From assembly GCA_947507965.1 (NCBI GenBank), contig CANNQU010000008.1:8459-72458 (forward strand): 64,000 nt of DNA. Reading direction: 5' to 3'. The notes under the pieces were generated by a model. It was not told where the DNA came from. It was given only the letters and a program-made list of their open reading frames with translations, and searched no databases. Numbering within the stretch: the stretch's first letter is position 1; the number at the start of each line of letters is the position of its first letter. The position numbers were made by a program, and so were the translations under genes. Positions 1 to 64,000 of the stretch are shown here, in pieces. This DNA comes from Bacteroidota bacterium (lineage in GTDB: Bacteria > Bacteroidota > Bacteroidia > UKL13-3).

Positions 1-1
1 A

Positions 2-1150
2 TTAAATACAACGTCAATCACCACCTGCCAAGGTACACCCGTTACCCTTTCTGCCACAGGGGCCGTTTCATACGTCTGGAGTCCCTCCATTGGTCTAAAC
101 ACCGTTAGTGGTTCAACCGTCATCGCCTCTCCTTCCGTAACCACAAGATACCTTTGCACATTCATGGGAGCGAATAGCTGCACCGACACCATAAGTGTTT
201 TAGTTAATGTGAAACCCAAACCCATATTATCGGTTTCTGGAGATTTAATTATTTGCAACGGGGGAACGGCAGTACTAAGCGCAACTGGGGCAACAACCTT
301 CAGTTGGTATCTGGGAGCAACACTGGTTGGAACTAATTCTACCCTAAGTGTAACGCCTACGGCCCTTACCAACTATAAACTTAAAGGCACCCTTAACGGC
401 TGTTCCGACTCTATCACGGTTACGGTAACCGTCGTTACAAAACCCACGGTTATCGTGAGTGGCAGCCTTATTGTTTGTAAAGGCTCGAGTACTACGCTTA
501 TCGCCTCGGGCACTTCCACCTTTAAATGGTATAATGGCACTACACTTATAGGCAATAATGCATCCATCAGCCTAAATCCTACCATCAATACCACTTATAA
601 AGTAGTCGGACTTGTTGGCTTAGGTACGTGTACCGACTCAACGAACGTTACGGTGGTGGTGAACAATTTACCTACGATTACCATCAATCCGAATCCTGCA
701 AAAATTGCTGCAGGGCAATACACTACGCTTACGGCTTCAGGCGCTTCTTCTTATACCTGGTCTCCGGCTGCCGGCCTAAATAGTACCACTGGCGCCAGCG
801 TCATTGCTTCTCCTTTGATTACTACGGTTTATACGGTGACCGGTAAGGATGCCTTTAATTGTGATAATACCAATACCGTGACGGTTACTCTTGCAGCGGT
901 AGGGGTGGCTTATGTCTCTTCAACAGAAAAAGTTAGTATTCAGCCTAATCCTGCACAGAATGAAGTAGAAATTAATGTATCGAATGCTGGCCGGATAAAA
1001 CTTTATGATGTCACGGGCAAATTGGTTTTACAACATGATCTTCGTGCTGGAGCTTCTGTAATTTTGGTATCTCAACTTCCAAGAGGTATTTATACTGCTG
1101 AAATTTTATGTAATGAGAAAAAACACTATTCAAAATTAGTATTAAAATAA
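2..1150 (+). CDS. Secreted surface protein, 5'-truncated at the window edge. Tandem Ig-like modules plus a T9SS type-A C-terminal sorting domain.
   Basis: The frame is open from nt 2 (LNTTSITTCQGTPVTLSATG...), so the listed ATG at 164 is internal. Three ~75-aa modules share a C..G....L.A.GA..F/Y.W...C.D...V.V pattern. The C-terminus (KLYDVTGKLV...LPRGIYTAEI...SKLVLK) looks like a T9SS CTD. Confidence 0.8.
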   Translation, partial: LNTTSITTCQGTPVTLSATGAVSYVWSPSIGLNTVSGSTVIASPSVTTRYLCTFMGANSCTDTISVLVNVKPKPILSVSGDLIICNGGTAVLSATGATTFSWYLGATLVGTNSTLSVTPTALTNYKLKGTLNGCSDSITVTVTVVTKPTVIVSGSLIVCKGSSTTLIASGTSTFKWYNGTTLIGNNASISLNPTINTTYKVVGLVGLGTCTDSTNVTVVVNNLPTITINPNPAKIAAGQYTTLTASGASSYTWSPAAGLNSTTGASVIASPLITTVYTVTGKDAFNCDNTNTVTVTLAAVGVAYVSSTEKVSIQPNPAQNEVEINVSNAGRIKLYDVTGKLVLQHDLRAGASVILVSQLPRGIYTAEILCNEKKHYSKLVLK

Positions 1151-1170
1151 CTCACGGTACGATTAAAAAT

Positions 1171-1650
1171 ATGTCCACCAGAAAAATAATCGGTGTTCCC
1201 AAAACGGCTTCTCTGCAGAAGGCTTCTGCTATTAAAATCGGCATTGTGGTATCGCAATGGCATCACGATATTACCGATGTATTGCTTAGCGGGGCCCTGC
1301 TGTACTTAAAGTCACAGCGAATTACAACAAAAAACATACGCATTGATTTTGTTCCCGGAAGCTTTGAGTTGCCGCTTGGGGCTCAATGGCAGCTTGAGCA
1401 GGGGGTGGATGCTACCATCTGTTTGGGATGCGTGATAAAGGGAGAAACAAAGCATTTTGATTTTATTTGCAACGCCGTGGCTATGGGAATCAAAGATTTG
1501 AATTTGAAATTTTCGAAACCCGTGATGTTTGGTGTGCTCACGCCAAACACCTTAAAACAAGCCCAACAAAGGGCTGGTGGGAAGCACGGGAACAAAGGCC
1601 ACGATGCAGCGCAAGCGGCCGTTCAGATGTTGGTATTACAAGGAAAATAA
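1171..1650 (+). CDS. ribH: 6,7-dimethyl-8-ribityllumazine synthase
   Basis: 159 aa. Has VPGSFELP and KGETKHFDFICNAVAMGI...GVLT, typical of lumazine synthase. Confidence 0.93.
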   Translation: MSTRKIIGVPKTASLQKASAIKIGIVVSQWHHDITDVLLSGALLYLKSQRITTKNIRIDFVPGSFELPLGAQWQLEQGVDATICLGCVIKGETKHFDFICNAVAMGIKDLNLKFSKPVMFGVLTPNTLKQAQQRAGGKHGNKGHDAAQAAVQMLVLQGK

Positions 1651-1664
1651 TTCTTTTTTTACGT

Positions 1665-2609
1665 ATGGAAATTCGCTACCTCTCTCATGGTGTCACTGAA
1701 ACAGGGGGGTATCGACATGAGCTTTTTTTGGCTCAGGAACTGCATCGGGCTTTGCACCAGAGCACCTTCGTATTGCTTCGGCAAAGAAAAATTTTTTCGA
1801 GTTTAAATCATACTAAATTACAGTGGTGGGCATTCAAAAACGCCAATGCTGCGATCTTGGTTATTACCGTTCGACTAGCCTTGGTAACATTACTGAGAAA
1901 TGCTTTTACGAACAATAGAATCTATATTGTTTTGCATAATTATGATGAAAAGGACAGAAAACCAAAAATACTGGCACTTTACTATTTCTTACTGTTTAAC
2001 GTTATCTCGTGTTTCCATAAGAGGGTTCGTGTGGTGGCCGTTGCGCCCTTCTTTCAAGCGTATTTTGAACAGAAATTAAAACGCAAAATCTATCTTTTCC
2101 CTAACTTTTTTGACACCTCTTTACTTTCAAAATTTAAAACCCCAAACAAGCAAAATAGAATTCATTTGGGGCAGTGGTCTACTAAAAACAGTGGTGACGT
2201 TTTTGATTTGGCTCAACGTTTAACGAACCAAGGAATACACTGTTATTTCAGCACCTTAGATGCACGTTTAGCCCAGCGAAAAGACCACTACGAAATCGTT
2301 TCCTTTGATCGCTATGAATCCTATCTGGTGTATATGGCTGAAAGTAAATTCACTCTTGCTTTTCCAGCAATAAATGAAGGGTGGAACAGGGTAGCGCATG
2401 AAAGCGTTTTGGTAGGCACCACCGTCATCGGGTTTAAAAAAGGAGGTCTTGGAAATTTATTAGAAGAATCAACAATGTTTATGGTTGACCATTACGATGA
2501 GGCTTTGAAAATAATCTTAGAGGACAAACACGCTGAAACCTCCTTACAATTTATAGCGAAATATGACATTAAAAATGCGAACACCTTTACGTCCAAGATG
2601 CTTGCATGA
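1665..2609 (+). CDS. Hypothetical protein, possibly a GT-B fold (GT4-like) glycosyltransferase
   Basis: The track ORF 1467-2609 overlaps ribH. I take the internal ATG at 1665 (MEIRYLSHG...), just after the ribH stop. The C-terminal EGWNRVAHESVLVGTTVIG resembles the E-x7-E motif of GT4 enzymes. Confidence 0.55.
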   Translation: MEIRYLSHGVTETGGYRHELFLAQELHRALHQSTFVLLRQRKIFSSLNHTKLQWWAFKNANAAILVITVRLALVTLLRNAFTNNRIYIVLHNYDEKDRKPKILALYYFLLFNVISCFHKRVRVVAVAPFFQAYFEQKLKRKIYLFPNFFDTSLLSKFKTPNKQNRIHLGQWSTKNSGDVFDLAQRLTNQGIHCYFSTLDARLAQRKDHYEIVSFDRYESYLVYMAESKFTLAFPAINEGWNRVAHESVLVGTTVIGFKKGGLGNLLEESTMFMVDHYDEALKIILEDKHAETSLQFIAKYDIKNANTFTSKMLA

Positions 2610-2620
2610 AGGTATAAAAA

Positions 2621-3679
2621 TTAATCTTTTACAAAGTCCATTCTAAATTTCTCACGACGAAATTGCGATAACGGCAGTGGCTTCGCACTATTTTGGTGCT
2701 CGTTATGGCGTGTTCTAAAAACATCGATAGCCGTATATACCGCGTTTCTAAAACTTGTTTCATTGGCGATTCCTTTTCCTGCTATATCGAAGGCCGTACC
2801 ATGATCAGGACTGGTGCGAATAACTGGCAAGGCTGCAGTGAAATTCACACCACTTTCAAAAGCCATGGCCTTAAAGGGTATTAAACCCTGATCGTGATAC
2901 ATGGCAAGCACCACGTCGAACTGTTGAAAGGCTTTAGTGCCAAAGAAACCATCGGCACTATAACATCCATAAACAACGATCTTTTCGTCTTTTGCTTTTT
3001 GAATCGCCGGAAGTATGATCGTTTGTTCTTCTTTTCCTATGGCTCCTTTATCGCCCGCATGTGGATTTAAACCCAGTACGGCTATTTTAGGATTTGCAAT
3101 ACCAAAATCGTTTTTTAGCGTTTTATAAATTGTTTTTATCTTGTCGTAAACTTTTTGAATGGTAATGTGCTGGCCGATCTCTGTTATCGGAATGTGCTCG
3201 GTAACCAAGGCTACTTTTAACTCTTCACTGAGCAGCATCATGGCATGGTTTTCTACTCCAAACTCTTTGGCAATATAACCGGTATGCCCGATAAACCCTT
3301 CCAATGGAATATTGGCCTTACTTAATGGTGCTGTTACTAATGCATCTATCTTTCCACTCTTTAAATCGGCCACAGCGGCTTGTAAAGAAAGTAGTGCATA
3401 TTTCCCTCCTGTTTCGTTTTCCTCGCCAAGTTTTATTTCCACCTCTTCCTCCCAAGTATAAACCATGTTTACTTTACGTGGCAATGCCTGATCAGCACTT
3501 TTAATACCGTTATAATTAAACTCGGTAAGGTTTAATGCCTTTTTATGAAACCCCAGTGTTTTGCTCCCACAATAAATTATAGGAGTACAAAGCTCTGTCA
3601 TGGAAGGATTACTGAAAGTTTTTAGAATTACCTCCAACCCTATTCCGTTTATGTCGCCAACACTAATGCCAATTTTCAT
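2621..3679 (-). CDS. pdxA: 4-hydroxythreonine-4-phosphate dehydrogenase
   Basis: MKIGISVGDINGIGLEV..., NPHAGDKGAIGKEE, YHDQGLIPFK and TSPDHGTAFDIAGKG. Start chosen at MKIGIS (3679) rather than the upstream ATG at 3709. Confidence 0.9.
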   Translation of the reverse strand: MKIGISVGDINGIGLEVILKTFSNPSMTELCTPIIYCGSKTLGFHKKALNLTEFNYNGIKSADQALPRKVNMVYTWEEEVEIKLGEENETGGKYALLSLQAAVADLKSGKIDALVTAPLSKANIPLEGFIGHTGYIAKEFGVENHAMMLLSEELKVALVTEHIPITEIGQHITIQKVYDKIKTIYKTLKNDFGIANPKIAVLGLNPHAGDKGAIGKEEQTIILPAIQKAKDEKIVVYGCYSADGFFGTKAFQQFDVVLAMYHDQGLIPFKAMAFESGVNFTAALPVIRTSPDHGTAFDIAGKGIANETSFRNAVYTAIDVFRTRHNEHQNSAKPLPLSQFRREKFRMDFVKD

Positions 3680-3804
3680 ACATGCAAAAATACGACTTGG
3701 AAATAACATACGCCCGAGGTATTAATTTGCCCTAATTTTACTGCTCTTTTCTGGGAAAGCAACAGATACAAAGCATCGTAAATATCAGAAATCAATAACA
3801 TCGC

Positions 3805-4263
3805 TTATACTCCAAATTGAGAGAGGTGGTGGTTTACGTGTTTGTAAAGCATATTATTCCATTCCGTTATATTTAACGCACCGAAGGAGTGAGACTCCTT
3901 GTTGTCGAAATATTTTTCGCCCAACGCCTGCGTTTGGGTAATGTACTTAATGAGTCGTCGTTTTTCTTCCTCCAGGTTCTTCGTTTCTTTGATAAGAAAC
4001 GCTGGGCCGGTACGGCTATTTGCACTATATGGCGTTTCGCCTACTACCGTTTTTTTAACAAACTTCTTTAAGATAAATTTCAAGACCAAATTCGGTTTGG
4101 GATGTTTGTTTTCATAAATCAATTCATACGTTACACTACAATGAGCAAGCATCTGTGCCACACTCATTATTCCCCACTGAGCTTGAGATTCGGGGGTTAG
4201 GGTTTGGATTCGGCGAATGATATTCTCTGAAACCTCTTGGGTGAAGATATTGGGTAATGCCAT
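3805..4263 (-). CDS. DUF1569 / DinB-superfamily protein
   Basis: 152 aa. The N-terminal pattern ...IIRRIQTLTPESQAQWGIMSVAQMLAHCSVTYE... matches my memory of DUF1569 proteins. Confidence 0.7.
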   Translation of the reverse strand: MALPNIFTQEVSENIIRRIQTLTPESQAQWGIMSVAQMLAHCSVTYELIYENKHPKPNLVLKFILKKFVKKTVVGETPYSANSRTGPAFLIKETKNLEEEKRRLIKYITQTQALGEKYFDNKESHSFGALNITEWNNMLYKHVNHHLSQFGV

Positions 4264-4461
4264 AATTTATTAAACTACGAAAGTACTTTAATTTTATCGA
4301 TTCGCTCGGATGAAAAAACAGCCTTACCCGACGAGTTTGAAAACAACATGAATAATTTTTGATATCAACGTGGTAATTTTTAAACACTACGTGTGTTTTA
4401 TGTCTTCATTGTGGTATATTTTAATCATAATAAAAAGTTTTTCTAAACAAAAAACAATTGA

Positions 4462-4469
4462 TATCTTTG
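4462..4469 (+). promoter_or_regulatory. Candidate Bacteroidota -7 promoter box (TATCTTTG) for the hipBA pair
   Basis: Exact match to TAnnTTTG, 39 nt upstream of the ATG at 4508. It lies inside a 19-bp repeat (see findings). Confidence 0.45.
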
Positions 4470-4507
4470 TGGTAATAATCATACGTTAATGCACCAATAA
4501 TATATCA

Positions 4508-4855
4508 ATGATGGATAACAGCAACATTTATGCGTACACCGATATCGCCTTGGTTGAGCAATTGGGTAGCTTTATAAAAATGGCCAGGCTCAACCTTAAT
4601 AAAACACAGCAAGAAATAGCCAACATTGCCGGCATAGATCGTACCACCGTGAGCTTGATTGAAAATGGAAAAGGAGGAAACATCCTTACGTTTATTCAAT
4701 TACTGCGTGCCGTAGATCAACTGCCACTGCTTACCCATTTTAAAATGTACGACCAGATTAGCCCTATTCTGTTGGCCGCCAACGAAAAAAACGTGCGTTA
4801 CCGTGCCACTAAAACATCGATAAAAAACAAGAACAACGCTAAAAGTGATTGGTAA
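4508..4855 (+). CDS. hipB: XRE-family helix-turn-helix antitoxin (HipB-like)
   Basis: 115 aa. HTH segment LNKTQQEIANIAGIDRTTVSLIENGK. The stop overlaps the next gene's ATG (TAATG). Confidence 0.8.
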   Translation: MMDNSNIYAYTDIALVEQLGSFIKMARLNLNKTQQEIANIAGIDRTTVSLIENGKGGNILTFIQLLRAVDQLPLLTHFKMYDQISPILLAANEKNVRYRATKTSIKNKNNAKSDW

Positions 4856-6150
4856 TGATAACGACTGCAAATGTAATGCTATGGGGTAAAAGAATTGGGG
4901 TCGTCGCCTGGAATAGCGAACAGCGCTTGGGCACATTTGAATTTACCAAAGCGTACGATGAGCAGCCCTGGGATATCGCTCCGTTGATGATGCCCAAAAG
5001 GCAGAAAAGAATTTTTGGTTTTTTAGAACTCAAAAACAACAATACGTATAAAGGCTTACCTGGATTGTTAGCCGATGTGCTGCCCGATCAATATGGGAGT
5101 GCCCTAATCAACGCTTGGCTCGGTGCCGCGGGTCGCCCCACCAACAGCTTGAATCCGGTAGAATTGCTTTGCTATATTGGCAATAGGGGCATGGGGGCAA
5201 TGGAGTTTGAACCTACCTTAACAGAACCAAATACGAAAGCAATAAAATTAGAAGTTGATGGCTTGGTAACCATCGCGCAGCGTATCTTAAACCAACGAAA
5301 CGCATTTAAAACCAACCTGAAAAAAGAAACCGAGAAAGGCTTATTAGACCTCATTACCGTAGGTACTTCTGCTGGAGGTACAAGGGCAAAGGCAATCATT
5401 GCCTATAACGAAAAAACAGGTGAAGTGCGCTCTGGCCAAACCAATGCTCCTCGTGGATTTAAACAATGGCTCATTAAGTTTGACGGTGTCACCGATGTAG
5501 AATTGGGTGGCTCCCATGGTTTTGGCAGGGTGGAGATGGCTTACCATTTAATGGCAAAAGCGTGTCGTATTACCATGAGTGAATGTCGCTTGTTGGAAGA
5601 ACACGGCAGGGCACATTTTATGACCCGAAGATTCGACCGAGAGGCGAATGCAAAGCTTCATTTGCAAAGCCTTTGTGCAATGGCTCATTTTGATTTTGAA
5701 AAGGTGGGGGTATATAGTTACGAGCAAGTTTTTGAAGTGATGCGAAGGCTGCGCCTACCCTACCAGGATGCCGAACAACAATATCGCCGTATGGTGTTTA
5801 ATGTTTTAGCGCGCAACTGCGATGATCACACGAAAAACATTGCTTTTCTAATGCATCCTAATGGGGTATGGAGCTTATCGCCAGCCTACGATTTATGCTA
5901 CGCCTATCGCCCAGGCAGCCCTTGGGTAAGTATGCAGTCGTTGCGTGTTAACGGCAAACGCGAAAATATTACAATCGAAGATTTTATAGCCGTAGCTAAA
6001 AAAATGAATATAAAAAAGCCGAATGAAATAATCACTCAAATTCAAAATGTACTTAAGCAATGGAAAACGTTTGCGAAGGAGGTAGGGGTTGAAAAAAAAT
6101 TAATCGATTCGATAGACAAGACGTTGGTGCTCCGTTTTGATAGCCATTAA
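4855..6150 (+). CDS. hipA: HipA-family serine/threonine kinase toxin (type II TA)
   Basis: N-terminal HipA coupling-domain pattern (VMLWGKRIGVVAW...) and a C-terminal kinase core with ARNCDDHTKNIAFLM. The track start at 4849 is TTG; I prefer the ATG at 4855. Confidence 0.85.
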   Translation: MITTANVMLWGKRIGVVAWNSEQRLGTFEFTKAYDEQPWDIAPLMMPKRQKRIFGFLELKNNNTYKGLPGLLADVLPDQYGSALINAWLGAAGRPTNSLNPVELLCYIGNRGMGAMEFEPTLTEPNTKAIKLEVDGLVTIAQRILNQRNAFKTNLKKETEKGLLDLITVGTSAGGTRAKAIIAYNEKTGEVRSGQTNAPRGFKQWLIKFDGVTDVELGGSHGFGRVEMAYHLMAKACRITMSECRLLEEHGRAHFMTRRFDREANAKLHLQSLCAMAHFDFEKVGVYSYEQVFEVMRRLRLPYQDAEQQYRRMVFNVLARNCDDHTKNIAFLMHPNGVWSLSPAYDLCYAYRPGSPWVSMQSLRVNGKRENITIEDFIAVAKKMNIKKPNEIITQIQNVLKQWKTFAKEVGVEKKLIDSIDKTLVLRFDSH

Positions 6151-6231
6151 AAGAAACCTCGAAAGGGGCATCCACCCCACCTTGCTCCATTACCATTGGT
6201 GGCTTTTATAGGTACCCATAAAATGTGTATT

Positions 6232-8184
6232 CTAATTCAAAATCGCGCTGGCCTCGTTCTTCGTGGGTGATATTATTACTGCTAATTTCCGAACCGCTTC
6301 CTCAATGGCCTTATGATCATAACCGCATTCACTCCAGAGTTGAGGCTGTTCGCCATGCTCAATAATTTTATCGGGTATTCCTAATCTAACCACTTCGGCA
6401 GATAAATTATGATCGGCCATAAATTCTAAAATGGCAGCACCAAATCCTCCTTCGATACAACCGTCTTCTACCGTTATTATCTTTTTGTATTTCGCGAAAA
6501 TTTCGTGTAAGAGTGTCGCATCTAACGGCTTTGCGAACCGCATATCATAATGCCCAATAGCGAGGCCTTCCTTTTCTAAATTTTGAATGGCTTTCACGGC
6601 TTCGTTTCCAATATGACCTAAGCTCAGAATAGCAATCTCCGTTCCTTCCTTCAATTTTTTTCCTGATCCTATTTCCAATAATTGAAATGGCGTTTTCCAT
6701 TCCGGCATTACACCATTACCACGTGGGTAGCGTATCACAAACGGCAACCGGTTGCTTTCATGTTGTGCTGTAAACATGAGGTTGCGCAGCTCCTCTTCGT
6801 TCATGGGTGCACTAACAATCAAATTCGGAATACAGCGCATAAACGCAATATCATACGCTCCGTGGTGGGTTGGGCCATCGGCTCCCGCTACCCCTGCCCT
6901 ATCCAAACAAAATACGACTTTTAATTTTTGAATGGCCACATCGTGCACCACCTGATCGTAGGCTCGTTGCATGAAAGAAGAATAAATATTACAAAATGGA
7001 ACCAACCCTTGGGAAGCCAATCCTGCAGAGAAAGTAACGGCATGTTGTTCGGCAATTCCCACATCAAAAGCACGATCTGGCATCGCTTTCATCATAATAT
7101 TTAATGATGAGCCGCTGGGCATGGCTGGCGTAATTCCTATAATCTTATCATTTTGTTCGGCTAACGCTACCATCGTATGGCCAAATACATCTTGGTATTT
7201 TGGAGGTTGGGGCGTTGCGTAGGTTGTCTTATAAATTTCTCCGGTTACCTTATCGAACAATCCGGGTGAATGCCATTTTGTTTGATCTTTTTCAGCCAAG
7301 GCATATCCTTTTCCTTTTACCGTGTTTATATGCAACAGTTTTGGGCCCGGTATGTTTTTTAGATCTTTTAAAACGGCCACCATGTGCGACACGTCGTGCC
7401 CATCGATGGGGCCGAAATAACGAAATCGTAAGGCTTCAAATAAATTGCTTTGTTTTATCAGCGTTGATTTTAAAGAAGCCTGAATTTTCGAGCCAATATC
7501 CTGAGCGGTTTTACCTCCAAGATTTTTTAGTGCACCGAGTAAATTCCAAACCTCATCTTTCACTTTATTGTATGTCGGCGATGTGGTGATGTCGGTAAGA
7601 TACTCCTTCAAAGCACCTACATTGGGGTCAATGCTCATGCAGTTATCATTTAAAATAACGAGCAAATTTGATTTTTCGATGCCGGCATGATTCATTGCCT
7701 CAAAGGCCAAACCGGCCGTCATGGCTCCATCGCCGATGATGGCAATATGCTGACGATCTTTCTCACCTTTATAATGGCTGGCTACCGCCATCCCTAATGC
7801 AGCGGAGATAGAGGTGCTACTATGCCCTACGCCAAAGGAATCATATTCGCTTTCGCTTCTTTTGGGGAACCCGCTTAATCCGTTATACACACGATTCGTA
7901 TAAAACGCATCGCGTCGGCCGGTTAAAATTTTGTGCCCATAGGCTTGGTGTCCCACGTCCCAAACCAATTGATCGTAAGGGGTATTAAATACATAGTGTA
8001 GGGCTACCGTTAATTCTACCACACCCAAGCTCGACCCGAAATGCCCCCCATACACCGAAACGACATCGATAATATATTGTCGTAGCTCCTGACTTATCTT
8101 TACCAAGTCGCTCTCCTTGAATTTTTTTAAGTCGTCGGGAGAATTAATCTGACTTAATAATTTTCCTGCTTTAATGTCCATCAT
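6232..8184 (-). CDS. dxs: 1-deoxy-D-xylulose-5-phosphate synthase
   Basis: GHSSTSISAALGMA and GDGAMTAG (TPP motif), with transketolase-like middle and C-terminal domains. The start is uncertain (8226, 8184 or 8181). Confidence 0.92.
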   Translation of the reverse strand: MMDIKAGKLLSQINSPDDLKKFKESDLVKISQELRQYIIDVVSVYGGHFGSSLGVVELTVALHYVFNTPYDQLVWDVGHQAYGHKILTGRRDAFYTNRVYNGLSGFPKRSESEYDSFGVGHSSTSISAALGMAVASHYKGEKDRQHIAIIGDGAMTAGLAFEAMNHAGIEKSNLLVILNDNCMSIDPNVGALKEYLTDITTSPTYNKVKDEVWNLLGALKNLGGKTAQDIGSKIQASLKSTLIKQSNLFEALRFRYFGPIDGHDVSHMVAVLKDLKNIPGPKLLHINTVKGKGYALAEKDQTKWHSPGLFDKVTGEIYKTTYATPQPPKYQDVFGHTMVALAEQNDKIIGITPAMPSGSSLNIMMKAMPDRAFDVGIAEQHAVTFSAGLASQGLVPFCNIYSSFMQRAYDQVVHDVAIQKLKVVFCLDRAGVAGADGPTHHGAYDIAFMRCIPNLIVSAPMNEEELRNLMFTAQHESNRLPFVIRYPRGNGVMPEWKTPFQLLEIGSGKKLKEGTEIAILSLGHIGNEAVKAIQNLEKEGLAIGHYDMRFAKPLDATLLHEIFAKYKKIITVEDGCIEGGFGAAILEFMADHNLSAEVVRLGIPDKIIEHGEQPQLWSECGYDHKAIEEAVRKLAVIISPTKNEASAILN

Positions 8185-8415
8185 GTGAAAAAAACGTGTA
8201 AATTTAATGCTTTTTTTAATAGCCATGAACGAATACTGCTTAAAAGGTTCTTATAATTAACAATTCGTGCTTTTCTCTTCAAAATTGATAATGTTTTGCA
8301 CATCTCCTGGGTATACTATTTATGATGATAGCACTTCAGCTATACGTTTCAAACGCTTGCTTCTGATTATTTATTTGTTTTTCTTGCACAAACCTTCTAT
8401 TTAGAATTAATTTAC

Positions 8416-8445
8416 TTTGGATTTTTGTTTTTCCCTCTATCTTTG
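8416..8445 (+). promoter_or_regulatory. Candidate promoter of the nuo operon (-33 TTTG, -7 TATCTTTG)
   Basis: TTTG at 8416-8419, an 18-nt spacer, then TATCTTTG at 8438-8445, 20 nt upstream of the nuoA ATG. Confidence 0.5.
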
Positions 8446-8464
8446 CGCAAAATAAAAAAGAGTT

Positions 8465-8815
8465 ATGGGTGCCTCTTCATTAATAGTTCTCGCTATTGCA
8501 GCTATTGTTTTTGCTGCTGGTGCTATTGCAATTGCCAAAATATTTGTTACCGGCTCCACCAATCCACAAAAAGGACAGGCTTATGAGAGTGGCATTAAAT
8601 CGCAAGGAACCGTTTGGGCACAATTTAACGTGGGTTATTATTTGTTTGCCTTGGTTTTTTTGGTATTCGATGTCGAACTTATCTTCATTTATCCTTGGGC
8701 TGTAGTAGTAAAACGGGTAGGCATAGCCGCATTAATTGAAATTGTAATATTTGTTTTCATATTGTTTATGGGACTTTTGTACGCACACAAAAAAGGAGCA
8801 TTAAAATGGATGTAA
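8465..8815 (+). CDS. nuoA: NADH-quinone oxidoreductase subunit A
   Basis: 116 aa with 3 TM segments and YESGI...[12 protein letters not shown]. Confidence 0.9.
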
Positions 8816-9339
8816 AAGGAAATTCATCGCAATTGTCATTTCCTGGACAAATACATGAAACACCCGGTGGTGGTATCGTGTTAAGTAAATTGGACGACAT
8901 CGTGAACTGGGCACGTTCTAACTCTCTATGGCCTCTCACCTTTGCCACAAGCTGTTGTGGCATAGAAATGATGTCGGTAGCCTCTGCAAAATATGATTTT
9001 TCCAGATTTGGTTTTGAAGTGGCCCGGGCTTCTCCGCGGCAGGCGGATGTAATCATCATTGCAGGTACCATTGTAAATAAAATGGCTCCCGTTTTAAAAC
9101 GATTATACGATCAGATGGCCGACCCGAAATATGTGATTGCCATGGGCGCCTGTGCTATCAGTGGGGGACCGTTCTTTTACAATACCTATTCGGTGGTGAA
9201 AGGCGCCGATCATGTGATTCCTGTTGATGTATATATTGCAGGTTGCCCACCGCGGCCCGAAGCTTTATTACACGCACTCATTTCGTTACAGGAAAAAATA
9301 AAAAGCGGGGCAACAATAGAACAAATAAAAAAGCCGTAA
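8806..9339 (+). CDS. nuoB: NADH-quinone oxidoreductase subunit B
   Basis: [27 protein letters not shown] and [10 protein letters not shown] (N2 cluster cysteines). Confidence 0.95.
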
Positions 9340-9394
9340 AAAAATAAACGTGAGGGGGTAGTTGACATGCTGATAAATGTATTTTTGAAATACA

Positions 9395-9850
9395 ATGAAT
9401 AACGAGGATTTAAAAAATAAAATTACAGAATTATTTCCAACAGCCACTTTCGAAGAAGGGGGTGAATGGGTTAACATTTTTATTGATCCTGCCCAATGGA
9501 AAACGATAGCCGAACGATTACGAACAACCAACGAACTCGCTTTCGATTATCTGTTCTGCCTCACCTGTGTCGACTGGAAAACACATTTCACAATGGTTTA
9601 TCACTTGTCGTCCACCATCCATCGTCATGCTCTTGTTCTTAAAATAAAACTCGAGCGTTCGAATCCGGAGGTTGAAACCGTTTGTGATCTTTGGAGAACG
9701 GCAGAGTTGCACGAAAGAGAGGTATATGACTTGTTTGGTGTGACGTTTTTAAATCACCCCGATTTACGAAGACTGTTTTTAACGGATGACTTCATAGGAT
9801 ATCCTTTAAGAAAAGACTTTGAAGATCCTATTAACATGATAAAACTATAA
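9395..9850 (+). CDS. nuoC: NADH-quinone oxidoreductase subunit C
   Basis: 151 aa with HEREVYDLFGVTFLNHPDLRRL. Confidence 0.9.
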   Translation: MNNEDLKNKITELFPTATFEEGGEWVNIFIDPAQWKTIAERLRTTNELAFDYLFCLTCVDWKTHFTMVYHLSSTIHRHALVLKIKLERSNPEVETVCDLWRTAELHEREVYDLFGVTFLNHPDLRRLFLTDDFIGYPLRKDFEDPINMIKL

Positions 9851-9851
9851 G

Positions 9852-10967
9852 ATGATAGAAGAGCTAGGAACTACTTCAGAGGGTTATATGGTCATCAATA
9901 TTGGCCCTCAACACCCTGCTACACATGGTGTTTTACGCTTGGTTATGACCTTGGATGGGGAAACGATTATAAAAACCGAACCACATCTGGGATATATCCA
10001 TCGTTCGATAGAGAAAATGTGCGAGAGTTTATCGTATCGGCAGTTTGTGTATGTAACCAGCCGTATGGACTACCTCTCCTCCCATATGAACAATCACGGC
10101 TGTTCGTTAGTTGTTGAAAAGGGTTTACAGGTTGAAGTTCCCGAACGGGCTCAGGTGATACGGGTACTTATGGATGAACTTACACGAGTTGCTTCTCATG
10201 AGCTTTGGTGGGGTGCTATGGCTATGGATTTAGGTGCCTTTACCCCTTTCTTCCATTCCTTTCGTGAACGTGAAACCATCACCGACATTATGGAAGAAAC
10301 CTGTGGTGCGCGTTTAACCATGAATTATATTTGTCCGGGAGGTGTAATGGCCGATCTTCATCCTGATTTTCAAAAGCGGGTAAAGAAATTTGTTGCTCTT
10401 TTTAAGTCTAAATTTCACGAATACAACGAGCTGGTAACCGGTAATATTATTTTTCAAAACAGAATGAAGGGGGTCGGTATTTTGTCGGCTGAGAATGCTA
10501 TTTCTTACGGATGTACCGGGCCTGTAGCCAGAGGGAGCGGGGTAAGTAGCGATATACGGAAGCTCTATCCTTACGAAGTATATAATAAACTACAATTTGA
10601 TGAAGTGTTAGAAACCGGCTGCGATTCTTTTGCTCGCTACATGGTTCGCATCAATGAAATGCTTCAATCGATTAAAATCATTGAACAGTTAATAGATCAA
10701 ATTCCGGAGGGTGAGTTTCAAGCTAAAACAAAGGCGGTTTTAAAGTTGCCCAAAGGTGAATTTTATCAACGGGTTGAAACCGCGAGAGGTGAGCTGGGGA
10801 TATATATTGTAAGTGAGGGAGGAACAACGCCATACCGTATTAAGTTTCGTTCTCCCGGTTTTTCCAACCTATCGGCGCTACCCCACCTGGTGAAAGGCAG
10901 TAAAATTGGCGATTTGGTAGCCACAATGGGAACGCTGGATTTAGTAATACCCGACATAGACCGATAA
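9852..10967 (+). CDS. nuoD: NADH-quinone oxidoreductase subunit D
   Basis: INIGPQHPATHGVLRL and a C-terminal ...DLVIPDIDR. Separate from nuoC (not fused). Confidence 0.95.
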   Translation: MIEELGTTSEGYMVINIGPQHPATHGVLRLVMTLDGETIIKTEPHLGYIHRSIEKMCESLSYRQFVYVTSRMDYLSSHMNNHGCSLVVEKGLQVEVPERAQVIRVLMDELTRVASHELWWGAMAMDLGAFTPFFHSFRERETITDIMEETCGARLTMNYICPGGVMADLHPDFQKRVKKFVALFKSKFHEYNELVTGNIIFQNRMKGVGILSAENAISYGCTGPVARGSGVSSDIRKLYPYEVYNKLQFDEVLETGCDSFARYMVRINEMLQSIKIIEQLIDQIPEGEFQAKTKAVLKLPKGEFYQRVETARGELGIYIVSEGGTTPYRIKFRSPGFSNLSALPHLVKGSKIGDLVATMGTLDLVIPDIDR

Positions 10968-10983
10968 TTGACAATTAACAAAG

Positions 10984-12060
10984 ATGTTAAGTTTAGAAAA
11001 TATTACGAACACAATTCATGAATGGTTAAACGCCACGTTCAATCCAACACTTGCGTTATTGAGTGAGTTTGTGCTCATTGGAATTTGTGCAATAGCATTG
11101 TTTGCGATGCTTGGCTTATCATTGGTGTTAATGGAAAGAAAAGTGGCGGCCTATATGCAATTACGTCTGGGGCCTAATAGAGTGGGGCCTTTTGGCATTT
11201 TCCAAACGGTAGCCGATACGCTGAAGCTGATGATGAAAGAGGGGTTAACTCCTGATGGAGCCGATAAGTTTTTATTCAACTTGGCTCCTTTTGTGGTGAT
11301 GATTGCTGCGATGATGTTACTCGCCCCCATTGCTTTTGCCCGAGGATTTCAGATATGGGATATCAATATTGGGGTATTGTTTTTATCTGCGGTATCCTCT
11401 GTTTCTGTCATCGGAATTTTAATGGCAGGATGGGCAAGTAATAATAAATATTCTTTTCTGGGCGCCATGCGCAGTGGTGCACAAATTGTAAGCTATGAAT
11501 TATCTGCGGGCCTGTCTATCATTACCATCGTAATCCTTACCGGAAGCTTACAGATTTCCGATATAGTTAATTCACAGGAAAACGGATGGTGGATTTTTAA
11601 AGGTCATATACCGATCGTCATTTCATTCATTACTTTTTTAATCGCCATTACAGCAGAAACCAATCGTGCTCCTTTTGATTTGCCGGAAGCCGAGTCGGAG
11701 CTTACGGCCGGATTCCATACGGAATATTCGGGAATGAAATTTGCTTTGTTTTTTTTATCTGAATATATTAATATTTTTATCGCCTGTGCTTTGGGCGCTA
11801 CCTTGTTTTTTGGTGGATGGATGCCTTTTCATATCGGTCATTGGGAAGCTTTTAATCAAATTATGGATTATATCCCTTCCTCCGTCTGGTTTATGGGCAA
11901 AACCTTTTTTCTGATCTTCTTATTGATGTGGTTTCGATGGACGTTTCCACGACTACGAGTAGATCAGTTGTTAAGTTTGGAGTGGAAATATTTGTTGCCG
12001 ATAAGCATGATAAATTTATTGGTAGTAACGGTAATGGCCATTATGGGCTGGCACTTCTAG
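10984..12060 (+). CDS. nuoH: NADH-quinone oxidoreductase subunit H
   Basis: ERKVAAYMQLRLGPNRVGPFG, ETNRAPFDLPEAESEL. Follows nuoD after only 16 nt. Confidence 0.95.
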   Translation: MLSLENITNTIHEWLNATFNPTLALLSEFVLIGICAIALFAMLGLSLVLMERKVAAYMQLRLGPNRVGPFGIFQTVADTLKLMMKEGLTPDGADKFLFNLAPFVVMIAAMMLLAPIAFARGFQIWDINIGVLFLSAVSSVSVIGILMAGWASNNKYSFLGAMRSGAQIVSYELSAGLSIITIVILTGSLQISDIVNSQENGWWIFKGHIPIVISFITFLIAITAETNRAPFDLPEAESELTAGFHTEYSGMKFALFFLSEYINIFIACALGATLFFGGWMPFHIGHWEAFNQIMDYIPSSVWFMGKTFFLIFLLMWFRWTFPRLRVDQLLSLEWKYLLPISMINLLVVTVMAIMGWHF

Positions 12061-12162
12061 AGATTGATAAAAAAACAAAAATATGGTTTGTAAGTAAGTC
12101 GTGTAATTTTCAGGAGTTGGATTAGCCTATACAAAAAAACAATCCACAATACGTACGTAAAG

Positions 12163-12639
12163 ATGTTTATCACTAACTATATAAAAGATATTTTCAACGG
12201 GATGAAATCGTTGTTGACCGGCATGAAAATTACCGGTTACTATTTTACGCATCACAAAGAAATTATTACAGAACAATATCCCGACAATAGGGCAACCTTG
12301 AAAATGGCCGATCGATTTCGTGGGGAAGTGGTTATGATTCATGACGAGAACAATGAACATGCCTGCACGGGTTGTTCGGCGTGTGAGTTAGCCTGCCCAA
12401 ACGGAACCATAAAAATTATTAATAAGTTTGAATTAAACGCAGAGGGTAAAAAGAAAAAAGCCATCGATACTTTTGTATATCATCTTGAACTTTGTACGAT
12501 GTGCAACTTGTGTATCATTGCTTGCCCTACCGATACCATAAAAATGGAGCCGAACTTTGAACATAGTGTTTTCGACCGAAGTCAGTTGACTAAGGTTTTA
12601 AATCATACAGGATCAAAAATTAAAGCCGGAGTTGAATAA
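12163..12639 (+). CDS. nuoI: NADH-quinone oxidoreductase subunit I (2x[4Fe-4S])
   Basis: CTGCSACELACP and CTMCNLCIIACP ferredoxin motifs. Confidence 0.9.
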   Translation: MFITNYIKDIFNGMKSLLTGMKITGYYFTHHKEIITEQYPDNRATLKMADRFRGEVVMIHDENNEHACTGCSACELACPNGTIKIINKFELNAEGKKKKAIDTFVYHLELCTMCNLCIIACPTDTIKMEPNFEHSVFDRSQLTKVLNHTGSKIKAGVE

Positions 12640-13154
12640 TGAATAGTTCCTCAATCATCTTTTATATCATCGCGGCGTTTATTTTAAGCACCGGCGTTTT
12701 GGCAGTAACCACGGGTAAAATATTCCGTTCCGCCATTTGGTTGCTCTTTTCTTTAATGGGAATAGCGGCGCTCTATTTTTGGATGCAGGTAGAATTTATT
12801 GCCGCAGTTCAAATTATTATTTATGTGGGTGGAATTATTGTACTTATTATTTTTTCTATTTTTCTTACTCAAAAATCGGGCGAAGAAATGCCTAAGCCAA
12901 CGTTGAAAAAAACGATTTCTTCGTTACTTGCCATCGGTTTCGGATTTGCATTCACTTATTTACTCATTTACCAGTATGGTTTTAATTCGGGCAACGCCCC
13001 GTTTGAATTAAAAATAGCCGATATAGGAATGCAAATGCTAAGCACTACCGAGCACGGATTTATTTTGCCTTTTGAAGTCATCAGTATCTTATTGCTCGCC
13101 GCATTAATTGGCTCTATCGTAATCGCTATGAAAGTTAAACAACCAGAAAAATGA
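12639..13154 (+). CDS. nuoJ: NADH-quinone oxidoreductase subunit J
   Basis: 171 aa polytopic membrane protein, in operon position between nuoI and nuoK. Confidence 0.85.
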   Translation: MNSSSIIFYIIAAFILSTGVLAVTTGKIFRSAIWLLFSLMGIAALYFWMQVEFIAAVQIIIYVGGIIVLIIFSIFLTQKSGEEMPKPTLKKTISSLLAIGFGFAFTYLLIYQYGFNSGNAPFELKIADIGMQMLSTTEHGFILPFEVISILLLAALIGSIVIAMKVKQPEK

Positions 13155-13465
13155 ACGAGATCCCATTATCACATATTTTATTTATAAGTACTGCCTTGTT
13201 TTTTATTGGTATGTACGGATTCTTTACTCGAAGGAACATGATTACCATTCTCATGTCAATTGAACTCATCTTAAATAGTGTAAACATTAATTTTGTTGCC
13301 TTCAATAAGTATCTGTTCCCGCAAAATCTTGATGGCGTTTTCTTTACTATTTTTATTATCTCCATTGCGGCAGCAGAAGCCGCTGTAGCCATAGCCATCA
13401 TCATTAACTTATACCGTAGCCTTCATTCTGTTGATGTGAATGAAACCAGTGAACTAAAATTTTAA
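13151..13465 (+). CDS. nuoK: NADH-quinone oxidoreductase subunit K
   Basis: 104 aa, 3 TM, ...MSIELILNSVNINFVAF...AAAEAAVAIAII. Confidence 0.9.
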   Translation: MNEIPLSHILFISTALFFIGMYGFFTRRNMITILMSIELILNSVNINFVAFNKYLFPQNLDGVFFTIFIISIAAAEAAVAIAIIINLYRSLHSVDVNETSELKF

Positions 13466-13468
13466 AAA

Positions 13469-15400
13469 ATGAATATCTATCCCTATATATCATTAATTCC
13501 CCTCATACCCTTTATAGCCTTTGTATTGCTGGGTTTGTTTGGAAGAAAATATTTAAATACGCTATCCGGCATTATTGGAACATTCGCTTTAGGTGTCTCT
13601 GCTTTTCTTTCATTAGCTACTGCTTACCAATATTTCTTTGTAGATGGAAAAGTCGATGGGGTGTTCCGGCAGATGATCCCATTAAAATATACTTGGCTGC
13701 AATTCAGTTCGAACCTGTCCATCGACATGGGTATCCTTCTCGATCCTTTATCGGTGATGATGTTGGTCGTTGTTACTTTTGTTTCCCTCATGGTTCATAT
13801 CTTTAGCTTAGGGTACATGAAGGGCGAAGAACGTTTTGCCACCTATTATTCTTTCCTTTCCTTATTCACCTTTTCGATGTTGGGATTGGTGCTCTCATCA
13901 AACATTTTTCAGATTTACATGTTCTGGGAACTCGTCGGTGTTTCTTCGTTTTTATTGATCGGATTTTATTTTGAAAAACCCTCGGCTGTGGCGGCAGCCA
14001 AGAAGGCCTTTATCGTTACACGATTTGCCGACCTGGGCTTTTTAATTGGTATATTAATTTTATCCTTTCACGCCGAGACCCTGGATTTCCAAACCTTAAT
14101 TGCCCGGTTAACCGATCCGCAATCGTCGCAGTTGCTAAGTATTACTACGGCCTCTTTCCTTGGTGTATCAATGCTTACCTGGGGGTTGGTTTTGGTGTTT
14201 GCCGGAGGTGCCGGAAAGTCGGCCATGTTTCCTTTACATATTTGGCTGCCCGATGCAATGGAAGGCCCCACCCCTGTTTCTGCTTTAATTCATGCTGCTA
14301 CCATGGTGGTGGCGGGCGTGTTTTTAGTGGGTCGCTTATTTCCTGTTTTTGTATTTGATGGAGCAGCATTAATCGTGGTAACCTATGTTGGCGCTTTTTC
14401 GGCTTTATTAGCGGCTATTATCGCTTGTACCCAAACCGACATAAAAAGAGTGCTGGCCTATTCAACCATGTCGCAAATTGGATATATGATGTTCGCAATG
14501 GGTGTTTCGGGTAAGGGTGGGGAAGAGGGGTTGGGGTATATGGCATCTATGTTTCATTTATTCACCCATGCCTTCTTTAAATCCTTATTATTTTTGGGCG
14601 CCGGGGCTGTAATACACCTGGTACACAGCAATGATATGAAAGATATGGGTGGCTTACGCAAGTATATGCCCATAACCCATATTACCTTTTTAATCGCCTG
14701 TTTGGCTATTGCCGGCATCCCGCCATTTGCAGGATTCTTTAGTAAAGAAGAAATTTTGCTTGCCGCTTTTCATTCAAATAAACTGGTGTTTTTTGTGGCC
14801 CTGTTTACTTCCGGTTTAACCGCTTTCTATATGTTCCGCTTGTACTTCTCTATCTTCTGGAATAAAGAAACCAAACCTCATAGCGACTCACACGGAGAGG
14901 GACCGATATCAATGAGAATTCCTTTGGTCATACTGGGTGCCTTTGCCTTATTGGCTGGCTTTGCCCCCATCGCCAAACTCGTTACCCCCGATGGCCGTGA
15001 AATTGAAACCCATATTGATGTTTTATTCTCTTTGACGCCTGTTTTACTTGCCATTACAGGCATCTTGCTCGCATTACGTCTTTACAAAAAAGAGAACGAT
15101 ATCGCAGATAAAATTGCCACTGCTTTTGGAGGGTTTTATCGCTCCGCTTTTAAGAAATTTTATATCGATGAACTATACCTCTTTGTAACGCATAAAATAG
15201 TTTTCAATTTGGTGGGGAAACCTTCGGCTTGGATTGATAAAAATATAATTGATGGCATGATGAATAAATTGGCCGAAGGCACCGCGAAGGTTTCTTTTGA
15301 AATTAAAGGTTTACAATCAGGAAAAGTGCAGGGTTATGCACTCTACTTTTTCCTTGGCATCATGGGTTTGTCGGCATTATTTATCTATATCTTAAACTAA
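13469..15400 (+). CDS. nuoL: NADH-quinone oxidoreductase subunit L
   Basis: 643 aa antiporter-like subunit with WLPDAMEGPTPVSALIHAATMV. Confidence 0.95.
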   Translation: MNIYPYISLIPLIPFIAFVLLGLFGRKYLNTLSGIIGTFALGVSAFLSLATAYQYFFVDGKVDGVFRQMIPLKYTWLQFSSNLSIDMGILLDPLSVMMLVVVTFVSLMVHIFSLGYMKGEERFATYYSFLSLFTFSMLGLVLSSNIFQIYMFWELVGVSSFLLIGFYFEKPSAVAAAKKAFIVTRFADLGFLIGILILSFHAETLDFQTLIARLTDPQSSQLLSITTASFLGVSMLTWGLVLVFAGGAGKSAMFPLHIWLPDAMEGPTPVSALIHAATMVVAGVFLVGRLFPVFVFDGAALIVVTYVGAFSALLAAIIACTQTDIKRVLAYSTMSQIGYMMFAMGVSGKGGEEGLGYMASMFHLFTHAFFKSLLFLGAGAVIHLVHSNDMKDMGGLRKYMPITHITFLIACLAIAGIPPFAGFFSKEEILLAAFHSNKLVFFVALFTSGLTAFYMFRLYFSIFWNKETKPHSDSHGEGPISMRIPLVILGAFALLAGFAPIAKLVTPDGREIETHIDVLFSLTPVLLAITGILLALRLYKKENDIADKIATAFGGFYRSAFKKFYIDELYLFVTHKIVFNLVGKPSAWIDKNIIDGMMNKLAEGTAKVSFEIKGLQSGKVQGYALYFFLGIMGLSALFIYILN

Positions 15401-15410
15401 CTAGTATCGA

Positions 15411-16913
15411 ATGAATCTGAATCTACTTATACTTATTCCCTTTATAACTGCCCTTGTGGTATTGTTTTGCAATGGGTTGAAACAGGTTAGAACCGTGGCA
15501 CTTTTGGGTTCCGGGTTGCAATTAATTCTGGCTTTTTGGCTGCTTTATTGTTTTTATGAAGAACGGTCGGCGGGGAATGTTTCCCAAATGGTTTTTGAGT
15601 ACACTTACCAATGGTTTGCTCCTCTTCATATTAATTTTCATATCGGTGTTGATGGCATTTCTATCGCAATGATTTTACTTACGGCCTTCGTTGTAATCGC
15701 CGGCGTACTCGTTTCATGGAGCATGGACACCTTAAATAAGGAGTTTTTCTTTCTCTTGCTTTTCTTAAGCATGGGAGCTTATGGCTTTTTTATGTCTCTC
15801 GATCTCTTCACCTTATTCTTTTTCTTAGAAGTGGCCGTAATTCCAAAGTTTTTATTAATCGGCATTTGGGGTAGCGGCAAAAAGGAATATAGTGCGATGA
15901 AACTCGCGCTTATGCTTATGGGTGGCTCGGCCCTTGTTTTTGTTGGATTAATTGGACTTTATTTTAATACCAACATCGATGGTTTTCACTCTTTCGACCT
16001 GCTTCAAATTTCAAAAATGAAAATCCCTCTTGATGCCCAAATGCTGTTTTTTCCTTTTGCATTCATCGGTTTTGGAATTTTTACGGCTCTCTTTCCTTTT
16101 CATACTTGGGTGCCCGACGGACACTCTTCTGCACCTACCGCAGCATCGATGTTTCTGGCTGGAATTTCAATGAAACTTGGTGGTTACGGGTGTTTGCGGG
16201 TGGCTACCTATTTAATGCCTGACGCCGCTCACGCCTATTCCGAGATCATCATATTGCTCTCCACCATCGCCATTATTTATGGCGCCTTTGCCACTTTAAT
16301 GCAAACCGACCTGAAATATATTAATGCTTATTCCTCTATTAGTCATTGCGGATTTGTATTATTGGGTATTGGCATGCTCACACAAACATCCATAACCGGC
16401 GCAGTAATGCAAATGGTTTCTCATGGACTCATGACCGCGCTTTTCTTTGCTGCTATTGGCATGATTTATAGTCGAACACATACCCGAATGGTCGCTCATT
16501 TAGGCGGCCTGTTAAAGGTAATGCCCTTTATCTCTTCCGTATTCATTATTGTGGGTCTATGCTCTTTAGGATTACCTGGTTTTAGTGGGTTTGTAGCTGA
16601 GATGACCATCTTTATCGGTTCCTGGCAAAACCCGGAAACCTTATATCGTATCGCAACCATTTTGGCCTGTGCTTCCATTGTTGTTACCGCTGTATATATT
16701 TTACGAGCCACCGGGAAAGCCGTGCTAGGGCCCATCACCGATGCTCATTTCAATACGCTGGGCGATGCCTTGTGGAACGAAAAACTCGCTGCTATTCTAT
16801 TGGTTGGGGGGATTGTTGCTATTGGTATCCTCCCCTTTTGGTTAAACGATTTGATTACACCGGGAAGCCAACAAATTATTTTACAAACCGGCCAAAACAT
16901 ATTACTTAAATAA
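15411..16913 (+). CDS. nuoM: NADH-quinone oxidoreductase subunit M
   Basis: 500 aa with HTWVPDGHSSAPTAASMFLAG. Confidence 0.95.
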   Translation: MNLNLLILIPFITALVVLFCNGLKQVRTVALLGSGLQLILAFWLLYCFYEERSAGNVSQMVFEYTYQWFAPLHINFHIGVDGISIAMILLTAFVVIAGVLVSWSMDTLNKEFFFLLLFLSMGAYGFFMSLDLFTLFFFLEVAVIPKFLLIGIWGSGKKEYSAMKLALMLMGGSALVFVGLIGLYFNTNIDGFHSFDLLQISKMKIPLDAQMLFFPFAFIGFGIFTALFPFHTWVPDGHSSAPTAASMFLAGISMKLGGYGCLRVATYLMPDAAHAYSEIIILLSTIAIIYGAFATLMQTDLKYINAYSSISHCGFVLLGIGMLTQTSITGAVMQMVSHGLMTALFFAAIGMIYSRTHTRMVAHLGGLLKVMPFISSVFIIVGLCSLGLPGFSGFVAEMTIFIGSWQNPETLYRIATILACASIVVTAVYILRATGKAVLGPITDAHFNTLGDALWNEKLAAILLVGGIVAIGILPFWLNDLITPGSQQIILQTGQNILLK

Positions 16914-16921
16914 ATATAGGA

Positions 16922-18334
16922 ATGATGTTGAACGACTTTTTTATTTTAATGAAACAGGAGTTGGTGCTTCTGGCCATCCTCTTTATACTTTTGATTATTA
17001 AGGTGGGCAATGATTGGAGTAATGAGCGCCTGCTCAACGTTATCAATGCCTTATTGTTGATCAATGTTGTTGCTGGATTTATTATGCCTGCTGAAGGGGC
17101 CCTCTTCGGTGATATGTTTAAAACAAACGGCCTCATAACCCTCGAAAAAAACATTCTTAATGTCGGCACACTGATCATTTCCCTGCAGTCGTATTCCTGG
17201 TTAAAAAACCATAAGCACCTATCCGAGTTTTATATGTTAATGCTCTCTACTTTGCTCGGTATGTTTTATATGCTTTCGAGTGGAAATTTGCTGATGTTCT
17301 ACCTCGGGCTTGAACTCTCCTCTATTCCCTTGGCAGCCATGGCGAACTTCGATTTGGAGAAGCGTAAATCATCGGAAGCGGCCATCAAATTTATTCTCTC
17401 TTCTGCCTTTTCCTCCGGGCTACTATTGTTTGGTGTTTCTTTATTGTACGGCACTACCGGAACGCTAAGTTTTACTGAAATTACACCTCACCTAACCAAT
17501 GCTCCACTTCAGATTTTTGCCTTTGTGCTCATCTTAGCCGGTTTCTCGTTCAAAATTTCTGTTGTGCCTTTTCACTTCTGGACAGCTGATGTTTACGAGG
17601 GTTCACCGGTGGCTGTTACCTCCTATTTGTCGGTCATTTCAAAAGGTGCTGTGCTTTTTGTGTTTGTTTCCATTTTGTACACGGTATTCAAACCCTTGGC
17701 CGACGTTTGGTACAATATGTTATTCCTCCTTTCGGTGCTCACCATTGTTATAGGCAATTTATTTGCCATTCGGCAGGATAACTTCAAGCGTTTCTTGGCC
17801 TTTTCGTCTATTGCTCAGGTTGGTTTTATTTTGGTGGGGATCTCTGGAAGTTCTCCATTAGGAACGGCCTCTGTCATCTACTTTGTTCTAATATATATCT
17901 TTTCAAATCTCGGAGCATTCGGCGTTGTATCCATAGTAAGTGCGCTAACCGGTAAAGAAAACATCAGTGATTACAAAGCCTTTTACAAAACCAACCCGTT
18001 GCTTTCGTGGGTGCTTACCATCGCCTTATTCTCTTTGGCAGGAGTACCGCCCACAGCAGGCTTCTTTGGAAAATTCTTCTTGTTGATTGCTGGGGCAGAA
18101 CAGGGAAATTATGTGCTTATCAGTATTGCTGCACTCAATATGGTCATCTCGTTTTATTACTATCTAAGAATTGTAAAATCAATATTCATGGACCCCAACG
18201 AGCAGCCAATAGAAAAACTAACCGTTCCCTGGATGCCAAAACTAGCTTTGTTCCTATGCCTTGCGGGCATTGTGGTTATTGGGTTGTGGAGTACTATTTA
18301 TGAATATATTTATTCGTTAAGCATTGGATTATAA
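16922..18334 (+). CDS. nuoN: NADH-quinone oxidoreductase subunit N
   Basis: 470 aa with PFHFWTADVYEGSPVAVTSYL. Confidence 0.93.
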   Translation: MMLNDFFILMKQELVLLAILFILLIIKVGNDWSNERLLNVINALLLINVVAGFIMPAEGALFGDMFKTNGLITLEKNILNVGTLIISLQSYSWLKNHKHLSEFYMLMLSTLLGMFYMLSSGNLLMFYLGLELSSIPLAAMANFDLEKRKSSEAAIKFILSSAFSSGLLLFGVSLLYGTTGTLSFTEITPHLTNAPLQIFAFVLILAGFSFKISVVPFHFWTADVYEGSPVAVTSYLSVISKGAVLFVFVSILYTVFKPLADVWYNMLFLLSVLTIVIGNLFAIRQDNFKRFLAFSSIAQVGFILVGISGSSPLGTASVIYFVLIYIFSNLGAFGVVSIVSALTGKENISDYKAFYKTNPLLSWVLTIALFSLAGVPPTAGFFGKFFLLIAGAEQGNYVLISIAALNMVISFYYYLRIVKSIFMDPNEQPIEKLTVPWMPKLALFLCLAGIVVIGLWSTIYEYIYSLSIGL

Positions 18335-18345
18335 ATAAATTAATT

Positions 18346-18741
18346 ATGGCTATTAACACCAATCATACGGTTGAGGATTTAAACGAAGTAAAATGCGCTG
18401 TTGTAGAAAAAAATGTTACTAAAGAGCGTGCCGAATTTTTAAAAAATATTTTGGCGTTTAATAACTTCGTCGTTGTTGTTGCCGTAAGCGCTCCACCAAA
18501 AGCCGCAAAAACAATCGCCGCAAAAACAGATGCGCCGGTGGACGAAACGACAAGTCCGGCGGTGTCAACCGAACCGTTAACCTATACCGTTGGTGTTACT
18601 AATGTATCTTTTAATTCGGTCAACGCCATTTTTGGAAGACAGCTAAAAACACGGGATGGACATCTTGTTTCATTGGCGTATTGGAATCAAGAGGAGGTTG
18701 TTTCCAACGATGTGATTCCATATTATGAGAAGGCGGTGTGA
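18346..18741 (+). CDS. Hypothetical 131-aa protein linked to the nuo operon
   Basis: Starts 11 nt after the nuoN stop on the same strand. Soluble-looking, with an Ala/Pro/Thr-rich central linker. I recognise no family. Confidence 0.6.
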   Translation: MAINTNHTVEDLNEVKCAVVEKNVTKERAEFLKNILAFNNFVVVVAVSAPPKAAKTIAAKTDAPVDETTSPAVSTEPLTYTVGVTNVSFNSVNAIFGRQLKTRDGHLVSLAYWNQEEVVSNDVIPYYEKAV

Positions 18742-18801
18742 GTTGGCTAGAGCCAATGAATGGCCGTTACTTCAGGCATGCTAAGAATTAATTCATATCC
18801 G

Positions 18802-20028
18802 TTACTTCTTGTTTTTCTTCTTCCTCTTTGCTGCCTCACTTTCTGCTTCCCTAATTAACTGTTTCCAATTTGTGTTTACCTCTTCTGTTGATGCTAAAGT
18901 GTCTGCATATTCTGATTTGCCGATTTCGAACACATTGACTTTTTTGTCCATAAACCCTTCTATCTGCTCCAATAGCAGCCGCTCCTCAGGGGCACAAAAA
19001 GATACCGCAATGCCTTTATTCGTGCCCCGCCCGGTACGCCCAACACGATGCACGTAGTTTTCTGCTATGTCTGGCAAATCATAGTTTACAACATAATCCA
19101 CATTGGGTATATCAACACCTCTTGAACTTACGTCGGTGGCAATTAAAATTTTGAATGCTCCGCTTTTAAAATCGTTCATCACAGCCAGCCGGTCTTGCTG
19201 CTCTTTGCCACTATGCATCGTAAGACTCGTAATTCCTACCCGTTCCATGGCCTGAAACACTCTTTCTGCACGTACTTTGGTACGCACAAAGACCAATATT
19301 TTGCTGTCCTGATTCTCCTTAACAAGGCGTTCCAAAAAATAGCGTTTATCGTCCATATTAACGCTCATAACGCTATGGGTAACATTTTTAGAAACAGGAT
19401 CTTTCGGGGAAATTTGTATTCGAATGGGATTGCGAACGATGGAGTACGCCATCTTTTTTATTTTTTCATTGATGGTTGCCGAGAAAAAAAGGGTTTGCCT
19501 AAACCGCGGTAAAAAGCGAAGAAGGTCTCTAATATCCTTATAAAATCCTAGATCAAGCATCAAGTCGGCTTCGTCTAATACCAAAATTTGTATGTTCGAT
19601 AGTACCAAATGGCCTTGACTTACCAGGTCGAACAACCTTCCGGGAGTGGCAATTACAATATCAACCCCGTGCTTGAGCTGTTTTATTTGTGGAGCTTGAT
19701 CAACGCCACCAAAAATACCCAGCGTTTTTACTTTCGTGTACTTACCTAATTCATGAAACACTTCCGTGATTTGAATCGCAAGCTCGTGTGTAGGAACCAT
19801 AACCACCACTTTCACCCCTTTCTCGTTTCTCGCCAGTGTCATAAGATGGAGGATAGGGATGGCGAATGCTGCTGTTTTGCCGGTACCTGTTTGTGCGATT
19901 GCCAAAACATCCTCTCCGTTTAAAATATTCGGTATGGCCCGATATTGTATATCTGTTGGCTTTTTAAAGCCCTGTTCTTCCAAGCTTCTTTTTACTTCCG
20001 GGCTAATCTTATATTCATCAAACTTCAT
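18802..20028 (-). CDS. DEAD-box ATP-dependent RNA helicase (RhlE-like)
   Basis: AQTGTGKT, DEAD, SAT, HRVGRTGR and a basic C-terminal tail. Confidence 0.93.
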   Translation of the reverse strand: MKFDEYKISPEVKRSLEEQGFKKPTDIQYRAIPNILNGEDVLAIAQTGTGKTAAFAIPILHLMTLARNEKGVKVVVMVPTHELAIQITEVFHELGKYTKVKTLGIFGGVDQAPQIKQLKHGVDIVIATPGRLFDLVSQGHLVLSNIQILVLDEADLMLDLGFYKDIRDLLRFLPRFRQTLFFSATINEKIKKMAYSIVRNPIRIQISPKDPVSKNVTHSVMSVNMDDKRYFLERLVKENQDSKILVFVRTKVRAERVFQAMERVGITSLTMHSGKEQQDRLAVMNDFKSGAFKILIATDVSSRGVDIPNVDYVVNYDLPDIAENYVHRVGRTGRGTNKGIAVSFCAPEERLLLEQIEGFMDKKVNVFEIGKSEYADTLASTEEVNTNWKQLIREAESEAAKRKKKNKK

Positions 20029-20213
20029 TTTATGGTCGTATTAATTCAATTAAAATATAGCGGTTGTTTACTTCTGTGGGCAAGTAACAAAAGCAATTTA
20101 CCGGATAAATATAGCAACGTGCCCAAGAAGGGAATTCAATAAACATGGGCTTCCTTATGGCGTTGGCCAAAATCTAAGGTTAGGACTCATGGCTCATTAA
20201 CAACACCGGTTTC

Positions 20214-21179
20214 TTATAGCCCGACCATTTCCTTTTTTTCGTGATCCCACACCTTAAGTTTAAAACAGGCAATAATGTCTCTCGGGTGTAATGATGTTTT
20301 TTTGGGATGCTGCAACTCTTCAAAATGGGCCATCGCTTCCGGCAATCGATAAAAAGGAATACGTGCGTTGAGGTGGTGGATGTGGTGGTAGCCAATATTT
20401 GCTGTTGCCCATCTCAGAAATGGATTTAATTTCATGTAACTGGAAGAATCGAGAGCAGCCCCTTCATACGTCCAATCTTCGTTTCCTACAAAGATTACTC
20501 CCGGGAAATTATGTTGTGCATAAAACAAATAGGCGCCCAGGGCCCCCGAAATAAAATGCGGAACAATACTAAACAGAATAAGGGCCTGCCATCCAAAAAA
20601 ATAGACCAGTGCAAATTGTCCTGAAAAATGAAAAATTAACGCAAAAAGAGAGTCGTAATGCTTCTTGAAGTTATTAATTAACGATTTGATACACATTCCG
20701 TAAATAAAAGCGAAGATATAACCGAATAATATGGTTAGTGGATGGCGAATAAAAAGATAAAGCCTCTGCTCGGATTTGGTGCTTTTCTCAAATTTCTTCT
20801 TGGTGAACACCGGATATGAGCCAATGCTTGCGCTAAAAAGCTTCGAATTGTTTTTATGGTGATAGTCGTGCGAACGCTTCCAAATACTTCTTGGCGCCAA
20901 AAAATAAAGACCAAAGAGCGTGAAAAGACCTTTCGCTACTGGTGAACGTTGTAAAATTGCTTCATGTAAGTAGTCGTGGTAAATAACAAATAGCCGGGCA
21001 AATGCCAATCCGCTAAATATACTACAAATGATTTTCAGTGAAAGGGGTATATTGATTAACGTCCCTGCCAGACTTAGGCATAAAATTACCATAGCCGATA
21101 AGGATAAAATCCAACTCTTTTTTCTATCTTCTTTAGCAAATTCACGCGTTGCTAATATTAATTGTTTGCCTTTGAGCAT
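20214..21179 (-). CDS. Membrane fatty-acid desaturase
   Basis: Three His boxes (HDYLHE, HDYHH, HHIHH) and TM segments. The track start at 21203 is TTG; I prefer the ATG at 21179 (MLKGKQ...). Confidence 0.88.
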   Translation of the reverse strand: MLKGKQLILATREFAKEDRKKSWILSLSAMVILCLSLAGTLINIPLSLKIICSIFSGLAFARLFVIYHDYLHEAILQRSPVAKGLFTLFGLYFLAPRSIWKRSHDYHHKNNSKLFSASIGSYPVFTKKKFEKSTKSEQRLYLFIRHPLTILFGYIFAFIYGMCIKSLINNFKKHYDSLFALIFHFSGQFALVYFFGWQALILFSIVPHFISGALGAYLFYAQHNFPGVIFVGNEDWTYEGAALDSSSYMKLNPFLRWATANIGYHHIHHLNARIPFYRLPEAMAHFEELQHPKKTSLHPRDIIACFKLKVWDHEKKEMVGL

Positions 21180-21416
21180 CTGTGCGAAATTACAAAATAC
21201 CAATTAAATATGCAAGAAAATGTCTGTTTTCGCAAAGTCATAGCACTGAAACACGTCCTTGAAATCCGATTTTTAAACGGTACGGGAATAGTACCTTTAC
21301 CATTGTTGTTTTAAAGCTACTGCCTTTGTGTATTGTGTAAAAGGAATGCTGAATGGCTAAAAAAAGTGATTTTCTTTCGAATCTTTAATACTATATTCCT
21401 TACTTTGCACAACAAA

Positions 21417-22412
21417 ATGAGAGGTCTTTTATTCTTCTTTTTCGGCACGATGTGTTTAGGTAGTAACGCGCAATTATTGCCTTCCTTTGGCAATAGCCGC
21501 ACGGGTACCGCTGGCATGCAATTCCTAAAAACAGGTGTTGATGCACGAAGTATGGGTATGGCTGGAGCCGTTGCCTCTTCACCGAATGATGCGAGTACGA
21601 TGTACTGGAACCCGGCCGGTATTACACAAATTGATTCGGGCACGAAATATAATCTTACCCTTAACCATTGCGGGTATTTTGCAAAAACAAAACTAGAACA
21701 AATTGCTTTTGTTTACAAACAAAAATATGGCTATTGGGGCTTTCAGCTTCTTTCGTTTCGATCGCCCAACATGAAAGAGACAACCGAGTTTCAGCCGGAT
21801 GGCACGGGAAGAACGTTTTCCTTTTCCGATGTGTTGATCGGCCTTTCTTATTCTCAACAACTCACCAATAATTTTAGTTTCGGCATCAGTAGTAAATATG
21901 TGAACGAAAGTTTTGCGGGTGTTACTACCAATAACGTGCTTTTCGATTTGGGCTTATTCTACGATATACACTTACGTAACACCCGTTTCGCAGCTGTTAT
22001 CAGTAACTTTGGTATCAATGTAAAACCACGAGGCGAGGTTACGGCCTTAAAACTTTCTGGGCCATCCACCACCAGCGACCTGAGTGCCTATAGTGCCCCC
22101 AGTTTGTTTCGTGTCGCCGTCTCTACGTTAGTATTCAGGAAAAAAGATAACCTATTGATGGGCACATTGCAATTAAATCACCCCGGCGACAATAATGAAA
22201 CGTTTGCTTTTGGCTTTGAATACGAATACAGAAAACTCTTGATCGCGCGCACTGGCTACGAGTTTGGGGCCGATGAAAATGGATTTCCTTCGGTTGGGGT
22301 AGGTATAAAATTGCCGAAACGGTATGGCGGGCTACGTTTCGACTACGGGTGGCAACATAAGCCTGTTTTTGGCAGTGTTCAACGAATCGGTATCGTAGCG
22401 TCTTTTAAATAA
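21417..22412 (+). CDS. Outer-membrane beta-barrel protein, PorV/PorQ-like or FadL-like
   Basis: Signal peptide (MRGLLFFFFGTMCLGSNAQ). The N-terminal GTAGMQFLKTGVDARSMGMAGA...DASTMYWNPAG resembles the PorV/PorQ family motif. Alternating beta-strand pattern. The family call rests on that motif only. Confidence 0.5.
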   Translation: MRGLLFFFFGTMCLGSNAQLLPSFGNSRTGTAGMQFLKTGVDARSMGMAGAVASSPNDASTMYWNPAGITQIDSGTKYNLTLNHCGYFAKTKLEQIAFVYKQKYGYWGFQLLSFRSPNMKETTEFQPDGTGRTFSFSDVLIGLSYSQQLTNNFSFGISSKYVNESFAGVTTNNVLFDLGLFYDIHLRNTRFAAVISNFGINVKPRGEVTALKLSGPSTTSDLSAYSAPSLFRVAVSTLVFRKKDNLLMGTLQLNHPGDNNETFAFGFEYEYRKLLIARTGYEFGADENGFPSVGVGIKLPKRYGGLRFDYGWQHKPVFGSVQRIGIVASFK

Positions 22413-22416
22413 TAAA

Positions 22417-23643
22417 ATGAAAAATCAATCCAAATATCTTCTCCTCTGTTTCCTCTTATCGATAGGATTAAGTAGTTGTTCTTTTTTGTTTGGTAGTAAA
22501 AAAGATAAAGAAGTCGATCAGATTTTTGAGCAGGGTCGTATCGACCCCAATCTGGTGCCAAGCAATGTTGGTTATGTTCCGGTTCTGCCGTTCTTTAATC
22601 AGTATATTAATCCGGTAGATGTATATGTAGGTTTCGACAATATGCTTTATGTGTGCGACGATATGGGGGTGCATATAAGTGATCTTTCGGGAAATGAATA
22701 TCGTGTTATCCCTATTCCGAAAGCGAGCAAGATCGTACAAGACCGGCGGCTGTTTACCTATGTTTGCGGCCGGGCAACAGTAACACGTAGTGGAAAAACA
22801 TACAACCTTCCGGCCGTTTATAAAATAATGAACGCGGCTACCGCAGGCGCTTACCAAATAATCGATACCCTCATTCAGCCCGATTGCGATGCCACGCGTA
22901 ATAACTTTCGGGGAAGCGAAGACGAAATAACAGCATTCACCGGAATTGCCACAACGTCCGACAACACCCTCTATGTAACCCGTACAGGACCACGAAACGA
23001 CGCAACTGCTTTTTCAGCGCCCGATAACGCTGTTTTGATTTTTGATGCTTCGGGGATAAACACAAGCTATGCTAAAGAGTTAAACGCCAATAACAGCAGT
23101 TTGAAATCCGTTCTCGGACTTACCGGTATTGCCTCCTTTTGTGCTCCTCCACAAGTTCAATTTGGAATGAACCCAAGCAAGGACTTTTTTGTTTTACAGG
23201 GCGATTTATCGCAGCCTGTTGAATTTCGTACACTTTGGATTAAACATAACGTGGATGCAAGTTCCGGAGAAACCACCTATGGTCAAAATAGCGATTTGTT
23301 GTTGATGGATACCTCCAAAGCAACGCACTTTTTATACGAATCGTATCATTTAAAGCATCCGGTTGATATTTGTATTTCACCCGACAAAAACGGATATATT
23401 TTCGTGGTGGATGATTTATTAGATTCTGTTTTTGTTTTTACACAAGCCGGATACGAAGGGGTAAACGCCCCCGCAACATCGATCAATAAAAAACAAATCA
23501 TCGCATCCTTCGGAGGGCCTGGTTTCGATTTGTTTCATTTTAAAAAGTGTAGCGGCGTAGCCTATTTTAACAAGGTATTATACATTGCCGACAAAGAAAA
23601 CAATCGTGTTTGTAGATACAAACTAAGCACCGATATTGAGTAG
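22417..23643 (+). CDS. Lipoprotein with a probable NHL-like beta-propeller
   Basis: Lipobox LSSCS. Repeated ...YV.D..n..v..f/y segments, ending in VLYIADKENNRVCRYKL. Starts 4 nt after the preceding barrel gene. Confidence 0.6.
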   Translation: MKNQSKYLLLCFLLSIGLSSCSFLFGSKKDKEVDQIFEQGRIDPNLVPSNVGYVPVLPFFNQYINPVDVYVGFDNMLYVCDDMGVHISDLSGNEYRVIPIPKASKIVQDRRLFTYVCGRATVTRSGKTYNLPAVYKIMNAATAGAYQIIDTLIQPDCDATRNNFRGSEDEITAFTGIATTSDNTLYVTRTGPRNDATAFSAPDNAVLIFDASGINTSYAKELNANNSSLKSVLGLTGIASFCAPPQVQFGMNPSKDFFVLQGDLSQPVEFRTLWIKHNVDASSGETTYGQNSDLLLMDTSKATHFLYESYHLKHPVDICISPDKNGYIFVVDDLLDSVFVFTQAGYEGVNAPATSINKKQIIASFGGPGFDLFHFKKCSGVAYFNKVLYIADKENNRVCRYKLSTDIE

Positions 23644-23671
23644 GAAAGGGTGTGGGGTAGTTATTGTCTAA

Positions 23672-23711
23672 AAATAATTGTCATTTGTATTGAAACAAAT
23701 GACAATTATTT
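23672..23711. terminator. Perfect 17-bp stem / 6-nt loop hairpin between convergent genes (candidate bidirectional terminator)
   Basis: AAATAATTGTCATTTGT-ATTGAA-ACAAATGACAATTATTT, 29 nt after the stop at 23643. Flanked by A/T runs. Confidence 0.7.
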
Positions 23712-23769
23712 AAATTATTTTCATAATTCTACAGGCTTTTTTATTCATTAATCGAGGGCTTCGTTAAAG

Positions 23770-23819
23770 GGTTCTTTTAACGATACAAAGGTCAACAAGA
23801 AAATTCTTTTAAAAGAACC
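23770..23819 (-). terminator. Second inverted repeat downstream of the CAP-domain gene (possible terminator)
   Basis: GGTTCTTTTAA (23770-23780) pairs with TTAAAAGAACC (23809-23819). Nested 14-bp palindrome TTCTTTTAAAAGAA at 23804-23817. Confidence 0.35.
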
Positions 23820-23931
23820 ATTTTGTTCTAAAAATTAGAATTTGAATCGGGAGACGGGTCGGTTCATGTGGCCGTAATCTCTTCGTTTTCTTGCACTGGT
23901 TGTGATTACGTAGAACACCCTGAACCAAAAA

Positions 23932-24693
23932 TCAATTGCTTGCCGAAAAATCAATCACCACATTTTCCCCATAAGACGTATGTGGTTGTATTGAAACACC
24001 CGCCGTCTTTAGCCCATCGAGTAAAATTATTTCTCGATGCCCGAGCGAAGGCACTCCATCATCAACCAATAATTGTAATACATAATTTAATGCCGCATTG
24101 GAGGAGTAGTTCGCACGGCCATAAGCACAACACTCAGCACTGTATCCTTTGCTACAACCATTTCTACGTTCGTGCCCCACATAACCCGTCCGTCCGCTTT
24201 CCTGAGCGTGACATAGTGCCAGCCTAAACATTTTTTTGCTGGCCTTCAGCGGTGCCACCGGCTTCATTCTTCGAAGCGTTTCTAGTAATGTTTTTTCATA
24301 ATAGCTGGTGGTGTCTCTTAGATTTGGAATCACGTACTTTTTTAAAAATTCTTGTGGCTTTACGCGAGCATAATTCATATAATACAGAATGCTCTTTTCG
24401 GTAGGCGTTTGAAACGAGTCGTTAGAAACCTCTGCGTCTGAACCAAAATTGGCCGCCGTATGCGTGTTGGTAGGCTTTCTGGGACTTCCTGTTGCACGAC
24501 TCGTTAAATAGGCAATACTATCTTTTAATTCCTTATTCTGTTGCTCTAGTTTTTTATTGTTACCATTCAGCTTTTTTATTGTTGCTCGTTGACTGGCGTT
24601 GGTCGAAACAACGTGTTGATATTTTGTGATACTTACACATCCTTGTAATAAGATGGCTGCCGTTACAAACGCGAGGAGTGGTTTCATGATCAA
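23932..24693 (-). CDS. CAP/SCP-domain lipoprotein
   Basis: Signal peptide with LQGC. C-terminal half has YMNYARVKPQEF..., HAQESGRTGYVGHE... and GHREIIL, typical of the CAP (CRISP/Ag5/PR-1) superfamily. Confidence 0.75.
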   Translation of the reverse strand: MIMKPLLAFVTAAILLQGCVSITKYQHVVSTNASQRATIKKLNGNNKKLEQQNKELKDSIAYLTSRATGSPRKPTNTHTAANFGSDAEVSNDSFQTPTEKSILYYMNYARVKPQEFLKKYVIPNLRDTTSYYEKTLLETLRRMKPVAPLKASKKMFRLALCHAQESGRTGYVGHERRNGCSKGYSAECCAYGRANYSSNAALNYVLQLLVDDGVPSLGHREIILLDGLKTAGVSIQPHTSYGENVVIDFSASN

Positions 24694-24811
24694 TAATTTT
24701 TTACTGCGTGCAATGGTACTGCATCATACATGCTGTTTATTAAACCGAAGAACGATTAGGTAAATAATTTATTGTGAAAGCGTTTTAAAATACGTGTTTG
24801 GCGGTATCCCG

Positions 24812-25483
24812 TTAAAGGTCTTTCCACTTCGTTGAAAGCCAAATAAAGAAATTGGCTATTAGCAGATAAAAAAATAAAAAGCTTGTTTGGTCGGTCGGTC
24901 GTTTTAACTCCTTTGTTTGTGTTGAGGTGTCATCCGCTCCTTCTTCTAGCTTGCTCCTAGGGTTATTGGAGGCCATCTTTTTTTTCTTGGAATAACTCGA
25001 CTGGTTCGTTAACCACGTGCCTAACAACGCTGCTAGAAAGCTCAGAAAAAGAACAATACCAATAACCAGGATTAGGTCGAAAATATCCGTTAAAATTATC
25101 CCAACAATGATTAATGCTATTGAGCCAAGTAACATCCATCCAAAAATTTTATAGTCATCCTTTGGTGGTTCTTTTTTTCCTAATCCGCTTTGCAACAAAG
25201 GTTGCGTTTGGGCATATTTTTCTAGCTTCGTCGAAGCAGGAGCCAACTTTTGATACCGTATTTGGATATTTGACTTTTCTGTGGGTGGTGGTATCTTCTT
25301 TATGGTGAAGCCCAAAAGGTGCTGCTCCTCTGTTTTTACGGTAGGTGTTAACACGGCTGTTTCAAGAATCGTGGCTTCCCGAAGAGCTACTGATTTTTTT
25401 TGAATTGTGGCCCTGGGTAAAAAATGATATCTGCTGCAGGAGGTAAGAATTAATACAGAAAGGATAATGAATATTCGTTTCAT
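24812..25483 (-). CDS. Hypothetical membrane lipoprotein
   Basis: Lipobox LTSCS, two central TM helices plus one C-terminal hydrophobic helix. No recognised family. Confidence 0.6.
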   Translation of the reverse strand: MKRIFIILSVLILTSCSRYHFLPRATIQKKSVALREATILETAVLTPTVKTEEQHLLGFTIKKIPPPTEKSNIQIRYQKLAPASTKLEKYAQTQPLLQSGLGKKEPPKDDYKIFGWMLLGSIALIIVGIILTDIFDLILVIGIVLFLSFLAALLGTWLTNQSSYSKKKKMASNNPRSKLEEGADDTSTQTKELKRPTDQTSFLFFYLLIANFFIWLSTKWKDL

Positions 25484-25532
25484 GTGGCCCTGGTTTTATT
25501 GCTTACTAAATCTGAACATGTTTGTGTCCTGG

Positions 25533-26690
25533 TTATTGCCCGGTTTTTTTCTTCATGGTATTAAACCCATAGCTAACCCCAAACTGCAATGCTCCTTTAC
25601 GTGGAACAACATAAAAGTTTAAGGGCATGTTCAGCTTTCCCGATTTAAATGTTTTTCCTGCAGCAAATAAGATTCCTGGTTTTGCGGTAACCTCTCCCCT
25701 GGCGTCGTTACGGTTAATTATTTCGGCCGGATTACGAACATAGGAGTAGATATGGGTAACAGAGTCGTAACGGTCTCCTTGATATTCATATTCCATGTGC
25801 CATTTGCCCGTATTGTCCTGATAGGAATTGGCCGTTTTGGTCCACGTAATGGTAGGCCCAAAAGCAAACTCCCAACCACTTTTAGAGCTCCTGAAGCCGG
25901 TAAGAAAAGTAAAGCTAGGAATAAAACGCCCTTGATCAACCCCGGAAATCGTTGGTAGAAACTCAAACATCGCTTGGAAGTTTCCTTCATTCAGATACAT
26001 TTTTTCAAATTGATACCCAAATTGAAACATCGCCGGGTACCCCCCATAACCTCCATCTTCTTTAGCGCGTTTAATGAACTCCGCGGCTGTCCCGGTCAAA
26101 AACCCAAACCCAAAACGAGGGCCTCCGATACTTACGGTTAACTCTTTTGAATTATTTACTGCATTAGCGATCGCATTTTTTTGATCTAGATTTTGTTTCG
26201 TCACGTCGTCTATCTTAATCCCATACATTTCTTTTAAAGAAACCTCTATCAAAACCTCTATTTCTTGCGCTCCGTCGGGAAATTCTTTCGTGATCGTTTT
26301 TTGGGTGTTACCGGTTTTCATATCTATTTCCCGGAACATGATTAAAACTTTATTGTTCATCATTTCAATGGACCCACCTAACATATAGTCGGCTTGTAGT
26401 TGTTTTCCTGCCTCCAAAATACAGTCTTTATTCAAACACTCATCGGTATTAATATTGTTTTGCTTCATCACATCTTCAATATCGTAACGATCCATAACTT
26501 CGTAAATGTTTAATTTGCCTAGCTCTATTCGCACGAGTTGAGTAAACGGTTGTTCGGCCTTCCACCCTCTCGATTCTATTTTTACAATTCCTATTTTTGG
26601 CTGAATGTTTTGCGCTCTTACGTTAACAACCATTAAAAGTATGGCGGCTATAATAACGGTCTTCATTTTTGATGAATTAAATTTTTTCAT
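25533..26690 (-). CDS. Outer-membrane protein: N-terminal CsgG/LpoB-like module fused to a C-terminal beta-barrel (paralog 1)
   Basis: Signal peptide ...VNVRAQN. N-terminal domain has ELGKLNIYEVMDRYDIEDVMKQ...AGKQLQADYMLGGSI. C-terminal half alternates hydrophobic residues and ends FGVSYGFN. Strongly similar to the next gene. Confidence 0.7.
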   Translation of the reverse strand: MKKFNSSKMKTVIIAAILLMVVNVRAQNIQPKIGIVKIESRGWKAEQPFTQLVRIELGKLNIYEVMDRYDIEDVMKQNNINTDECLNKDCILEAGKQLQADYMLGGSIEMMNNKVLIMFREIDMKTGNTQKTITKEFPDGAQEIEVLIEVSLKEMYGIKIDDVTKQNLDQKNAIANAVNNSKELTVSIGGPRFGFGFLTGTAAEFIKRAKEDGGYGGYPAMFQFGYQFEKMYLNEGNFQAMFEFLPTISGVDQGRFIPSFTFLTGFRSSKSGWEFAFGPTITWTKTANSYQDNTGKWHMEYEYQGDRYDSVTHIYSYVRNPAEIINRNDARGEVTAKPGILFAAGKTFKSGKLNMPLNFYVVPRKGALQFGVSYGFNTMKKKTGQ

Positions 26691-26750
26691 GGGGGTTCGA
26701 TTTTAAAATATCGTTGGGATTTGTTTTGTGATTATATTGTCTTCGAAGTC

Positions 26751-27878
26751 TTAATTATTGGATGGCTTGCTTTTCATGGCGTTAAACCCATAGCTAACCC
26801 CAAATTGTAAAGAGTTCTGCCGAGGCACCACATAAAAGTTAAGTGGCATATTCAATTTCCCCGACTTAAAGGTTTTGCCTACTGCGAGCAATAAACCCGG
26901 TTTTGTTTTAATACTTCCGCGGGTATCGCTTCTGGTTTGTAGTTGCTTATTCACCGGGTTGTAGTTGCCGTCGCCATTATTAAAGTGCCATGTACCACTT
27001 TCCATGTATCCCTCTGCTTCTCTGGTCCAGGTAAGCGTTGGGCCCAGCGCAAATTCCCATCCACCGTGGGCACTACGAAAACCGTTTAATAGGGTGAAAC
27101 TGGGTAACATAAGCCCTTGGTCCATTCCCGACAAGCTTGGTATAAACTCTACAAGGGCTTGTAGATTTCCTTCGTCAAGGTACATTTTCTCAAATTGATA
27201 TCCAAACTGAAACATCGCCGGATAGCCCCCGTGCCCTCCCTGAGACTTTGGGCGTGTCATAAAGTTTGCGGTATATCCAGTAAAAAACGCGAAACCAAAA
27301 CGTGGCCCCCCGATACTTACCGTGGCGTCGCCCGGGTTGGTTACCGCCGTCGTCATCGTATTCTTTTTGTCTAGGTTTTGTTTGTTTGGGTCGGTGATTT
27401 TTATACTGTACATTTCCTTAAGCGCCACCTCTATCATTACCTGCATCTCTATTTTTGCGTCGGGATAATCTTTGATAACGGTATGGGTGGTGTTGCCCGA
27501 TAACACATCAACCTCTCGAAACATTACCAACACCTTGTTATTAAATTTTTCCAGGCTGCCGCTGAGCACGTAATCAGCTTTTAAAAGTTTACCCATCTCT
27601 AGTAAACATGCTTTACTCATACACGCCTCGTCTTTCTTGTTGTTTCGCTTTAGCATATCTTCTACGTCGTAACGATCAACCACATCATAGAGATTCAGCT
27701 TTCCTAATTCAATGCGAGTTAATTGTGTTGTGGACTGATTTTCTGTCCATCCCTTTGAATCAATATAAACAATGCCCACCCTCTTTAATACATTTTGGGC
27801 TTGGAGATAGGCGCCTGTAACACAAAAAATGGTTATTAGTAAAACAATTCTTCGAATAAATAAGATGATACCTTTCAT
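26751..27878 (-). CDS. Outer-membrane protein: N-terminal CsgG/LpoB-like module fused to a C-terminal beta-barrel (paralog 2)
   Basis: Same architecture. Identical blocks include VSIGGPRFGF, GGYPAMFQFGYQFEKMYL, GKTFKSGKLNMPLNFYVVPR and LQFGVSYGFN. Start moved to the ATG at 27878 (MKGIILF...). Confidence 0.7.
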   Translation of the reverse strand: MKGIILFIRRIVLLITIFCVTGAYLQAQNVLKRVGIVYIDSKGWTENQSTTQLTRIELGKLNLYDVVDRYDVEDMLKRNNKKDEACMSKACLLEMGKLLKADYVLSGSLEKFNNKVLVMFREVDVLSGNTTHTVIKDYPDAKIEMQVMIEVALKEMYSIKITDPNKQNLDKKNTMTTAVTNPGDATVSIGGPRFGFAFFTGYTANFMTRPKSQGGHGGYPAMFQFGYQFEKMYLDEGNLQALVEFIPSLSGMDQGLMLPSFTLLNGFRSAHGGWEFALGPTLTWTREAEGYMESGTWHFNNGDGNYNPVNKQLQTRSDTRGSIKTKPGLLLAVGKTFKSGKLNMPLNFYVVPRQNSLQFGVSYGFNAMKSKPSNN

Positions 27879-28017
27879 GATTGAATAATGGGTTAATGAA
27901 TAATAATGGGGCGAAACTAATTTATAAAAAAGCCGGATTCCTAGTAAATGTTGCAACCAAAGGTAAAAGATTTTGCAAATAATGCCAAAATGTTTTTTGG
28001 GCTTGTTTCCTTCGTGG

Positions 28018-29562
28018 TTAGTTTCCCCAGGTCTCTTTATCCAAACTTCGGTATTGAATAGCCTCCGCCAAGTGTTCTATTCGTATTTCGGGGCTTGCCG
28101 CAAGGTCGGCAATGGTGCGCGACACCTTTAATATTCTATCGTATGCCCGGGCACTGAGGCCTTGGCGCTCCATGGCTGTTTTTAGTAGGGTTTGCCCGGC
28201 AACACTTATCTCGCACACTTCTTTTACTTGTCGGCCACTCATCTGTGAGTTACTGTAAATTTGATACTCGCCTTTAAATCTGTTTGCTTGTATTTCTCTG
28301 GCCAGGATTACCCGGTCACGTATTTTCTCACTCTGTTCGGCTGTTCGGGTGGTGCTGCTTAGCTCAGAAAAACTCACCGGCGTTACTTCCACATGAATAT
28401 CTATTCGGTCGAGCAGGGGCCCACTAATTTTGTTTAAATATTTTTGTACTATCCCGGGGCCGCAAACACAGTCTTTTTCGGGATGATTGAAATAACCGCA
28501 TGGACACGGATTCATTGACGCTACAAGCATAAAGCTTGCGGGATATTCTACGGCAAATTTCGCCCTCGAAATCGTAATCATTCGTTCTTCCAGGGGCTGG
28601 CGCATCACCTCTAAAACTTGTCTTTTAAATTCGGGTAATTCATCTAAAAATAACACCCCATTATGCGCTAGCGATATTTCTCCCGGTTGGGGGTTTCCGC
28701 CCCCTCCCACCAAGGCCACATCGCTAATGGTGTGATGGGGCGAACGAAAGGGACGAACATTTATTAGGCCCATTTCTTTACTAAGCTTTCCGGCCACGCT
28801 ATGTATTTTGGTGGTTTCTAACGCTTCGTGTAACGAAAGTGGCGGGAGTATGGTTGGAAGGCGTTTCGCCAACATCGTTTTCCCTGCACCTGGGGGTCCT
28901 ATTAAAATTACATTATGGCCTCCGGCTGCGGCTATTTCCAGCGCTCGTTTTATATTTTCCTGACCTTTTACATCGCTAAAGTCTACATCCGTATTTTGCT
29001 GTTTATTAGAAAACTCTTCTCGCGTGTTAAATACTTCTCTTGGCGGTTTTATTCCTTCTTTAAAAAAAGAAACGATCTCCTTAATGTTGTCGATTCCATA
29101 AACTTCCAGGTCGCTTACGATGGCCGCTTCGCGTGCGTTTTGTTTGGGTAAAATAAACCCTTTAAACCCTTCTTTTCGTGCCTGAATAGCAATGGGCAAA
29201 ACCCCCTTAATGGGTACCACGGTTCCATCAAAACTTAGCTCTCCCATAATAATATATTCGCCCACCTCGTGTGCCGGAATTTCTCCAGATGCCGCCAAAA
29301 TTGCAGTAGCCAATGTTACGTCATAAGCACTTCCCTCCTTGCGAATATCGGCTGGTGCCATATTCACTAAGATCCTTAAACCACGAAGCGGTATTCGATT
29401 GTTTTTAAAGGCCGTTTCTATTCGAGTTTGGCTCTCTTTAACGGCGTTGTCGGGCAAGCCCACAATGTAAAAGTGTGGAACACCTTCACTAACATTTACT
29501 TCAACAGTAATAGAAATTGCGTTTACGCCATAAACAGCGCTTCCATACGTTTTTACTAACAT
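28018..29562 (-). CDS. YifB/ComM-family Mg-chelatase-like AAA+ ATPase
   Basis: N-terminal Lon-protease-like domain, Walker A LIGPPGAGKT, VLFLDELPEF, C-terminal ChlI-like region. Confidence 0.9.
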   Translation of the reverse strand: MLVKTYGSAVYGVNAISITVEVNVSEGVPHFYIVGLPDNAVKESQTRIETAFKNNRIPLRGLRILVNMAPADIRKEGSAYDVTLATAILAASGEIPAHEVGEYIIMGELSFDGTVVPIKGVLPIAIQARKEGFKGFILPKQNAREAAIVSDLEVYGIDNIKEIVSFFKEGIKPPREVFNTREEFSNKQQNTDVDFSDVKGQENIKRALEIAAAGGHNVILIGPPGAGKTMLAKRLPTILPPLSLHEALETTKIHSVAGKLSKEMGLINVRPFRSPHHTISDVALVGGGGNPQPGEISLAHNGVLFLDELPEFKRQVLEVMRQPLEERMITISRAKFAVEYPASFMLVASMNPCPCGYFNHPEKDCVCGPGIVQKYLNKISGPLLDRIDIHVEVTPVSFSELSSTTRTAEQSEKIRDRVILAREIQANRFKGEYQIYSNSQMSGRQVKEVCEISVAGQTLLKTAMERQGLSARAYDRILKVSRTIADLAASPEIRIEHLAEAIQYRSLDKETWGN

Positions 29563-29721
29563 ATTCGATTGTTTTTATTACTGCGAAGGTAGAAAAAATT
29601 GTTAGTACGTTGGCCCTTTTCTTTTTTTCGTGAGTTTCTTAGAAAGAACCGATGATTAAAATAATCAACGATTATACCATATGGACCTTGTTTTTTAGAT
29701 AAAAACAGGAAAATGGTTACT

Positions 29722-30738
29722 TTAAAATTGCCTTAAAAATCGGGTGTCGTTCTCAAAAAATGTTCTTAGGTCGTTCACTCCATTTAAAAGCATGGATTGT
29801 CTTTCTATTCCCATACCAAAAGCAAAACCACTGTATCGCTCCGGGTCTATTCCACAATTTTTTAGAACATTCGGATGAACCATACCACAACCTAATATTT
29901 CAAGCCATCCCGTGTGTTTGCACACATTACACCCTTTTCCTCTACAGATAGTACAATTGATATCCATCTCGGCCGACGGTTCTGTAAATGGAAAATAGCT
30001 TGGTCGAAAACGTACTTCTATATCATCGCCATACATTTCCTTTACAAAGTAGAAAAGTGTCTGTTTTAGATCAGCAAAGCTTACCTTTTCGTCTATATAT
30101 AATCCTTCAATTTGATGAAAAAAACAGTTTGCTCTAGCGCTTACCGCTTCGTTTCTATAAACCCTTCCTGGCGCTAATATTCTAATCGGTGGTTGCTGGC
30201 TTTGCATGGTGCGTATTTGAACGCTACTGGTATGTGTTCGTAAAGCCAATTGGTCTTCCATATTAATAAAAAAGGTATCCTGCATATCTCTAGCCGGGTG
30301 ATTATCCGGAAAATTTAATGCCGAAAAATTATGCCAGTCATCTTCTATCTCTGGTCCTTCTTCAATGATAAATCCAATTTTTGAAAATATTTCTATGATC
30401 TTATTTTTAATTATTGCTATGGGGTGTCTGCTTCCTTTGTTTGCATAAAATGGGGGAAGCGTGAGGTCTTGTGAATTCTTTTTATCTTGTGGTTTATGAT
30501 TAAATACTTCGTGCTGACTTTTATACTTTTCTTCTATTGCCTTCTTTACCTCATTTAATAATCTTCCTGTTTCTTTTCTATCTTCGGGCGCGATGTCTTT
30601 AATTATATTAAATAATTCCATCATCTCGCTTTTTTTAACGAGAAATTTAATCCTATAATTTTCTAAATCTTCTCTGGTCAGTAAAGCAAATTTTTCTGCA
30701 TCCTCTTTGATTTTACGAACCCTTTCTTTAAAACTCAT
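29722..30738 (-). CDS. pheS: Phenylalanine--tRNA ligase alpha subunit
   Basis: HPARDMQDTFF, FRPSYFPFTEPSAE and GFAFGMGIER class II motifs. Confidence 0.95.
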   Translation of the reverse strand: MSFKERVRKIKEDAEKFALLTREDLENYRIKFLVKKSEMMELFNIIKDIAPEDRKETGRLLNEVKKAIEEKYKSQHEVFNHKPQDKKNSQDLTLPPFYANKGSRHPIAIIKNKIIEIFSKIGFIIEEGPEIEDDWHNFSALNFPDNHPARDMQDTFFINMEDQLALRTHTSSVQIRTMQSQQPPIRILAPGRVYRNEAVSARANCFFHQIEGLYIDEKVSFADLKQTLFYFVKEMYGDDIEVRFRPSYFPFTEPSAEMDINCTICRGKGCNVCKHTGWLEILGCGMVHPNVLKNCGIDPERYSGFAFGMGIERQSMLLNGVNDLRTFFENDTRFLRQF

Positions 30739-31135
30739 TACTCTATTATTTATTATTTAATTTATTTTCAAATGTACAGTTTTAATGCTTTTACTTTATA
30801 CACACCCTTGTATTAATATTAAACTTTAAAAAATTTATTTATATTTATTTATAGGTGTGAATGAAGTGTATTCTTTTATCTAATTTTATTTGTTTATCTT
30901 ATTATAAGCAATTTATGAACATAAATTAATTAATATATATCCTATAAATAAAGGGTTACACGTTGTTTTTAACAATATTTTTTAACGGTGTATAACCTTA
31001 TTTGTGTTTATTTTATTTCTGTTTTTTTGTGTATAAGAGCAGGTATAATCAGGTATAACTCAAGGTTAATCAACAATTCATTTTTTAAATTAATTATCAA
31101 CAAAATAAAGGGGTTTTATACACTGGTTTATACAC
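30739..31135. other. AT-rich spacer with clustered DnaA-box-like 9-mers (candidate oriC or DnaA-regulated region)
   Basis: Five exact copies of TTATACAC, forward at 30796, 31116 and 31128 and reverse at 30987 and 31028. Two of them match TTWTNCACA perfectly. Long A/T runs are present and no credible ORF. Confidence 0.35.
30769..30776 (-). promoter_or_regulatory. Candidate -7 box for pheS (TACATTTG on the minus strand)
   Basis: CAAATGTA on the plus strand is the reverse complement of TAnnTTTG, 31 nt upstream of the pheS ATG. Confidence 0.4.
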
Positions 31136-32743
31136 CTATTTTAGAGGTAATAATCGTATTAATTCTTCAATATCAAAGCCCGTTTTTAAATCAATTTCTT
31201 TGTAATAAACTATCTTTTCTGGTTGTATATGGTGAAAATAATCGCCTAAAATAAATCGTTCAAATTTTCTTGGATTTTTAAATACTATAATTTTATATTT
31301 TCCAGGAAATAAATTTTGAAAACGATAGGTGCTATTAGATTCTAAAGAAACGGTGTTACAAAAACCCGGATCCATAACAAGTCGTAGTTGATAATTAGTG
31401 TCCCTTAACGTATCTGTTTTTAAGGTGATTGATTGTAGGTCGTCTTTATTTAAAACCGATATCTTTATTTGGAAACTATCATTATTCACACCAAAAATAT
31501 CGGTTATTGCGCCTTTTGAAAACACAAGCCGATATTGCCCTTTTTTTATGTGGTTAATAATAACACCCAGGAAATCGTGAAAGTCTAATGAAAACGCTTT
31601 TATTTCTGAGGTATCGTCATAAAGCCTAATTTTTTTTAGATCAACCGTATTGGTATCGAGCGCTCGATAGAACATTATTGAAAGTGAAGAATCTTCTAGG
31701 TGAGTATAATAATATTGAAGTGGCTCAAACGTGGGTTTAGTGGCAACCTTCACCACTGTTTTATATAGGGTATCATCGATTGAATAATTAAAATGTGCCG
31801 AGTCTTTTGGGTGCAAATCCGTTATGAGATAGGTTTTATAGGTTTCCGACCAGCATTCATCACCGATAGTGTAATTAGAATATCTTTCTTTTTTGTCTGT
31901 GCTTGGGTCTTCCTGGTTAATCCAGATGCGACGAAAATCACCTTTTTCGTCATAATTTCCCCTGTCGAATTCAAAAGCATAAATACCTTTACTCGTTGAC
32001 GTTGCCGCAATTAGATGATGGTTTGGTACGCGTTGATTAAATTGTCGAATAAGTAGCCGTTTAGGAATTGAATCCACCATGATAGGTTCATCCAAATAGC
32101 CGATCTCCTCCCCTGCTTCCCAGCGGTTATTATTATTCTTGTCGGCAATAACGACTATTTTGTATGTAGCGGGTTTTATGTGTTCAATAATGAAATTGCC
32201 GTTATTATCGGTCTGGGTAATATAGTTGGGACGGTTGTTTATAATGACACTGTCGTTCAGGATCGTATAAAGGCAAACGGTGCTGTTTTTGCTAGGCTCT
32301 AAGGTAGTTGATGAAACAACAGAACCAAAAACCTTTGAAGAGTCTAACGCGTTTCCTGTACTAAAAAGGTATTTGACACTTTTTAGTGTGTTTCCTTCGG
32401 TAATATCTAAAATTGCATTATCGGCAATGATGGTGTAGGTGGTATTGGGTTGTAGGTTTTTAAGTTTTAGAAGTAATTTATTTTGCTGCGACTCAACACT
32501 AAAATCATTTGGCAATGGGGGTGATATGGTAATGTTTTTTTGTGGTTCATTTAATCCTATGTTCTCCGAAAAAGCCAGCGTTATTTTTTCGCTTTTAAAG
32601 TTTAAGGTGCTGTCTTTAGGGCTACAAGCGATGAGACTTGGAGGGGTTGTGTCTTTTGGGCCACCTGTTGGGGCCACGATATTTGCGCATGAAGTGAGCA
32701 GGAGTACGCCAATAATCGTGAGGAGTTTATTTTTTAAAGACAT
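31136..32743 (-). CDS. Ig-like (SbsA/Big_5-type) domain lipoprotein
   Basis: Lipobox LLTSCA followed by PTGGPKDTTPPSLIACSPKDSTLNF..., a common Bacteroidota lipoprotein N-terminus. Confidence 0.7.
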   Translation of the reverse strand: MSLKNKLLTIIGVLLLTSCANIVAPTGGPKDTTPPSLIACSPKDSTLNFKSEKITLAFSENIGLNEPQKNITISPPLPNDFSVESQQNKLLLKLKNLQPNTTYTIIADNAILDITEGNTLKSVKYLFSTGNALDSSKVFGSVVSSTTLEPSKNSTVCLYTILNDSVIINNRPNYITQTDNNGNFIIEHIKPATYKIVVIADKNNNNRWEAGEEIGYLDEPIMVDSIPKRLLIRQFNQRVPNHHLIAATSTSKGIYAFEFDRGNYDEKGDFRRIWINQEDPSTDKKERYSNYTIGDECWSETYKTYLITDLHPKDSAHFNYSIDDTLYKTVVKVATKPTFEPLQYYYTHLEDSSLSIMFYRALDTNTVDLKKIRLYDDTSEIKAFSLDFHDFLGVIINHIKKGQYRLVFSKGAITDIFGVNNDSFQIKISVLNKDDLQSITLKTDTLRDTNYQLRLVMDPGFCNTVSLESNSTYRFQNLFPGKYKIIVFKNPRKFERFILGDYFHHIQPEKIVYYKEIDLKTGFDIEELIRLLPLK

Positions 32744-33608
32744 AAATCAAGCTTGAATATTCTTTGTTGTTTCTTGCCAAAAGGTTTGATTTAATACCAT
32801 TGACGACTCCAAGAAACAGGCTTGCGATAAAGCCCCGATTCTTGTTTTCTTCGCTTTTTATACTAACGTAATAGGCGTCGTATTTCATGGGTAGCACACA
32901 TTCTAATTTAAAGCCGTAAGGCTTAAACAGATTTTGAATACTGGTTGTTGTAAAATGCGAAAGATGTCGAGGTACATCATATGCGGCCCAAGCAGGCCCA
33001 TAATGTTTCGCATCTTTTGAGTTGTGGTTTGGAACAGCGATGACGATAATACCGTTTTCTTTTAATCGTGCACTCAGTTGTTGTAGCCGTTCGGCGAGGT
33101 TATGCACGTGTTCGAGCACGTGCCACATCGTTATTGCGTCGAAGGTGTCGTTGGTGGTGTTTAAATAATTTAAATCGTAAACGGTTATTTTCTTCTCTGA
33201 GGCCAACTGTCGTGCTTCTAAGCTTGGCTCAACCCCCGTTGTTTGCCATTGCAGTGATTTACAAAATCCCAAAAAATCGCCAGTTCCGCAACCGATATCT
33301 AATATAGAAACCGGTGTTTTAAAAAACCCCTTGATTAGGTTTGTTTTGTTTACGAATTGTATGTTTCTTATTATTCGGTAAGCCCAAGGAATAAGCCCTT
33401 TCTTATTGGCGTGGTGCGATATGTAGATCTCTGAATTGTAGTATTTAGCAATCTTGTTTTCCTCGGGTCTTGGGTTGGTAAATATAAAGCCGCAAGAGGC
33501 ACATTTTACGATATTAAACTTTTCTTTACTGATGCTGAAATCGGCACATTCTAAAAAGTCATCCAGTTTGGATTTTCCACACAACGGGCATTGTTCTATA
33601 ATTTCCAT
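32727..33608 (-). CDS. Class I SAM-dependent methyltransferase with an N-terminal Cys4 zinc-ribbon
   Basis: CPLCG...CASCG, then ILDIGCGTGDF (motif I). Confidence 0.8.
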   Translation of the reverse strand: MEIIEQCPLCGKSKLDDFLECADFSISKEKFNIVKCASCGFIFTNPRPEENKIAKYYNSEIYISHHANKKGLIPWAYRIIRNIQFVNKTNLIKGFFKTPVSILDIGCGTGDFLGFCKSLQWQTTGVEPSLEARQLASEKKITVYDLNYLNTTNDTFDAITMWHVLEHVHNLAERLQQLSARLKENGIIVIAVPNHNSKDAKHYGPAWAAYDVPRHLSHFTTTSIQNLFKPYGFKLECVLPMKYDAYYVSIKSEENKNRGFIASLFLGVVNGIKSNLLARNNKEYSSLIYVFKK

Positions 33609-33635
33609 TTTTGCAAAAGTAATGTTTCTTTAAGT

Positions 33636-35504
33636 TTATTTTCCTAGGCTTATCATTAAAACTGAAATGTCGGCAGGGCTTACACCCGATATTCTTGAGG
33701 CTTGTCCCAATGTGACGGGTTTAATTTTGCTTAATTTTTCTTTTGCTTCGTGTGAAAGCGATTTTATTTTATGGTAGTCGTATTCTGGTATAATAGCAAT
33801 ATTTTCAAATTTCAACATGCGATCAGCGTGATCTTTTTCTTTTTCAATATAGCTTTCATATTTCATTACTATTTCCGCCTGAATGAGCATGTCGTCGGTG
33901 TAATGAGCAAGAGCGATTTTAATATTTGTGTTTTTTTCAATAAAATGAGCGATACTTAGTTGGGGCCTGGTAATAAGTGTTTTTAATTTAACCTGTTGGC
34001 TTATTGGTGCCGTTTCTAGTGTGTTGAGTATTTGGTTTGCGTCTTCTTTTGTGATGGAGGTTTCATTAAAATAACGAATAATTTCATTGCTACCGATAAT
34101 TTTAGCTTCTACCTTTTTAACTCTCTCGTCGGAAGCGAGACCAATTTTATTACTTATCTGTGTTAAACGAATATCTGCGTTGTCTTGCCGAAGCAGTATT
34201 CTAAACTCGGCTCTAGAGGTAAACATTCGATAGGGTTCGTCGGTTCCCTTGTTAATTAAGTCGTCGATGAGTACGCCGATATATGCTTGATCGCGCGTAA
34301 GTATTAGGGGTTTTTGTTCATTGAGCTTTAGGTGCGCATTTATGCCTGCCATTAAACCCTGACAGGCCGCTTCTTCATAACCGGTTGTTCCGTTTATTTG
34401 CCCGGCAAAGTATAGTCCGGTAATCCGTTTTGTTTCTAACGTAGCAAAGAGTTGGGTAGGAGGGAAATAGTCGTATTCGATGGCGTAGCCCGGACGAAAC
34501 AATTTTACTTCCTTAAAACCGGGTATTTCCTTAAGTGCTTTTACTTGTATGTCTTCTGCCAGTGAGGTTGAAAAACCGTTTACATATATTTCGATGGTGT
34601 CCCATCCTTCGGGTTCAACAAAAATTTGATGGCGATCTCTTTCGGCAAAGCGGTTTATTTTATCTTCAATGCTGGGGCAGTAGCGAGGTCCAACACCTTG
34701 AATTCTGCCAGCGTACATGGGACTATCTTCAAATCCGGTTTTTAGTATATCGTGAACGTTTTGATTGGTATAAGTAACCCAACAGCTTTTCTGATTTTTT
34801 ACAGGTGCTGTTTCATCAAGATAGGAAAACTTACCAGGATTTATATCCCCGGCTTGTTCCTCCATTTTGCTATAATCTAAACTTCTTCCATCCACCCGGG
34901 GAGGTGTTCCTGTTTTCATTCGACCGGCAGTAAATCCGCATGCGACGAGTTTTTCGGTTATTCCAAAGGAGGCGCTTTCTCCAATTCTCCCGCCCCCAAA
35001 ACTTTTTTTCCCGATATGAATTTTACCATTCATAAACGTTCCGGAGGTGAGAATTAGTGCTTTACATTTTATTTCTAGGCCCAATGCCGTTTTTACACCC
35101 CTAACCGAGCCATCCACTATGATAAGGTCATTTACGTTGTCCTGCCAAAAATCAACCATTTGGATGGTCTCTAGTTGATCTCTCCAAAACTTCCCAAATA
35201 GCAAACGGTCGTTCTGACTTCGAGGACTCCACATGGCAGGGCCCTTACTTAGGTTAAGCATTCGAAACTGAATCGTGCTTTTGTCGGAAATGATACCAGA
35301 GTATCCACCAAGAGCATCTATTTCTCGCACAATTTGCCCTTTCGCCACCCCGCCCATGGCCGGATTGCAACTCATTTGTGCGACTTTTGTTAGATCCATT
35401 GTGATAAGCAAAACACTGCTGCCCATATTGGCCGCAGAGGCCGCCGCCTCGCAACCGGCGTGTCCGGCACCTACTACAATGATATCATATTCTTTAAACA
35501 GCAT
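33636..35504 (-). CDS. mnmG: tRNA uridine 5-carboxymethylaminomethyl modification enzyme MnmG (GidA)
   Basis: [27 protein letters not shown], full-length 622 aa. Confidence 0.96.
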
Positions 35505-35510
35505 TTTGAT

Positions 35511-35957
35511 TTATTTATATGTGGTGTTGTATCTTTCCAAATAAAAGTTTTCTTTTTCCTTCATTTCTATCTTTTGTTGAGGGGTTTTGTCGTTGTATCC
35601 ACATAAGTGAAGCAGACCGTGCGCCATTACTCTTCTCATTTCTTCCATGCGTTTCACGTGAAACACCGTAGCGTTTTCATTAACACGGTCAATACTAATA
35701 TAGATGTCGCCCTCTATCACGTCTTTCGAATCGCTTAAATTGAACGTAATGATATCGGTATAATAGTTGTGTTTTAGCACTCGGTTGTTTAGTTCAAGCA
35801 GATATTCATCGGTTACAATATTGTAGTTTAACAACCCAATTTGATAGTTTTCGATATTACCAATAGAGGTTAGCCAACCTTTTATTTGTTTCCAACGTGG
35901 GATATTAATTTTTTGGTTTTGCTTGTTTAAGCAGATTTTGGTTTTTAATTGTTTCAC
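35511..35957 (-). CDS. ybeY: rRNA maturation endoribonuclease YbeY
   Basis: HGLLHLCGYND zinc-binding motif, 148 aa. Confidence 0.9.
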   Translation of the reverse strand: MKQLKTKICLNKQNQKINIPRWKQIKGWLTSIGNIENYQIGLLNYNIVTDEYLLELNNRVLKHNYYTDIITFNLSDSKDVIEGDIYISIDRVNENATVFHVKRMEEMRRVMAHGLLHLCGYNDKTPQQKIEMKEKENFYLERYNTTYK

Positions 35958-35969
35958 GTGGAACTATTT

Positions 35970-37799
35970 TTAACGAATTAAATTAACAATCCCTTTGATA
36001 TTTTGTCCTTTACCTTTGAGCGAGGCAATCGACGAAACATAGATATATTGACCCACCGGAACCGGGGTCCCGCTTGTGTTTGTTCCATTCCATCCCGTTA
36101 GTAAGTCGTTGCACTCATAGATTGTTTCGCCCCAGCGATTGTATATTGTCATCCAAGAATTGGCATAATCAATATATAACCCTCTGGGTTTGAACACCTT
36201 GTTTTTTTCGATGAGAGACAAAGGCATAAAAGCGTTAGGAAAAAAAACAAGAAGCTCACCGGGAACACAAATCTCGTTGGATTTACATGCTGCCCCATTA
36301 ACGCCAAACGCATTTCCTGGTTTTTCATAGGCTACAACATAATAACACACTCCATCATTTAAAATGTCATCAGGAAACTTTACGTCGGTGAACCCGATTG
36401 AATCAGCAACTACTGTTGCAACATTAAAGTACGTATGCCCCGAGGAAGGGTCGCCGGTTCCTTGATAAATTTCATACTTTTCAACGTTGGCATCAAAATT
36501 TAAATAGCTATTCCAGCTGACTCTGTTGGCGGAAGATGTTATTTTTTTTGCGTTCAACAAAATTGAATTGCAAAAAGTACTGGTGTCCTGGGCTTGATTA
36601 CATCCATTAAACACAATGGTCCTAAAAAAGTATTTTGTTTCGTCCGCATTCAAACTGTCGGCAACAAAGCTAAATGTGTTTAAAGAAGGTGATATTATTT
36701 TACGCGTCGTGTAATTTAAACCATCGGTACTTTGTTGAAAATACACAGCACTTATAAAAAAAGGCTGATCGGTAATCCAATCAATGCGGATACTGTTTTT
36801 GTTAATGACGTTTACCTGTGAAATATAATTTAGGTGAGCAAGTGAAACAAATTTTATTACCAAATAAGTTTTGTTGCTTGTAGAGCTAATGCTTGGATCG
36901 GAAGCATGAAACGCTCGAACAACAAAACAAACATTATCGCCATCATGAAATAGCGTATCTGAAAAATTGTAGCTAAGCACTCCGGCAACGGTTAGAAAAT
37001 CTTGAATTTTAAAAAAAGGATTTCCGTTAATGCTGGCTAGAATCTGGTATTTTAAAATTGGAAATCCAATATAATCACTCCAATTTAAACTAAAGCGGTG
37101 GCTGCAACTATCAAAACTTACCGAAAGTTTAATCGGGGTGTGTTTGTCGATAATAGCTGTTATGTTATTGCAACTATCGTATGCGGCAATAGCGTAGGTT
37201 TTTACTGTAGTGGTAGGGGAGGAGCTGATATCTGAAAAGAAAACCGTGCTATAGTCCACGTCGGCCAGAATGATATTGTTAGCCCCGTTGATGGTATATA
37301 TTTTATACCCCGCCAAATCGTTGCTTGTGTTAACTTTCCAACCAATAATATATTTTCCGGTGACAGGATCGACACTAACACTGTCGATATATTGGCTGTT
37401 GGTTTGGGTTAGGTCGATAGAAATGGTGTCGCTGCTTATGGTGGGGTTGCCGAAACAATCGTTATGTAAAACGATAAAATATTGCCAGGTATTGGCTAAA
37501 AGAAAAGCGCCCTTATGCGTATATTGTTGTTGTGATAGGGTTTTTACACTATCAATCAAACCGAAGGCAGAAAAAGAGTCTTTTCGACCATAAATATAAT
37601 AGGCCTGAAAACTAGTACACAAATCGTTTGGAACGCGCCACTTTAAAATTATATCGGAGTCGTTAAGGGCCTTACAACCCCTTCTCAGGTTTAGAGGATT
37701 GTTTATTGCAAAGAGATGCTGGGGGATAAAAAACAGCATGACGAAACCAACCAAGATTGTTGGCTGCAAAGCAAATTTTATTTTTAAACGGGTTTTCAA
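35970..37799 (-). CDS. Secreted protein with a T9SS type-B (gliding-motility-associated, CHU_C) C-terminal domain
   Basis: Signal peptide. C-terminus has FFPNAF.P...FKP......W.IYNRWGE.IYE......GWNGT...G.PVPVGQYIY, typical of the type-B sorting domain. Confidence 0.8.
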   Translation of the reverse strand: MKTRLKIKFALQPTILVGFVMLFFIPQHLFAINNPLNLRRGCKALNDSDIILKWRVPNDLCTSFQAYYIYGRKDSFSAFGLIDSVKTLSQQQYTHKGAFLLANTWQYFIVLHNDCFGNPTISSDTISIDLTQTNSQYIDSVSVDPVTGKYIIGWKVNTSNDLAGYKIYTINGANNIILADVDYSTVFFSDISSSPTTTVKTYAIAAYDSCNNITAIIDKHTPIKLSVSFDSCSHRFSLNWSDYIGFPILKYQILASINGNPFFKIQDFLTVAGVLSYNFSDTLFHDGDNVCFVVRAFHASDPSISSTSNKTYLVIKFVSLAHLNYISQVNVINKNSIRIDWITDQPFFISAVYFQQSTDGLNYTTRKIISPSLNTFSFVADSLNADETKYFFRTIVFNGCNQAQDTSTFCNSILLNAKKITSSANRVSWNSYLNFDANVEKYEIYQGTGDPSSGHTYFNVATVVADSIGFTDVKFPDDILNDGVCYYVVAYEKPGNAFGVNGAACKSNEICVPGELLVFFPNAFMPLSLIEKNKVFKPRGLYIDYANSWMTIYNRWGETIYECNDLLTGWNGTNTSGTPVPVGQYIYVSSIASLKGKGQNIKGIVNLIR

Positions 37800-37812
37800 A
37801 AATTAATTTGAT

Positions 37813-39102
37813 TTAAGTTCGTGTGCTCTCTTCACTTCCACAAACCACCACCAGCCAATCTTTAGCTTGCAAATACTTTTTAGCGACGACCAATAAGTCG
37901 GCCGGCGTGACGGTTTTTATTCTCTCAAATCCGGCATAAAGCAGTTCATAAGAATAGTTATTAAGTTCAACCGTTTCGGCATAATGAAGTTGGCTGTATG
38001 GCCCATCCAAGCTTCTCAATACCTGTCCCAGTAAATAATTTCGGGCCACGTTTAATTCGTCAACATCTATTAATTCCTTCGTTAAACGCTCCATCTCAAT
38101 AAATATTTCATTGATTGCGTTGTCTTTTGCACTGTTTTTTACTTCGGTGCCTATACTCCATTGGCTCCCAAAGCTATAGTCGCTAATACCGCTTCCTACA
38201 CCATAGGTGTAACCTTTGTCTTCCCTGAGGTTATCCATTAATCGCGACCCAAAGTAGCCACCTAAAATAAGGTTTAACATTTGGGTGTCGTTATAGTCGG
38301 GGTGGGTTCGAGCTACATGGCTACGAACCACCTTAAGTGCCGCCTGCAACGAATTTGGTTTTTGAACGAACACCCGTGATGCTGTTTCCGATAGTACCAT
38401 CTCTGTTTTTTTCAATGGCAGGCCCGATTTTTCTCCAATAGCAAAGGCACGAGTAAGAACGCTAATGGTATCTTCAAAAAGGTTTCCCGCAACAAAAATA
38501 TGAGCATCTCCAAGCGTATAGTGTTGGTCGAAAAAGGCCTGTATTGTTGCACGGGTAACGAGATTATAATTTTCTATACTGGGTATCATACCCAAAGGAT
38601 GGTTTTCACCCCATACTTGTCGGGATACTTCGTGTTGTGCCAAAACCGAGTTCTTTTCAAGGGAAACTTTCAGATCCTGTATTTCCCGGGCCTTTAAGAG
38701 TTCGAGCTCATCTTCCTTAAAAGCGGGCAAGGTGAGTAATTCGATAAAATACGGCAGCACGCTCGCCAGATGTTTATTAAGCGTATATAAAGTTACCGAA
38801 GCCCATTCGGAACGGACGCTATAATCGGTATAAGCGCCATAAAAGTCCATGGCTTCTGCCAGTGCCATGGCGGTTCTTTTTTGTGTGCTTTCAAAGAGCA
38901 TGTCAATGGTTAATGCAGCAACAGAAGCCTGTTTTTGATATATACGACCTGCGGCAAAAAACACATCGATCTTTAGAAGCGCATCGTCATCGGTATTAAT
39001 GGCGTGTAATATATTTCCATTCGCTAATGGGTATTGGACAGCCAAAGGAATTACAAAGTTTTGAGGCACCACGAAAGGTGGGGGGGTAGCACGGTTGAGC
39101 AT
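37813..39102 (-). CDS. M16-family peptidase-like protein (no HxxEH motif; probably the non-catalytic partner)
   Basis: Pitrilysin-like fold pattern. No HxxEH seen near the N-terminus. Confidence 0.75.
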   Translation of the reverse strand: MLNRATPPPFVVPQNFVIPLAVQYPLANGNILHAINTDDDALLKIDVFFAAGRIYQKQASVAALTIDMLFESTQKRTAMALAEAMDFYGAYTDYSVRSEWASVTLYTLNKHLASVLPYFIELLTLPAFKEDELELLKAREIQDLKVSLEKNSVLAQHEVSRQVWGENHPLGMIPSIENYNLVTRATIQAFFDQHYTLGDAHIFVAGNLFEDTISVLTRAFAIGEKSGLPLKKTEMVLSETASRVFVQKPNSLQAALKVVRSHVARTHPDYNDTQMLNLILGGYFGSRLMDNLREDKGYTYGVGSGISDYSFGSQWSIGTEVKNSAKDNAINEIFIEMERLTKELIDVDELNVARNYLLGQVLRSLDGPYSQLHYAETVELNNYSYELLYAGFERIKTVTPADLLVVAKKYLQAKDWLVVVCGSEESTRT

Positions 39103-39253
39103 GACGGCGAAGTTACGATATAGTAAGGAATTTTAACGAACCCACCCGAATCTAGAGGGGCTGAATGTATAAGATGATGAAACCGTTTCTTCGGCCGTCA
39201 ATACGACGATTAAAAACGGGTAAAGTTATAATTAGCGTATTAAGATTAATGGG

Positions 39254-40492
39254 TTAAAGAGCCATTTCATAATACATTGTATTGCTTCTTTCTTTAGTTA
39301 AGAATAGGGTTGCAAATGTCTGTATCTGCTCGCGGGTAACCAAATTAAAATGTTGCAGTTCTTCATTCACCTGGTTGGCATTACCCTGCACTTCGGCAAA
39401 GGCCAGTGCAATGGTACGTTCCAACAAATTCATCATTTCGTAAATATGGCTAGTCTCTGTTTTGTTTTTTACTTTGGTGAGTTCTTCTGCTTTACACCCT
39501 TCCTTTTTTAGTTTTTCAATCTCTGTCCATACGGCCGCCTCTGCGGTTGCTAAGCTAACACCGGCCATGGTTTTGCCACTGAAAATAATCAATCCTTCGT
39601 CGAAGCTACCCGTATGATAGCAACTAAAATTACTAAAATATTGTTTTTCTTTTACTAGTGCATAATATAAACGAGACGATTCGCCAAGGCCGAAGATATT
39701 GGTCAGAAGATCCATTGTATAATAAGACTCATGGTTGCGTTTCACACCATGAAAGGCAAGATAGAAGGCGTCGGCGGGCACTTTGCTTGTCGTCCGCAGG
39801 GTTCGTGCGGCTTGTTGTAAGGGCTCTTGAGGGAGGGCGCGCAGGGGTATTTTTTGCGATGCAATGGGTGCAAACCACTTCTCACACAACTCTTTCGTGC
39901 GATCGAAGGATATGTTTCCACTTACAACGAGTACGGCATTATTAGGAGCGTAATATTTTTTGAAAAAGGCTTTAACATCTTTAAGAGACGCATTTTCTAT
40001 ATGGCTTAACGCTTTACCAATGGTGTCCCATTGATACGGGTGTTGGGTATAAGCCAGAGGGCGAAGTTTTAGCCATACATCGCCATAGGGTTGATTCAGA
40101 TAGCGTTGTTTAAACTCCTCACTAACCACATTTCGTTGCACATCAAGGCTTTTTTTACTGAAGGCCAAGGATAGCATTCGGTCGCTTTCCAGCCAGAAAG
40201 CGGTTTCAATATTGTCGGCAGGCAGTTGGATATAATAATTGGTGACATCGTTGTTGGTGAAGGCGTTATTTTCGCCACCAACCAACTGTAAAGGCTCGTC
40301 GTAGTCTTCAATATTAACGCTACCTCCAAACATTAAATGCTCAAACAGGTGCGCAAAGCCGGTTTTCTCGGGGTCTTCATCACGACTACCCACATCATAT
40401 AAAACATTAAGCACAGCAAGCGGGGTGCTACCATCGAAATGATGAATTACCTTTAACCCATTATCCAAAACAAACCTGGAGAAATTAATCAT
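39254..40492 (-). CDS. M16-family zinc peptidase (pitrilysin-like)
   Basis: HLFEHLMFGGS (HxxEH). Start placed at MINFSRF (40492). Confidence 0.85.
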   Translation of the reverse strand: MINFSRFVLDNGLKVIHHFDGSTPLAVLNVLYDVGSRDEDPEKTGFAHLFEHLMFGGSVNIEDYDEPLQLVGGENNAFTNNDVTNYYIQLPADNIETAFWLESDRMLSLAFSKKSLDVQRNVVSEEFKQRYLNQPYGDVWLKLRPLAYTQHPYQWDTIGKALSHIENASLKDVKAFFKKYYAPNNAVLVVSGNISFDRTKELCEKWFAPIASQKIPLRALPQEPLQQAARTLRTTSKVPADAFYLAFHGVKRNHESYYTMDLLTNIFGLGESSRLYYALVKEKQYFSNFSCYHTGSFDEGLIIFSGKTMAGVSLATAEAAVWTEIEKLKKEGCKAEELTKVKNKTETSHIYEMMNLLERTIALAFAEVQGNANQVNEELQHFNLVTREQIQTFATLFLTKERSNTMYYEMAL

Positions 40493-40639
40493 GCGACAAA
40501 GATAAGATAATTGAAAAGTTAAATGGTACGTCACACAAGCCTTTCTAAAAGCACAACATAGGGGCCAAACGTAAGGAGGCCGGAACCGAACCCTAACCTA
40601 GCATTACAAGCGCCCATATGACCTATAGGGGCATACTGT

Positions 40640-41539
40640 TTAGATGAAAGGGTTATCGGGAAGAACGTAGCCGATATAGCCCTCGCGTTTTAATTTAACA
40701 ATACTTTCATTGGTTGGCTCCTCTTTCATGATAAGGCTTGTAATGAGGCCATACTGCATTAGTCCAACCTTACAGAGGAAATTGTGAAGCCTCAATTTGC
40801 TCTGTATCTGTTTAAAAACGCGTCCATTGTCTTCCCGTTTTTCATCTTCTGCCCCTTCCACAAAACAATCATTTTGTTTTTTATAAAAAACGTTTTTCAA
40901 ATTTAGGGCCAGTGCTATTTTGTTAATTTCTCTTTCCGAGACGGTAAAAATATAATTACCCACCGACTCAAAATTTTCATATTTGTGTATTCCACTTAGG
41001 AGAAGATGTAAACTATTAATGAAACCACGAATATTTTTTACGACGACGTTATCCCGACCAAAATTAATGTTTTTGTCCATTGGCTCAATCAGCACGACGC
41101 CTCTTTTTGCAACACGCAACATTTCATACAGGGCGATGGAAGGACGAGGAAAATGATGGTATGCTTCTTTGCAGAGTACGAAGTCGAAACGTTGGTCTTC
41201 AAACGACATTTTTTCTGCATTTTCAGCACTAAAGTTGGTAATAAATTGATCGCGATTAGCCACGATGAGTAGTGTGTCGCTTAAGTCGGTGGCCGTCACG
41301 TTTTTCACTCCATTAGAGAGCAAATAGTTTGCATCGGTACCATAGCGGCCATCACCTACGGTAAGCCACGAGGCGTCGGGGTATGATTCGATTAGAGGAA
41401 GCAGGTTTTTATACATCTTCTCGTGCCGCCAATAATCCACGGTATCTTTTTTTTTCCAGCTATCTAAAAGTTTTTGATCATTAATTTCATCCGAATGCTT
41501 TTTATGCAATTGGTAACTTTTCTCGTTATACAGGCTCAT
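40640..41539 (-). CDS. Class I SAM-dependent methyltransferase
   Basis: WLTVGDGRYGTDANYL (motif I-like) and FDFVLCKEAYHHF. Confidence 0.7.
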   Translation of the reverse strand: MSLYNEKSYQLHKKHSDEINDQKLLDSWKKKDTVDYWRHEKMYKNLLPLIESYPDASWLTVGDGRYGTDANYLLSNGVKNVTATDLSDTLLIVANRDQFITNFSAENAEKMSFEDQRFDFVLCKEAYHHFPRPSIALYEMLRVAKRGVVLIEPMDKNINFGRDNVVVKNIRGFINSLHLLLSGIHKYENFESVGNYIFTVSEREINKIALALNLKNVFYKKQNDCFVEGAEDEKREDNGRVFKQIQSKLRLHNFLCKVGLMQYGLITSLIMKEEPTNESIVKLKREGYIGYVLPDNPFI

Positions 41540-41548
41540 GTTTTTAGG

Positions 41549-42688
41549 TTAATCTATTAATTTCAAAAATTGGGTGCCGAAGGCAAGAACATTTTTTTCA
41601 TAGTCAATCGTCCCGGTGTTTAGCGTTTTTTCAGACAGAACCAATATCATTTTTTCAGACAAATCGGCTGCAGATAGAGGGTTAAACACCAATCCGGCAC
41701 CAGCAAGCTGTTCGATATTTACATCGATTGCCGAGGCAATAATAAATTGGTTCATTGCTTTTGCATCCTCAATAACCGTACTCCATCCTTCAAAAAGAGA
41801 AGGCTGAATTACGGCCAATGCGTTTTTCATTAATTGCAGGAGGTGAGCACGATCGATAAAACCCAAAAAACGAATCTCGTTTTCTAAATTATTATCTTCC
41901 ACTAGTTTTTTTAATTCTTTGGCATATTCAGGGTTACGATTATCGTTTTCTTTCCCGGTAAAAACGATACAGGGCTTGCGGCCTTCTGTTTTTAATAGTT
42001 TTGCGGCCTCTATTACGACACGGTGATTTTTGTGTTTCCAAAACTGGTTTGGAGCAATAAAATAATCCTTTGGCAAACGATAAGTCACCCTCAAATCTTC
42101 TTGTTTTAGCATATGATATGAAGGGTGTGTAACGGCAAAATGTAATACGTGTTTTTTTGAAAGATGGTCGGGATAAAAGGTGTTAAAACTGTTGCAAGCG
42201 TCATGACTACTAAAAACAACGTGACATTTTTTCGATGCGATTTTTTTGTGGTGCGATATTCTTCGTAAAATTTCACGCGCACTAAAAAAACCGGGATAAT
42301 ATAATTCTTGAAAATCCGGAATCCAATAAAAGGGGGTAGTATAATACCTAATGTGAGCACTAAAAACGGGAAACACGGCAACGCAATCGGAAATTGCGGG
42401 ATAGCTTTTGAAGAGATGCTGTTTCAGGAGTTTTTTTGCGAGAAAGTTTACCCCTCTTTTAAAAAAAGAAATGCCCGCCTTATTATCAAAAACAATTTCG
42501 AAGTATGGGTAGTTAAGGTTCCTAATGATCGCTTCTTCGTTAGCGGTGGTCACTATTATCTTTAAAAAGGGCTTCTGTGAATCGTCTATTGTTTTAAGCG
42601 CTTCTATCAGATTCAGCACATAATAGGTACCGCCCATCCACTGTTCGTCGTATAAAAACAGGAGTGCTATTTTTTTTCTTTCGGGCAT
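41549..42688 (-). CDS. Glycosyltransferase, GT-B fold (GT4-like)
   Basis: C-terminal ...VIQPSLFEGWSTVIEDAKAMNQFIIAS. Confidence 0.75.
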   Translation of the reverse strand: MPERKKIALLFLYDEQWMGGTYYVLNLIEALKTIDDSQKPFLKIIVTTANEEAIIRNLNYPYFEIVFDNKAGISFFKRGVNFLAKKLLKQHLFKSYPAISDCVAVFPVFSAHIRYYTTPFYWIPDFQELYYPGFFSAREILRRISHHKKIASKKCHVVFSSHDACNSFNTFYPDHLSKKHVLHFAVTHPSYHMLKQEDLRVTYRLPKDYFIAPNQFWKHKNHRVVIEAAKLLKTEGRKPCIVFTGKENDNRNPEYAKELKKLVEDNNLENEIRFLGFIDRAHLLQLMKNALAVIQPSLFEGWSTVIEDAKAMNQFIIASAIDVNIEQLAGAGLVFNPLSAADLSEKMILVLSEKTLNTGTIDYEKNVLAFGTQFLKLID

Positions 42689-42741
42689 GCTGCAAAATTA
42701 ATTTCGTTTAATACAAATAAAATAATTTATTTTGAAAGGTA

Positions 42742-43632
42742 ATGAAAATATTAATAATCGGCAGTGCGGGCTTTATCGGAAAAAATCTGGTTGCCTTCCT
42801 TAAAAACAAAAATCACGAAGTTTTCAGGGCGGACATAATGATGGAGGAGCAGACCGATTATTTTTTATTAGCAAAAGAAAATTCCGACTTCGACAAGCTT
42901 TTCTTAGAGAACAAATTTGATATTTGCTATAATTGTTCGGGTGCCGCCAATGTAAATTTTTCGATTCAAAACCCGCTATTGGATTATGAGTTAAACACCT
43001 ATAATGTATATAAAATTTTAGATGCCATTCGCAAGCACAATAAGGGTTGCAAGTTTGTTAACCTAAGTAGTGCCGCGGTATATGGCAACCCCCTTGAAAT
43101 GCCGGTGAGTGAAACAACAGAAGGAAATCCAATTTCCCCTTATGGGTTTCACAAATTAGCTGCCGAAAACATTGGATTTCAGTTTGCCGCATTATATGGT
43201 ATAGCGGTCATTAATGTCCGTATTTTTTCGGTATATGGGCCAGGTCTAACAAAGCAGATATTTTGGGATGTATTTCTGAAACACCAACAAGCAGGACCAA
43301 TTAAGCTCTATGGCACAGGCGAAGAAACGCGTGATTTTATTTATATCGATGATTTGTGTCGGGCATTAGAAGTTTCAGCCATGAACACGACCCATTCGAG
43401 CATCATAAACATCGCTTCCGGTAAATCCATCACGGTAAAAAAGGCCGTAGGTTTATTATTAGAGAATTTAGGAAATACGGGCGTCGTAGCGTTTAACAAT
43501 GAACAACGTGTTGGCGACCCGCTTTATTGGGAGGCAGATATTTCAAGGTTTCTTGAATCAGGCCCATTCGAGTTTACGAAAATTGATGAAGGACTACAAA
43601 AAACAGCACAATGGATGCTCACGCTTTCTTAA
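42742..43632 (+). CDS. NAD-dependent sugar epimerase/dehydratase (SDR)
   Basis: MKILIIGSAGFIGKNL (GxxGxxG) and SPYGFHK (YxxxK). Confidence 0.85.
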   Translation: MKILIIGSAGFIGKNLVAFLKNKNHEVFRADIMMEEQTDYFLLAKENSDFDKLFLENKFDICYNCSGAANVNFSIQNPLLDYELNTYNVYKILDAIRKHNKGCKFVNLSSAAVYGNPLEMPVSETTEGNPISPYGFHKLAAENIGFQFAALYGIAVINVRIFSVYGPGLTKQIFWDVFLKHQQAGPIKLYGTGEETRDFIYIDDLCRALEVSAMNTTHSSIINIASGKSITVKKAVGLLLENLGNTGVVAFNNEQRVGDPLYWEADISRFLESGPFEFTKIDEGLQKTAQWMLTLS

Positions 43633-44476
43633 CCACAAAGCTGTACATACGTCCCGCAATAAGGCTTTCGTCTGGTATTACTCCAAAAAACTTTCTCAAG
43701 AAAAACCGTTGTACTTTATTCGTGAAGGAAAATCGACTGAAAAAATTTCCATTGACCAGGGTAATTATTTTAATGTTTTTTCTTCCTTTTTCTACTTTTT
43801 GTTTTGAAAAGGGGAAATAATTAAGGATGGAGTCGAAATAAGTATAAATATTTTCAATCACTAGTTCGGCATTAACAAAGCTGTTTTTGTATTCTTCAAG
43901 GGTGTATGCATTTTCACCCAAATAAAATTTTTGTAAAGGGTGCACGTGTAAAAACCACTCTTTATCCAGCTCGTTATAAATCACATGTTCTCTAATGCCC
44001 AGAAGCACTCCGTTTGGCTTTAATACACGAGCACATTCATTTACAAATTGCTGTAGGTTGTGAGCGTGATGAAAGGCTTGTCGGACGTAAACCACATCAA
44101 AGGTTTCTTTTTCAAAAGGTAAATTTTCGGCGTAGGTGGTGTGTATTTCCAGAGACGGCAGGACAAAATGCTCTTTTAATTTTTGAATCGCTCCAGCACC
44201 CACCGTATCGCTCTTATCCGGCTCTAAGGCATCAACATGAAAACCATGGAGCGCAAACGAAACGGCGCTGATACCATTCCCACTTCCCACATCTAGTAAT
44301 TTTAATGAACTATTGGTGTTGTGTCGGTTTATAATATTTAGTGTTTCTTCAAACTCTTCGCTTGTCTTAAATCGGTTAACGTTTTCAACTAAATTATCCG
44401 TGAGGTATGAGTTAAAGACAACATCATTAAATTCCTTCTTTGTTCGAATGTATTGTATGGTTTCTTCCCAGGTCAT
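43619..44476 (-). CDS. Class I SAM-dependent methyltransferase
   Basis: LLDVGSGNGISAV (motif I) and FDVVYVRQAFHHA. Its 3' end overlaps the convergent epimerase gene by 14 nt. Confidence 0.8.
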   Translation of the reverse strand: MTWEETIQYIRTKKEFNDVVFNSYLTDNLVENVNRFKTSEEFEETLNIINRHNTNSSLKLLDVGSGNGISAVSFALHGFHVDALEPDKSDTVGAGAIQKLKEHFVLPSLEIHTTYAENLPFEKETFDVVYVRQAFHHAHNLQQFVNECARVLKPNGVLLGIREHVIYNELDKEWFLHVHPLQKFYLGENAYTLEEYKNSFVNAELVIENIYTYFDSILNYFPFSKQKVEKGRKNIKIITLVNGNFFSRFSFTNKVQRFFLRKFFGVIPDESLIAGRMYSFVVKKA

Positions 44477-44570
44477 GAATGTTTATCAAATATTAGGGTG
44501 TTAATTATTGTTCCAAAATTACAGAAAAGGTCTTCGACTTTATTTCTTCCGATAATTTCAGGTAAAAACA

Positions 44571-45179
44571 TTATAATTTTTTTATAAATTTTGCAGGGTT
44601 TCCTCCAACTAAAGTAAAATCATCAACATCTTTAGTAACTACGCTACCGGCAGCAACTACGGCCCCTTCACCAATCGTGATGCCTTTCAAAAGTATAGAA
44701 TTAAAGCCAATCCATGCGTTGTTTTTTATTATTATTTTTTTACTCTCCACGTCATCCCAGTTTTTTAAGGCACCGGGCTTACCCATCGCAATGCTTTTCT
44801 TCCACTCCATTACATCATGTTGACGTTGAACATTATTTAGGGAGTGTGCATTGGTGTCAATGGTGGTGCAGCCCCAGGAAAACATAACATGGTCGCCAAT
44901 GATTATTTCATCGGCGGCAATAAAAGAGCTGCCCCCCAAAAAAGTTCCGTTTCCAACGGTAATTTTAGCCGTTGGTTTTTCAACAAAAAAACTCCCGAAA
45001 ATAAGGCAATCCGAACCAATCTCTATGTTTAGAGCGCCCTTTGAAACGAGCTTTACCTCCATTTTTAGTCCATCAATATCACTGTTTTCTCCTACCTTTA
45101 AATTTCCATTTAGGAGAAGTTTTTTATGGTGCGACTTATTAATAAAACTTCGAATATAATTCAGCATCAGATTTAACAT
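44571..45179 (-). CDS. Hexapeptide-repeat (LbH) acyl/acetyltransferase
   Basis: Repeated [LIV]-G-x-x-x-x hexads, ...IGFNSILLKGITIGEGAVVAAGSVVTKDV. Confidence 0.8.
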   Translation of the reverse strand: MLNLMLNYIRSFINKSHHKKLLLNGNLKVGENSDIDGLKMEVKLVSKGALNIEIGSDCLIFGSFFVEKPTAKITVGNGTFLGGSSFIAADEIIIGDHVMFSWGCTTIDTNAHSLNNVQRQHDVMEWKKSIAMGKPGALKNWDDVESKKIIIKNNAWIGFNSILLKGITIGEGAVVAAGSVVTKDVDDFTLVGGNPAKFIKKL

Positions 45180-45186
45180 TGTCTTA

Positions 45187-46107
45187 TCAATTAAATAATT
45201 TGTTTTTTAAAGAAATGAAACCCAAAAAGAGTCTTGCCTTTAAAGAAAACTTATAGGCTTTATGATATGTGTTTAAATCGGCCATATAATTATTAATGAC
45301 ATGAGCAGGGTGCCTAATTTTTTCATCGAGCTCCTTCGCCTTTAGGTTTGCTAATTTATTTGAAGCGTCTTTGGTACGCGATGCGCTTGCGTTAAAACCA
45401 ATATTGGTGACCAGGTTTATATTCGGTAAAACACATAGCCCATGTTGCATCCAGGTGCTTATTTGCCATTGAGCATCCCAGGTATCAATTTTATTATTAT
45501 ATACTTTCTTAAAGTGGTCCAACCAAAAAGAACGTTCACCGCTGGTATGAAACAAATAGTTGATTTGGTTGGATTTTAAAAACTCTTCATACAGCTCTTG
45601 ACTCAATGAATTGAGCTTCCAGGCTCTTCTCCAAGTAGCCCAACCCCAAATATGGCTGTAGTTTGAAAAATAATAAGAGGCCTCTCCCCATGTTTTTCCG
45701 AATTGAAAGTTGTTACCGCTTATTTGCATGATCCGTTCATCGTCCTTATATTGGAGCAATAACGTATTACAAAACACAAAAAAAGAAGGGTTCGGCAGAC
45801 AATCGTCTTCTAAGATAATCCCCATTTCTTCATGCTCGAAAAACCAGTCTATGGCTGAACTGATGGCTATTTTACACCCCAGGTTAGTTGTTCTAAAGAG
45901 TGTTTTTACCTCACAAGGCCAATCGACACTGGCCAATAATTTCGTTTTCAGGTCTTCGCATTTTTCTTTTTCACCCCATACGTTTTCTCTCGCACCGTCG
46001 GCGGCGATATAAAGTTTCGCCGGCCGGTATTGCCTTATTTTTTCAAATACCGTTAACGTCGTGTCGTGACGATTAAAGATAAGAAAAAGAAGAGGTGATT
46101 GGGTCAT
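45187..46107 (-). CDS. GT-A fold nucleotide-diphospho-sugar transferase-like protein
   Basis: LFLIFNRHDTT...LYIAADGAR...ILEDDCLP (DxD-like EDD). Resembles the HlpA-like/GnT-I-like family as I remember it. Confidence 0.6.
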   Translation of the reverse strand: MTQSPLLFLIFNRHDTTLTVFEKIRQYRPAKLYIAADGARENVWGEKEKCEDLKTKLLASVDWPCEVKTLFRTTNLGCKIAISSAIDWFFEHEEMGIILEDDCLPNPSFFVFCNTLLLQYKDDERIMQISGNNFQFGKTWGEASYYFSNYSHIWGWATWRRAWKLNSLSQELYEEFLKSNQINYLFHTSGERSFWLDHFKKVYNNKIDTWDAQWQISTWMQHGLCVLPNINLVTNIGFNASASRTKDASNKLANLKAKELDEKIRHPAHVINNYMADLNTYHKAYKFSLKARLFLGFISLKNKLFN

Positions 46108-46110
46108 TTA

Positions 46111-47070
46111 TTATTGGAGAAGTTTTTGAGCTATACGGGAATTAATAACAAGTTTATAGGGAGCCGCTAACAAGTGTTTAAACACAAACCTACCCCCATA
46201 TATTTTGGCCAATAGAGCCCACCTTAAACCATACTTTTGAAAAAGTAAAAATCCTGGATTTAGGGTGTTGATGTGTTTGTGCTTTTTCATTTCAATTATT
46301 TCTTTCACACGTTTTTCAGAATAACCGAGCGCAGCAATCGACTCGAGTAATAAATTACTCATATCGATAAAAAAAATCTTCGGCCAAAATTTTCTCCAGG
46401 GAGAACTATCGCCGGCCTCAAAAGTAATTAACGGTTTACCCATATAGAGTGTTTGTCCGGCAGCCGCGGCCACAAGCGCCAACGACATACAGCCCACATT
46501 ACCATCTTGCGTGTGTTTTTGTTCAAACGGGTGTGGCAGAACACTTCTTTTAATAATAAGCCGTTGAGCGCCGATGAGATCCGAATCGGAAATTAAATTG
46601 AGCAAATCTTTCCCATCCTCAAAAAAAATATTTTTATTTACCTCATTAAATTTTTCTGATAGCACAACATTCGTTGCGAGAAAAACAGCTTTTGCGTTTA
46701 CCATGATAAAGGCTAATTCATGGTTGTATTTTTTTATTTGATCTATTACGTCTGATAGAGAATGATCAAAAGTCAACATATCGTCATCGGGGATAAGCCA
46801 GGTGTATTCTGCTGTTCCCAAGGAGAACACTTTTCGTATGTTTTTTTCCGAACCAATGTTGGTCTCGTTTTTGGTATAGTATATGTTTTTGTAGCTGAGG
46901 TACGACTCGGCAATCAGGTTTTTGGTGAGATCGTTCTCACTGTTGTCGGAAATATTAATTTCAATATCGTTGTCGCTCAAATTTTTCTGCGACAAAATCG
47001 ATTCAATTAATATCTTAATTTGATTTGGCCTGTTATAAGTAGGTATTCCTATGGATAAAATTGGATGCAT
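46111..47070 (-). CDS. Glycosyltransferase family 2
   Basis: LSIGIPTYNRP N-terminus and ...LIPDDD. Confidence 0.8.
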   Translation of the reverse strand: MHPILSIGIPTYNRPNQIKILIESILSQKNLSDNDIEINISDNSENDLTKNLIAESYLSYKNIYYTKNETNIGSEKNIRKVFSLGTAEYTWLIPDDDMLTFDHSLSDVIDQIKKYNHELAFIMVNAKAVFLATNVVLSEKFNEVNKNIFFEDGKDLLNLISDSDLIGAQRLIIKRSVLPHPFEQKHTQDGNVGCMSLALVAAAAGQTLYMGKPLITFEAGDSSPWRKFWPKIFFIDMSNLLLESIAALGYSEKRVKEIIEMKKHKHINTLNPGFLLFQKYGLRWALLAKIYGGRFVFKHLLAAPYKLVINSRIAQKLLQ

Positions 47071-47073
47071 AGC

Positions 47074-47994
47074 TTAGTTTCTTTTCCCTAATAAATAATA
47101 ACTGCCATTCATGGTAAGAATAGGATATTCCGACCAATTAAAACTTCCAAGCTTCCTTTGAAACCCACTAAAGTATTTCCTGTTTCCCATCTTATCAAAA
47201 TCTTTCTGATACGCTATTAAGATGTATTCGAAGGTATCTAAAATAGAAATAAAGTGATCCCGCAATTCGAAAGGCGATTCTGATAATGACCAAGTAGCAA
47301 TAAACAATTTGTTTTTCGCATAATTTTTGTTTTCGGCAGCCACCATTTCGATGTTTTTTGTCAATGTAATAGGCCCTTCTGTCTCTAGTTCACAAGGAAG
47401 ATGCAATGCATTTAAATAAAACTTTTGAAGGCATAGAAGTTCAGGTAAATCGAAGATGGTGTATTTAATATTGGTATTTATTTTTGAGAACAAACTACAC
47501 ATGTTTCCATACCCACCGCCAAATTCCAGTACATATTCAATGTTTTTTAAGTCAACTGCAAACTGTTTCGTGAGCTGAAGCAAGTGATAGGTTTGGTGTA
47601 TTTTGTTGGTGCCCAATAATCGGTTTCTCCAAAATCGATCGGGATTACCGAACCCATTTTCGAGGAGTAAAAATTTCCATCGGGAATAAAAAAGAGTTTC
47701 TCTTTTTATGGCATTATATTCACGATCAACCATCGTTGAGTTGAAGCTTGTTATGGTATATTTTATAAGTTCCCATTGCAGAAAATCGGAGGGATTCTGG
47801 TTCAAAAAACTTTCTTTCATTTGCTTTGCAAAGAGGGTCCAGGTTTCCGAATAATGGCCACTTAAAAAATGCGTATTAACGTCTCTTCTAAAGCTTTCTA
47901 TTTGAGCAGTATTAAATTCTTGGGCTTGGAGAGGGCGTATGAAGTTTTTAAGCCGATAGGTTGTATTCCGTATTAATTTTCTGATGGATAGCAT
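47074..47994 (-). CDS. Putative sugar O-methyltransferase (class I SAM fold)
   Basis: VLEFGGGYGNM glycine-rich motif. Context inside the sugar operon. Confidence 0.6.
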   Translation of the reverse strand: MLSIRKLIRNTTYRLKNFIRPLQAQEFNTAQIESFRRDVNTHFLSGHYSETWTLFAKQMKESFLNQNPSDFLQWELIKYTITSFNSTMVDREYNAIKRETLFYSRWKFLLLENGFGNPDRFWRNRLLGTNKIHQTYHLLQLTKQFAVDLKNIEYVLEFGGGYGNMCSLFSKINTNIKYTIFDLPELLCLQKFYLNALHLPCELETEGPITLTKNIEMVAAENKNYAKNKLFIATWSLSESPFELRDHFISILDTFEYILIAYQKDFDKMGNRKYFSGFQRKLGSFNWSEYPILTMNGSYYLLGKRN

Positions 47995-47995
47995 G

Positions 47996-49717
47996 CTATG
48001 TTCCTTCTATTTCTGTTGGTTTTACTAATGGCTCCATATCGGTGATGGGTCGGCCAAACGCAATTTTTGGATAGGCGTTGGTGTTTAAGTCGATCATCAC
48101 CTGTAATAAAAAGGGTTCGTTCTCCTTTTCCCAAACGGCGCTTATTGCTTGTTCTATTTCTGTTTCGTGGTGAATGGTCATGGCTTTTATGCCATATCCC
48201 GCGGCAATATTTTCAAAATTGGGTGCCGAATAACCCCAAACCGTCGATTGATAACGGCCCTCAAAATAACTATCTTGAAACTGCCGTATCATACCCAATG
48301 AATTATTGTTTAACACCACTATTTTTACAGGCAGCTTATTGCGCATAATGGTTTGCAACTCTTGAATATTGAGTTGAATACCACCATCGCCATTGATGGT
48401 TACGACAGGCTTATTGCCTAAGGCAATACAAGCTCCAACGCTGGCCGGCAGGGCATAGCCCATGGCACCCATGCCAGCCGAAGTTAAAAATCTTTGATTT
48501 TTATAAAGATACAATGATTGGGCGCTCCACATTTGATGGCTACCCACATCGGCAATATAGCATTGGGCTCGCGGAGACAATAAAGAGAACCGTTTGATAA
48601 AAGCATTCGGATTAATACCCACGCTATCGGGCTGTTCGGAGGTATCCAAAAACTTGTTTTTATTTTCTTCGATCTCTTGATGCCATTCACCAAAACGATC
48701 GTTCGTTTTTGGTTTCTCCCGGTTAATGAAATCAAAGAAAGAGTTTAAATCGGCCGTTAAACTATAATCTGTTTTTATGCGATTATTAATTTCCGAGGCA
48801 TCGATATCTACCTGAAAAATAATTTTATCTTTCGTGAAGGACGCTACATCTGCACCCGTCTGACGAATATCAAGCCGACTTCCCAAAACAATAATCAGGT
48901 CGGCGTTACCTAAGGCCATATTAGCCCAACGGTTACCATAGCTTCCAATGAAACCCACTTTGTTCTTGTGGCTGGTTTCCAGTACGTCGAGGCCCAAGAG
49001 CGAGGTTACCAGAGGCAGGTTATAGGAGCTAATAAATTGAGCTAACGGGTGTCGGGCATCAGCGGTGGAAATACCTCTTCCAGCCAATACTATAGGCTTC
49101 TTACATTTCGAAAGTTCGTTCAACAGGGCATCACAAAAAATAACCGTTTCGTTATTAGGAGAGGGCGTGTTTAATATTACTTTACGTGGCAAAATACCCA
49201 ATGTAGCGCGCTGGATATTCATGGGAATATCGATCAAAACGGGGCCGGGCCGGCCTTCCATACTGAGTTTGAATGCTAATTCCAGGGCCGCTTCAATTTC
49301 CGATTCGTGGGTTATTTTTATCGCTTTTTTGGTGACGGGTGCGGCCATCGACACGATATCTGTTTCTTGAAACCCAAGCTGGCGAATGTTTCTATCACCT
49401 TTTTGCTCGTTGGTGTTTACCTGTCCGGTAATAAATATGGCGGGAACGCTATCATAAAAGCAATTGCCTATACCGGTGAGTAAATTGGTGGCACCGGGCC
49501 CACTGGTAGCCATTGCCACCGCAGGTTTATTGGTTATGCGGGCATGGGCATCGGTAGCAAAAGCACAGGCTTGTTCGTGATGACAGGTTACGATTCTAAT
49601 TTTTTTGCTGTCGTATAAGGCATCCAGCATAAACGTGATCATGCCCCCCGACAGTTCATAAACCGTATCAATTTCATGAAGAATAAAAAATCGGGAAATA
49701 TACGTTGCTACGTTCAT
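47996..49717 (-). CDS. Thiamine-pyrophosphate enzyme of the acetolactate-synthase large-subunit family (YerE-like candidate)
   Basis: The three-domain AHAS-like pattern ends with the TPP motif GDGGIQLNIQEL...VVLNNNSLGM. Start set at the ATG at 49717, which overlaps the upstream stop (TAATG). Confidence 0.8.
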   Translation of the reverse strand: MNVATYISRFFILHEIDTVYELSGGMITFMLDALYDSKKIRIVTCHHEQACAFATDAHARITNKPAVAMATSGPGATNLLTGIGNCFYDSVPAIFITGQVNTNEQKGDRNIRQLGFQETDIVSMAAPVTKKAIKITHESEIEAALELAFKLSMEGRPGPVLIDIPMNIQRATLGILPRKVILNTPSPNNETVIFCDALLNELSKCKKPIVLAGRGISTADARHPLAQFISSYNLPLVTSLLGLDVLETSHKNKVGFIGSYGNRWANMALGNADLIIVLGSRLDIRQTGADVASFTKDKIIFQVDIDASEINNRIKTDYSLTADLNSFFDFINREKPKTNDRFGEWHQEIEENKNKFLDTSEQPDSVGINPNAFIKRFSLLSPRAQCYIADVGSHQMWSAQSLYLYKNQRFLTSAGMGAMGYALPASVGACIALGNKPVVTINGDGGIQLNIQELQTIMRNKLPVKIVVLNNNSLGMIRQFQDSYFEGRYQSTVWGYSAPNFENIAAGYGIKAMTIHHETEIEQAISAVWEKENEPFLLQVMIDLNTNAYPKIAFGRPITDMEPLVKPTEIEGT

Positions 49718-50589
49718 TACAATAGGTCTTGGGTAATATTGTCCCAATTCAATCGGGTTGTAAAGTTAAAAAAATTATTGAATTTTTCTGCGTTGCCTTC
49801 CTGGTGCATCACCTGACCTTTTCTGTGCGCAATGGCTCCGTAGTGTATTTCGCTTTCCGAGCCATAGAGCTTTTTTACTTTCTCCGTAATTATTTTTAGT
49901 GTCGTCGAGGTGTTTGACGATAGATTGTAAACATCTTGGATGCTTCCCGTTTTCTGCACAACCAATTGCAAGGCCCGAAGCAAATCGTCGATATGTAAAT
50001 AATCAACCCGTTGCTCGCAGGTGGTGACCTCCAATAGTTCATTCTTTTCTAATTTTGATTTCACCATCTCAAGAAACCATTTTCCGCTTGTACACCTGCC
50101 GTATATGGTAAACAATCGTAACCAAACCCAGGTCATTGTTTCGGCATTATTTCTAAGGTATTCAAGTGTTTTAAGTTTGTAAACGCCATAGGCATCGACA
50201 GGCAATAGCGGTTGTTTTTCATCTACTCTGCCAAGGTAATTACCGTATTCGGCCTGTGAACCCAGCACCATTATTTTGTTGATGCCATTATTTTTGCAGT
50301 GCTCAATTATTTTTTTTGATTTTATATGGTTTTCTTTTTGCAGTTCTTCATTTTGTCGTTCTTCAAAGGTTACCCCATTCCAGCTACAATGTAATAAACA
50401 AGCATACGGTAATGCATGAGCACGAAAAAAATCGGGATATGATAAATACGAAATTTGGCCCGTATCGTGCTCTTTTACTTTAGAAACCAAGGCAAGAACG
50501 GTATAACCTAACGAAGCAAAAAAACGAACACAATGCCCACCAATATATCCATGAGCACCACTAATGATAATGCCTTTATCCGATTTCAT
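49717..50589 (-). CDS. NAD(P)-dependent SDR reductase/epimerase (YerF-like candidate)
   Basis: IISGAHGYIGGH (Rossmann) and YGVYK (YxxxK). Confidence 0.75.
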   Translation of the reverse strand: MKSDKGIIISGAHGYIGGHCVRFFASLGYTVLALVSKVKEHDTGQISYLSYPDFFRAHALPYACLLHCSWNGVTFEERQNEELQKENHIKSKKIIEHCKNNGINKIMVLGSQAEYGNYLGRVDEKQPLLPVDAYGVYKLKTLEYLRNNAETMTWVWLRLFTIYGRCTSGKWFLEMVKSKLEKNELLEVTTCEQRVDYLHIDDLLRALQLVVQKTGSIQDVYNLSSNTSTTLKIITEKVKKLYGSESEIHYGAIAHRKGQVMHQEGNAEKFNNFFNFTTRLNWDNITQDLL

Positions 50590-51887
50590 TCGTTAAAGAT
50601 ATGGTTAAAGGTATCGATTACGTGAGCAATCATTTCCTCGTTAATCATAGGCGTGACACCAATCCAGAAGGTATTGTTCACTACGGTTTCGGTGTTGGGG
50701 GTTTCGGCGGAATTTCTATAGGTGACCGTTTTAAAATACGGTTGTTTACGAATATCACCAGCAAACAATAAACGGGTAGCAATTTTAGCCTCTGTTAATT
50801 GTTTAATTATTTCGTTACGATTGGAGTCTTTGAGGGTAATTAAAAAACCAAACCAAGAGGGGTTAGCGTTGATGGTCGCTTCGGGTAATATGATCTTTGA
50901 CGTCAGGTGTTTTAGCCCATCATAGAGTAGCCGGTAATTGTCTCTGCGTTGGGCGATAAACGAGTCCAGTTTATTTAACTGTGCGAGCCCTAAAGCGGCT
51001 TGCATATCGGTAATTTTTAAATTATATCCTAAACGGCTGTAAATATATTTATGATCGTAACCTGTTGGCAAATCGCCGAGACTCCAGTCGAACCGTTTCC
51101 CACAGGTATTATCCATTCCGGGCTGGCACCAGCAATCGCGGCCCCAATCTCTAAAGCTTTCAACAATTTTGGCAAGCTTTGCATTACTCGTAAACACAGC
51201 ACCGCCTTCTCCCATGGTGATGTGGTGAGCCGGATAGAAACTTAAGGTAGCTAAATCGCCGAAAGTGCCCACATGTTTACCATTATAAGTAGCACCCAAG
51301 GCGTCGCAACAATCTTCAATCAACCACAAATTATGTTTTTTACAAATAGCCGCAATCTCTTCAACGGGAAAAGGGTTTCCAAGGGTATGAGCCACCATAA
51401 TAACCTTTGTTTTGGGGGTAATGGCAGCCTCTATTTGGGAAGTATTAATATTATATTCGGGTATGGTGATATCGACAAACACCGGAACCACGCCGAGGGT
51501 AATAAAGGGGTTGATGGTGGTTGGGAAAGAAACGGCAACGGTAATTACCTCATCGCCAGCTCGTAGTTTACGATCGCCCAGCTCGTCGGCAGTAAGGGCG
51601 GTAATGGCCAGCAAATTAGCCGATGAGCCCGAGTTTACGGTAAGCACCGTTCGGGTGTTTATATAGGTGGCTAGTTTTTTTTCAAACGCCTCATTAAAAC
51701 GTCCTGTTGTAAACCATCCGTCCATGGCCGATTCGGTGATCATTTGCATTTCTTCATGATCAAATACTTTGCCACTGACGGGCACGGACGTTTCGTTTTT
51801 TACGAAGGTCTTGGGGGTGTTTTTTATTGAATGATACTCTTTAAGTAATTCAAATATTTTGTTTTTTATTGTCGTTGCTTCGCCCAT
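50586..51887 (-). CDS. rfbH: CDP-6-deoxy-4-keto-hexose 3-dehydrase (E1, RfbH/DdhC; DegT/DnrJ/EryC1 fold)
   Basis: SFYPAHHITMGEGG has His where aminotransferases have the Lys. Cys194-X57-Cys252-X1-Cys254-X7-Cys262 spacing, counted by hand. Confidence 0.88.
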   Translation of the reverse strand: MGEATTIKNKIFELLKEYHSIKNTPKTFVKNETSVPVSGKVFDHEEMQMITESAMDGWFTTGRFNEAFEKKLATYINTRTVLTVNSGSSANLLAITALTADELGDRKLRAGDEVITVAVSFPTTINPFITLGVVPVFVDITIPEYNINTSQIEAAITPKTKVIMVAHTLGNPFPVEEIAAICKKHNLWLIEDCCDALGATYNGKHVGTFGDLATLSFYPAHHITMGEGGAVFTSNAKLAKIVESFRDWGRDCWCQPGMDNTCGKRFDWSLGDLPTGYDHKYIYSRLGYNLKITDMQAALGLAQLNKLDSFIAQRRDNYRLLYDGLKHLTSKIILPEATINANPSWFGFLITLKDSNRNEIIKQLTEAKIATRLLFAGDIRKQPYFKTVTYRNSAETPNTETVVNNTFWIGVTPMINEEMIAHVIDTFNHIFNE

Positions 51888-52966
51888 TATTTTGTTAAGT
51901 ATAAATCAATCATGGACATTCTTTTTTGCAATAGCGCTGATGATGAAAATTGAATTTCATCAAAATATCCATCTACCGTGAACTTTACGGTTTCTTCGAA
52001 GTTGAGTTTGGGGTTCCAGTTGAGTTGCGTTGTTGCTTTGGTGATATCCAATTGCAAATATTGTGCTTCATGCATGGCATTTGAAACATGTTTCACTTCT
52101 ATGGTTTCTAAGGAGCTCTCTTTTTTTATTTCGTTTAATAAGGTCATCACTGTTTTATGGGTGGCATTTAAAGGCCCAAAATTCCAGCCACCATCGAATT
52201 TCTTGGGCTCCTTACCCAATAGAGCAGCACCCAGCAGCAAATAGCCTGTAAGGGGCTCTAAAACAAATTGCCAAGGACGGGTAGCATCCGGGTTTCTTAT
52301 TTCAAGAGCGGCCTTGTTGATAAAAGCTCTAAAGAAGTCGGGCACTATTCGAAATGCTGCCCAATCGCCTCCCCCAATTACATTACCAGCCCTTACGGAG
52401 GCCAAGGTACAATCGGTATCTTTAAAAAACGACGTATTATAGGCGTGGGCCACTAATTCTGCTGCACCTTTGCTGGCGCTATAGGGGTCGTTTCCACCCA
52501 TGGCATCGTTTTCCCGATATCCCCAAACCCATTCCTTGTTTTGATAACATTTGTCGCTCGTAACATTAATGATACCTTGGGTATTGCCACATTTTCGCAC
52601 CGCTTCAAATACATGTACGCTACCCATGATATTGGTTTCAAAGGTTTCCACGGGATTAGTATAAGAATCCAATACGATAGCCTGTGCAGCCAGATGAAAG
52701 ACAAAATCAGGATTTACCTTTTGAATAAAGTCGTTTAGTTTTTTTCGATCAAGGATATTTCCGATGGTATGATGTAACTGTTTTTCCAGGTTAGTCGATG
52801 AAAAATTGTCGTGTGGTGTTTTGGGTTCAAGCGAATAACCGTGTACTTCGGCGCCCAGCTTTAAGAGAACCATACAAAGCCACGATCCTTTGAAACCGGT
52901 GTGACCGGTGACCACGATTTTTTTATTCCTGTAAATTTCGAGTTGACTATTTACCATGTTTTCCAT
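51887..52966 (-). CDS. rfbG: CDP-glucose 4,6-dehydratase
   Basis: VTGHTGFKGSWL, YSASKGAAE, 359 aa. Confidence 0.9.
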   Translation of the reverse strand: MENMVNSQLEIYRNKKIVVTGHTGFKGSWLCMVLLKLGAEVHGYSLEPKTPHDNFSSTNLEKQLHHTIGNILDRKKLNDFIQKVNPDFVFHLAAQAIVLDSYTNPVETFETNIMGSVHVFEAVRKCGNTQGIINVTSDKCYQNKEWVWGYRENDAMGGNDPYSASKGAAELVAHAYNTSFFKDTDCTLASVRAGNVIGGGDWAAFRIVPDFFRAFINKAALEIRNPDATRPWQFVLEPLTGYLLLGAALLGKEPKKFDGGWNFGPLNATHKTVMTLLNEIKKESSLETIEVKHVSNAMHEAQYLQLDITKATTQLNWNPKLNFEETVKFTVDGYFDEIQFSSSALLQKRMSMIDLYLTK

Positions 52967-53736
52967 TCTGCTTTATTGGCACTCCACAATTCATTCAGAT
53001 CGTTTTTATCTTTTAGGGTATCCATAGGACGCCAAAAACCAAAATGTTTGTATGCGTTTAATTGTCCTTTAGCAGCGAGGGTTTCCACCGGATGTTTTTC
53101 CCAGATGGTATGGTCGTTTTCGAGTAAGTTGAAAATACTGGGTTCAAGCACAAAGAAACCGGAGTTAATCCAAACGCCATCTCCTTTTGGTTTTTCATTG
53201 AAATTGTTAACGGCACCCGTTTCGTTAATATCGATCACACCGAATCGCCCAACGGGTTGAACGGTGGTAAGGGTAGCTTCTTTTTTAGAATCGATATGAG
53301 ATTGAAGAAGGGCATTTAAATTTATGTTTCCAACGCCGTCGCCGTAGGTGAGCATAAAGCGTTCATCACCAATATACGGTTGTATTCTTTTGATTCGTCC
53401 TCCGGTCATGGTATCGTCGCCGGTATCCACGATGGTAATATTCCAAGGTTCAACCTCATTTTTATGATACTCAATGGCGTTGTTTTTTAGGTCAACGGTA
53501 ATGGTGGTGTTATGTAACACGTAGTTGGCAAAGTATTCTTTAATATAATAATTTTTATAGCCCCCACAGATCACAAAATCAGTAAAGCCAAAGCTCGAAT
53601 ATATTTTCATGATATGCCATAAAATGGGTTTCCCGCCTATCTCCACCATGGGCTTGGGCCGAACACTGGTTTCTTCGCTTAAACGGGTACCTAACCCCCC
53701 TGCTAATATAACTACTTTCATTTTTTGTAATGGCAA
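52951..53736 (-). CDS. rfbF: Glucose-1-phosphate cytidylyltransferase
   Basis: VVILAGGLGTRLSEET..PKPMVEIGGKPILWHIM, ~257 aa. The start may be MKVVIL (53721). Confidence 0.9.
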   Translation of the reverse strand: MPLQKMKVVILAGGLGTRLSEETSVRPKPMVEIGGKPILWHIMKIYSSFGFTDFVICGGYKNYYIKEYFANYVLHNTTITVDLKNNAIEYHKNEVEPWNITIVDTGDDTMTGGRIKRIQPYIGDERFMLTYGDGVGNINLNALLQSHIDSKKEATLTTVQPVGRFGVIDINETGAVNNFNEKPKGDGVWINSGFFVLEPSIFNLLENDHTIWEKHPVETLAAKGQLNAYKHFGFWRPMDTLKDKNDLNELWSANKAEWKTW

Positions 53737-53745
53737 AAGTATGCT

Positions 53746-55239
53746 TTATTTTGAGTTTACGAAGGCTTTCAATCTGTTTTTTATCTGATAGTAGAAATCA
53801 TTTACCTCCGACGATAGAGACCATTTGAACAGCAGAAAAACGAAGGCCAATGAATACAAAATGCTTTTGAATAGAATGGATAGATAAACATTTGAAATGG
53901 TAACAAACTGCAATGCCAGCAGCAGTGATGCGATAATTACAAATACCCCCGCAATGGCTTTAGAAAAGGGCTGTAGTTTAAACCAATATAAAATGTATCC
54001 GTAGCGCACACTGTTATAAACAAGGGTTCCAATTAAAGTGGCAAAGGCAATGCCAAGGAGGCCATAATTTTTGATAAACAAAATGCTTAAAGGAATATTT
54101 ATTAAAATTAAAATCACTTGTGTGGTGAAGTTAAAACGCCAGGCATTGGAGGTATTTAAAATTTCTTCATTCATGCCGGTGGCCGTATCAATTAATTTGC
54201 CGACTCCAAGGATTAGGATGATATATTTTATTTTCGAATAGCTCGAGGGAAGCAATGCGATAATGCTGTCGATATTAACCCACATCAACCCAAAGATAAA
54301 ACCGCAGGCGATCAATAAATTTAACGCCGTTCTTTGGTATAGAAGCTCTATTTTCTTCAAATCATTATTACGCCAGGCATCGGCCATAATAGCGATGGAA
54401 ACACCATAGATACTTCGTTTGGGCACATCTAATATCTGTGCAAAATATAAAGCAACAACATAAATAGCGGCATCGCCCAAGCCGTTATAGCCGGATATTA
54501 AAAGCGGGGCAATGGCATCGCTTAGGGCGATAATAATGATTCCCAGGTAAATATAGCCACTATAACCAATGATAAATTTTTTAAGTTTTTGGGTTACCCT
54601 ACTAAAGGAAGAGGTAAAGTGCAATGCTTTTTTTGAATGTAAAAAAAGTAATAAGGGGATGCAAGCCAGCAGGTAAAAAAAGGAAATGGCGGCAATAATA
54701 AAATGAAAATCGATTTGTTGGAAATAGAAAAGAACGAGAAGTATAATAATATAAATTTTAAAAGCTATTTCTTCAATGAGGGTAGGTAAAATATTGTTGT
54801 GATAGGTATGAACATGTGTTTTTAGAATCACAAAATACGAGATGAACAAGGTGTAAGGGTAGATCCAGAAAATGTATTCGACTAATAGTTTAGATTTCGT
54901 AGAATAAAACGCCACAAAGGTATCTTGAAAAAGGAAAGTTAGCAGGGTTACAACGATAAATCCCAAGGTAGGCAGCACCAATGAAATGGTTAACAGGTCG
55001 TTTTCTTTAGGCTTAAGATGAGCCTTATAAAAAGGAGCAAACTTGTAAATGGATGAGGTAAATGACAGAATGGCAAAGTGCGACAAGGTTCCAGCAAGCG
55101 TCATGATGAGCCGTGACAATCCGAATTCTTCCTGACTTAAGAGATGGGGATAAAGAACAAAGATATTGATAGCCCCGATGGCAAACCCGGTATAAGTTAA
55201 TATTAAGCTCCACGAACCTTGTTTACGTATAACTCCCAT
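53746..55239 (-). CDS. Polysaccharide/oligosaccharide flippase (Wzx-like, MOP superfamily)
   Basis: 497 aa, about 12-14 predicted TM helices, first gene of the sugar operon. Confidence 0.7.
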   Translation of the reverse strand: MGVIRKQGSWSLILTYTGFAIGAINIFVLYPHLLSQEEFGLSRLIMTLAGTLSHFAILSFTSSIYKFAPFYKAHLKPKENDLLTISLVLPTLGFIVVTLLTFLFQDTFVAFYSTKSKLLVEYIFWIYPYTLFISYFVILKTHVHTYHNNILPTLIEEIAFKIYIIILLVLFYFQQIDFHFIIAAISFFYLLACIPLLLFLHSKKALHFTSSFSRVTQKLKKFIIGYSGYIYLGIIIIALSDAIAPLLISGYNGLGDAAIYVVALYFAQILDVPKRSIYGVSIAIMADAWRNNDLKKIELLYQRTALNLLIACGFIFGLMWVNIDSIIALLPSSYSKIKYIILILGVGKLIDTATGMNEEILNTSNAWRFNFTTQVILILINIPLSILFIKNYGLLGIAFATLIGTLVYNSVRYGYILYWFKLQPFSKAIAGVFVIIASLLLALQFVTISNVYLSILFKSILYSLAFVFLLFKWSLSSEVNDFYYQIKNRLKAFVNSK

Positions 55240-55245
55240 TTTTCA

Positions 55246-55253
55246 CAAAAGTA
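55246..55253 (-). promoter_or_regulatory. Candidate -7 box (TACTTTTG on the minus strand) for the flippase/sugar operon
   Basis: CAAAAGTA on the plus strand. Its G lies 7 nt upstream of the ATG at 55239, implying a very short leader or none. Confidence 0.4.
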
Positions 55254-55349
55254 AGGAATGTTTTACCATTGGCGACCTGCTTTTTTCGTGAGGCTTAGAC
55301 CGGTTGTTGAACGCCATAAAACAACGCGGAACATTTTTACGGATATAAA

Positions 55350-56201
55350 TTACTCGTAGTTATAAAATCCTTTCCCTGTTTTTTTACCCCAATGCCCGGC
55401 ATCTACCTTTTGTTTTTGAATACGGCTAGGCCGAAATTTCGCGTCATAAAAAAACTGCTCATAGAGGCTCGATGTCACCGAAAAGTTAGTATCCACACCA
55501 ATGAGGTCGATGAGTTTAAAGGGGCCCATTTTAAAACCGGTGGCTTCCATTAAGGCATCAATTTCGTGTATTTCTGCCCCACCCTCCTCTACTATTTTTA
55601 GTGCTTCTACATAGTAAGGTCGTGCCACTCGGTTTACGATAAAACCGGGTGAATCTTTTACCATCACCGGTGTTTTATTAAGTTTGAGAACGAATGATTT
55701 GGCGTGTTTTAAAACGATGTCTGTTGTTTCTGCTCCGGCAATAATTTCAACCAGCTTCATGAGGTGTGCGGGATTAAAAAAGTGTATTCCAACCACTCGG
55801 CCCGGCAGCGGTATCTGGGCTGCAATTTGTGTGATGGGAATAGAGGAGGTGTTACTAGCTAAAATACAGTGGCTTGCATTTTGTGCTGCGAGTCTTTGCA
55901 TTAAATCGCGTTTGATATCCAGCTTTTCAACGATGGCCTCGATACAGATATCCGCTATCAAGTTACTGAAAAGAGAGGTGCATGTTATTCTTTTGAGGGA
56001 ATCTGTTTTTTCCTGTTCGCTCATTTTCCCTTTGCTGATGGCAACGAAATAATTTTTTTCAATGTCCTCTTTGGCTTTTAGTAATGCGGTTTCGTTAAGG
56101 TCGTACAACCAAACCGAAAACCCAGCCTGAGCGCATACTTGAGCCAAGCCGGCGCCCATGGTGCCGGAACCAATGATGGCTACAGAGTGAATAGAATTCA
56201 T
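55350..56201 (-). CDS. 3-hydroxyacyl/3-hydroxybutyryl-CoA dehydrogenase
   Basis: VAIIGSGTMGAGLAQ and C-terminal 3HCDH domain features (GFIVNR...). Confidence 0.88.
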   Translation of the reverse strand: MNSIHSVAIIGSGTMGAGLAQVCAQAGFSVWLYDLNETALLKAKEDIEKNYFVAISKGKMSEQEKTDSLKRITCTSLFSNLIADICIEAIVEKLDIKRDLMQRLAAQNASHCILASNTSSIPITQIAAQIPLPGRVVGIHFFNPAHLMKLVEIIAGAETTDIVLKHAKSFVLKLNKTPVMVKDSPGFIVNRVARPYYVEALKIVEEGGAEIHEIDALMEATGFKMGPFKLIDLIGVDTNFSVTSSLYEQFFYDAKFRPSRIQKQKVDAGHWGKKTGKGFYNYE

Positions 56202-57181
56202 AAACGATAAATTTTAAGTATGATGATAAATGTCAACAGCCCCATCGCAATTATTTCGTTCAGAAAAAAACGCCAAGTGCCCATAAAAAAATACGATGCT
56301 AAATAACTAAAAGGAAGGAGAAAAAACAAAAGATGTTGATCGTTAAGTGGCAAGACGAACAGGATGATGGATAAGATAACGACGCTCAATACCAGAAGCG
56401 TTTTTTGAATGATACGTGTTTTGATATTATTTTTAAAATGAAAGGTATAAATTTTAACAGAAGAAAAAATCAAAATCAAGGCTAAGGCACCCAACAAGAA
56501 TAATTCCGGCTTTGTTTCTTCAAATGGAGGCCCCCCTCGATAGTACACAAGCAAATTTATTTTTTCAACAAAATAGGGTAAACGGTTGTCATAAAAACAA
56601 AAAACAAAAACGAAGTATAGGGGTAGTAAGGCACCAATGGCCGCAATGAGGTAGTCGCGCAGGGTGGGTATTTTTACATAAAAAAGACCAATCCAAAAAA
56701 CCAAAATAAGGTAGGCCATGGGCAAGTAAAGTAAAAACCCCACACCGAGCACCAGCATGGATGTCAGTATTTTTTCCTTTGCATCGCTCGATTTATACAA
56801 CCCAAAATACACGCTCAACGCTAGCATTAATGGGGTTTGTGCTAATAAGGCGGGTGTAATATTAACATCTACTCCATTAAGAAGAGAGGCAAACAGGGCA
56901 TAAAACAGAGCCGGCAAGTACGTGTTTTTATAATGTATCGCATGTTTTTCGAACAGATAACTTAGATGCAGCATTTGAAAGATAACAATACAGCATCCTA
57001 TAACATAACTAGTCGTCTTCGTTTGGTTTAGGAAAACCAGAAAACCCTCAAAAAAGGTATAATGTATAAAATCACCGGAGTGGGTGCCGGATATTAAAAA
57101 GGAGGGAAGCCTCAACAACAATACCATGAATACCAGGGTAATAAAAACAATCGGGCGGCGTATGGTAAAGAGTTTGATCAA
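56198..57181 (-). CDS. Polytopic inner-membrane protein of unknown function
   Basis: 327 aa, about 9-10 TM helices. The stop overlaps the dehydrogenase start (ATGA). Confidence 0.65.
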   Translation of the reverse strand: MIKLFTIRRPIVFITLVFMVLLLRLPSFLISGTHSGDFIHYTFFEGFLVFLNQTKTTSYVIGCCIVIFQMLHLSYLFEKHAIHYKNTYLPALFYALFASLLNGVDVNITPALLAQTPLMLALSVYFGLYKSSDAKEKILTSMLVLGVGFLLYLPMAYLILVFWIGLFYVKIPTLRDYLIAAIGALLPLYFVFVFCFYDNRLPYFVEKINLLVYYRGGPPFEETKPELFLLGALALILIFSSVKIYTFHFKNNIKTRIIQKTLLVLSVVILSIILFVLPLNDQHLLFFLLPFSYLASYFFMGTWRFFLNEIIAMGLLTFIIILKIYRL

Positions 57182-57184
57182 GAG

Positions 57185-58669
57185 TTAATACGTTAGCTTT
57201 AGTAAATTAAACTTCCGGTCTTTAATGAAAGGCATAAGCAGGCTTCCATTCGCAATTTGACAGGATTGACGAGGTGCAAAATCAACATAGTAATTGCTCG
57301 ATTTAAATAAAATTTTGTTGTTCATCCTACCATTACCATTGATTTGGTATTCCAATATTTGATTGCTATTATTATAGTGTTGGTTAAAAAACACATAGAG
57401 CATTTCCTTTTTTATTAGGGTGGCGATCGAGAGATTATAACCATCATCATTAAGGCTCGTTTGTTTCTTAATAATGGCTTGCCACCAGTCGATCGTAGCA
57501 TTAGGTTCTAAGCTAAAAACAAGTACCTCGTCGTAATTATATACATTTCTGAACATGGTAGGCTGTGGTGTAACACCCTGTATTCCGCTGGTATAGGCGT
57601 TGTATGCTTGCTTCTCGATATAGAAGCATTCGGCAATAAGCACCATTCCGCCATCGCTGCGAGGCACCAACTGACGCACCACAAAATCTTCCATTTCGTT
57701 GGTTCTCTCGCTAGCCTTCTGACCAATAATTTTGGACAGCATTTCTTTTGGGAAAGGCGTAAAGGCAGCGTGATAGTTTTCGGGGTTGGCTAACGGGACG
57801 GTGTATACGGCTACGCCGGCAGCGGAGGTGGATTTTTTTTCGGAATAGAAACCGGTGAGCTGTAGTGTTTTAGCAATGCTATCGATGGTTATTGCGATAT
57901 CGCTTTGCGTTTTTCCTTCCAAAATAATAGGCACCTTGTACGACGTTTTCAAGGTGTTATTCATGATAATTAAATCGTGCACGTAAATATCGTCTTGGTT
58001 TTTTTTAATGGTTTCGTAGTAGCTTACCAAACTATAAACATGGAGTTTATAAATGACGATATCGTTAATAAAAAAGCGCTCTGTTTTAGCCGTATAGGCA
58101 AATCCACCGGAACCCACCGTATTGAATTCATCATTGAACATAAGGTAGTTTAAACCGACTTGTTTTTTTTCTGCTTGGGTTAGGTAACAAGCCACGAAAA
58201 CATCATCGTTGAGATTAATTTTAAAGGTGAACGTCGCCTCTTCCTCATTTCTATAAAATCCGGAGGTCTTTAACTGAAACAGTGGGGTATATTGTTTTGC
58301 AATAAGGCCTTCAAAATTAATGGAGGTAGCCTTCACTTCGGTGAACCCGCTCGTATAATTATCACTGGCAGTAAGTACGATGAGCTTGTTTTTCATTAAG
58401 AGCACGTTCTGAATTGACTCCCCGAAATGCTCGTTGGTAATGGTTTTACTCCATATTAAACGTAAGGAATGAGAATACTTCTCGATCATTACCTCATTTT
58501 TAAAATCAGGTTTTTTGCAACGCATGTAATAATATCCATCGTTGTTGAAGCCAATAAACGTACAATATAAGTTTCGTGAAGCCAGCTTTTGTGGAACACC
58601 CCAATCCATAAGCTGCGCCCGGGTACCTAGCGAAAGGAAGAGCAGAATATAGATTAGTTGTAACCGCAT
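57185..58669 (-). CDS. Secreted hypothetical protein
   Basis: Signal peptide MRLQLIYILLFLSLGTRAQ. No family recognised. Confidence 0.65.
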   Translation of the reverse strand: MRLQLIYILLFLSLGTRAQLMDWGVPQKLASRNLYCTFIGFNNDGYYYMRCKKPDFKNEVMIEKYSHSLRLIWSKTITNEHFGESIQNVLLMKNKLIVLTASDNYTSGFTEVKATSINFEGLIAKQYTPLFQLKTSGFYRNEEEATFTFKINLNDDVFVACYLTQAEKKQVGLNYLMFNDEFNTVGSGGFAYTAKTERFFINDIVIYKLHVYSLVSYYETIKKNQDDIYVHDLIIMNNTLKTSYKVPIILEGKTQSDIAITIDSIAKTLQLTGFYSEKKSTSAAGVAVYTVPLANPENYHAAFTPFPKEMLSKIIGQKASERTNEMEDFVVRQLVPRSDGGMVLIAECFYIEKQAYNAYTSGIQGVTPQPTMFRNVYNYDEVLVFSLEPNATIDWWQAIIKKQTSLNDDGYNLSIATLIKKEMLYVFFNQHYNNSNQILEYQINGNGRMNNKILFKSSNYYVDFAPRQSCQIANGSLLMPFIKDRKFNLLKLTY

Positions 58670-60558
58670 TATTTACCAAGTAAAAGTAGTTTCGAGGGCT
58701 TTAACGCCTCTCCGTTTTTAAATAATTTCAGAATGTACTCATCGGGCGATAACCCCATTAAATCATACGTTTTGCCATGTTTTCCTTTCGGTATCAGGGT
58801 GTTTTCTTCTCGCACAAGCTGCCCCTTCAGAGAGAAAATCTGAAGCAGAAATAAGGCGGTATCTTTCGATATTACATTTAAGTTAAGATAGCGCATCGTT
58901 GGGTTCGGCGAAAAATAGCTCGAGTCGGAGGTAATGGCAGGTGGTGCAATATCGCTGGTAGCCGTAATTTGCGCAATAAAATTACCCCAGGCATGTGTCG
59001 TTTCACCATAACAACCAAACACCCAGACTTCTGGTTTTGTGCTGTTATATTTCCGAGAGACACCGGTATAGTCGCCCCAACGCTCATTGCTGCCGATGCC
59101 ATAGTTTACATAACCATCTCCAGCTTTTACCAATATTGAACTGGAGGGCACCATATTATCGTCGATGGTGAGGGCCCTGATTTCGGGATAGATGGTGGTA
59201 TTCGACACTAAATAAGTTAGCAACGTGGTATTCTTAGATTCCAAATTACTAAAATGCATGATGGCTGGGAAGGCGTAGTTGAAACCCGTTTCCCCAATAT
59301 AAATTATTTTATTAAAATTCGTTGTAACATCAAATCGGCCATAGGCAACTACCGATACGGCGCCAAAAGAATTGGTGGGTGTTATCATGGCATAATGTAA
59401 AATGCCATCGGCATAGTATGCGCTACGAATGCGGTTCTTTTTTATATCGAGCCGTCGAGCGAAGTTTTTTTGCTGTGCATCGTTTGCCGGAGTGCTATAC
59501 CAATCGATGGTAACGGGCTTAACGATAAATTGTGAAGTAGCCACGTTCCATAAATCGGTAATCTCATAGAAGGTAATAATGGTGCCACTTGGGGGCGAAT
59601 TACTTACCAGATATACCTTGGGTCCATAGCTGTTATTGCTGCCATTAACTGCGGGCACCAGCGTGAAGGCGTTGTTATTGGTTCCATCCAAGATACCATC
59701 CCACACCTTATAATTTAAGCTGGCGGCTCCGGTATATCCGTCGGCCTTATTTATCTGTAATACGACCGACTGGTTAAAGGTATTGCCGGGGGAGAGAAAT
59801 AAATTACCTGTTATTATTAATTCTTTATCGTTGATGGCAATGTTCGGGTAATCGAACCAAGAGGAGGTGCCATCAAAATTACCGTTTAACGTATAAAAAT
59901 TCCAAGTCCCCATTGGGTTGTTAGTCTGCGAAAAACCGATGACAACTTTTGATGTGATATCGGTACTTCCACACAATACCACATAAACAAAACGATCAGA
60001 TTTTGGATCGTAGATTAAACGAGGGTCGAATAGCTCCGATTGCGTTATGGTTGGGTCGTTTAGGAAGGTATTAATATTCTTATCGGGAGTAAGGCGCGTT
60101 CCGGTACTATCATAAAAACCAATTTTTACGTTGATTGAAGCAACGATTTTACCGTCGTTGGATATCGCCATGGTATTGTCGGGAGGGGTGCCTTGGGTGT
60201 AGATGCTAAATTTGGCAGAAGCGCCCAACTGAAGGTCGCCACTATTGGTTTTATTTAAAGAGGCACGGCCATTATCCTCGAAATAAGTACTCCAAGAGGT
60301 GTTAGGCAAACGTCTTTTATGAAAAATAAAACGAGGGTCTCTCGTGTCGGGCTCTTGAGGCTCGAGGTGTGTTTTAAACGTGCTGTCAGGCCCGTCGGGG
60401 GGCAAATTGGCGACAACACATTGGCTACTTAAAGGGGCGCTACTTAAATAAGCGCTGGGCTTTTTATTTTGTGAAAAGGAAATCAGGGAACCAAAAACCA
60501 AGAAACCGATTAAACTACTGCGTATAAACATTGCCACGAAGTTACGAGAAAAAAACAA
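58669..60558 (-). CDS. Secreted hypothetical protein with a T9SS type-A C-terminal sorting domain
   Basis: N-terminal signal sequence. C-terminal ~80 aa (YFSPNP...LQIFSLKGQLV...GKHGKTYDL.GLSPDEYILKL...) resembles a T9SS CTD. Confidence 0.7.
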   Translation of the reverse strand: MFFSRNFVAMFIRSSLIGFLVFGSLISFSQNKKPSAYLSSAPLSSQCVVANLPPDGPDSTFKTHLEPQEPDTRDPRFIFHKRRLPNTSWSTYFEDNGRASLNKTNSGDLQLGASAKFSIYTQGTPPDNTMAISNDGKIVASINVKIGFYDSTGTRLTPDKNINTFLNDPTITQSELFDPRLIYDPKSDRFVYVVLCGSTDITSKVVIGFSQTNNPMGTWNFYTLNGNFDGTSSWFDYPNIAINDKELIITGNLFLSPGNTFNQSVVLQINKADGYTGAASLNYKVWDGILDGTNNNAFTLVPAVNGSNNSYGPKVYLVSNSPPSGTIITFYEITDLWNVATSQFIVKPVTIDWYSTPANDAQQKNFARRLDIKKNRIRSAYYADGILHYAMITPTNSFGAVSVVAYGRFDVTTNFNKIIYIGETGFNYAFPAIMHFSNLESKNTTLLTYLVSNTTIYPEIRALTIDDNMVPSSSILVKAGDGYVNYGIGSNERWGDYTGVSRKYNSTKPEVWVFGCYGETTHAWGNFIAQITATSDIAPPAITSDSSYFSPNPTMRYLNLNVISKDTALFLLQIFSLKGQLVREENTLIPKGKHGKTYDLMGLSPDEYILKLFKNGEALKPSKLLLLGK

Positions 60559-60756
60559 TACGAATCATTCTGTCGGGCTCTCTATTATTTTTGTTATTTC
60601 AGTATTTGATGGTGCTGGCGAAAATAAAATGATCCGCAAGGACCATGTCAATGATGTTTCGTCATTCCTATTCTGAAGCTCTCTTTTCGCAGATCCTAGA
60701 TCCAAGAACAAGTTACCATTGACGTGTTTTGATGCTAACGTTATTTCCTTTAAGAA

Positions 60757-60998
60757 GGAGATCCTTCCTTCATAGGATGACAATACAACACTGATTATTA
60801 AGGAGAATACACGAATGAATGATGGGACATAGAAATTTGAGTAGTTGATCCCATTGTATGGTCCTGACGCAGGAAGGATCTCAAAAACCAACACGAAAAA
60901 ACACCATTCATCAGCAACCACCAACCCACCCATGAAGCGACGGAAAACCGGATGCATTGACCCTGTTGTATGGTCATCCTGACGCAGGAAGGATCTCC
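60757..60998. repeat. Cluster of a ~30-bp hairpin-containing repeat (3 clear copies, one inverted)
   Basis: TTGTATGGTC(AT)CCTGACGCAGGAAGGATCTC(C) at 60855-60882 and 60966-60998. Reverse-complement copy GGAGATCCTTCCTTCATAGGATGACAATACAA at 60757-60788. A degenerate piece sits at 60631-60646. Confidence 0.75.
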
Positions 60999-61083
60999 TA
61001 CCCAAGAAAATAACTTCAGCATCAAAACCCCTCAAGATAGGATGGTCGCCCGGGATGTATTATTAATTCTTTATTTTTGGCCT

Positions 61084-61860
61084 ATGAAAATTAAGAAAGA
61101 TATCGTGGAAAATTGGTTGCCACGTTACACTGGCGTACCAATCGAAAACTTTAGTAAACATATATTACTTACCAATTTCAATAACTATGTCGACCTGTTT
61201 GCCCAAATGCATAAAGTGGAAGTATCAGGAGAGGATCGTGCCATGCGCTCTGCTACCGCCAACGGGATTACCATAATAAATTTTGGTATGGGAAGCGCCA
61301 ATGCGGCAACCGTCATCGACCTGTTAAGTGCAATACACCCCCAAGCTGTTTTGTTTTTAGGCAAGTGCGGAAGCCTAAAGGAGGAACCCAAAATAGGAAA
61401 TTATATTCTGCCTATCGCTGCCATTCGTGGAGAGGGTACCAGCAACGATTATTTTCCTGCCGAAGTTCCTGCCTTACCATCTTTTGCATTGCAAAAAGCC
61501 GTAAGTACTACCATTCGGGATAATGAAAGAGATTATTGGACCGGTACCGTTTACACCACCAACAGAAGAGTATGGGAGCATGACGAGGAAACGAAAGCGT
61601 ATCTGCGCCGAATTCGTTGCATGGCCGTTGATATGGAAACAGCTACTATTTTTATCACCGCATTCTATAATCATATTCCTGCCGGAGCATTGCTCTTAGT
61701 GAGCGATCAACCCATGACACCCGAAGGCGTGAAAACAGAGCAGAGCGATAAAAGCGTTACGGCAAATTACGTGCAGGAACATCTAAAAATCGGAATCGAC
61801 TCTCTCAATCAACTCATTAATGATGGATTAACCGTAAAACACCTTCGCTTTGAAGGATAG
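61084..61860 (+). CDS. amn: AMP nucleosidase (short, PNP/UDP-phosphorylase-fold type)
   Basis: MKIKKDIVENWLPRYTG...ILLTNF.NYVDLFA...INFGMGSANAAT..., GKCG, RGEGTSNDY and MAVDMETAT. The track ORF start at 60970 lies in the repeat region, so I moved the start to the ATG at 61084. Confidence 0.85.
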   Translation: MKIKKDIVENWLPRYTGVPIENFSKHILLTNFNNYVDLFAQMHKVEVSGEDRAMRSATANGITIINFGMGSANAATVIDLLSAIHPQAVLFLGKCGSLKEEPKIGNYILPIAAIRGEGTSNDYFPAEVPALPSFALQKAVSTTIRDNERDYWTGTVYTTNRRVWEHDEETKAYLRRIRCMAVDMETATIFITAFYNHIPAGALLLVSDQPMTPEGVKTEQSDKSVTANYVQEHLKIGIDSLNQLINDGLTVKHLRFEG

Positions 61861-61881
61861 TTGTTTTTCATCGTATCTTTG
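61849..61881 (+). promoter_or_regulatory. Candidate promoter (-33 TTTG, -7 TATCTTTG) for the DUF4293 gene
   Basis: TTTG at 61849-61852, a 21-nt spacer, then TATCTTTG at 61874-61881. The ATG follows at 61887, so the mRNA is nearly leaderless. Confidence 0.45.
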
Positions 61882-61886
61882 CACCT

Positions 61887-62333
61887 ATGATACAACGTAT
61901 TCAATCGGTTTTTTTACTTGTTGCTTCGGCATTTCAGGCTTGGCTACTCACCGCAGCTTTTTACACAGGCAAGGTTAAAGAGTATGATGTTACTTATACC
62001 GCTTGGCAAAGCATTAATACCGGGAGTGGTGAAACGCATTTCCATCTCCTTCATATCATCTTACAGTTCGGGCTTATTGGTGTTACCCTGTTTACCATCT
62101 TTAAGTTTAATAACCGAAAACAACAAATGAAGCTTTGTCTTTACCTTGTTTTAGGAACAATCCTTTCTTTTGTATTCAGCGTTTATACACTGTTCACCAC
62201 CAACTTCTCGGAGTATCATTTTGGTTTTGGCACCTACCTCATTTCTATACTTTTAATCGTATATGTTAGTGCCTATTTTTTTATTAAGAAAGACGACGAC
62301 CTAGTGAAAAGCACCGATCGACTACGCGAATAA
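61887..62333 (+). CDS. DUF4293-like small membrane protein
   Basis: MIQRIQSVFLLVA... N-terminus and 4 TM helices. Confidence 0.7.
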   Translation: MIQRIQSVFLLVASAFQAWLLTAAFYTGKVKEYDVTYTAWQSINTGSGETHFHLLHIILQFGLIGVTLFTIFKFNNRKQQMKLCLYLVLGTILSFVFSVYTLFTTNFSEYHFGFGTYLISILLIVYVSAYFFIKKDDDLVKSTDRLRE

Positions 62334-62394
62334 TCCGAAAATATCATAACCTACACACCCTTACGATTTCATCATTATTACCCCTGTTTTTACC

Positions 62395-64000
62395 ATGAAA
62401 AAATTTAAAGTTCTATTGATTTGTTTTTTCTTTTCTGCTTCTGCCTCCCAAGCTCAAGTAATCAGCATTAGCGCTGCCAGAGCTCTTTCTGTGGGCACCT
62501 CCTTTACCGTGCGAGGAATGGTTACGCACGGCAGTGAGTTGGGTGTGGCTATTCGTTATTTCCAAGATGCAACCGGAGGTCTTGCAGCCTATTCTGCAGC
62601 ACTCATGGGTGCCATTAATATTGGCGATAGCATCGAAATAACCGGCCCCGCAATGCAGTTTAATAATCTACTAGAGATGACCCCTTCAACGGTTACTGTG
62701 ATTAGTAGTAATAACCCTTTGCCCACACCCATTGAGCTAACCAGTGCTTTAGCATTTACCGAGCCCTATGAAGGCATGTTGGTAAAAGTTAAGGGGGTCA
62801 TGGTTACCGGCGTTGGCACCTTTTCGGCGGGCACCTCAGGCCAAAACTACAAGCTCGACAACAGCACCATTACTCAGGCACGTATCTTACCAACTACCGA
62901 TATTGCCGGAAAACAAATACCCCCTTCAATATGTAATATTACAGGTATTATGAGCCAGTTTTCTGCGTCGGCGCCTGCTGCCGGGTATCAGTTACTTCCA
63001 CGGGCCTATGCCGATTTTGATTTGGATAACGGGCCCAAAATACTTACCTCCATAGGCCAGAAGAACATAACCACCACTAGTTTTGATGTTTTTTTTACGA
63101 CTCAAAATCCAGGAAGCACTACGATTAAATATGGTATTACCCCATCGTTGGAGCTTGGTACCGTAACCGATACCAATAAAGTTTTATCACATACCATAAA
63201 ACTATCGGGCCTACAGCCGGCTACCATATACTATGTGAAAGCCATCACGCTTAAATCCAATGGCGACTCTTCGGTAACGGCTCCGGTGCTCATGAGCACG
63301 GCGTCGCTTTCTTCAGGCACCATCAAAATAATGTTTAATAGAGACGTTAGAAACGCCTTAGCAACGTTTACCAATGCATTGTATTGCTATCAAGGTATTG
63401 ATGATACGATAATAAATTATATCAACAGAGCAAAGAGCACCATCGATATCGCCATGTATAACTGGAATAACAGCGGGGTGAGCGATATCACCGCTGCGGT
63501 TAACGACGCCTATACGCGTGGAGTTAAAATACGTTTGGTATATGATGGGGGCAATGCCAATATCGGTTTAGGGTCGCTCAATCCGGCCATCGGCAAAATT
63601 GCCAGTCCACAAAGCTCCCTCTATTCCATCATGCATAATAAATTTGTGATTATCGATGCCAATAGCGCAAACGCAAACGACCCATTCGTGTTTTCCGGAA
63701 GCACCAACTGGACGAGCGGACAGCTCAACGCCGACGCCAATAATCAAGTGATAATTCAAGATCAATCGCTGGCAAGGGCCTACACGCTTGAGTTTGAAGA
63801 GATGTTTGGAAGCACCGGGTTAGCGCCCAATTCAGGCAATGCTCGCTTCGGTCAGTTTAAAACAAACAACACCCCCCACCAGTTTGTAATTGGAGGAAAG
63901 CAGGTGGAACAGTATTTTAGTCCGAGTGATAACGTAACGCAACAAATAATTACGGCCATTAAAAGTGCCAATACCGACTTGTTTTTTCAAATTCTAACGT
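62395..64000 (+). CDS. Secreted phospholipase-D-family (HKD) protein with OB-fold-like and Fn3-like N-terminal domains, 3'-truncated at the window edge
   Basis: Absent from the ORF track because it has no stop. I translated frame 1 from the ATG at 62395 to 63999 and found no stop. Signal peptide MKKFKVLLICFFFSASASQAQ. HKD motif HNKFVIID at 63634-63657. Confidence 0.8.
   Translation, partial: MKKFKVLLICFFFSASASQAQVISISAARALSVGTSFTVRGMVTHGSELGVAIRYFQDATGGLAAYSAALMGAINIGDSIEITGPAMQFNNLLEMTPSTVTVISSNNPLPTPIELTSALAFTEPYEGMLVKVKGVMVTGVGTFSAGTSGQNYKLDNSTITQARILPTTDIAGKQIPPSICNITGIMSQFSASAPAAGYQLLPRAYADFDLDNGPKILTSIGQKNITTTSFDVFFTTQNPGSTTIKYGITPSLELGTVTDTNKVLSHTIKLSGLQPATIYYVKAITLKSNGDSSVTAPVLMSTASLSSGTIKIMFNRDVRNALATFTNALYCYQGIDDTIINYINRAKSTIDIAMYNWNNSGVSDITAAVNDAYTRGVKIRLVYDGGNANIGLGSLNPAIGKIASPQSSLYSIMHNKFVIIDANSANANDPFVFSGSTNWTSGQLNADANNQVIIQDQSLARAYTLEFEEMFGSTGLAPNSGNARFGQFKTNNTPHQFVIGGKQVEQYFSPSDNVTQQIITAIKSANTDLFFQILT

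Follow-up and report, generated by a model that had tools for sequence, protein, structure and literature searches.

What is the function of the A+T-rich spacer that separates pheS from the gene for a Big_5 (bacterial Ig-like) domain protein in an uncultured Bacteroidota bacterium? The spacer lies near the middle of the 64-kb stretch of DNA that we analyzed (here called the window) and is 80% A+T, versus 60% for the window as a whole. On one side, pheS starts at position 30738 and is transcribed away from the spacer; on the other, the Big_5 gene, with its stop codon at 31136, forms the end of a conserved gene block and is transcribed toward it. Both genes flank the spacer in all relatives as well. 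Beyond the methyltransferase and Big_5 genes, at a distance of 2.5 kb, lies mnmG (gidA), a classical marker gene of the origin neighborhood. The gene is also an entry on the Ori-Finder 2022 indicator gene list. A sequence-only reading of this locus had proposed a candidate replication origin, or at least a DnaA site, near mnmG. Its coordinates and strings for the boxes and repeats, including five copies of TTATACAC, the near-boxes and a direct repeat, all proved correct, as did its description of the spacer as very A+T rich, devoid of a credible open reading frame (ORF) and 2.5 kb from mnmG. Its caveats, that the flanking genes are all on one strand and that dnaA is missing from the window, also stand. 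The features discussed below are collected in the table.

Features of the pheS-Big_5 spacer and its surroundings (positions are those of the window)
Feature	Position	Strand	Remarks
pheS (phenylalanine-tRNA ligase alpha subunit)	29722..30738	-	TIGR00468 E=5e-96, PF01409
AT-rich spacer	30739-31135		between pheS start and Big_5 stop codon
Putative pheS promoter -7 element TACATTTG	30769..30776	-	Bacteroidota type TAnnTTTG, read from sequence
Predicted DnaA box TTATACACA	30796..30804	+	perfect match to TTWTNCACA; 3' end toward AT-rich block
DnaA-trio-like run CTT GTA TTA ATA TTA	30807..30821	+	5 NTN triplets, 2 nt after box 30796
Candidate DNA unwinding element	30808-30855	.	nearly pure A+T, repeat TTTATTTATA x2
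DnaA-box-like TCATTCACA	30856..30864	-	1 mismatch; faces AT-rich block from opposite side
Degenerate DnaA box TTATGAACA	30913..30921	+	1 mismatch
Predicted DnaA box TTATACACC	30987..30995	-	
Predicted DnaA box TTATACACA	31028..31036	-	perfect
Direct repeat CAGGTATAA x2	31040..31058		copies at 31040 and 31050; minus-strand reading TTATACCTG x2, 10-bp period
DnaA-box-like TTATCAACA	31094..31102	+	1 mismatch
Tandem predicted DnaA boxes TTATACACT-GGT-TTATACACC	31116..31136	+	12-bp period, abutting Big_5 stop codon
Big_5 (bacterial Ig-like) domain protein	31136..32743	-	535 aa; PF13205 E=5e-15
mnmG (gidA)	33636-35504	-	TIGR00136 E=2.5e-241

Searches for conventional functional elements in the spacer came back empty. 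It contains no Rfam families, even at a permissive E-value, and no tRNA in a tRNA scan; a terminator and sigma-70 scan of the spacer likewise returned nothing, with sigma-70 matches below the level of shuffled sequence, and no intrinsic terminator was predicted downstream of the Big_5 gene. Because the Rfam, tRNA and terminator scans were empty, a riboswitch, leader RNA, tRNA or terminator is not the explanation. An 88-aa ORF on the plus strand that overlaps the spacer (30988-31254) was rejected as a gene, as it is uncalled in every relative and the region aligns with frame-breaking indels that are not multiples of three. A tblastn search of the whole window retrieved no DnaA homologue, and a Pfam scan of the 40 larger of the 53 called ORFs (the 13 smaller ones lay outside the scan) found no DnaA or DnaN domains. 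The absence of dnaA from the window is in keeping with the DoriC-based generalization that the oriC of Bacteroidetes is commonly far from dnaA (PMC4755523).

The spacer is instead distinguished by a dense cluster of DnaA-box-like sites. TTATACAC is found at 30796(+), 30988(-), 31029(-), 31116(+) and 31128(+), such that five of the seven copies in the window fall inside 340 bp; dinucleotide shuffles predict 2.4 copies for the entire 64 kb. For exact 8-mers in the spacer, the comparison is 5 observed versus 0.07 expected. Allowing at most one mismatch to TTATNCACA, we recovered eight sites in 402 bp, versus a mean of 1.16 and a maximum of 7 when the spacer itself was dinucleotide-shuffled 5,000 times. 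Nowhere else in the window are such sites as dense over 400 bp, and the cluster is unique within those 64 kb. Both near-boxes, TTATCAACA (31094) and TGTGAATGA (30856), are present, and the degenerate box at 30913 is additional to those listed by the sequence-only reading. The paired CAGGTATAA repeats may bind DnaA with low affinity or serve a different factor.

About 10 related metagenomic genomes, whose MnmG proteins are 62-82% identical to that of the window, carry the boxes in the same position and orientation. The gene order common to all these relatives is M16-M16-CHU_C-ybeY-mnmG-(methyltransferase)-Big_5-[350-470 bp spacer]-pheS. The spacer, boxes and A+T block are conserved in loci L124, L125/126, L127-L130, L160 and L211-L214, and for 9 of the 10 relatives, boxes are packed more densely in the Big_5-pheS spacer than anywhere else in the locus. 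Box positions are held across genomes although the intervening spacer sequence has diverged. Homologous sites vary among TTATACAC, TTATCCAC and TTATTCAC, the difference being at the fifth base, which is known to be degenerate; TTATCCAC(A) is the canonical DnaA box. Box 30796 corresponds to TTATACACA in L124, TTTTACACA in L211 and TTATTGACA in L213; box 30913 to GTGGATAA in L124 and L211 and GTGTATAA in L213; and box 30987 to TTATCCACA, the canonical Escherichia coli box, in L124, TTATCCCCA in L125 and TAATTCACA in L213. The counterparts of box 30856 retain an ATTCACA/TTCACA core in most of the seven spacers compared, and in the close relatives L211 and L213 this core has decayed to ATTAACA/ATCAACA. 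Box 31028 is partly conserved (TGTAACACA in L124) and the near-box at 31094 weakly so (TGTGTGTAA in L124); the tandem pair at 31116/31128 is kept in L124, L125 and L213, and the CAGGTATAA pair persists as TTATAC(C/A) x2 in L124, L211 and L213. The more distant relatives L127 and L128 have only three degenerate boxes left.

The wider distribution of the motif bears on what might bind it. When 185,579 species genomes were searched for exact copies of the tandem boxes, the matches listed came from many phyla; because these matches span so many phyla, the tandem boxes are not definable as a lineage-specific element. Among the matches listed, dnaA shares an 8-kb block with TTATACAC-N3-TTATACAC in 22 of 119 genomes from other phyla, where chance predicts less than 1 of the 119, an enrichment of more than 70-fold. 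This supports a reading of TTATACAC as a probable DnaA site. One such neighborhood, the Calditrichales locus L035, has the order dnaA-[boxes]-rpmH-rnpA-...-mnmE-mnmG, with the dnaA, rnpA and mnmE ORFs confirmed by Pfam. At 69 Bacteroidota pheS loci without linkage to mnmG, the density is 0.59 boxes per 500 bp, equal to the background, versus 3-7 at the linked loci. This supports the conclusion that the box cluster is not a general pheS element.

No other 40-mer in the 64 kb is as unstable as 30813-30853, which begins 9 bp past box 30796-30804. The spacer also contains the least stable 40-mer of the 13- to 22-kb locus in 8 of 10 relatives, usually at a distance of 85-133 bp upstream from the start codon of pheS. 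The A+T-rich block is conserved in alignment A1, and an equivalent block is similarly placed in most relatives. The sequence-only reading had proposed the A/T run at 30744-30768 as a possible unwinding element; that choice is wrong, because the run lies between the putative pheS -7 element and the start codon, and 30808-30855 is the better candidate. The core of the trio-like run, TGTATTAA, is invariant in four genomes; its length is not above chance, since runs of at least 4 triplets follow 28% of random positions. Seven NTN triplets after the tandem boxes at 31116/31128 were also considered as an unwinding site and rejected, because they fall within the end of the Big_5 coding sequence and lack conservation.

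TAnnTTTG is the -7 consensus of Bacteroidota promoters. A corresponding TAC(A/T)TTTG is invariant in alignment A1 and is also found in L125, L128 and L130. Given this putative -7 element, 30739-30768 is the predicted pheS 5' leader, and box 30796-30804, about 20-27 bp upstream of the element, overlaps the expected -33 region of a promoter deduced from the consensus. The spacer has no GATC, versus 0.8 expected from the window average, and therefore Dam/SeqA-type control does not operate here.

Strand composition also appears to change at the spacer. The cumulative GC skew of the window has its minimum at 30807, and gene-wise third-codon-position GC (GC3) skew is best split at 31 kb (t=4.5 after correction for gene strand). 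Same-strand genes reverse their third-codon GC skew at the spacer, and the polarity is that of an origin: the skew of minus-strand genes changes sign across the spacer (p=2e-6, and p=3e-4 with the conserved block only), and to its left, minus-strand genes are G3 richer than plus-strand genes (p=0.008). Three plus-strand genes to its right carry the wrong skew sign. The signal in relatives is only moderate. Raw cumulative GC skew of their +-10-kb loci, which are short and noisy data, shows no minimum at the spacer, and per-gene third-position skew was used in its place. By that measure, the same four-way GC3 pattern recurs in four of six relatives, with a fifth showing it on the mnmG side only. 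Restricting the comparison to non-orthologous flanking genes of the relatives gives a weak contrast between leading and lagging genes (+0.03 versus -0.04, one-sided p=0.08), which is absent on the pheS side. Because this contrast is weak, part of the skew signal could reflect gene-specific codon usage in the conserved block and in the polysaccharide cluster at 40.6-60.5 kb. The conserved 9-kb block would meet a fork leaving the spacer head-on, as would 24 of 27 genes over 30 kb in this window, and such head-on gene orientation next to an origin is unusual.

On the basis of these observations, the spacer 30739-31135 is probably the chromosomal replication origin (oriC) of this bacterium. The proposal of a candidate origin or DnaA site near mnmG gains support from the conservation of the boxes, the A/C swap at the fifth base and the occurrence of the tandem beside dnaA elsewhere. 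From the conserved box cluster, the duplex-stability minimum and the codon-position skew switch, we infer DnaA binding, unwinding at 30808-30855 and origin firing. DnaA would occupy eight TTAT(A/C)CAC-type boxes across about 340 bp. Its oligomer would be anchored at the perfect box 30796-30804, directed with its 3' end into the A+T block, together with boxes 30856, 30987 and 31028, which face inward. This oligomer would melt 30808-30855, possibly via the trio-like GTA TTA ATA TTA, leading to helicase loading, and forks would depart bidirectionally. The pheS promoter would border the unwinding element and fire away from it.

The main rival of the origin reading is that the spacer is a promoter region controlled by DnaA, or else an origin-like cluster that is secondary or a relic; DnaA would then tune pheS transcription or be titrated, with the active origin elsewhere. 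We regard this as unlikely, if far from negligible. It would account for the overlap of perfect box 30796 with the expected -33 region of the putative pheS promoter, it fits the absence of dnaA from the 64-kb window and the moderate skew evidence from relatives, and it has a precedent in Pseudomonas aeruginosa oriCII, a DnaA-box cluster by gidA that regulates gidAB-parAB (PMC13438810). However, no such cluster accompanies pheS in the 69 other Bacteroidota lineages, the GC3 skew switch maps to the spacer, and eight boxes in 340 bp together with the 64-kb stability minimum at a conserved position exceed the needs of an operator. Moreover, the origins published for Bacteroidota are close to mnmG and distant from dnaA (PMC4755523, PMC11278836, PMC12843772). 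The conserved stability minimum beside a correctly oriented perfect box and the GC3 switch support an origin over a mere regulatory site, as do the lack of box excess at unlinked pheS loci and the adjacency of Flavobacteriaceae origins to mnmG. The oriC and pheS regulation readings are compatible, since an origin box can also regulate a flanking promoter.

Two further explanations dispense with DnaA. The repeats could form the operator of an unrelated local transcription factor, such as a response regulator, with an incidental resemblance to DnaA boxes; many regulators typically have direct repeats with a 10- to 12-bp period, as seen at 31116/31128 and 31040/31050, and most copies end in C or T where the consensus has A. 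Against this, neither the window nor any relative has a regulator gene next to the spacer, homologous sites of relatives are the exact canonical DnaA box TTATCCACA/GTGGATAA, and, among the matches listed, the tandem arrangement shows an enrichment of more than 70-fold near dnaA in other phyla, so that we consider a local operator very improbable. The cluster could also have arisen by chance in low-complexity DNA and serve no specific function, as an 80% A+T spacer will yield many near-matches to an A+T-rich consensus. Yet none of the 5,000 composition-matched shuffles had eight sites, the exact 8-mers far exceed expectation, and the site positions are conserved despite the diverged spacer sequence, by which chance is effectively refuted.

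If the spacer is oriC, it is a sound but ordinary feature, as an oriC normally occurs once per bacterial chromosome, and the current understanding of replication initiation is unchanged by it. A known origin would allow metagenome-assembled genomes of this lineage to be oriented, growth rates to be derived from coverage (peak-to-trough ratio) and leading-strand genes to be told from lagging-strand genes, and an oriC fragment could be used in shuttle vectors for a phylum in which genetic tools are scarce. Within 64 kb alone, the coverage gradient to be expected is below 1%. A known origin would also furnish a comparative example of a Bacteroidota origin kept in the ancestral mnmG neighborhood with dnaA moved away, with TTATACAC(A) as the preferred box and a layout of boxes, A+T block and flanking promoter that is stable clade-wide. 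A more speculative extension, which we hold to be doubtful, is that the origin and the pheS promoter constitute one coupled module across an order-level clade of uncultured Bacteroidota. In such a module, the DnaA box proximal to the unwinding element would double as an upstream element of the pheS promoter, and the 9-kb operon, from the M16 peptidases to Big_5, would run head-on into the origin without a terminator. Origin firing and tRNA-synthetase transcription might then control each other, giving initiation an input from growth rate (translation capacity).

The layout of the spacer is reminiscent of E. coli oriC, which has the order gidA/mnmG-oriC-mioC, with gidA firing away from the origin and mioC reading toward it. 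Like it, the spacer has a cluster of predicted 9-mer boxes with an R1-like, putatively high-affinity box whose 3' end points toward an A+T-rich candidate unwinding element, one putative promoter firing away from that element, another unit reading toward the origin and mnmG nearby. In this comparison, the pheS promoter would correspond to gidA and the mnmG-to-Big_5 block to mioC. Unlike E. coli oriC, the spacer is without GATC and E. coli-type 13-mer repeats, it prefers TTATACAC over TTATCCACA, and mnmG is on the side reading toward the origin rather than away from it. The Calditrichales locus L035, of the dnaA-[oriC/boxes]-rpmH type, shares with the spacer TTATACACA boxes, including the tandem TTATACAC-N3-TTATACAC; there they are mixed with TTATCCACA, and mnmE-mnmG is a few kilobases off. 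In the 64-kb window, unlike L035, dnaA and rpmH are absent and the origin-like cluster is with mnmG, as reported for Bacteroidetes.

The basal unwinding system (BUS) of Bacillus subtilis, composed of DnaA boxes, DnaA-trios and an A+T-rich region and present in 85% of predicted origins, most commonly has a tandem box pair before the trios (PMC8287927, PMC6669920). The order in the spacer, box 30796-30804, a short linker with G/C (CC), NTN triplets and an A+T-rich stretch, is BUS-like, with the polarity given in that paper's supplement; it differs from the commonest form in that a single box precedes the trios, and the trio run is not above chance. P. aeruginosa oriCII resembles the spacer as a DnaA-box cluster near gidA/mnmG that overlaps a promoter, and differs from it as a DnaA-dependent regulator of gidAB-parAB in a chromosome with its main origin at dnaA (PMC13438810). 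The spacer, unlike oriCII, has a cluster that coincides with both a skew switch and a duplex-stability minimum, and its candidate target of regulation would be pheS. Published counterparts include those of the Flavobacteriaceae Mariniflexile litorale KMM 9835 and Algorimicrobium bowmanii KMM 8389, whose oriC was placed beside mnmG by Ori-Finder 2022 and GC skew (PMC11278836, PMC12843772). Compared by description, the spacer differs from these in being 2.5 kb from mnmG and in directly abutting pheS, and it shares with them the phylum, an intergenic DnaA-box cluster and mnmG, not dnaA, as the marker.

A conserved cluster of several predicted DnaA boxes, an adjacent and likewise conserved stability minimum toward which the box is correctly oriented, a switch in the local skew, the independence of the boxes from pheS elsewhere, and precedent across the phylum together make an oriC the best explanation of the spacer at 30739-31135. 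These observations favor the candidate oriC near mnmG proposed in the sequence-only reading, and we consider the assignment probable. The spacer (397 bp; 80% A+T versus 60% window-wide) separates two minus-strand genes, with the start of pheS on one side and the stop codon of the Big_5 ORF on the other. Five of the seven copies of TTATACAC in the 64 kb fall here, at 30796(+), 30988(-), 31029(-), 31116(+), and 31128(+), versus 0.07 exact 8-mers expected. With one mismatch to TTATNCACA allowed, eight sites occur in 402 bp, whereas dinucleotide shuffles of the spacer average 1.16 and reach eight in 0/5,000 cases; this is the densest 400-bp box cluster of the window. The 8-mers, near-boxes, and doubled CAGGTATAA listed in the sequence-only reading all proved correct in string and coordinate on recounting. 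That direct repeat has the first six bases of the DnaA box in common and is kept as TTATAC(C/A) x2 in three related loci (L124, L211, and L213); either low-affinity DnaA binding or recognition by another protein may account for it. An 88-aa GTG-initiated ORF (30988-31254, plus strand) lying over the box cluster and antisense to the 3' end of the Big_5 ORF has no called or conserved counterpart in relatives and is almost certainly not a real gene.

Features of the spacer and its gene neighborhood
Feature	Coordinates	Strand	Remark
yifB	28018-29562	minus	
pheS	29722-30738	minus	
Putative pheS -7 element TACATTTG	30769-30776	minus	conserved in relatives
Near-boxes	30856, 31094		
Direct repeat CAGGTATAA x2	31040-31058		pheS strand TTATACCTG x2, 10-bp period
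Big_5/Ig-like-domain ORF	31136-32743	minus	535 aa
Class I methyltransferase	32727-33608	minus	
mnmG	33636-35504	minus	
ybeY	35511-35957	minus	
CHU_C/T9SS-sorted protein		minus	part of the conserved block
Two M16 peptidases		minus	part of the conserved block

The exact PheS protein was matched on metagenome contigs only, and the nearest MnmG homologs are from Bacteroidota/Bacteroidia metagenome-assembled genomes at ≤84% identity, which points to an uncultured lineage; type IX secretion sorting domains among the window genes place the organism in Bacteroidota. A chimeric join at the spacer is ruled out, since the junction is spanned by three further independent contigs from this organism (L001-L003) as well as by all relatives. 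For comparison, we chose loci around MnmG homologs of 62-82% identity (L124, L125/126, L127-L130, L160, and L211-L214). All of these relatives keep the order M16-M16-CHU_C-ybeY-mnmG-(methyltransferase)-Big_5-spacer-pheS, with an A+T-rich spacer of 347-471 bp, and the genes outside both block ends vary. The spacer has diverged overall, with conserved islands at the box sites, and in 9/10 relatives no other part of the 13- to 22-kb locus is as dense in boxes. The tandem pair by the Big_5 stop (GTGTATAA-N4-GTGTATAA on the pheS strand) is retained in L124, L125, and L213. At 30987-30995, TTATACACC of the window corresponds to TTATCCACA, the canonical Escherichia coli box, in L124, to TTATCCCCA in L125, and to TAATTCACA in L213. 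The box at 30796-30804 appears as TTATACACA, TTTTACACA, and TTATTGACA in L124, L211, and L213, respectively, and a degenerate TTATGAACA at 30913-30921 is matched by GTGGATAA in both L124 and L211 and by GTGTATAA in L213. The variation falls mostly on the fifth base, the N of TTWTNCACA, as is expected of DnaA sites and not of an unrelated operator. The spacers of the more distant relatives (L125:14378-14822, L127:14424-14797, L128:14374-14844, and L130:13555-13945) have a common motif, TGCGACA/TGTCGCA, sometimes as an inverted repeat (e.g., TGCGACATT...AATGTCGCA in L127), which is absent from the window and from L124 and may be the site of another factor in those lineages.

The identity of the motif is further illuminated by its linkage to dnaA. 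A scan of bacterial and archaeal genomes, one for each species, for the exact tandem TTATACAC-N3-TTATACAC recovered at least 119 loci in many phyla. With the DnaA protein of a Calditrichales locus (L035; Bac_DnaA, Bac_DnaA_C, and DnaA_N domains in Pfam) as the query, 22 of the 119 tandem-box loci among the matches listed proved to have dnaA within the same 8-kb block, mostly within a few hundred base pairs of the boxes; as such a block is ~0.2% of a genome, chance would account for well under one locus. The Calditrichales locus itself (L035:1227-7995) displays the order dnaA, a cluster of TTATACACA and TTATCCACA boxes that includes the same tandem, rpmH, rnpA, ..., mnmE, and mnmG, which is the ancestral origin neighborhood. 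The window, as the sequence-only reading had stated, lacks dnaA: tblastn found no DnaA homolog in the 64 kb, and Pfam searches of the 40 larger of its 53 called ORFs retrieved neither a DnaA nor a DnaN domain.

The least stable 40-mer of the entire 64 kb by nearest-neighbor energies, 30813-30853, begins nine bases past the perfect box at 30796-30804, whose ...CACA end points toward this A+T block. The R1 box of E. coli has the same polarity toward its DNA unwinding element (DUE), and the polarity tabulated for basal unwinding systems is also matched. An inward-facing TCATTCACA at 30856-30864 bounds the far side of the block, toward which the boxes at 30987 and 31028 are also oriented. The spacer alignment shows conservation of both the block and the adjacent TGTATTAA. 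In 8/10 relatives the spacer likewise contains the locus-wide stability minimum for 40-mers, which usually precedes the pheS start by 85-133 bp, as it does in the window. Central-T triplets (CTT GTA TTA ATA TTA) start 2 nt past the same perfect box in the fashion of DnaA-trios; since comparable runs follow 28% of random positions in this A+T-rich DNA, they are compatible with the origin model but are not evidence for it. The A/T run at 30744-30768, earlier suggested as the DUE, is instead the pheS leader, as it sits between the pheS ATG and TACATTTG, which we take to be a Bacteroidota-type -7 promoter element.

The cumulative GC skew of the window has its minimum at 30807, within the spacer, albeit with small amplitude. 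More informative is the per-gene GC skew at third codon positions (GC3), which, corrected for gene strand, shows a side effect (t = 4.5) with the best split, among positions spaced at 1 kb, at 31 kb. To the left of the spacer, coding-strand G3 is higher in minus-strand than in plus-strand genes (+0.047 versus -0.050; P = 0.008), suggesting a leftward-running fork; across the spacer, the minus-strand value falls from +0.047 to -0.17 (P = 2e-6; conserved block alone, P = 3e-4). The block genes being orthologous, their bias could be gene specific. The four gene classes behave as predicted by an origin at the spacer in four of six related genomes and in a fifth on the mnmG side only. Nonorthologous flanking genes alone give +0.03 versus -0.04 (one-sided P = 0.08), with no effect on the pheS side; the raw skew within 10 kb on either side in relatives has its minimum away from the spacer, and three plus-strand genes to its right have the wrong sign. 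The skew thus lends moderate support. Two plus-strand genes at 60970-62333 have coding GC3 skews of -0.23 and -0.28, opposite to the leading-strand expectation right of an origin, and the cumulative skew turns downward past ~61 kb.

With an origin at the spacer, 24 of the 27 genes on its right (31136-60558) would meet replication head-on, an unusually long run beside an origin. Some 20 kb of this side (40640-60558) code for capsule/O-antigen-like polysaccharide biosynthesis (glycosyltransferases, SAM methyltransferases, NAD epimerases/dehydratases, a DegT aminotransferase, and a TPP enzyme). With a single exception these genes lie on the minus strand, and their third codon positions are rich in C; codon usage peculiar to this cluster (40.6-60.5 kb) may confound the skew. 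In L124 and L211, the stretch past the M16 genes includes 2-oxoglutarate dehydrogenase and Polysacc_synt genes in the opposite orientation, so the genome of the window has undergone rearrangement or replacement on its right side. In L124 (GCA_026390915.1, the closest named metagenome-assembled genome; L124:15864-19994), yifB downstream of pheS is cut to 258 aa, with small ORFs and a resolvase gene behind it and a second yifB-like stretch (94% identity) at ~20.3-21.2 kb, which suggests a mobile-element insertion near the proposed origin. Elsewhere, the window codes for a HipA-like toxin kinase (4849-6150; HipA_C and Couple_hipA domains), probably of a toxin-antitoxin pair, and a partial plus-strand NADH:quinone oxidoreductase (nuo) operon (9852-18334; 49-kDa subunit, NuoH, and three Proton_antipo_M subunits).

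Chance is a practically negligible explanation of the cluster given the shuffles and the excess of exact 8-mers. That the boxes are operators of some other factor is very improbable, as they vary at the consensus N and no regulator gene adjoins the spacer in any genome compared; the spacer also yielded no Rfam family, tRNA, or intrinsic terminator. A more serious contender, though still an unlikely one, is a DnaA-regulated promoter or relic origin, i.e., an oriCII-like cluster with the main origin elsewhere; the DnaA boxes that precede gidA in Pseudomonas aeruginosa control gidAB-parAB, and the main origin lies elsewhere (PMC13438810). The box at 30796 indeed overlaps the expected upstream region of the putative pheS promoter, which makes a regulatory role plausible alongside origin function but less likely in its stead. 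Against a pheS-specific element, 69 other Bacteroidota metagenomic pheS loci unlinked to mnmG average 0.59 boxes per 500 bp upstream, which is background, versus 3-7 boxes in the 500 bp upstream of mnmG-linked pheS; hence, the cluster travels with the mnmG block junction and not with pheS. An oriC at this spacer would be an unsurprising, well-known kind of element, but its assignment helps the annotation and orientation of genomes from this uncultured clade.

gidA/mnmG is a standard origin indicator gene. Genome papers on Flavobacteriaceae report Ori-Finder predictions of oriC next to mnmG rather than at dnaA, consistent with the GC skew (PMC11278836, PMC12843772), and Bacteroidetes origins are commonly far from dnaA according to DoriC, as noted in a Prevotella genome paper (PMC4755523). 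The layout resembles gidA-oriC-mioC of E. coli in having one promoter directed away from the DUE and a second transcription unit running toward the origin, but it differs in that the spacer is devoid of GATC and mnmG lies on the inward-reading side.

Follow-up and report, generated by a model that had tools for sequence, protein, structure and literature searches.

The window, that is, the whole 64-kb stretch of DNA analysed here, carries five genes that lie head-to-tail on the minus strand in the ORF listing: rfbF, rfbG, rfbH, a short-chain dehydrogenase/reductase (SDR) gene and the gene for a 573-aa TPP enzyme. Successive genes overlap by 16, 1, 4 and 1 nt, and a methyltransferase-like gene begins 1 nt past the TPP gene; the ORF coordinates thus agree with the preliminary description, which had presented these genes as a single unit. 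The genes of the locus are as follows:

53746..55239, minus strand: candidate flippase, next to rfbF on its upstream side (hydrophobic multi-pass membrane protein of 497 aa)
52951..53736, minus strand: rfbF/ddhA, glucose-1-phosphate cytidylyltransferase (TIGR02623)
51887..52966, minus strand: rfbG/ddhB, CDP-glucose 4,6-dehydratase (TIGR02622; the 16-nt overlap is with rfbF)
50586..51887, minus strand: rfbH/ddhC, E1, PMP- and [2Fe-2S]-dependent CDP-4-keto-6-deoxyglucose 3-dehydrase (NF011936)
49717..50589, minus strand: extended SDR, 290 aa, candidate side-chain ketoreductase, a YerF analogue but non-orthologue (Pfam Epimerase)
47996..49717, minus strand: YerE-like ThDP-dependent carboligase, probably flavin-binding, with predicted C-4 branching activity (profiles, tree, motifs)
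47074..47994, minus strand: NanM-type putative sugar O-methyltransferase (TIGR04371, marginal)
46111..47070, minus strand: family 2 glycosyltransferase (Pfam Glycos_transf_2, 53 bits)
45187..46107, minus strand: 306-aa protein without family assignment (homologue in the nearest related locus, L003)
44571..45179, minus strand: hexapeptide-repeat acyltransferase (Pfam Hexapep)
43619..44476, minus strand: class I SAM methyltransferase (Pfam Methyltransf_11, 69.6 bits)
42742..43632, plus strand: second extended SDR, epimerase/reductase, alternative reductase candidate (Pfam Epimerase, 146.8 bits)
41549..42688, minus strand: family 1 (GT4-type) glycosyltransferase (Pfam Glycos_transf_1, 72.8 bits)
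40640..41539, minus strand: terminal gene of the locus, class I SAM methyltransferase (Pfam Methyltransf_11, 55.7 bits)

Read from a TTG, the TPP ORF spans 47996-49747 and encodes 583 aa; the ATG at 49717, which gives the 573-aa protein, is also where independent gene calls for metagenome contigs begin the protein, and it aligns with the N-termini of homologues. For rfbF, the gene calls on metagenome contigs take an ATG (~53721; 256 aa) and not the TTG at 53736, and the ATG near 53721 is likely the true start. The choice of start codons leaves the overlaps unchanged.

The products of rfbF, rfbG and rfbH are genuine equivalents of DdhA, DdhB and DdhC, as first proposed. All three pass the curated cut-offs of their families (RfbF, TIGR02623, 407 bits against a cut-off of 300; RfbG, TIGR02622, 451 against 278; RfbH, NF011936, 688 against 423) and are 58%, 48% and 58% identical, respectively, to the Yersinia similis proteins. 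RfbH carries the E1 Fe-S motif C-X57-C-X1-C-X7-C at C194/C252/C254/C262 and retains the active-site His pair, and its stretch SFYPAHHITMGEGG is an exact match to the DdhC counterpart of Y. similis. Of the E1(+E3) scheme that the preliminary description cites from Yersinia pseudotuberculosis, the E1 part is therefore upheld here by the hallmarks kept in RfbH, and the E3 part is not: neither a motif scan of the 64 kb, which returned PheS only, nor tblastn, with a lowest E-value of 0.46, detected an E3/DdhD-type reductase, and none was found nearby in 12 of the 14 loci that share the window's gene order. RfbH would instead draw on an electron donor encoded elsewhere. For the E1 homologue SpnQ, ferredoxin or flavodoxin reductases of the general cellular pool serve as partners, which makes an unlinked donor plausible. 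If 3-deoxygenation were incomplete without E3, the TPP enzyme might branch CDP-4-keto-6-deoxyglucose and yield a 6-deoxy C-4-branched sugar. The missing E3-like genes would fit this, as would the related loci in which a DegT-like protein (35-38% identical) stands in place of RfbH, so that the carboligase clade may accept other keto-sugars. Such a product is nevertheless very unlikely here: the complete set of E1 hallmarks in the window RfbH and its identity to DdhC argue for a working 3-dehydrase, and the search for E3 covered only 64 kb of the genome.

The TPP protein contains all three TPP-enzyme domains of Pfam. Its highest-scoring NCBIfam matches are acetohydroxyacid synthase (AHAS) models, public annotations of its homologues read 'acetolactate synthase', and the AHAS large subunits (IlvB, IlvG, IlvI) have in common with it the three-domain fold family, pyruvate decarboxylation chemistry and 33% identity (IlvB and IlvI). 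On these grounds, its presence in a glycan locus could be accidental and its role that of an acetolactate synthase, housekeeping or catabolic. However, the best AHAS models score 459-462 bits, below every curated cut-off (538 and 738), and the protein is 41% identical over its full length to YerE of Y. similis (E 5e-137). In a neighbor-joining tree (200 bootstraps; ErwE and MMAR_2332, which use longer donors, left out), the TPP protein falls in a Bacteroidota clade (100%) whose sister group is the proteobacterial YerE clade (100%), and the two clades together split from IlvB/IlvI at 100%. The protein thus groups with YerE-type sugar-branching carboligases and not with housekeeping acetolactate synthases, as the preliminary description had anticipated. 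A 6-residue insertion, missing from AHAS, and 30 diagnostic residues are common to all YerE-like sequences (39/39), the TPP protein included; where AHAS reads RFDDR, YerE-like sequences read R[LM]D[IV]RQ, here RLDIRQ. Further motifs are GDG-X25-NN at residue 443 and HHEQ at residue 46. Unlike in ilvBN and ilvIH, no AHAS small-subunit gene lies beside the TPP gene, nor are there ilv neighbours around it, and the gene is kept beside ddh genes in at least 75 of 80 related loci. The TPP enzyme is YerE-like rather than an AHAS, and an accidental acetolactate synthase is extremely improbable.

Among PDB entries, 5AHK ranks first (427 bits over residues 18-563, ~40% identity), ahead of E. coli AHAS I (296 bits). 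We take 5AHK to be PpYerE of Pseudomonas protegens (Hampel et al. 2018, ChemBioChem 19:2283), an assignment that fits the 71% identity between 5AHK and Pseudomonas proteins whose genes follow ddhDABC. The PDB title of the entry is acetolactate synthase II. The ThDP motif GDG, the catalytic Glu and the insertion of 6 residues after the GQV motif occur in both PpYerE and the window enzyme, but the latter has an Ile (I477) at the position equivalent to V479, a residue that tunes stereoselectivity in PpYerE (PMC12247030). JanthE (8RPH; PMC12188165) ranks below AHAS at 250 bits, and its motif reads CDG in place of the GDG of the window enzyme.

Since the TPP enzyme lies in a sister group outside the characterised YerE clade, from which it differs at 22 clade-specific positions, its donor and acceptor specificities are extrapolated. 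Like ErwE, MMAR_2332, MyGE and JanthE, it is predicted to transfer an acyl anion, in a ThDP-dependent manner, onto a sugar C-4 ketone, with SDR reduction to follow. Donor range varies among such enzymes, as ErwE rejects pyruvate and MyGE and JanthE accept C3 to C8 substrates (PMC9306805, PMC12247030). A longer or functionalised 2-oxo acid would lead to a sugar with a longer branch, of the type seen in erwiniose, caryophyllose or gastriose, instead of the two-carbon branch of yersiniose, and the separate position of the window enzyme, in a clade without a characterised member and with the differences just noted, is compatible with such a donor. The clusters of ErwE and MMAR_2332, however, carry an aldolase (PMC9306805), which in longer-donor clusters produces the hydroxylated 2-oxo acid donor. 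Donor-supplying genes, whether an aldolase, an ErwI/ErwJ-like pair of aldolase and acetaldehyde dehydrogenase, or another, were not found in the window locus and are not conserved in the 80 related loci, and the bulkier I477 does not seem to suggest an enlarged pocket. We therefore regard a longer donor as unlikely.

The SDR at 49717-50589 has Epimerase (PF01370, 89.7 bits) as its sole Pfam match and carries the motifs GAHGYIG at residue 11 and YGVYK at residue 134. The proposed correspondence to YerF does not hold at the level of orthology: the two are 23% identical over 119 residues, an HMM of the YerF family gives the SDR 13.6 bits, and the SDR falls in a Bacteroidota SDR clade (97% bootstrap) apart from YerF, so that any kinship is at the superfamily level at most. 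The second SDR (42742..43632) reaches a higher score with the same HMM, 34.8 bits, which is no more than generic SDRs attain. Genes of the Bacteroidota SDR clade, which is without a characterised member, sit immediately upstream of the TPP gene. Of the 74 loci with an ORF called at that position, 62 have there an SDR from a single HMM-defined family whose end lies no more than ~100 nt from the start of the TPP gene. Phylogenetically, the 62 SDRs fall into two clades, a Vibrio-type one and a Bacteroidota-type one that includes the window SDR. This conserved adjacency makes the SDR a candidate side-chain ketoreductase. A comparable case is the O-antigen locus of Aliivibrio fischeri ES114, which likewise combines ddhABC and a YerE-clade carboligase with a non-YerF extended SDR, of a third ('Vibrio-type') family that is 16% identical to the window SDR in a trimmed alignment; unlike the window, it has a linked DdhD. 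The A. fischeri ES114 O-antigen contains yersiniose (PMC7940393), and the reductase partner is therefore replaceable.

The closest solved relatives of the window SDR are sugar-nucleotide 4-epimerases, e.g., MoeE5 and GalE, with weak scores. Taken with its non-orthology to YerF and the higher YerF score of the second SDR, this would agree with a role as C-4 ketoreductase or epimerase, in which case the product would be an ordinary 3,6-dideoxyhexose of the abequose, paratose or tyvelose type, with the TPP enzyme acting on another substrate, or the acetyl branch would stay unreduced. A C-4 reductase would vie with the TPP enzyme for one ketone, yet the genes of the two are translationally coupled in the window and neighbours in most related loci, and the pairing of a carboligase with an extended SDR also occurs in Yersinia and A. 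fischeri, both yersiniose makers (PMC7940393). An ordinary 3,6-dideoxyhexose is thus distinctly unlikely.

The CDP-yersiniose pathway of Yersinia pseudotuberculosis O:6/O:12 is encoded by ddhD-ddhA-ddhB-ddhC-yerE-yerF, and the Y. similis locus has the canonical order hemH-ddhD-ddhA-ddhB-ddhC-yerE-yerF. The window resembles it in the DdhA, DdhB and DdhC steps, in a homologous ThDP carboligase with the same insertion and motifs, in an extended SDR gene of ~300 aa adjoining that of the carboligase, and in tight packing in pathway order. It differs in that the carboligase belongs to the sister clade, the SDR gene lies upstream of the carboligase gene whereas yerF lies downstream, ddhD is not linked, and the module is not in a hemH-gsk O-antigen locus and is followed by other genes.

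The presence of glycosyltransferases, methyltransferases and an acyltransferase makes a role in surface-glycan synthesis reasonable. The methyltransferase-like protein next to the TPP gene scores 47.2 bits with TIGR04371, marginally above the cut-off of 44, with weak matches to Methyltransf_23/_2, and has a 40% identical homologue at the same position in L003. The predicted branched sugar may be its substrate. The 306-aa protein has no Pfam or NCBIfam match and a 46% identical homologue in L003, where homologues of the locus-end methyltransferase (62-63% identical) also occur. Sugar O-acetyltransferase-like NCBIfam matches of the acyltransferase all lie below cut-off. The membrane protein, without a Pfam match, has only weak homologues (23-28%), adjoining the module in L005 and L014, and may be a flippase.

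The rfbF-rfbG-rfbH-SDR-TPP module is widespread in Bacteroidota and conserved as a unit. The TPP enzyme has 222 confirmed relatives, and in the best 80 of their loci the gene is accompanied by rfbH (75/80), an SDR/rfbG-type gene (77/80) and rfbF (63/80). The module recurs beside the TPP gene in by far most of these 80 loci, so the arrangement is not due to chance; 41 of them also have a GT2 cluster. Pedobacter borealis and Flavobacterium oncorhynchi are examples of carriers.

We consider it probable (about 70%) that the five translationally coupled genes produce a CDP-activated, C-4-branched 3,6-dideoxyhexose of the yersiniose type. RfbF would form CDP-glucose, RfbG would convert it to CDP-4-keto-6-deoxyglucose, and RfbH would remove the 3-hydroxyl to give CDP-4-keto-3,6-dideoxyglucose. 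The YerE-like enzyme would then decarboxylate a 2-oxo acid, most likely pyruvate, and add the acyl carbanion to the C-4 ketone, creating a tertiary alcohol with an acetyl branch, whose carbonyl the adjacent SDR would reduce to a 1-hydroxyethyl group. Chemically, deoxygenation must precede branching, since branching uses up the C-4 ketone that E1 requires in free form. The downstream glycosyltransferases, methyltransferases and acyltransferase would build and decorate a surface glycan. The families of RfbF, RfbG and RfbH, the placement of the TPP enzyme with YerE and not AHAS, and the conservation of the module are computational results; which donor is used, what the SDR does, the stereochemistry, the target of methylation and the type of glycan we infer. 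The original proposal of a C-4-branched sugar for a surface glycan is thus supported by the carboligase, the module and the glycan-gene context, but not in its YerF-type reductase, and the E3 reductase that E1 needs is missing from the 64 kb. Its claim of novelty for the phylum was overstated: besides the spread of the module, a 2025 review, citing Krug et al. 2024, reports that more than 200 YerE-like clusters had already been mined (PMC12247030). No chemistry of a Bacteroidota glycan bearing such a sugar was found in the literature searched. The locus adds a member to a known and common type of module, with a predicted product that would be yersiniose-like.

The glycan locus extends from about 40640 to 55239. 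Two M16 peptidase genes border it at one end, a 3-hydroxyacyl-CoA dehydrogenase gene at the other. Within the locus, five minus-strand genes lie head to tail. The preliminary description had taken them for one translationally coupled unit, and the ORF table reproduces that layout, with overlaps of 16, 1, 4 and 1 nt at the successive rfbF/rfbG/rfbH/SDR/TPP junctions and a 1-base gap between the TPP gene and the methyltransferase-like gene that follows it.

Genes of the coupled run and the gene that follows it (ORF table)
52951-53736, minus strand: rfbF
51887-52966, minus strand: rfbG
50586-51887, minus strand: rfbH
49717-50589, minus strand: SDR, 290 aa
47996-49717, minus strand: TPP (ThDP) enzyme, 573 aa counted from the ATG
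47074-47994, minus strand: methyltransferase-like gene

The mechanical ORF of the TPP gene opens at a TTG further upstream. Independent gene calls on metagenome contigs encoding an identical protein begin instead at the ATG at 49717, which also matches the N-termini of the aligned homologues. For rfbF, the metagenome-contig gene calls choose an ATG 15 nt downstream of a TTG. Downstream of the methyltransferase-like gene, gaps of 3 to 7 nt continue through a GT2 gene, a gene for a 306-aa protein of unknown function and a hexapeptide acyltransferase gene. The match of the methyltransferase-like product to NanM-type putative sugar O-methyltransferases is marginal (TIGR04371, 47.2 bits against a cut-off of 44, residues 25-196 only). 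A 32-aa ORF occupies the sole sizeable gap of the minus-strand run, bridging the acyltransferase and methyltransferase genes (approximately 44473-44571, derived from L001:15147-15245 in the metagenome-contig gene calls). Directly upstream of the glycan locus, at 55350-57181, there is an unusual pairing: the 3-hydroxyacyl-CoA dehydrogenase gene shares 4 nt with an ORF for a 327-aa multi-pass membrane protein matching no family. Elsewhere in the window, the GC content of about 0.40-0.43 dips to 0.31 at 30001-32000, covering the gap between pheS (29722-30738) and the gene for a Big_5-domain protein (31136-32743).

The first three genes of the run encode the CDP-3,6-dideoxyhexose core. RfbF (TIGR02623, 407 bits against a cut-off of 300), RfbG (TIGR02622, 451 against 278) and RfbH (NF011936, 688 against 423) pass the curated equivalog cut-offs widely and are the equivalents of DdhA, DdhB and DdhC. 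RfbH also carries the hallmarks of E1: the Fe-S motif C-X57-C-X1-C-X7-C at C194, C252, C254 and C262, and the active-site His pair. In the stretch SFYPAHHITMGEGG, His replaces the PLP lysine of aminotransferases; this stretch is identical in the DdhC of Yersinia similis. The genes for the acceptor sugar share one coupled unit with the TPP gene.

The TPP protein matches all three TPP-enzyme domains above cut-off (PF02776, PF00205 and PF02775), the central FAD-type domain PF00205 with 106 bits. It has HHEQ at residue 46, which includes the catalytic, cofactor-activating Glu, and the GDG-X25-NN ThDP motif at residue 443. All acetohydroxyacid synthase (AHAS) models score below their curated cut-offs (for example TIGR00118, 458.7 versus 538.35; NF006524, 462.5 versus 738). 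No small-subunit gene of the ilvN/ilvH type lies beside the TPP gene, whose neighbours are the SDR and methyltransferase-like genes, unlike the arrangement in ilvBN and ilvIH. The sub-cut-off equivalog scores and the absence of a paired small subunit make a biosynthetic AHAS large subunit very unlikely.

Among solved structures, the best match is 5AHK with 427 bits, followed by E. coli AHAS I (296), plant and fungal AHAS (about 280) and JanthE (8RPH, 250). The entry 5AHK is titled acetolactate synthase II. Pseudomonas proteins whose genes directly follow ddhD-ddhA-ddhB-ddhC share 71% identity with its sequence, and we take it to be PpYerE from Pseudomonas protegens (Hampel et al. 2018). When species-representative genomes were scanned with 5AHK, a Y. 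similis homologue was recovered in the classical order hemH-ddhD-ddhA-ddhB-ddhC-yerE-yerF. The window enzyme is 41% identical to this YerE over its full length (E 5e-137) and 33% identical to both E. coli IlvB and IlvI.

In a neighbour-joining tree of 42 sequences (558 columns, 200 bootstraps, glyoxylate carboligase as outgroup; ErwE and MMAR_2332 left out), the window enzyme falls within a Bacteroidota-dominated clade (100%). Its sister is the proteobacterial YerE clade (100%) containing 5AHK, Y. similis YerE and the Aliivibrio fischeri ES114 enzyme, and the two YerE-like clades together are split from IlvB and IlvI at 100%. The window enzyme is not nested among the characterised YerE members but belongs to a sister clade. 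A 6-residue insertion (window residues 105-110) is common to all 39 YerE-like sequences and absent from IlvB, IlvI and Gcl; a further 30 diagnostic positions are common to the 39, including R[LM]D[IV]RQ versus RFDDR in AHAS. Five lines, namely the AHAS cut-offs, the structures, the identity to Y. similis YerE, the tree, and the insertion with its diagnostic residues, argue for a YerE-type assignment. The preliminary description had named grouping with housekeeping acetolactate synthases as one finding that would overturn its reading, and the protein groups with YerE instead. On sequence, the TPP enzyme is a predicted sugar-branching carboligase of YerE type, in a sister lineage without a characterised member. 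Two Pseudomonas loci (L088 and L127) have a second TPP-family gene downstream of yerE, 29-30% identical to the window enzyme.

The module is widespread. A scan of one genome per species gave 222 confirmed relatives of the TPP enzyme, and neighbourhoods were taken from the best 80, which are 51-59% identical to it and nearly all from Bacteroidota (Mucilaginibacter, Pedobacter, Flavobacterium, Hymenobacter, Niastella, Chitinophaga, Solitalea, Arcicella and many MAGs). Near the TPP gene in these 80 loci are rfbH-like genes (75), SDR/rfbG-type genes (77) and rfbF (63), in two orders: F-G-H-SDR-TPP, as in the window, and the commoner F-G-SDR-TPP-H. The closest locus, L003, has counterparts of the methyltransferase-like gene, the GT2 gene, the 306-aa unknown and the terminal methyltransferase. 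No GTDB species representative has an MnmG more than 68% identical to the one encoded at 33636-35504, and all of those matched are Bacteroidota; the lineage of the window therefore has no close sequenced relative. In seven loci (L015, L024, L040, L044, L066, L068 and L080) a DegT-like protein of about 435 aa, 35-38% identical to RfbH, precedes the YerE-like gene and the adjacent SDR is absent; these loci may use a different acceptor sugar or belong to a different pathway.

The window SDR matches only the general Pfam family Epimerase, with intact nucleotide-binding (GAHGYIG, residue 11) and YxxxK (YGVYK, residue 134) motifs. The proposed correspondence with YerF did not hold up: BLASTP aligns 23% identity over 119 residues (E 4e-4), and an HMM built from 48 proteobacterial YerF proteins gives 13.6 bits, against 34.8 bits for the other SDR of the locus (42742-43632), both at the level of a generic SDR. 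In a tree of SDRs encoded next to YerE-like genes, the window SDR is 14-16% identical to YerF and lies in a separate clade. Orthology with YerF is ruled out by these three results.

The SDRs beside YerE-like genes form three families on this tree: a YerF type (100% bootstrap), a Vibrio type that includes A. fischeri ES114, Vibrio and Leminorella proteins as well as some from Bacteroidota, and a Bacteroidota type (97%). The window SDR belongs to the last, on a long branch, its best match being a Hymenobacter protein at 37% identity. Genes at L112:9660-10589 (Y. similis), L121:9610-10647 (A. fischeri ES114) and 49717-50589 in the window illustrate the three non-orthologous families. An HMM of TPP-adjacent Bacteroidota SDRs gave a score of about 200 bits that seemed to tie the window SDR to the one in A. 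fischeri; pairwise BLAST and the tree showed that this HMM had merged two families, and they rule out the Vibrio type for the window SDR. The presence of three families indicates at least two replacements of the partner reductase.

Yersiniose can be made with a reductase other than YerF, to judge from the O-antigen of V. fischeri, which contains this sugar (PMC7940393, citing Post et al. 2012). The A/B configuration of the side chain in Yersinia is attributed to YerF (PMC5399914), and the reduction step was biochemically uncharacterised as of 2016 (PMC4753412). The gene for the window SDR, an extended SDR, overlaps the TPP gene by 1 nt, and this adjacency is conserved: of the 74 loci in which the TPP gene has a called ORF directly before it, 62 have there an SDR from one HMM-defined family that stops no more than about 100 nt from the start of the TPP gene, although these 62 SDRs fall into two clades on the tree. 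Conserved adjacency and pathway logic, rather than homology, make the window SDR a candidate branch ketoreductase.

The donor of the branch differs among characterised enzymes. YerE uses pyruvate, whereas the donors of ErwE, MMAR_2332 and MyGE are longer, hydroxylated 2-oxo acids that come from a cluster-encoded aldolase (PMC9306805, PMC12247030). The window locus contains no aldolase, and clustering of all neighbours in the best 80 of the 222 loci found no conserved aldolase or other donor-supply gene. The simplest assumption is therefore that the donor is pyruvate, which would give a two-carbon branch. In the proposed pathway, RfbF would produce CDP-glucose, which RfbG would convert to the 4-keto-6-deoxy sugar, and E1 (RfbH) would then remove the 3-hydroxyl. 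This deoxygenation must precede branching, because E1 acts via the C-4 ketone that branching destroys. The ThDP enzyme would attach the acyl anion at C-4 and the window SDR would reduce the new side-chain carbonyl. Glycosyltransferases, three methyltransferase-like proteins, an acyltransferase and a candidate flippase would assemble the surface glycan.

E1 requires a two-electron donor, and on the evidence of the window the pathway's main gap is that no E3 reductase is linked. A scan of the whole 64 kb for E3 motifs (2Fe-2S/FNR) matched only PheS, and tblastn searches using DdhD from Y. similis and two E3-like proteins from Bacteroidota as queries returned nothing (best E-value 0.46). Proteobacterial loci encode DdhD, with Fer2 at the N-terminus, just upstream of ddhA. 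In 32 Bacteroidota loci, mainly of the F-G-SDR-TPP-H order, a reductase with FAD_binding_6, NAD_binding_1 and Fer2, the opposite domain order, is encoded just upstream of rfbF (e.g., L027:6191-7216); this candidate E3 is only 25-37% identical to DdhD, in pieces. Neither type was found within the 64 kb of the window, and E3 is absent within about 10 kb in 12 of the 14 loci sharing its gene order. One locus of that order has an E3-like tblastn match between rfbH and the SDR (L067:8391-9071, 25% over 244 residues). The E1 homologue SpnQ functions with general reductases, and the electron donor of the window E1 is presumably either encoded elsewhere or a general reductase.

YerE-like carboligases, like the gene clusters that encode them, form an established class; according to a 2025 review, cluster similarity has uncovered more than 200 of these enzymes (PMC12247030, citing Krug et al. 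2024). The functional prediction for this locus is well-founded and, lying within a known class, no surprise. The earlier remark that the sugar is uncharacterised in the phylum may hold literally, as the searchable literature yielded no chemical description of yersiniose, or of any other acyl-branched sugar, in Bacteroidota, but the enzyme class itself was already established. Three elements are modestly new: the carboligase forms a separate clade, the reductase belongs to a third family and E3 is unlinked. It is possible, at roughly one chance in four, that the Bacteroidota clade is a distinct branched-sugar lineage, in which a YerE-like carboligase is paired with an SDR from a family lacking characterised members and, in the subgroup of the window, no E3 is linked; its product may be an undescribed branched octose. 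Such an octose could differ in side-chain stereochemistry or in donor, or be an O-methylated derivative; it would be the first branched-chain sugar reported from a Bacteroidota glycan.

The TPP homologues are annotated in their sources as 'acetolactate synthase' or 'thiamine pyrophosphate-binding protein', and renaming them prevents false calls of branched-chain amino acid pathways. The clade also expands the biocatalysis toolbox for chiral tertiary alcohols with diverse ketone-accepting ThDP enzymes and a new family of partner reductases, an incremental gain because the concept is already established. If the reading of the locus is correct, many Bacteroidota of soil, freshwater and fish-associated habitats, among them Pedobacter, Mucilaginibacter, Flavobacterium, Hymenobacter, Chitinophaga and uncultured lineages including that of the window, carry a rare C-4-branched dideoxy sugar on their surface glycan, where it would affect serotype, phage receptors and immune recognition.
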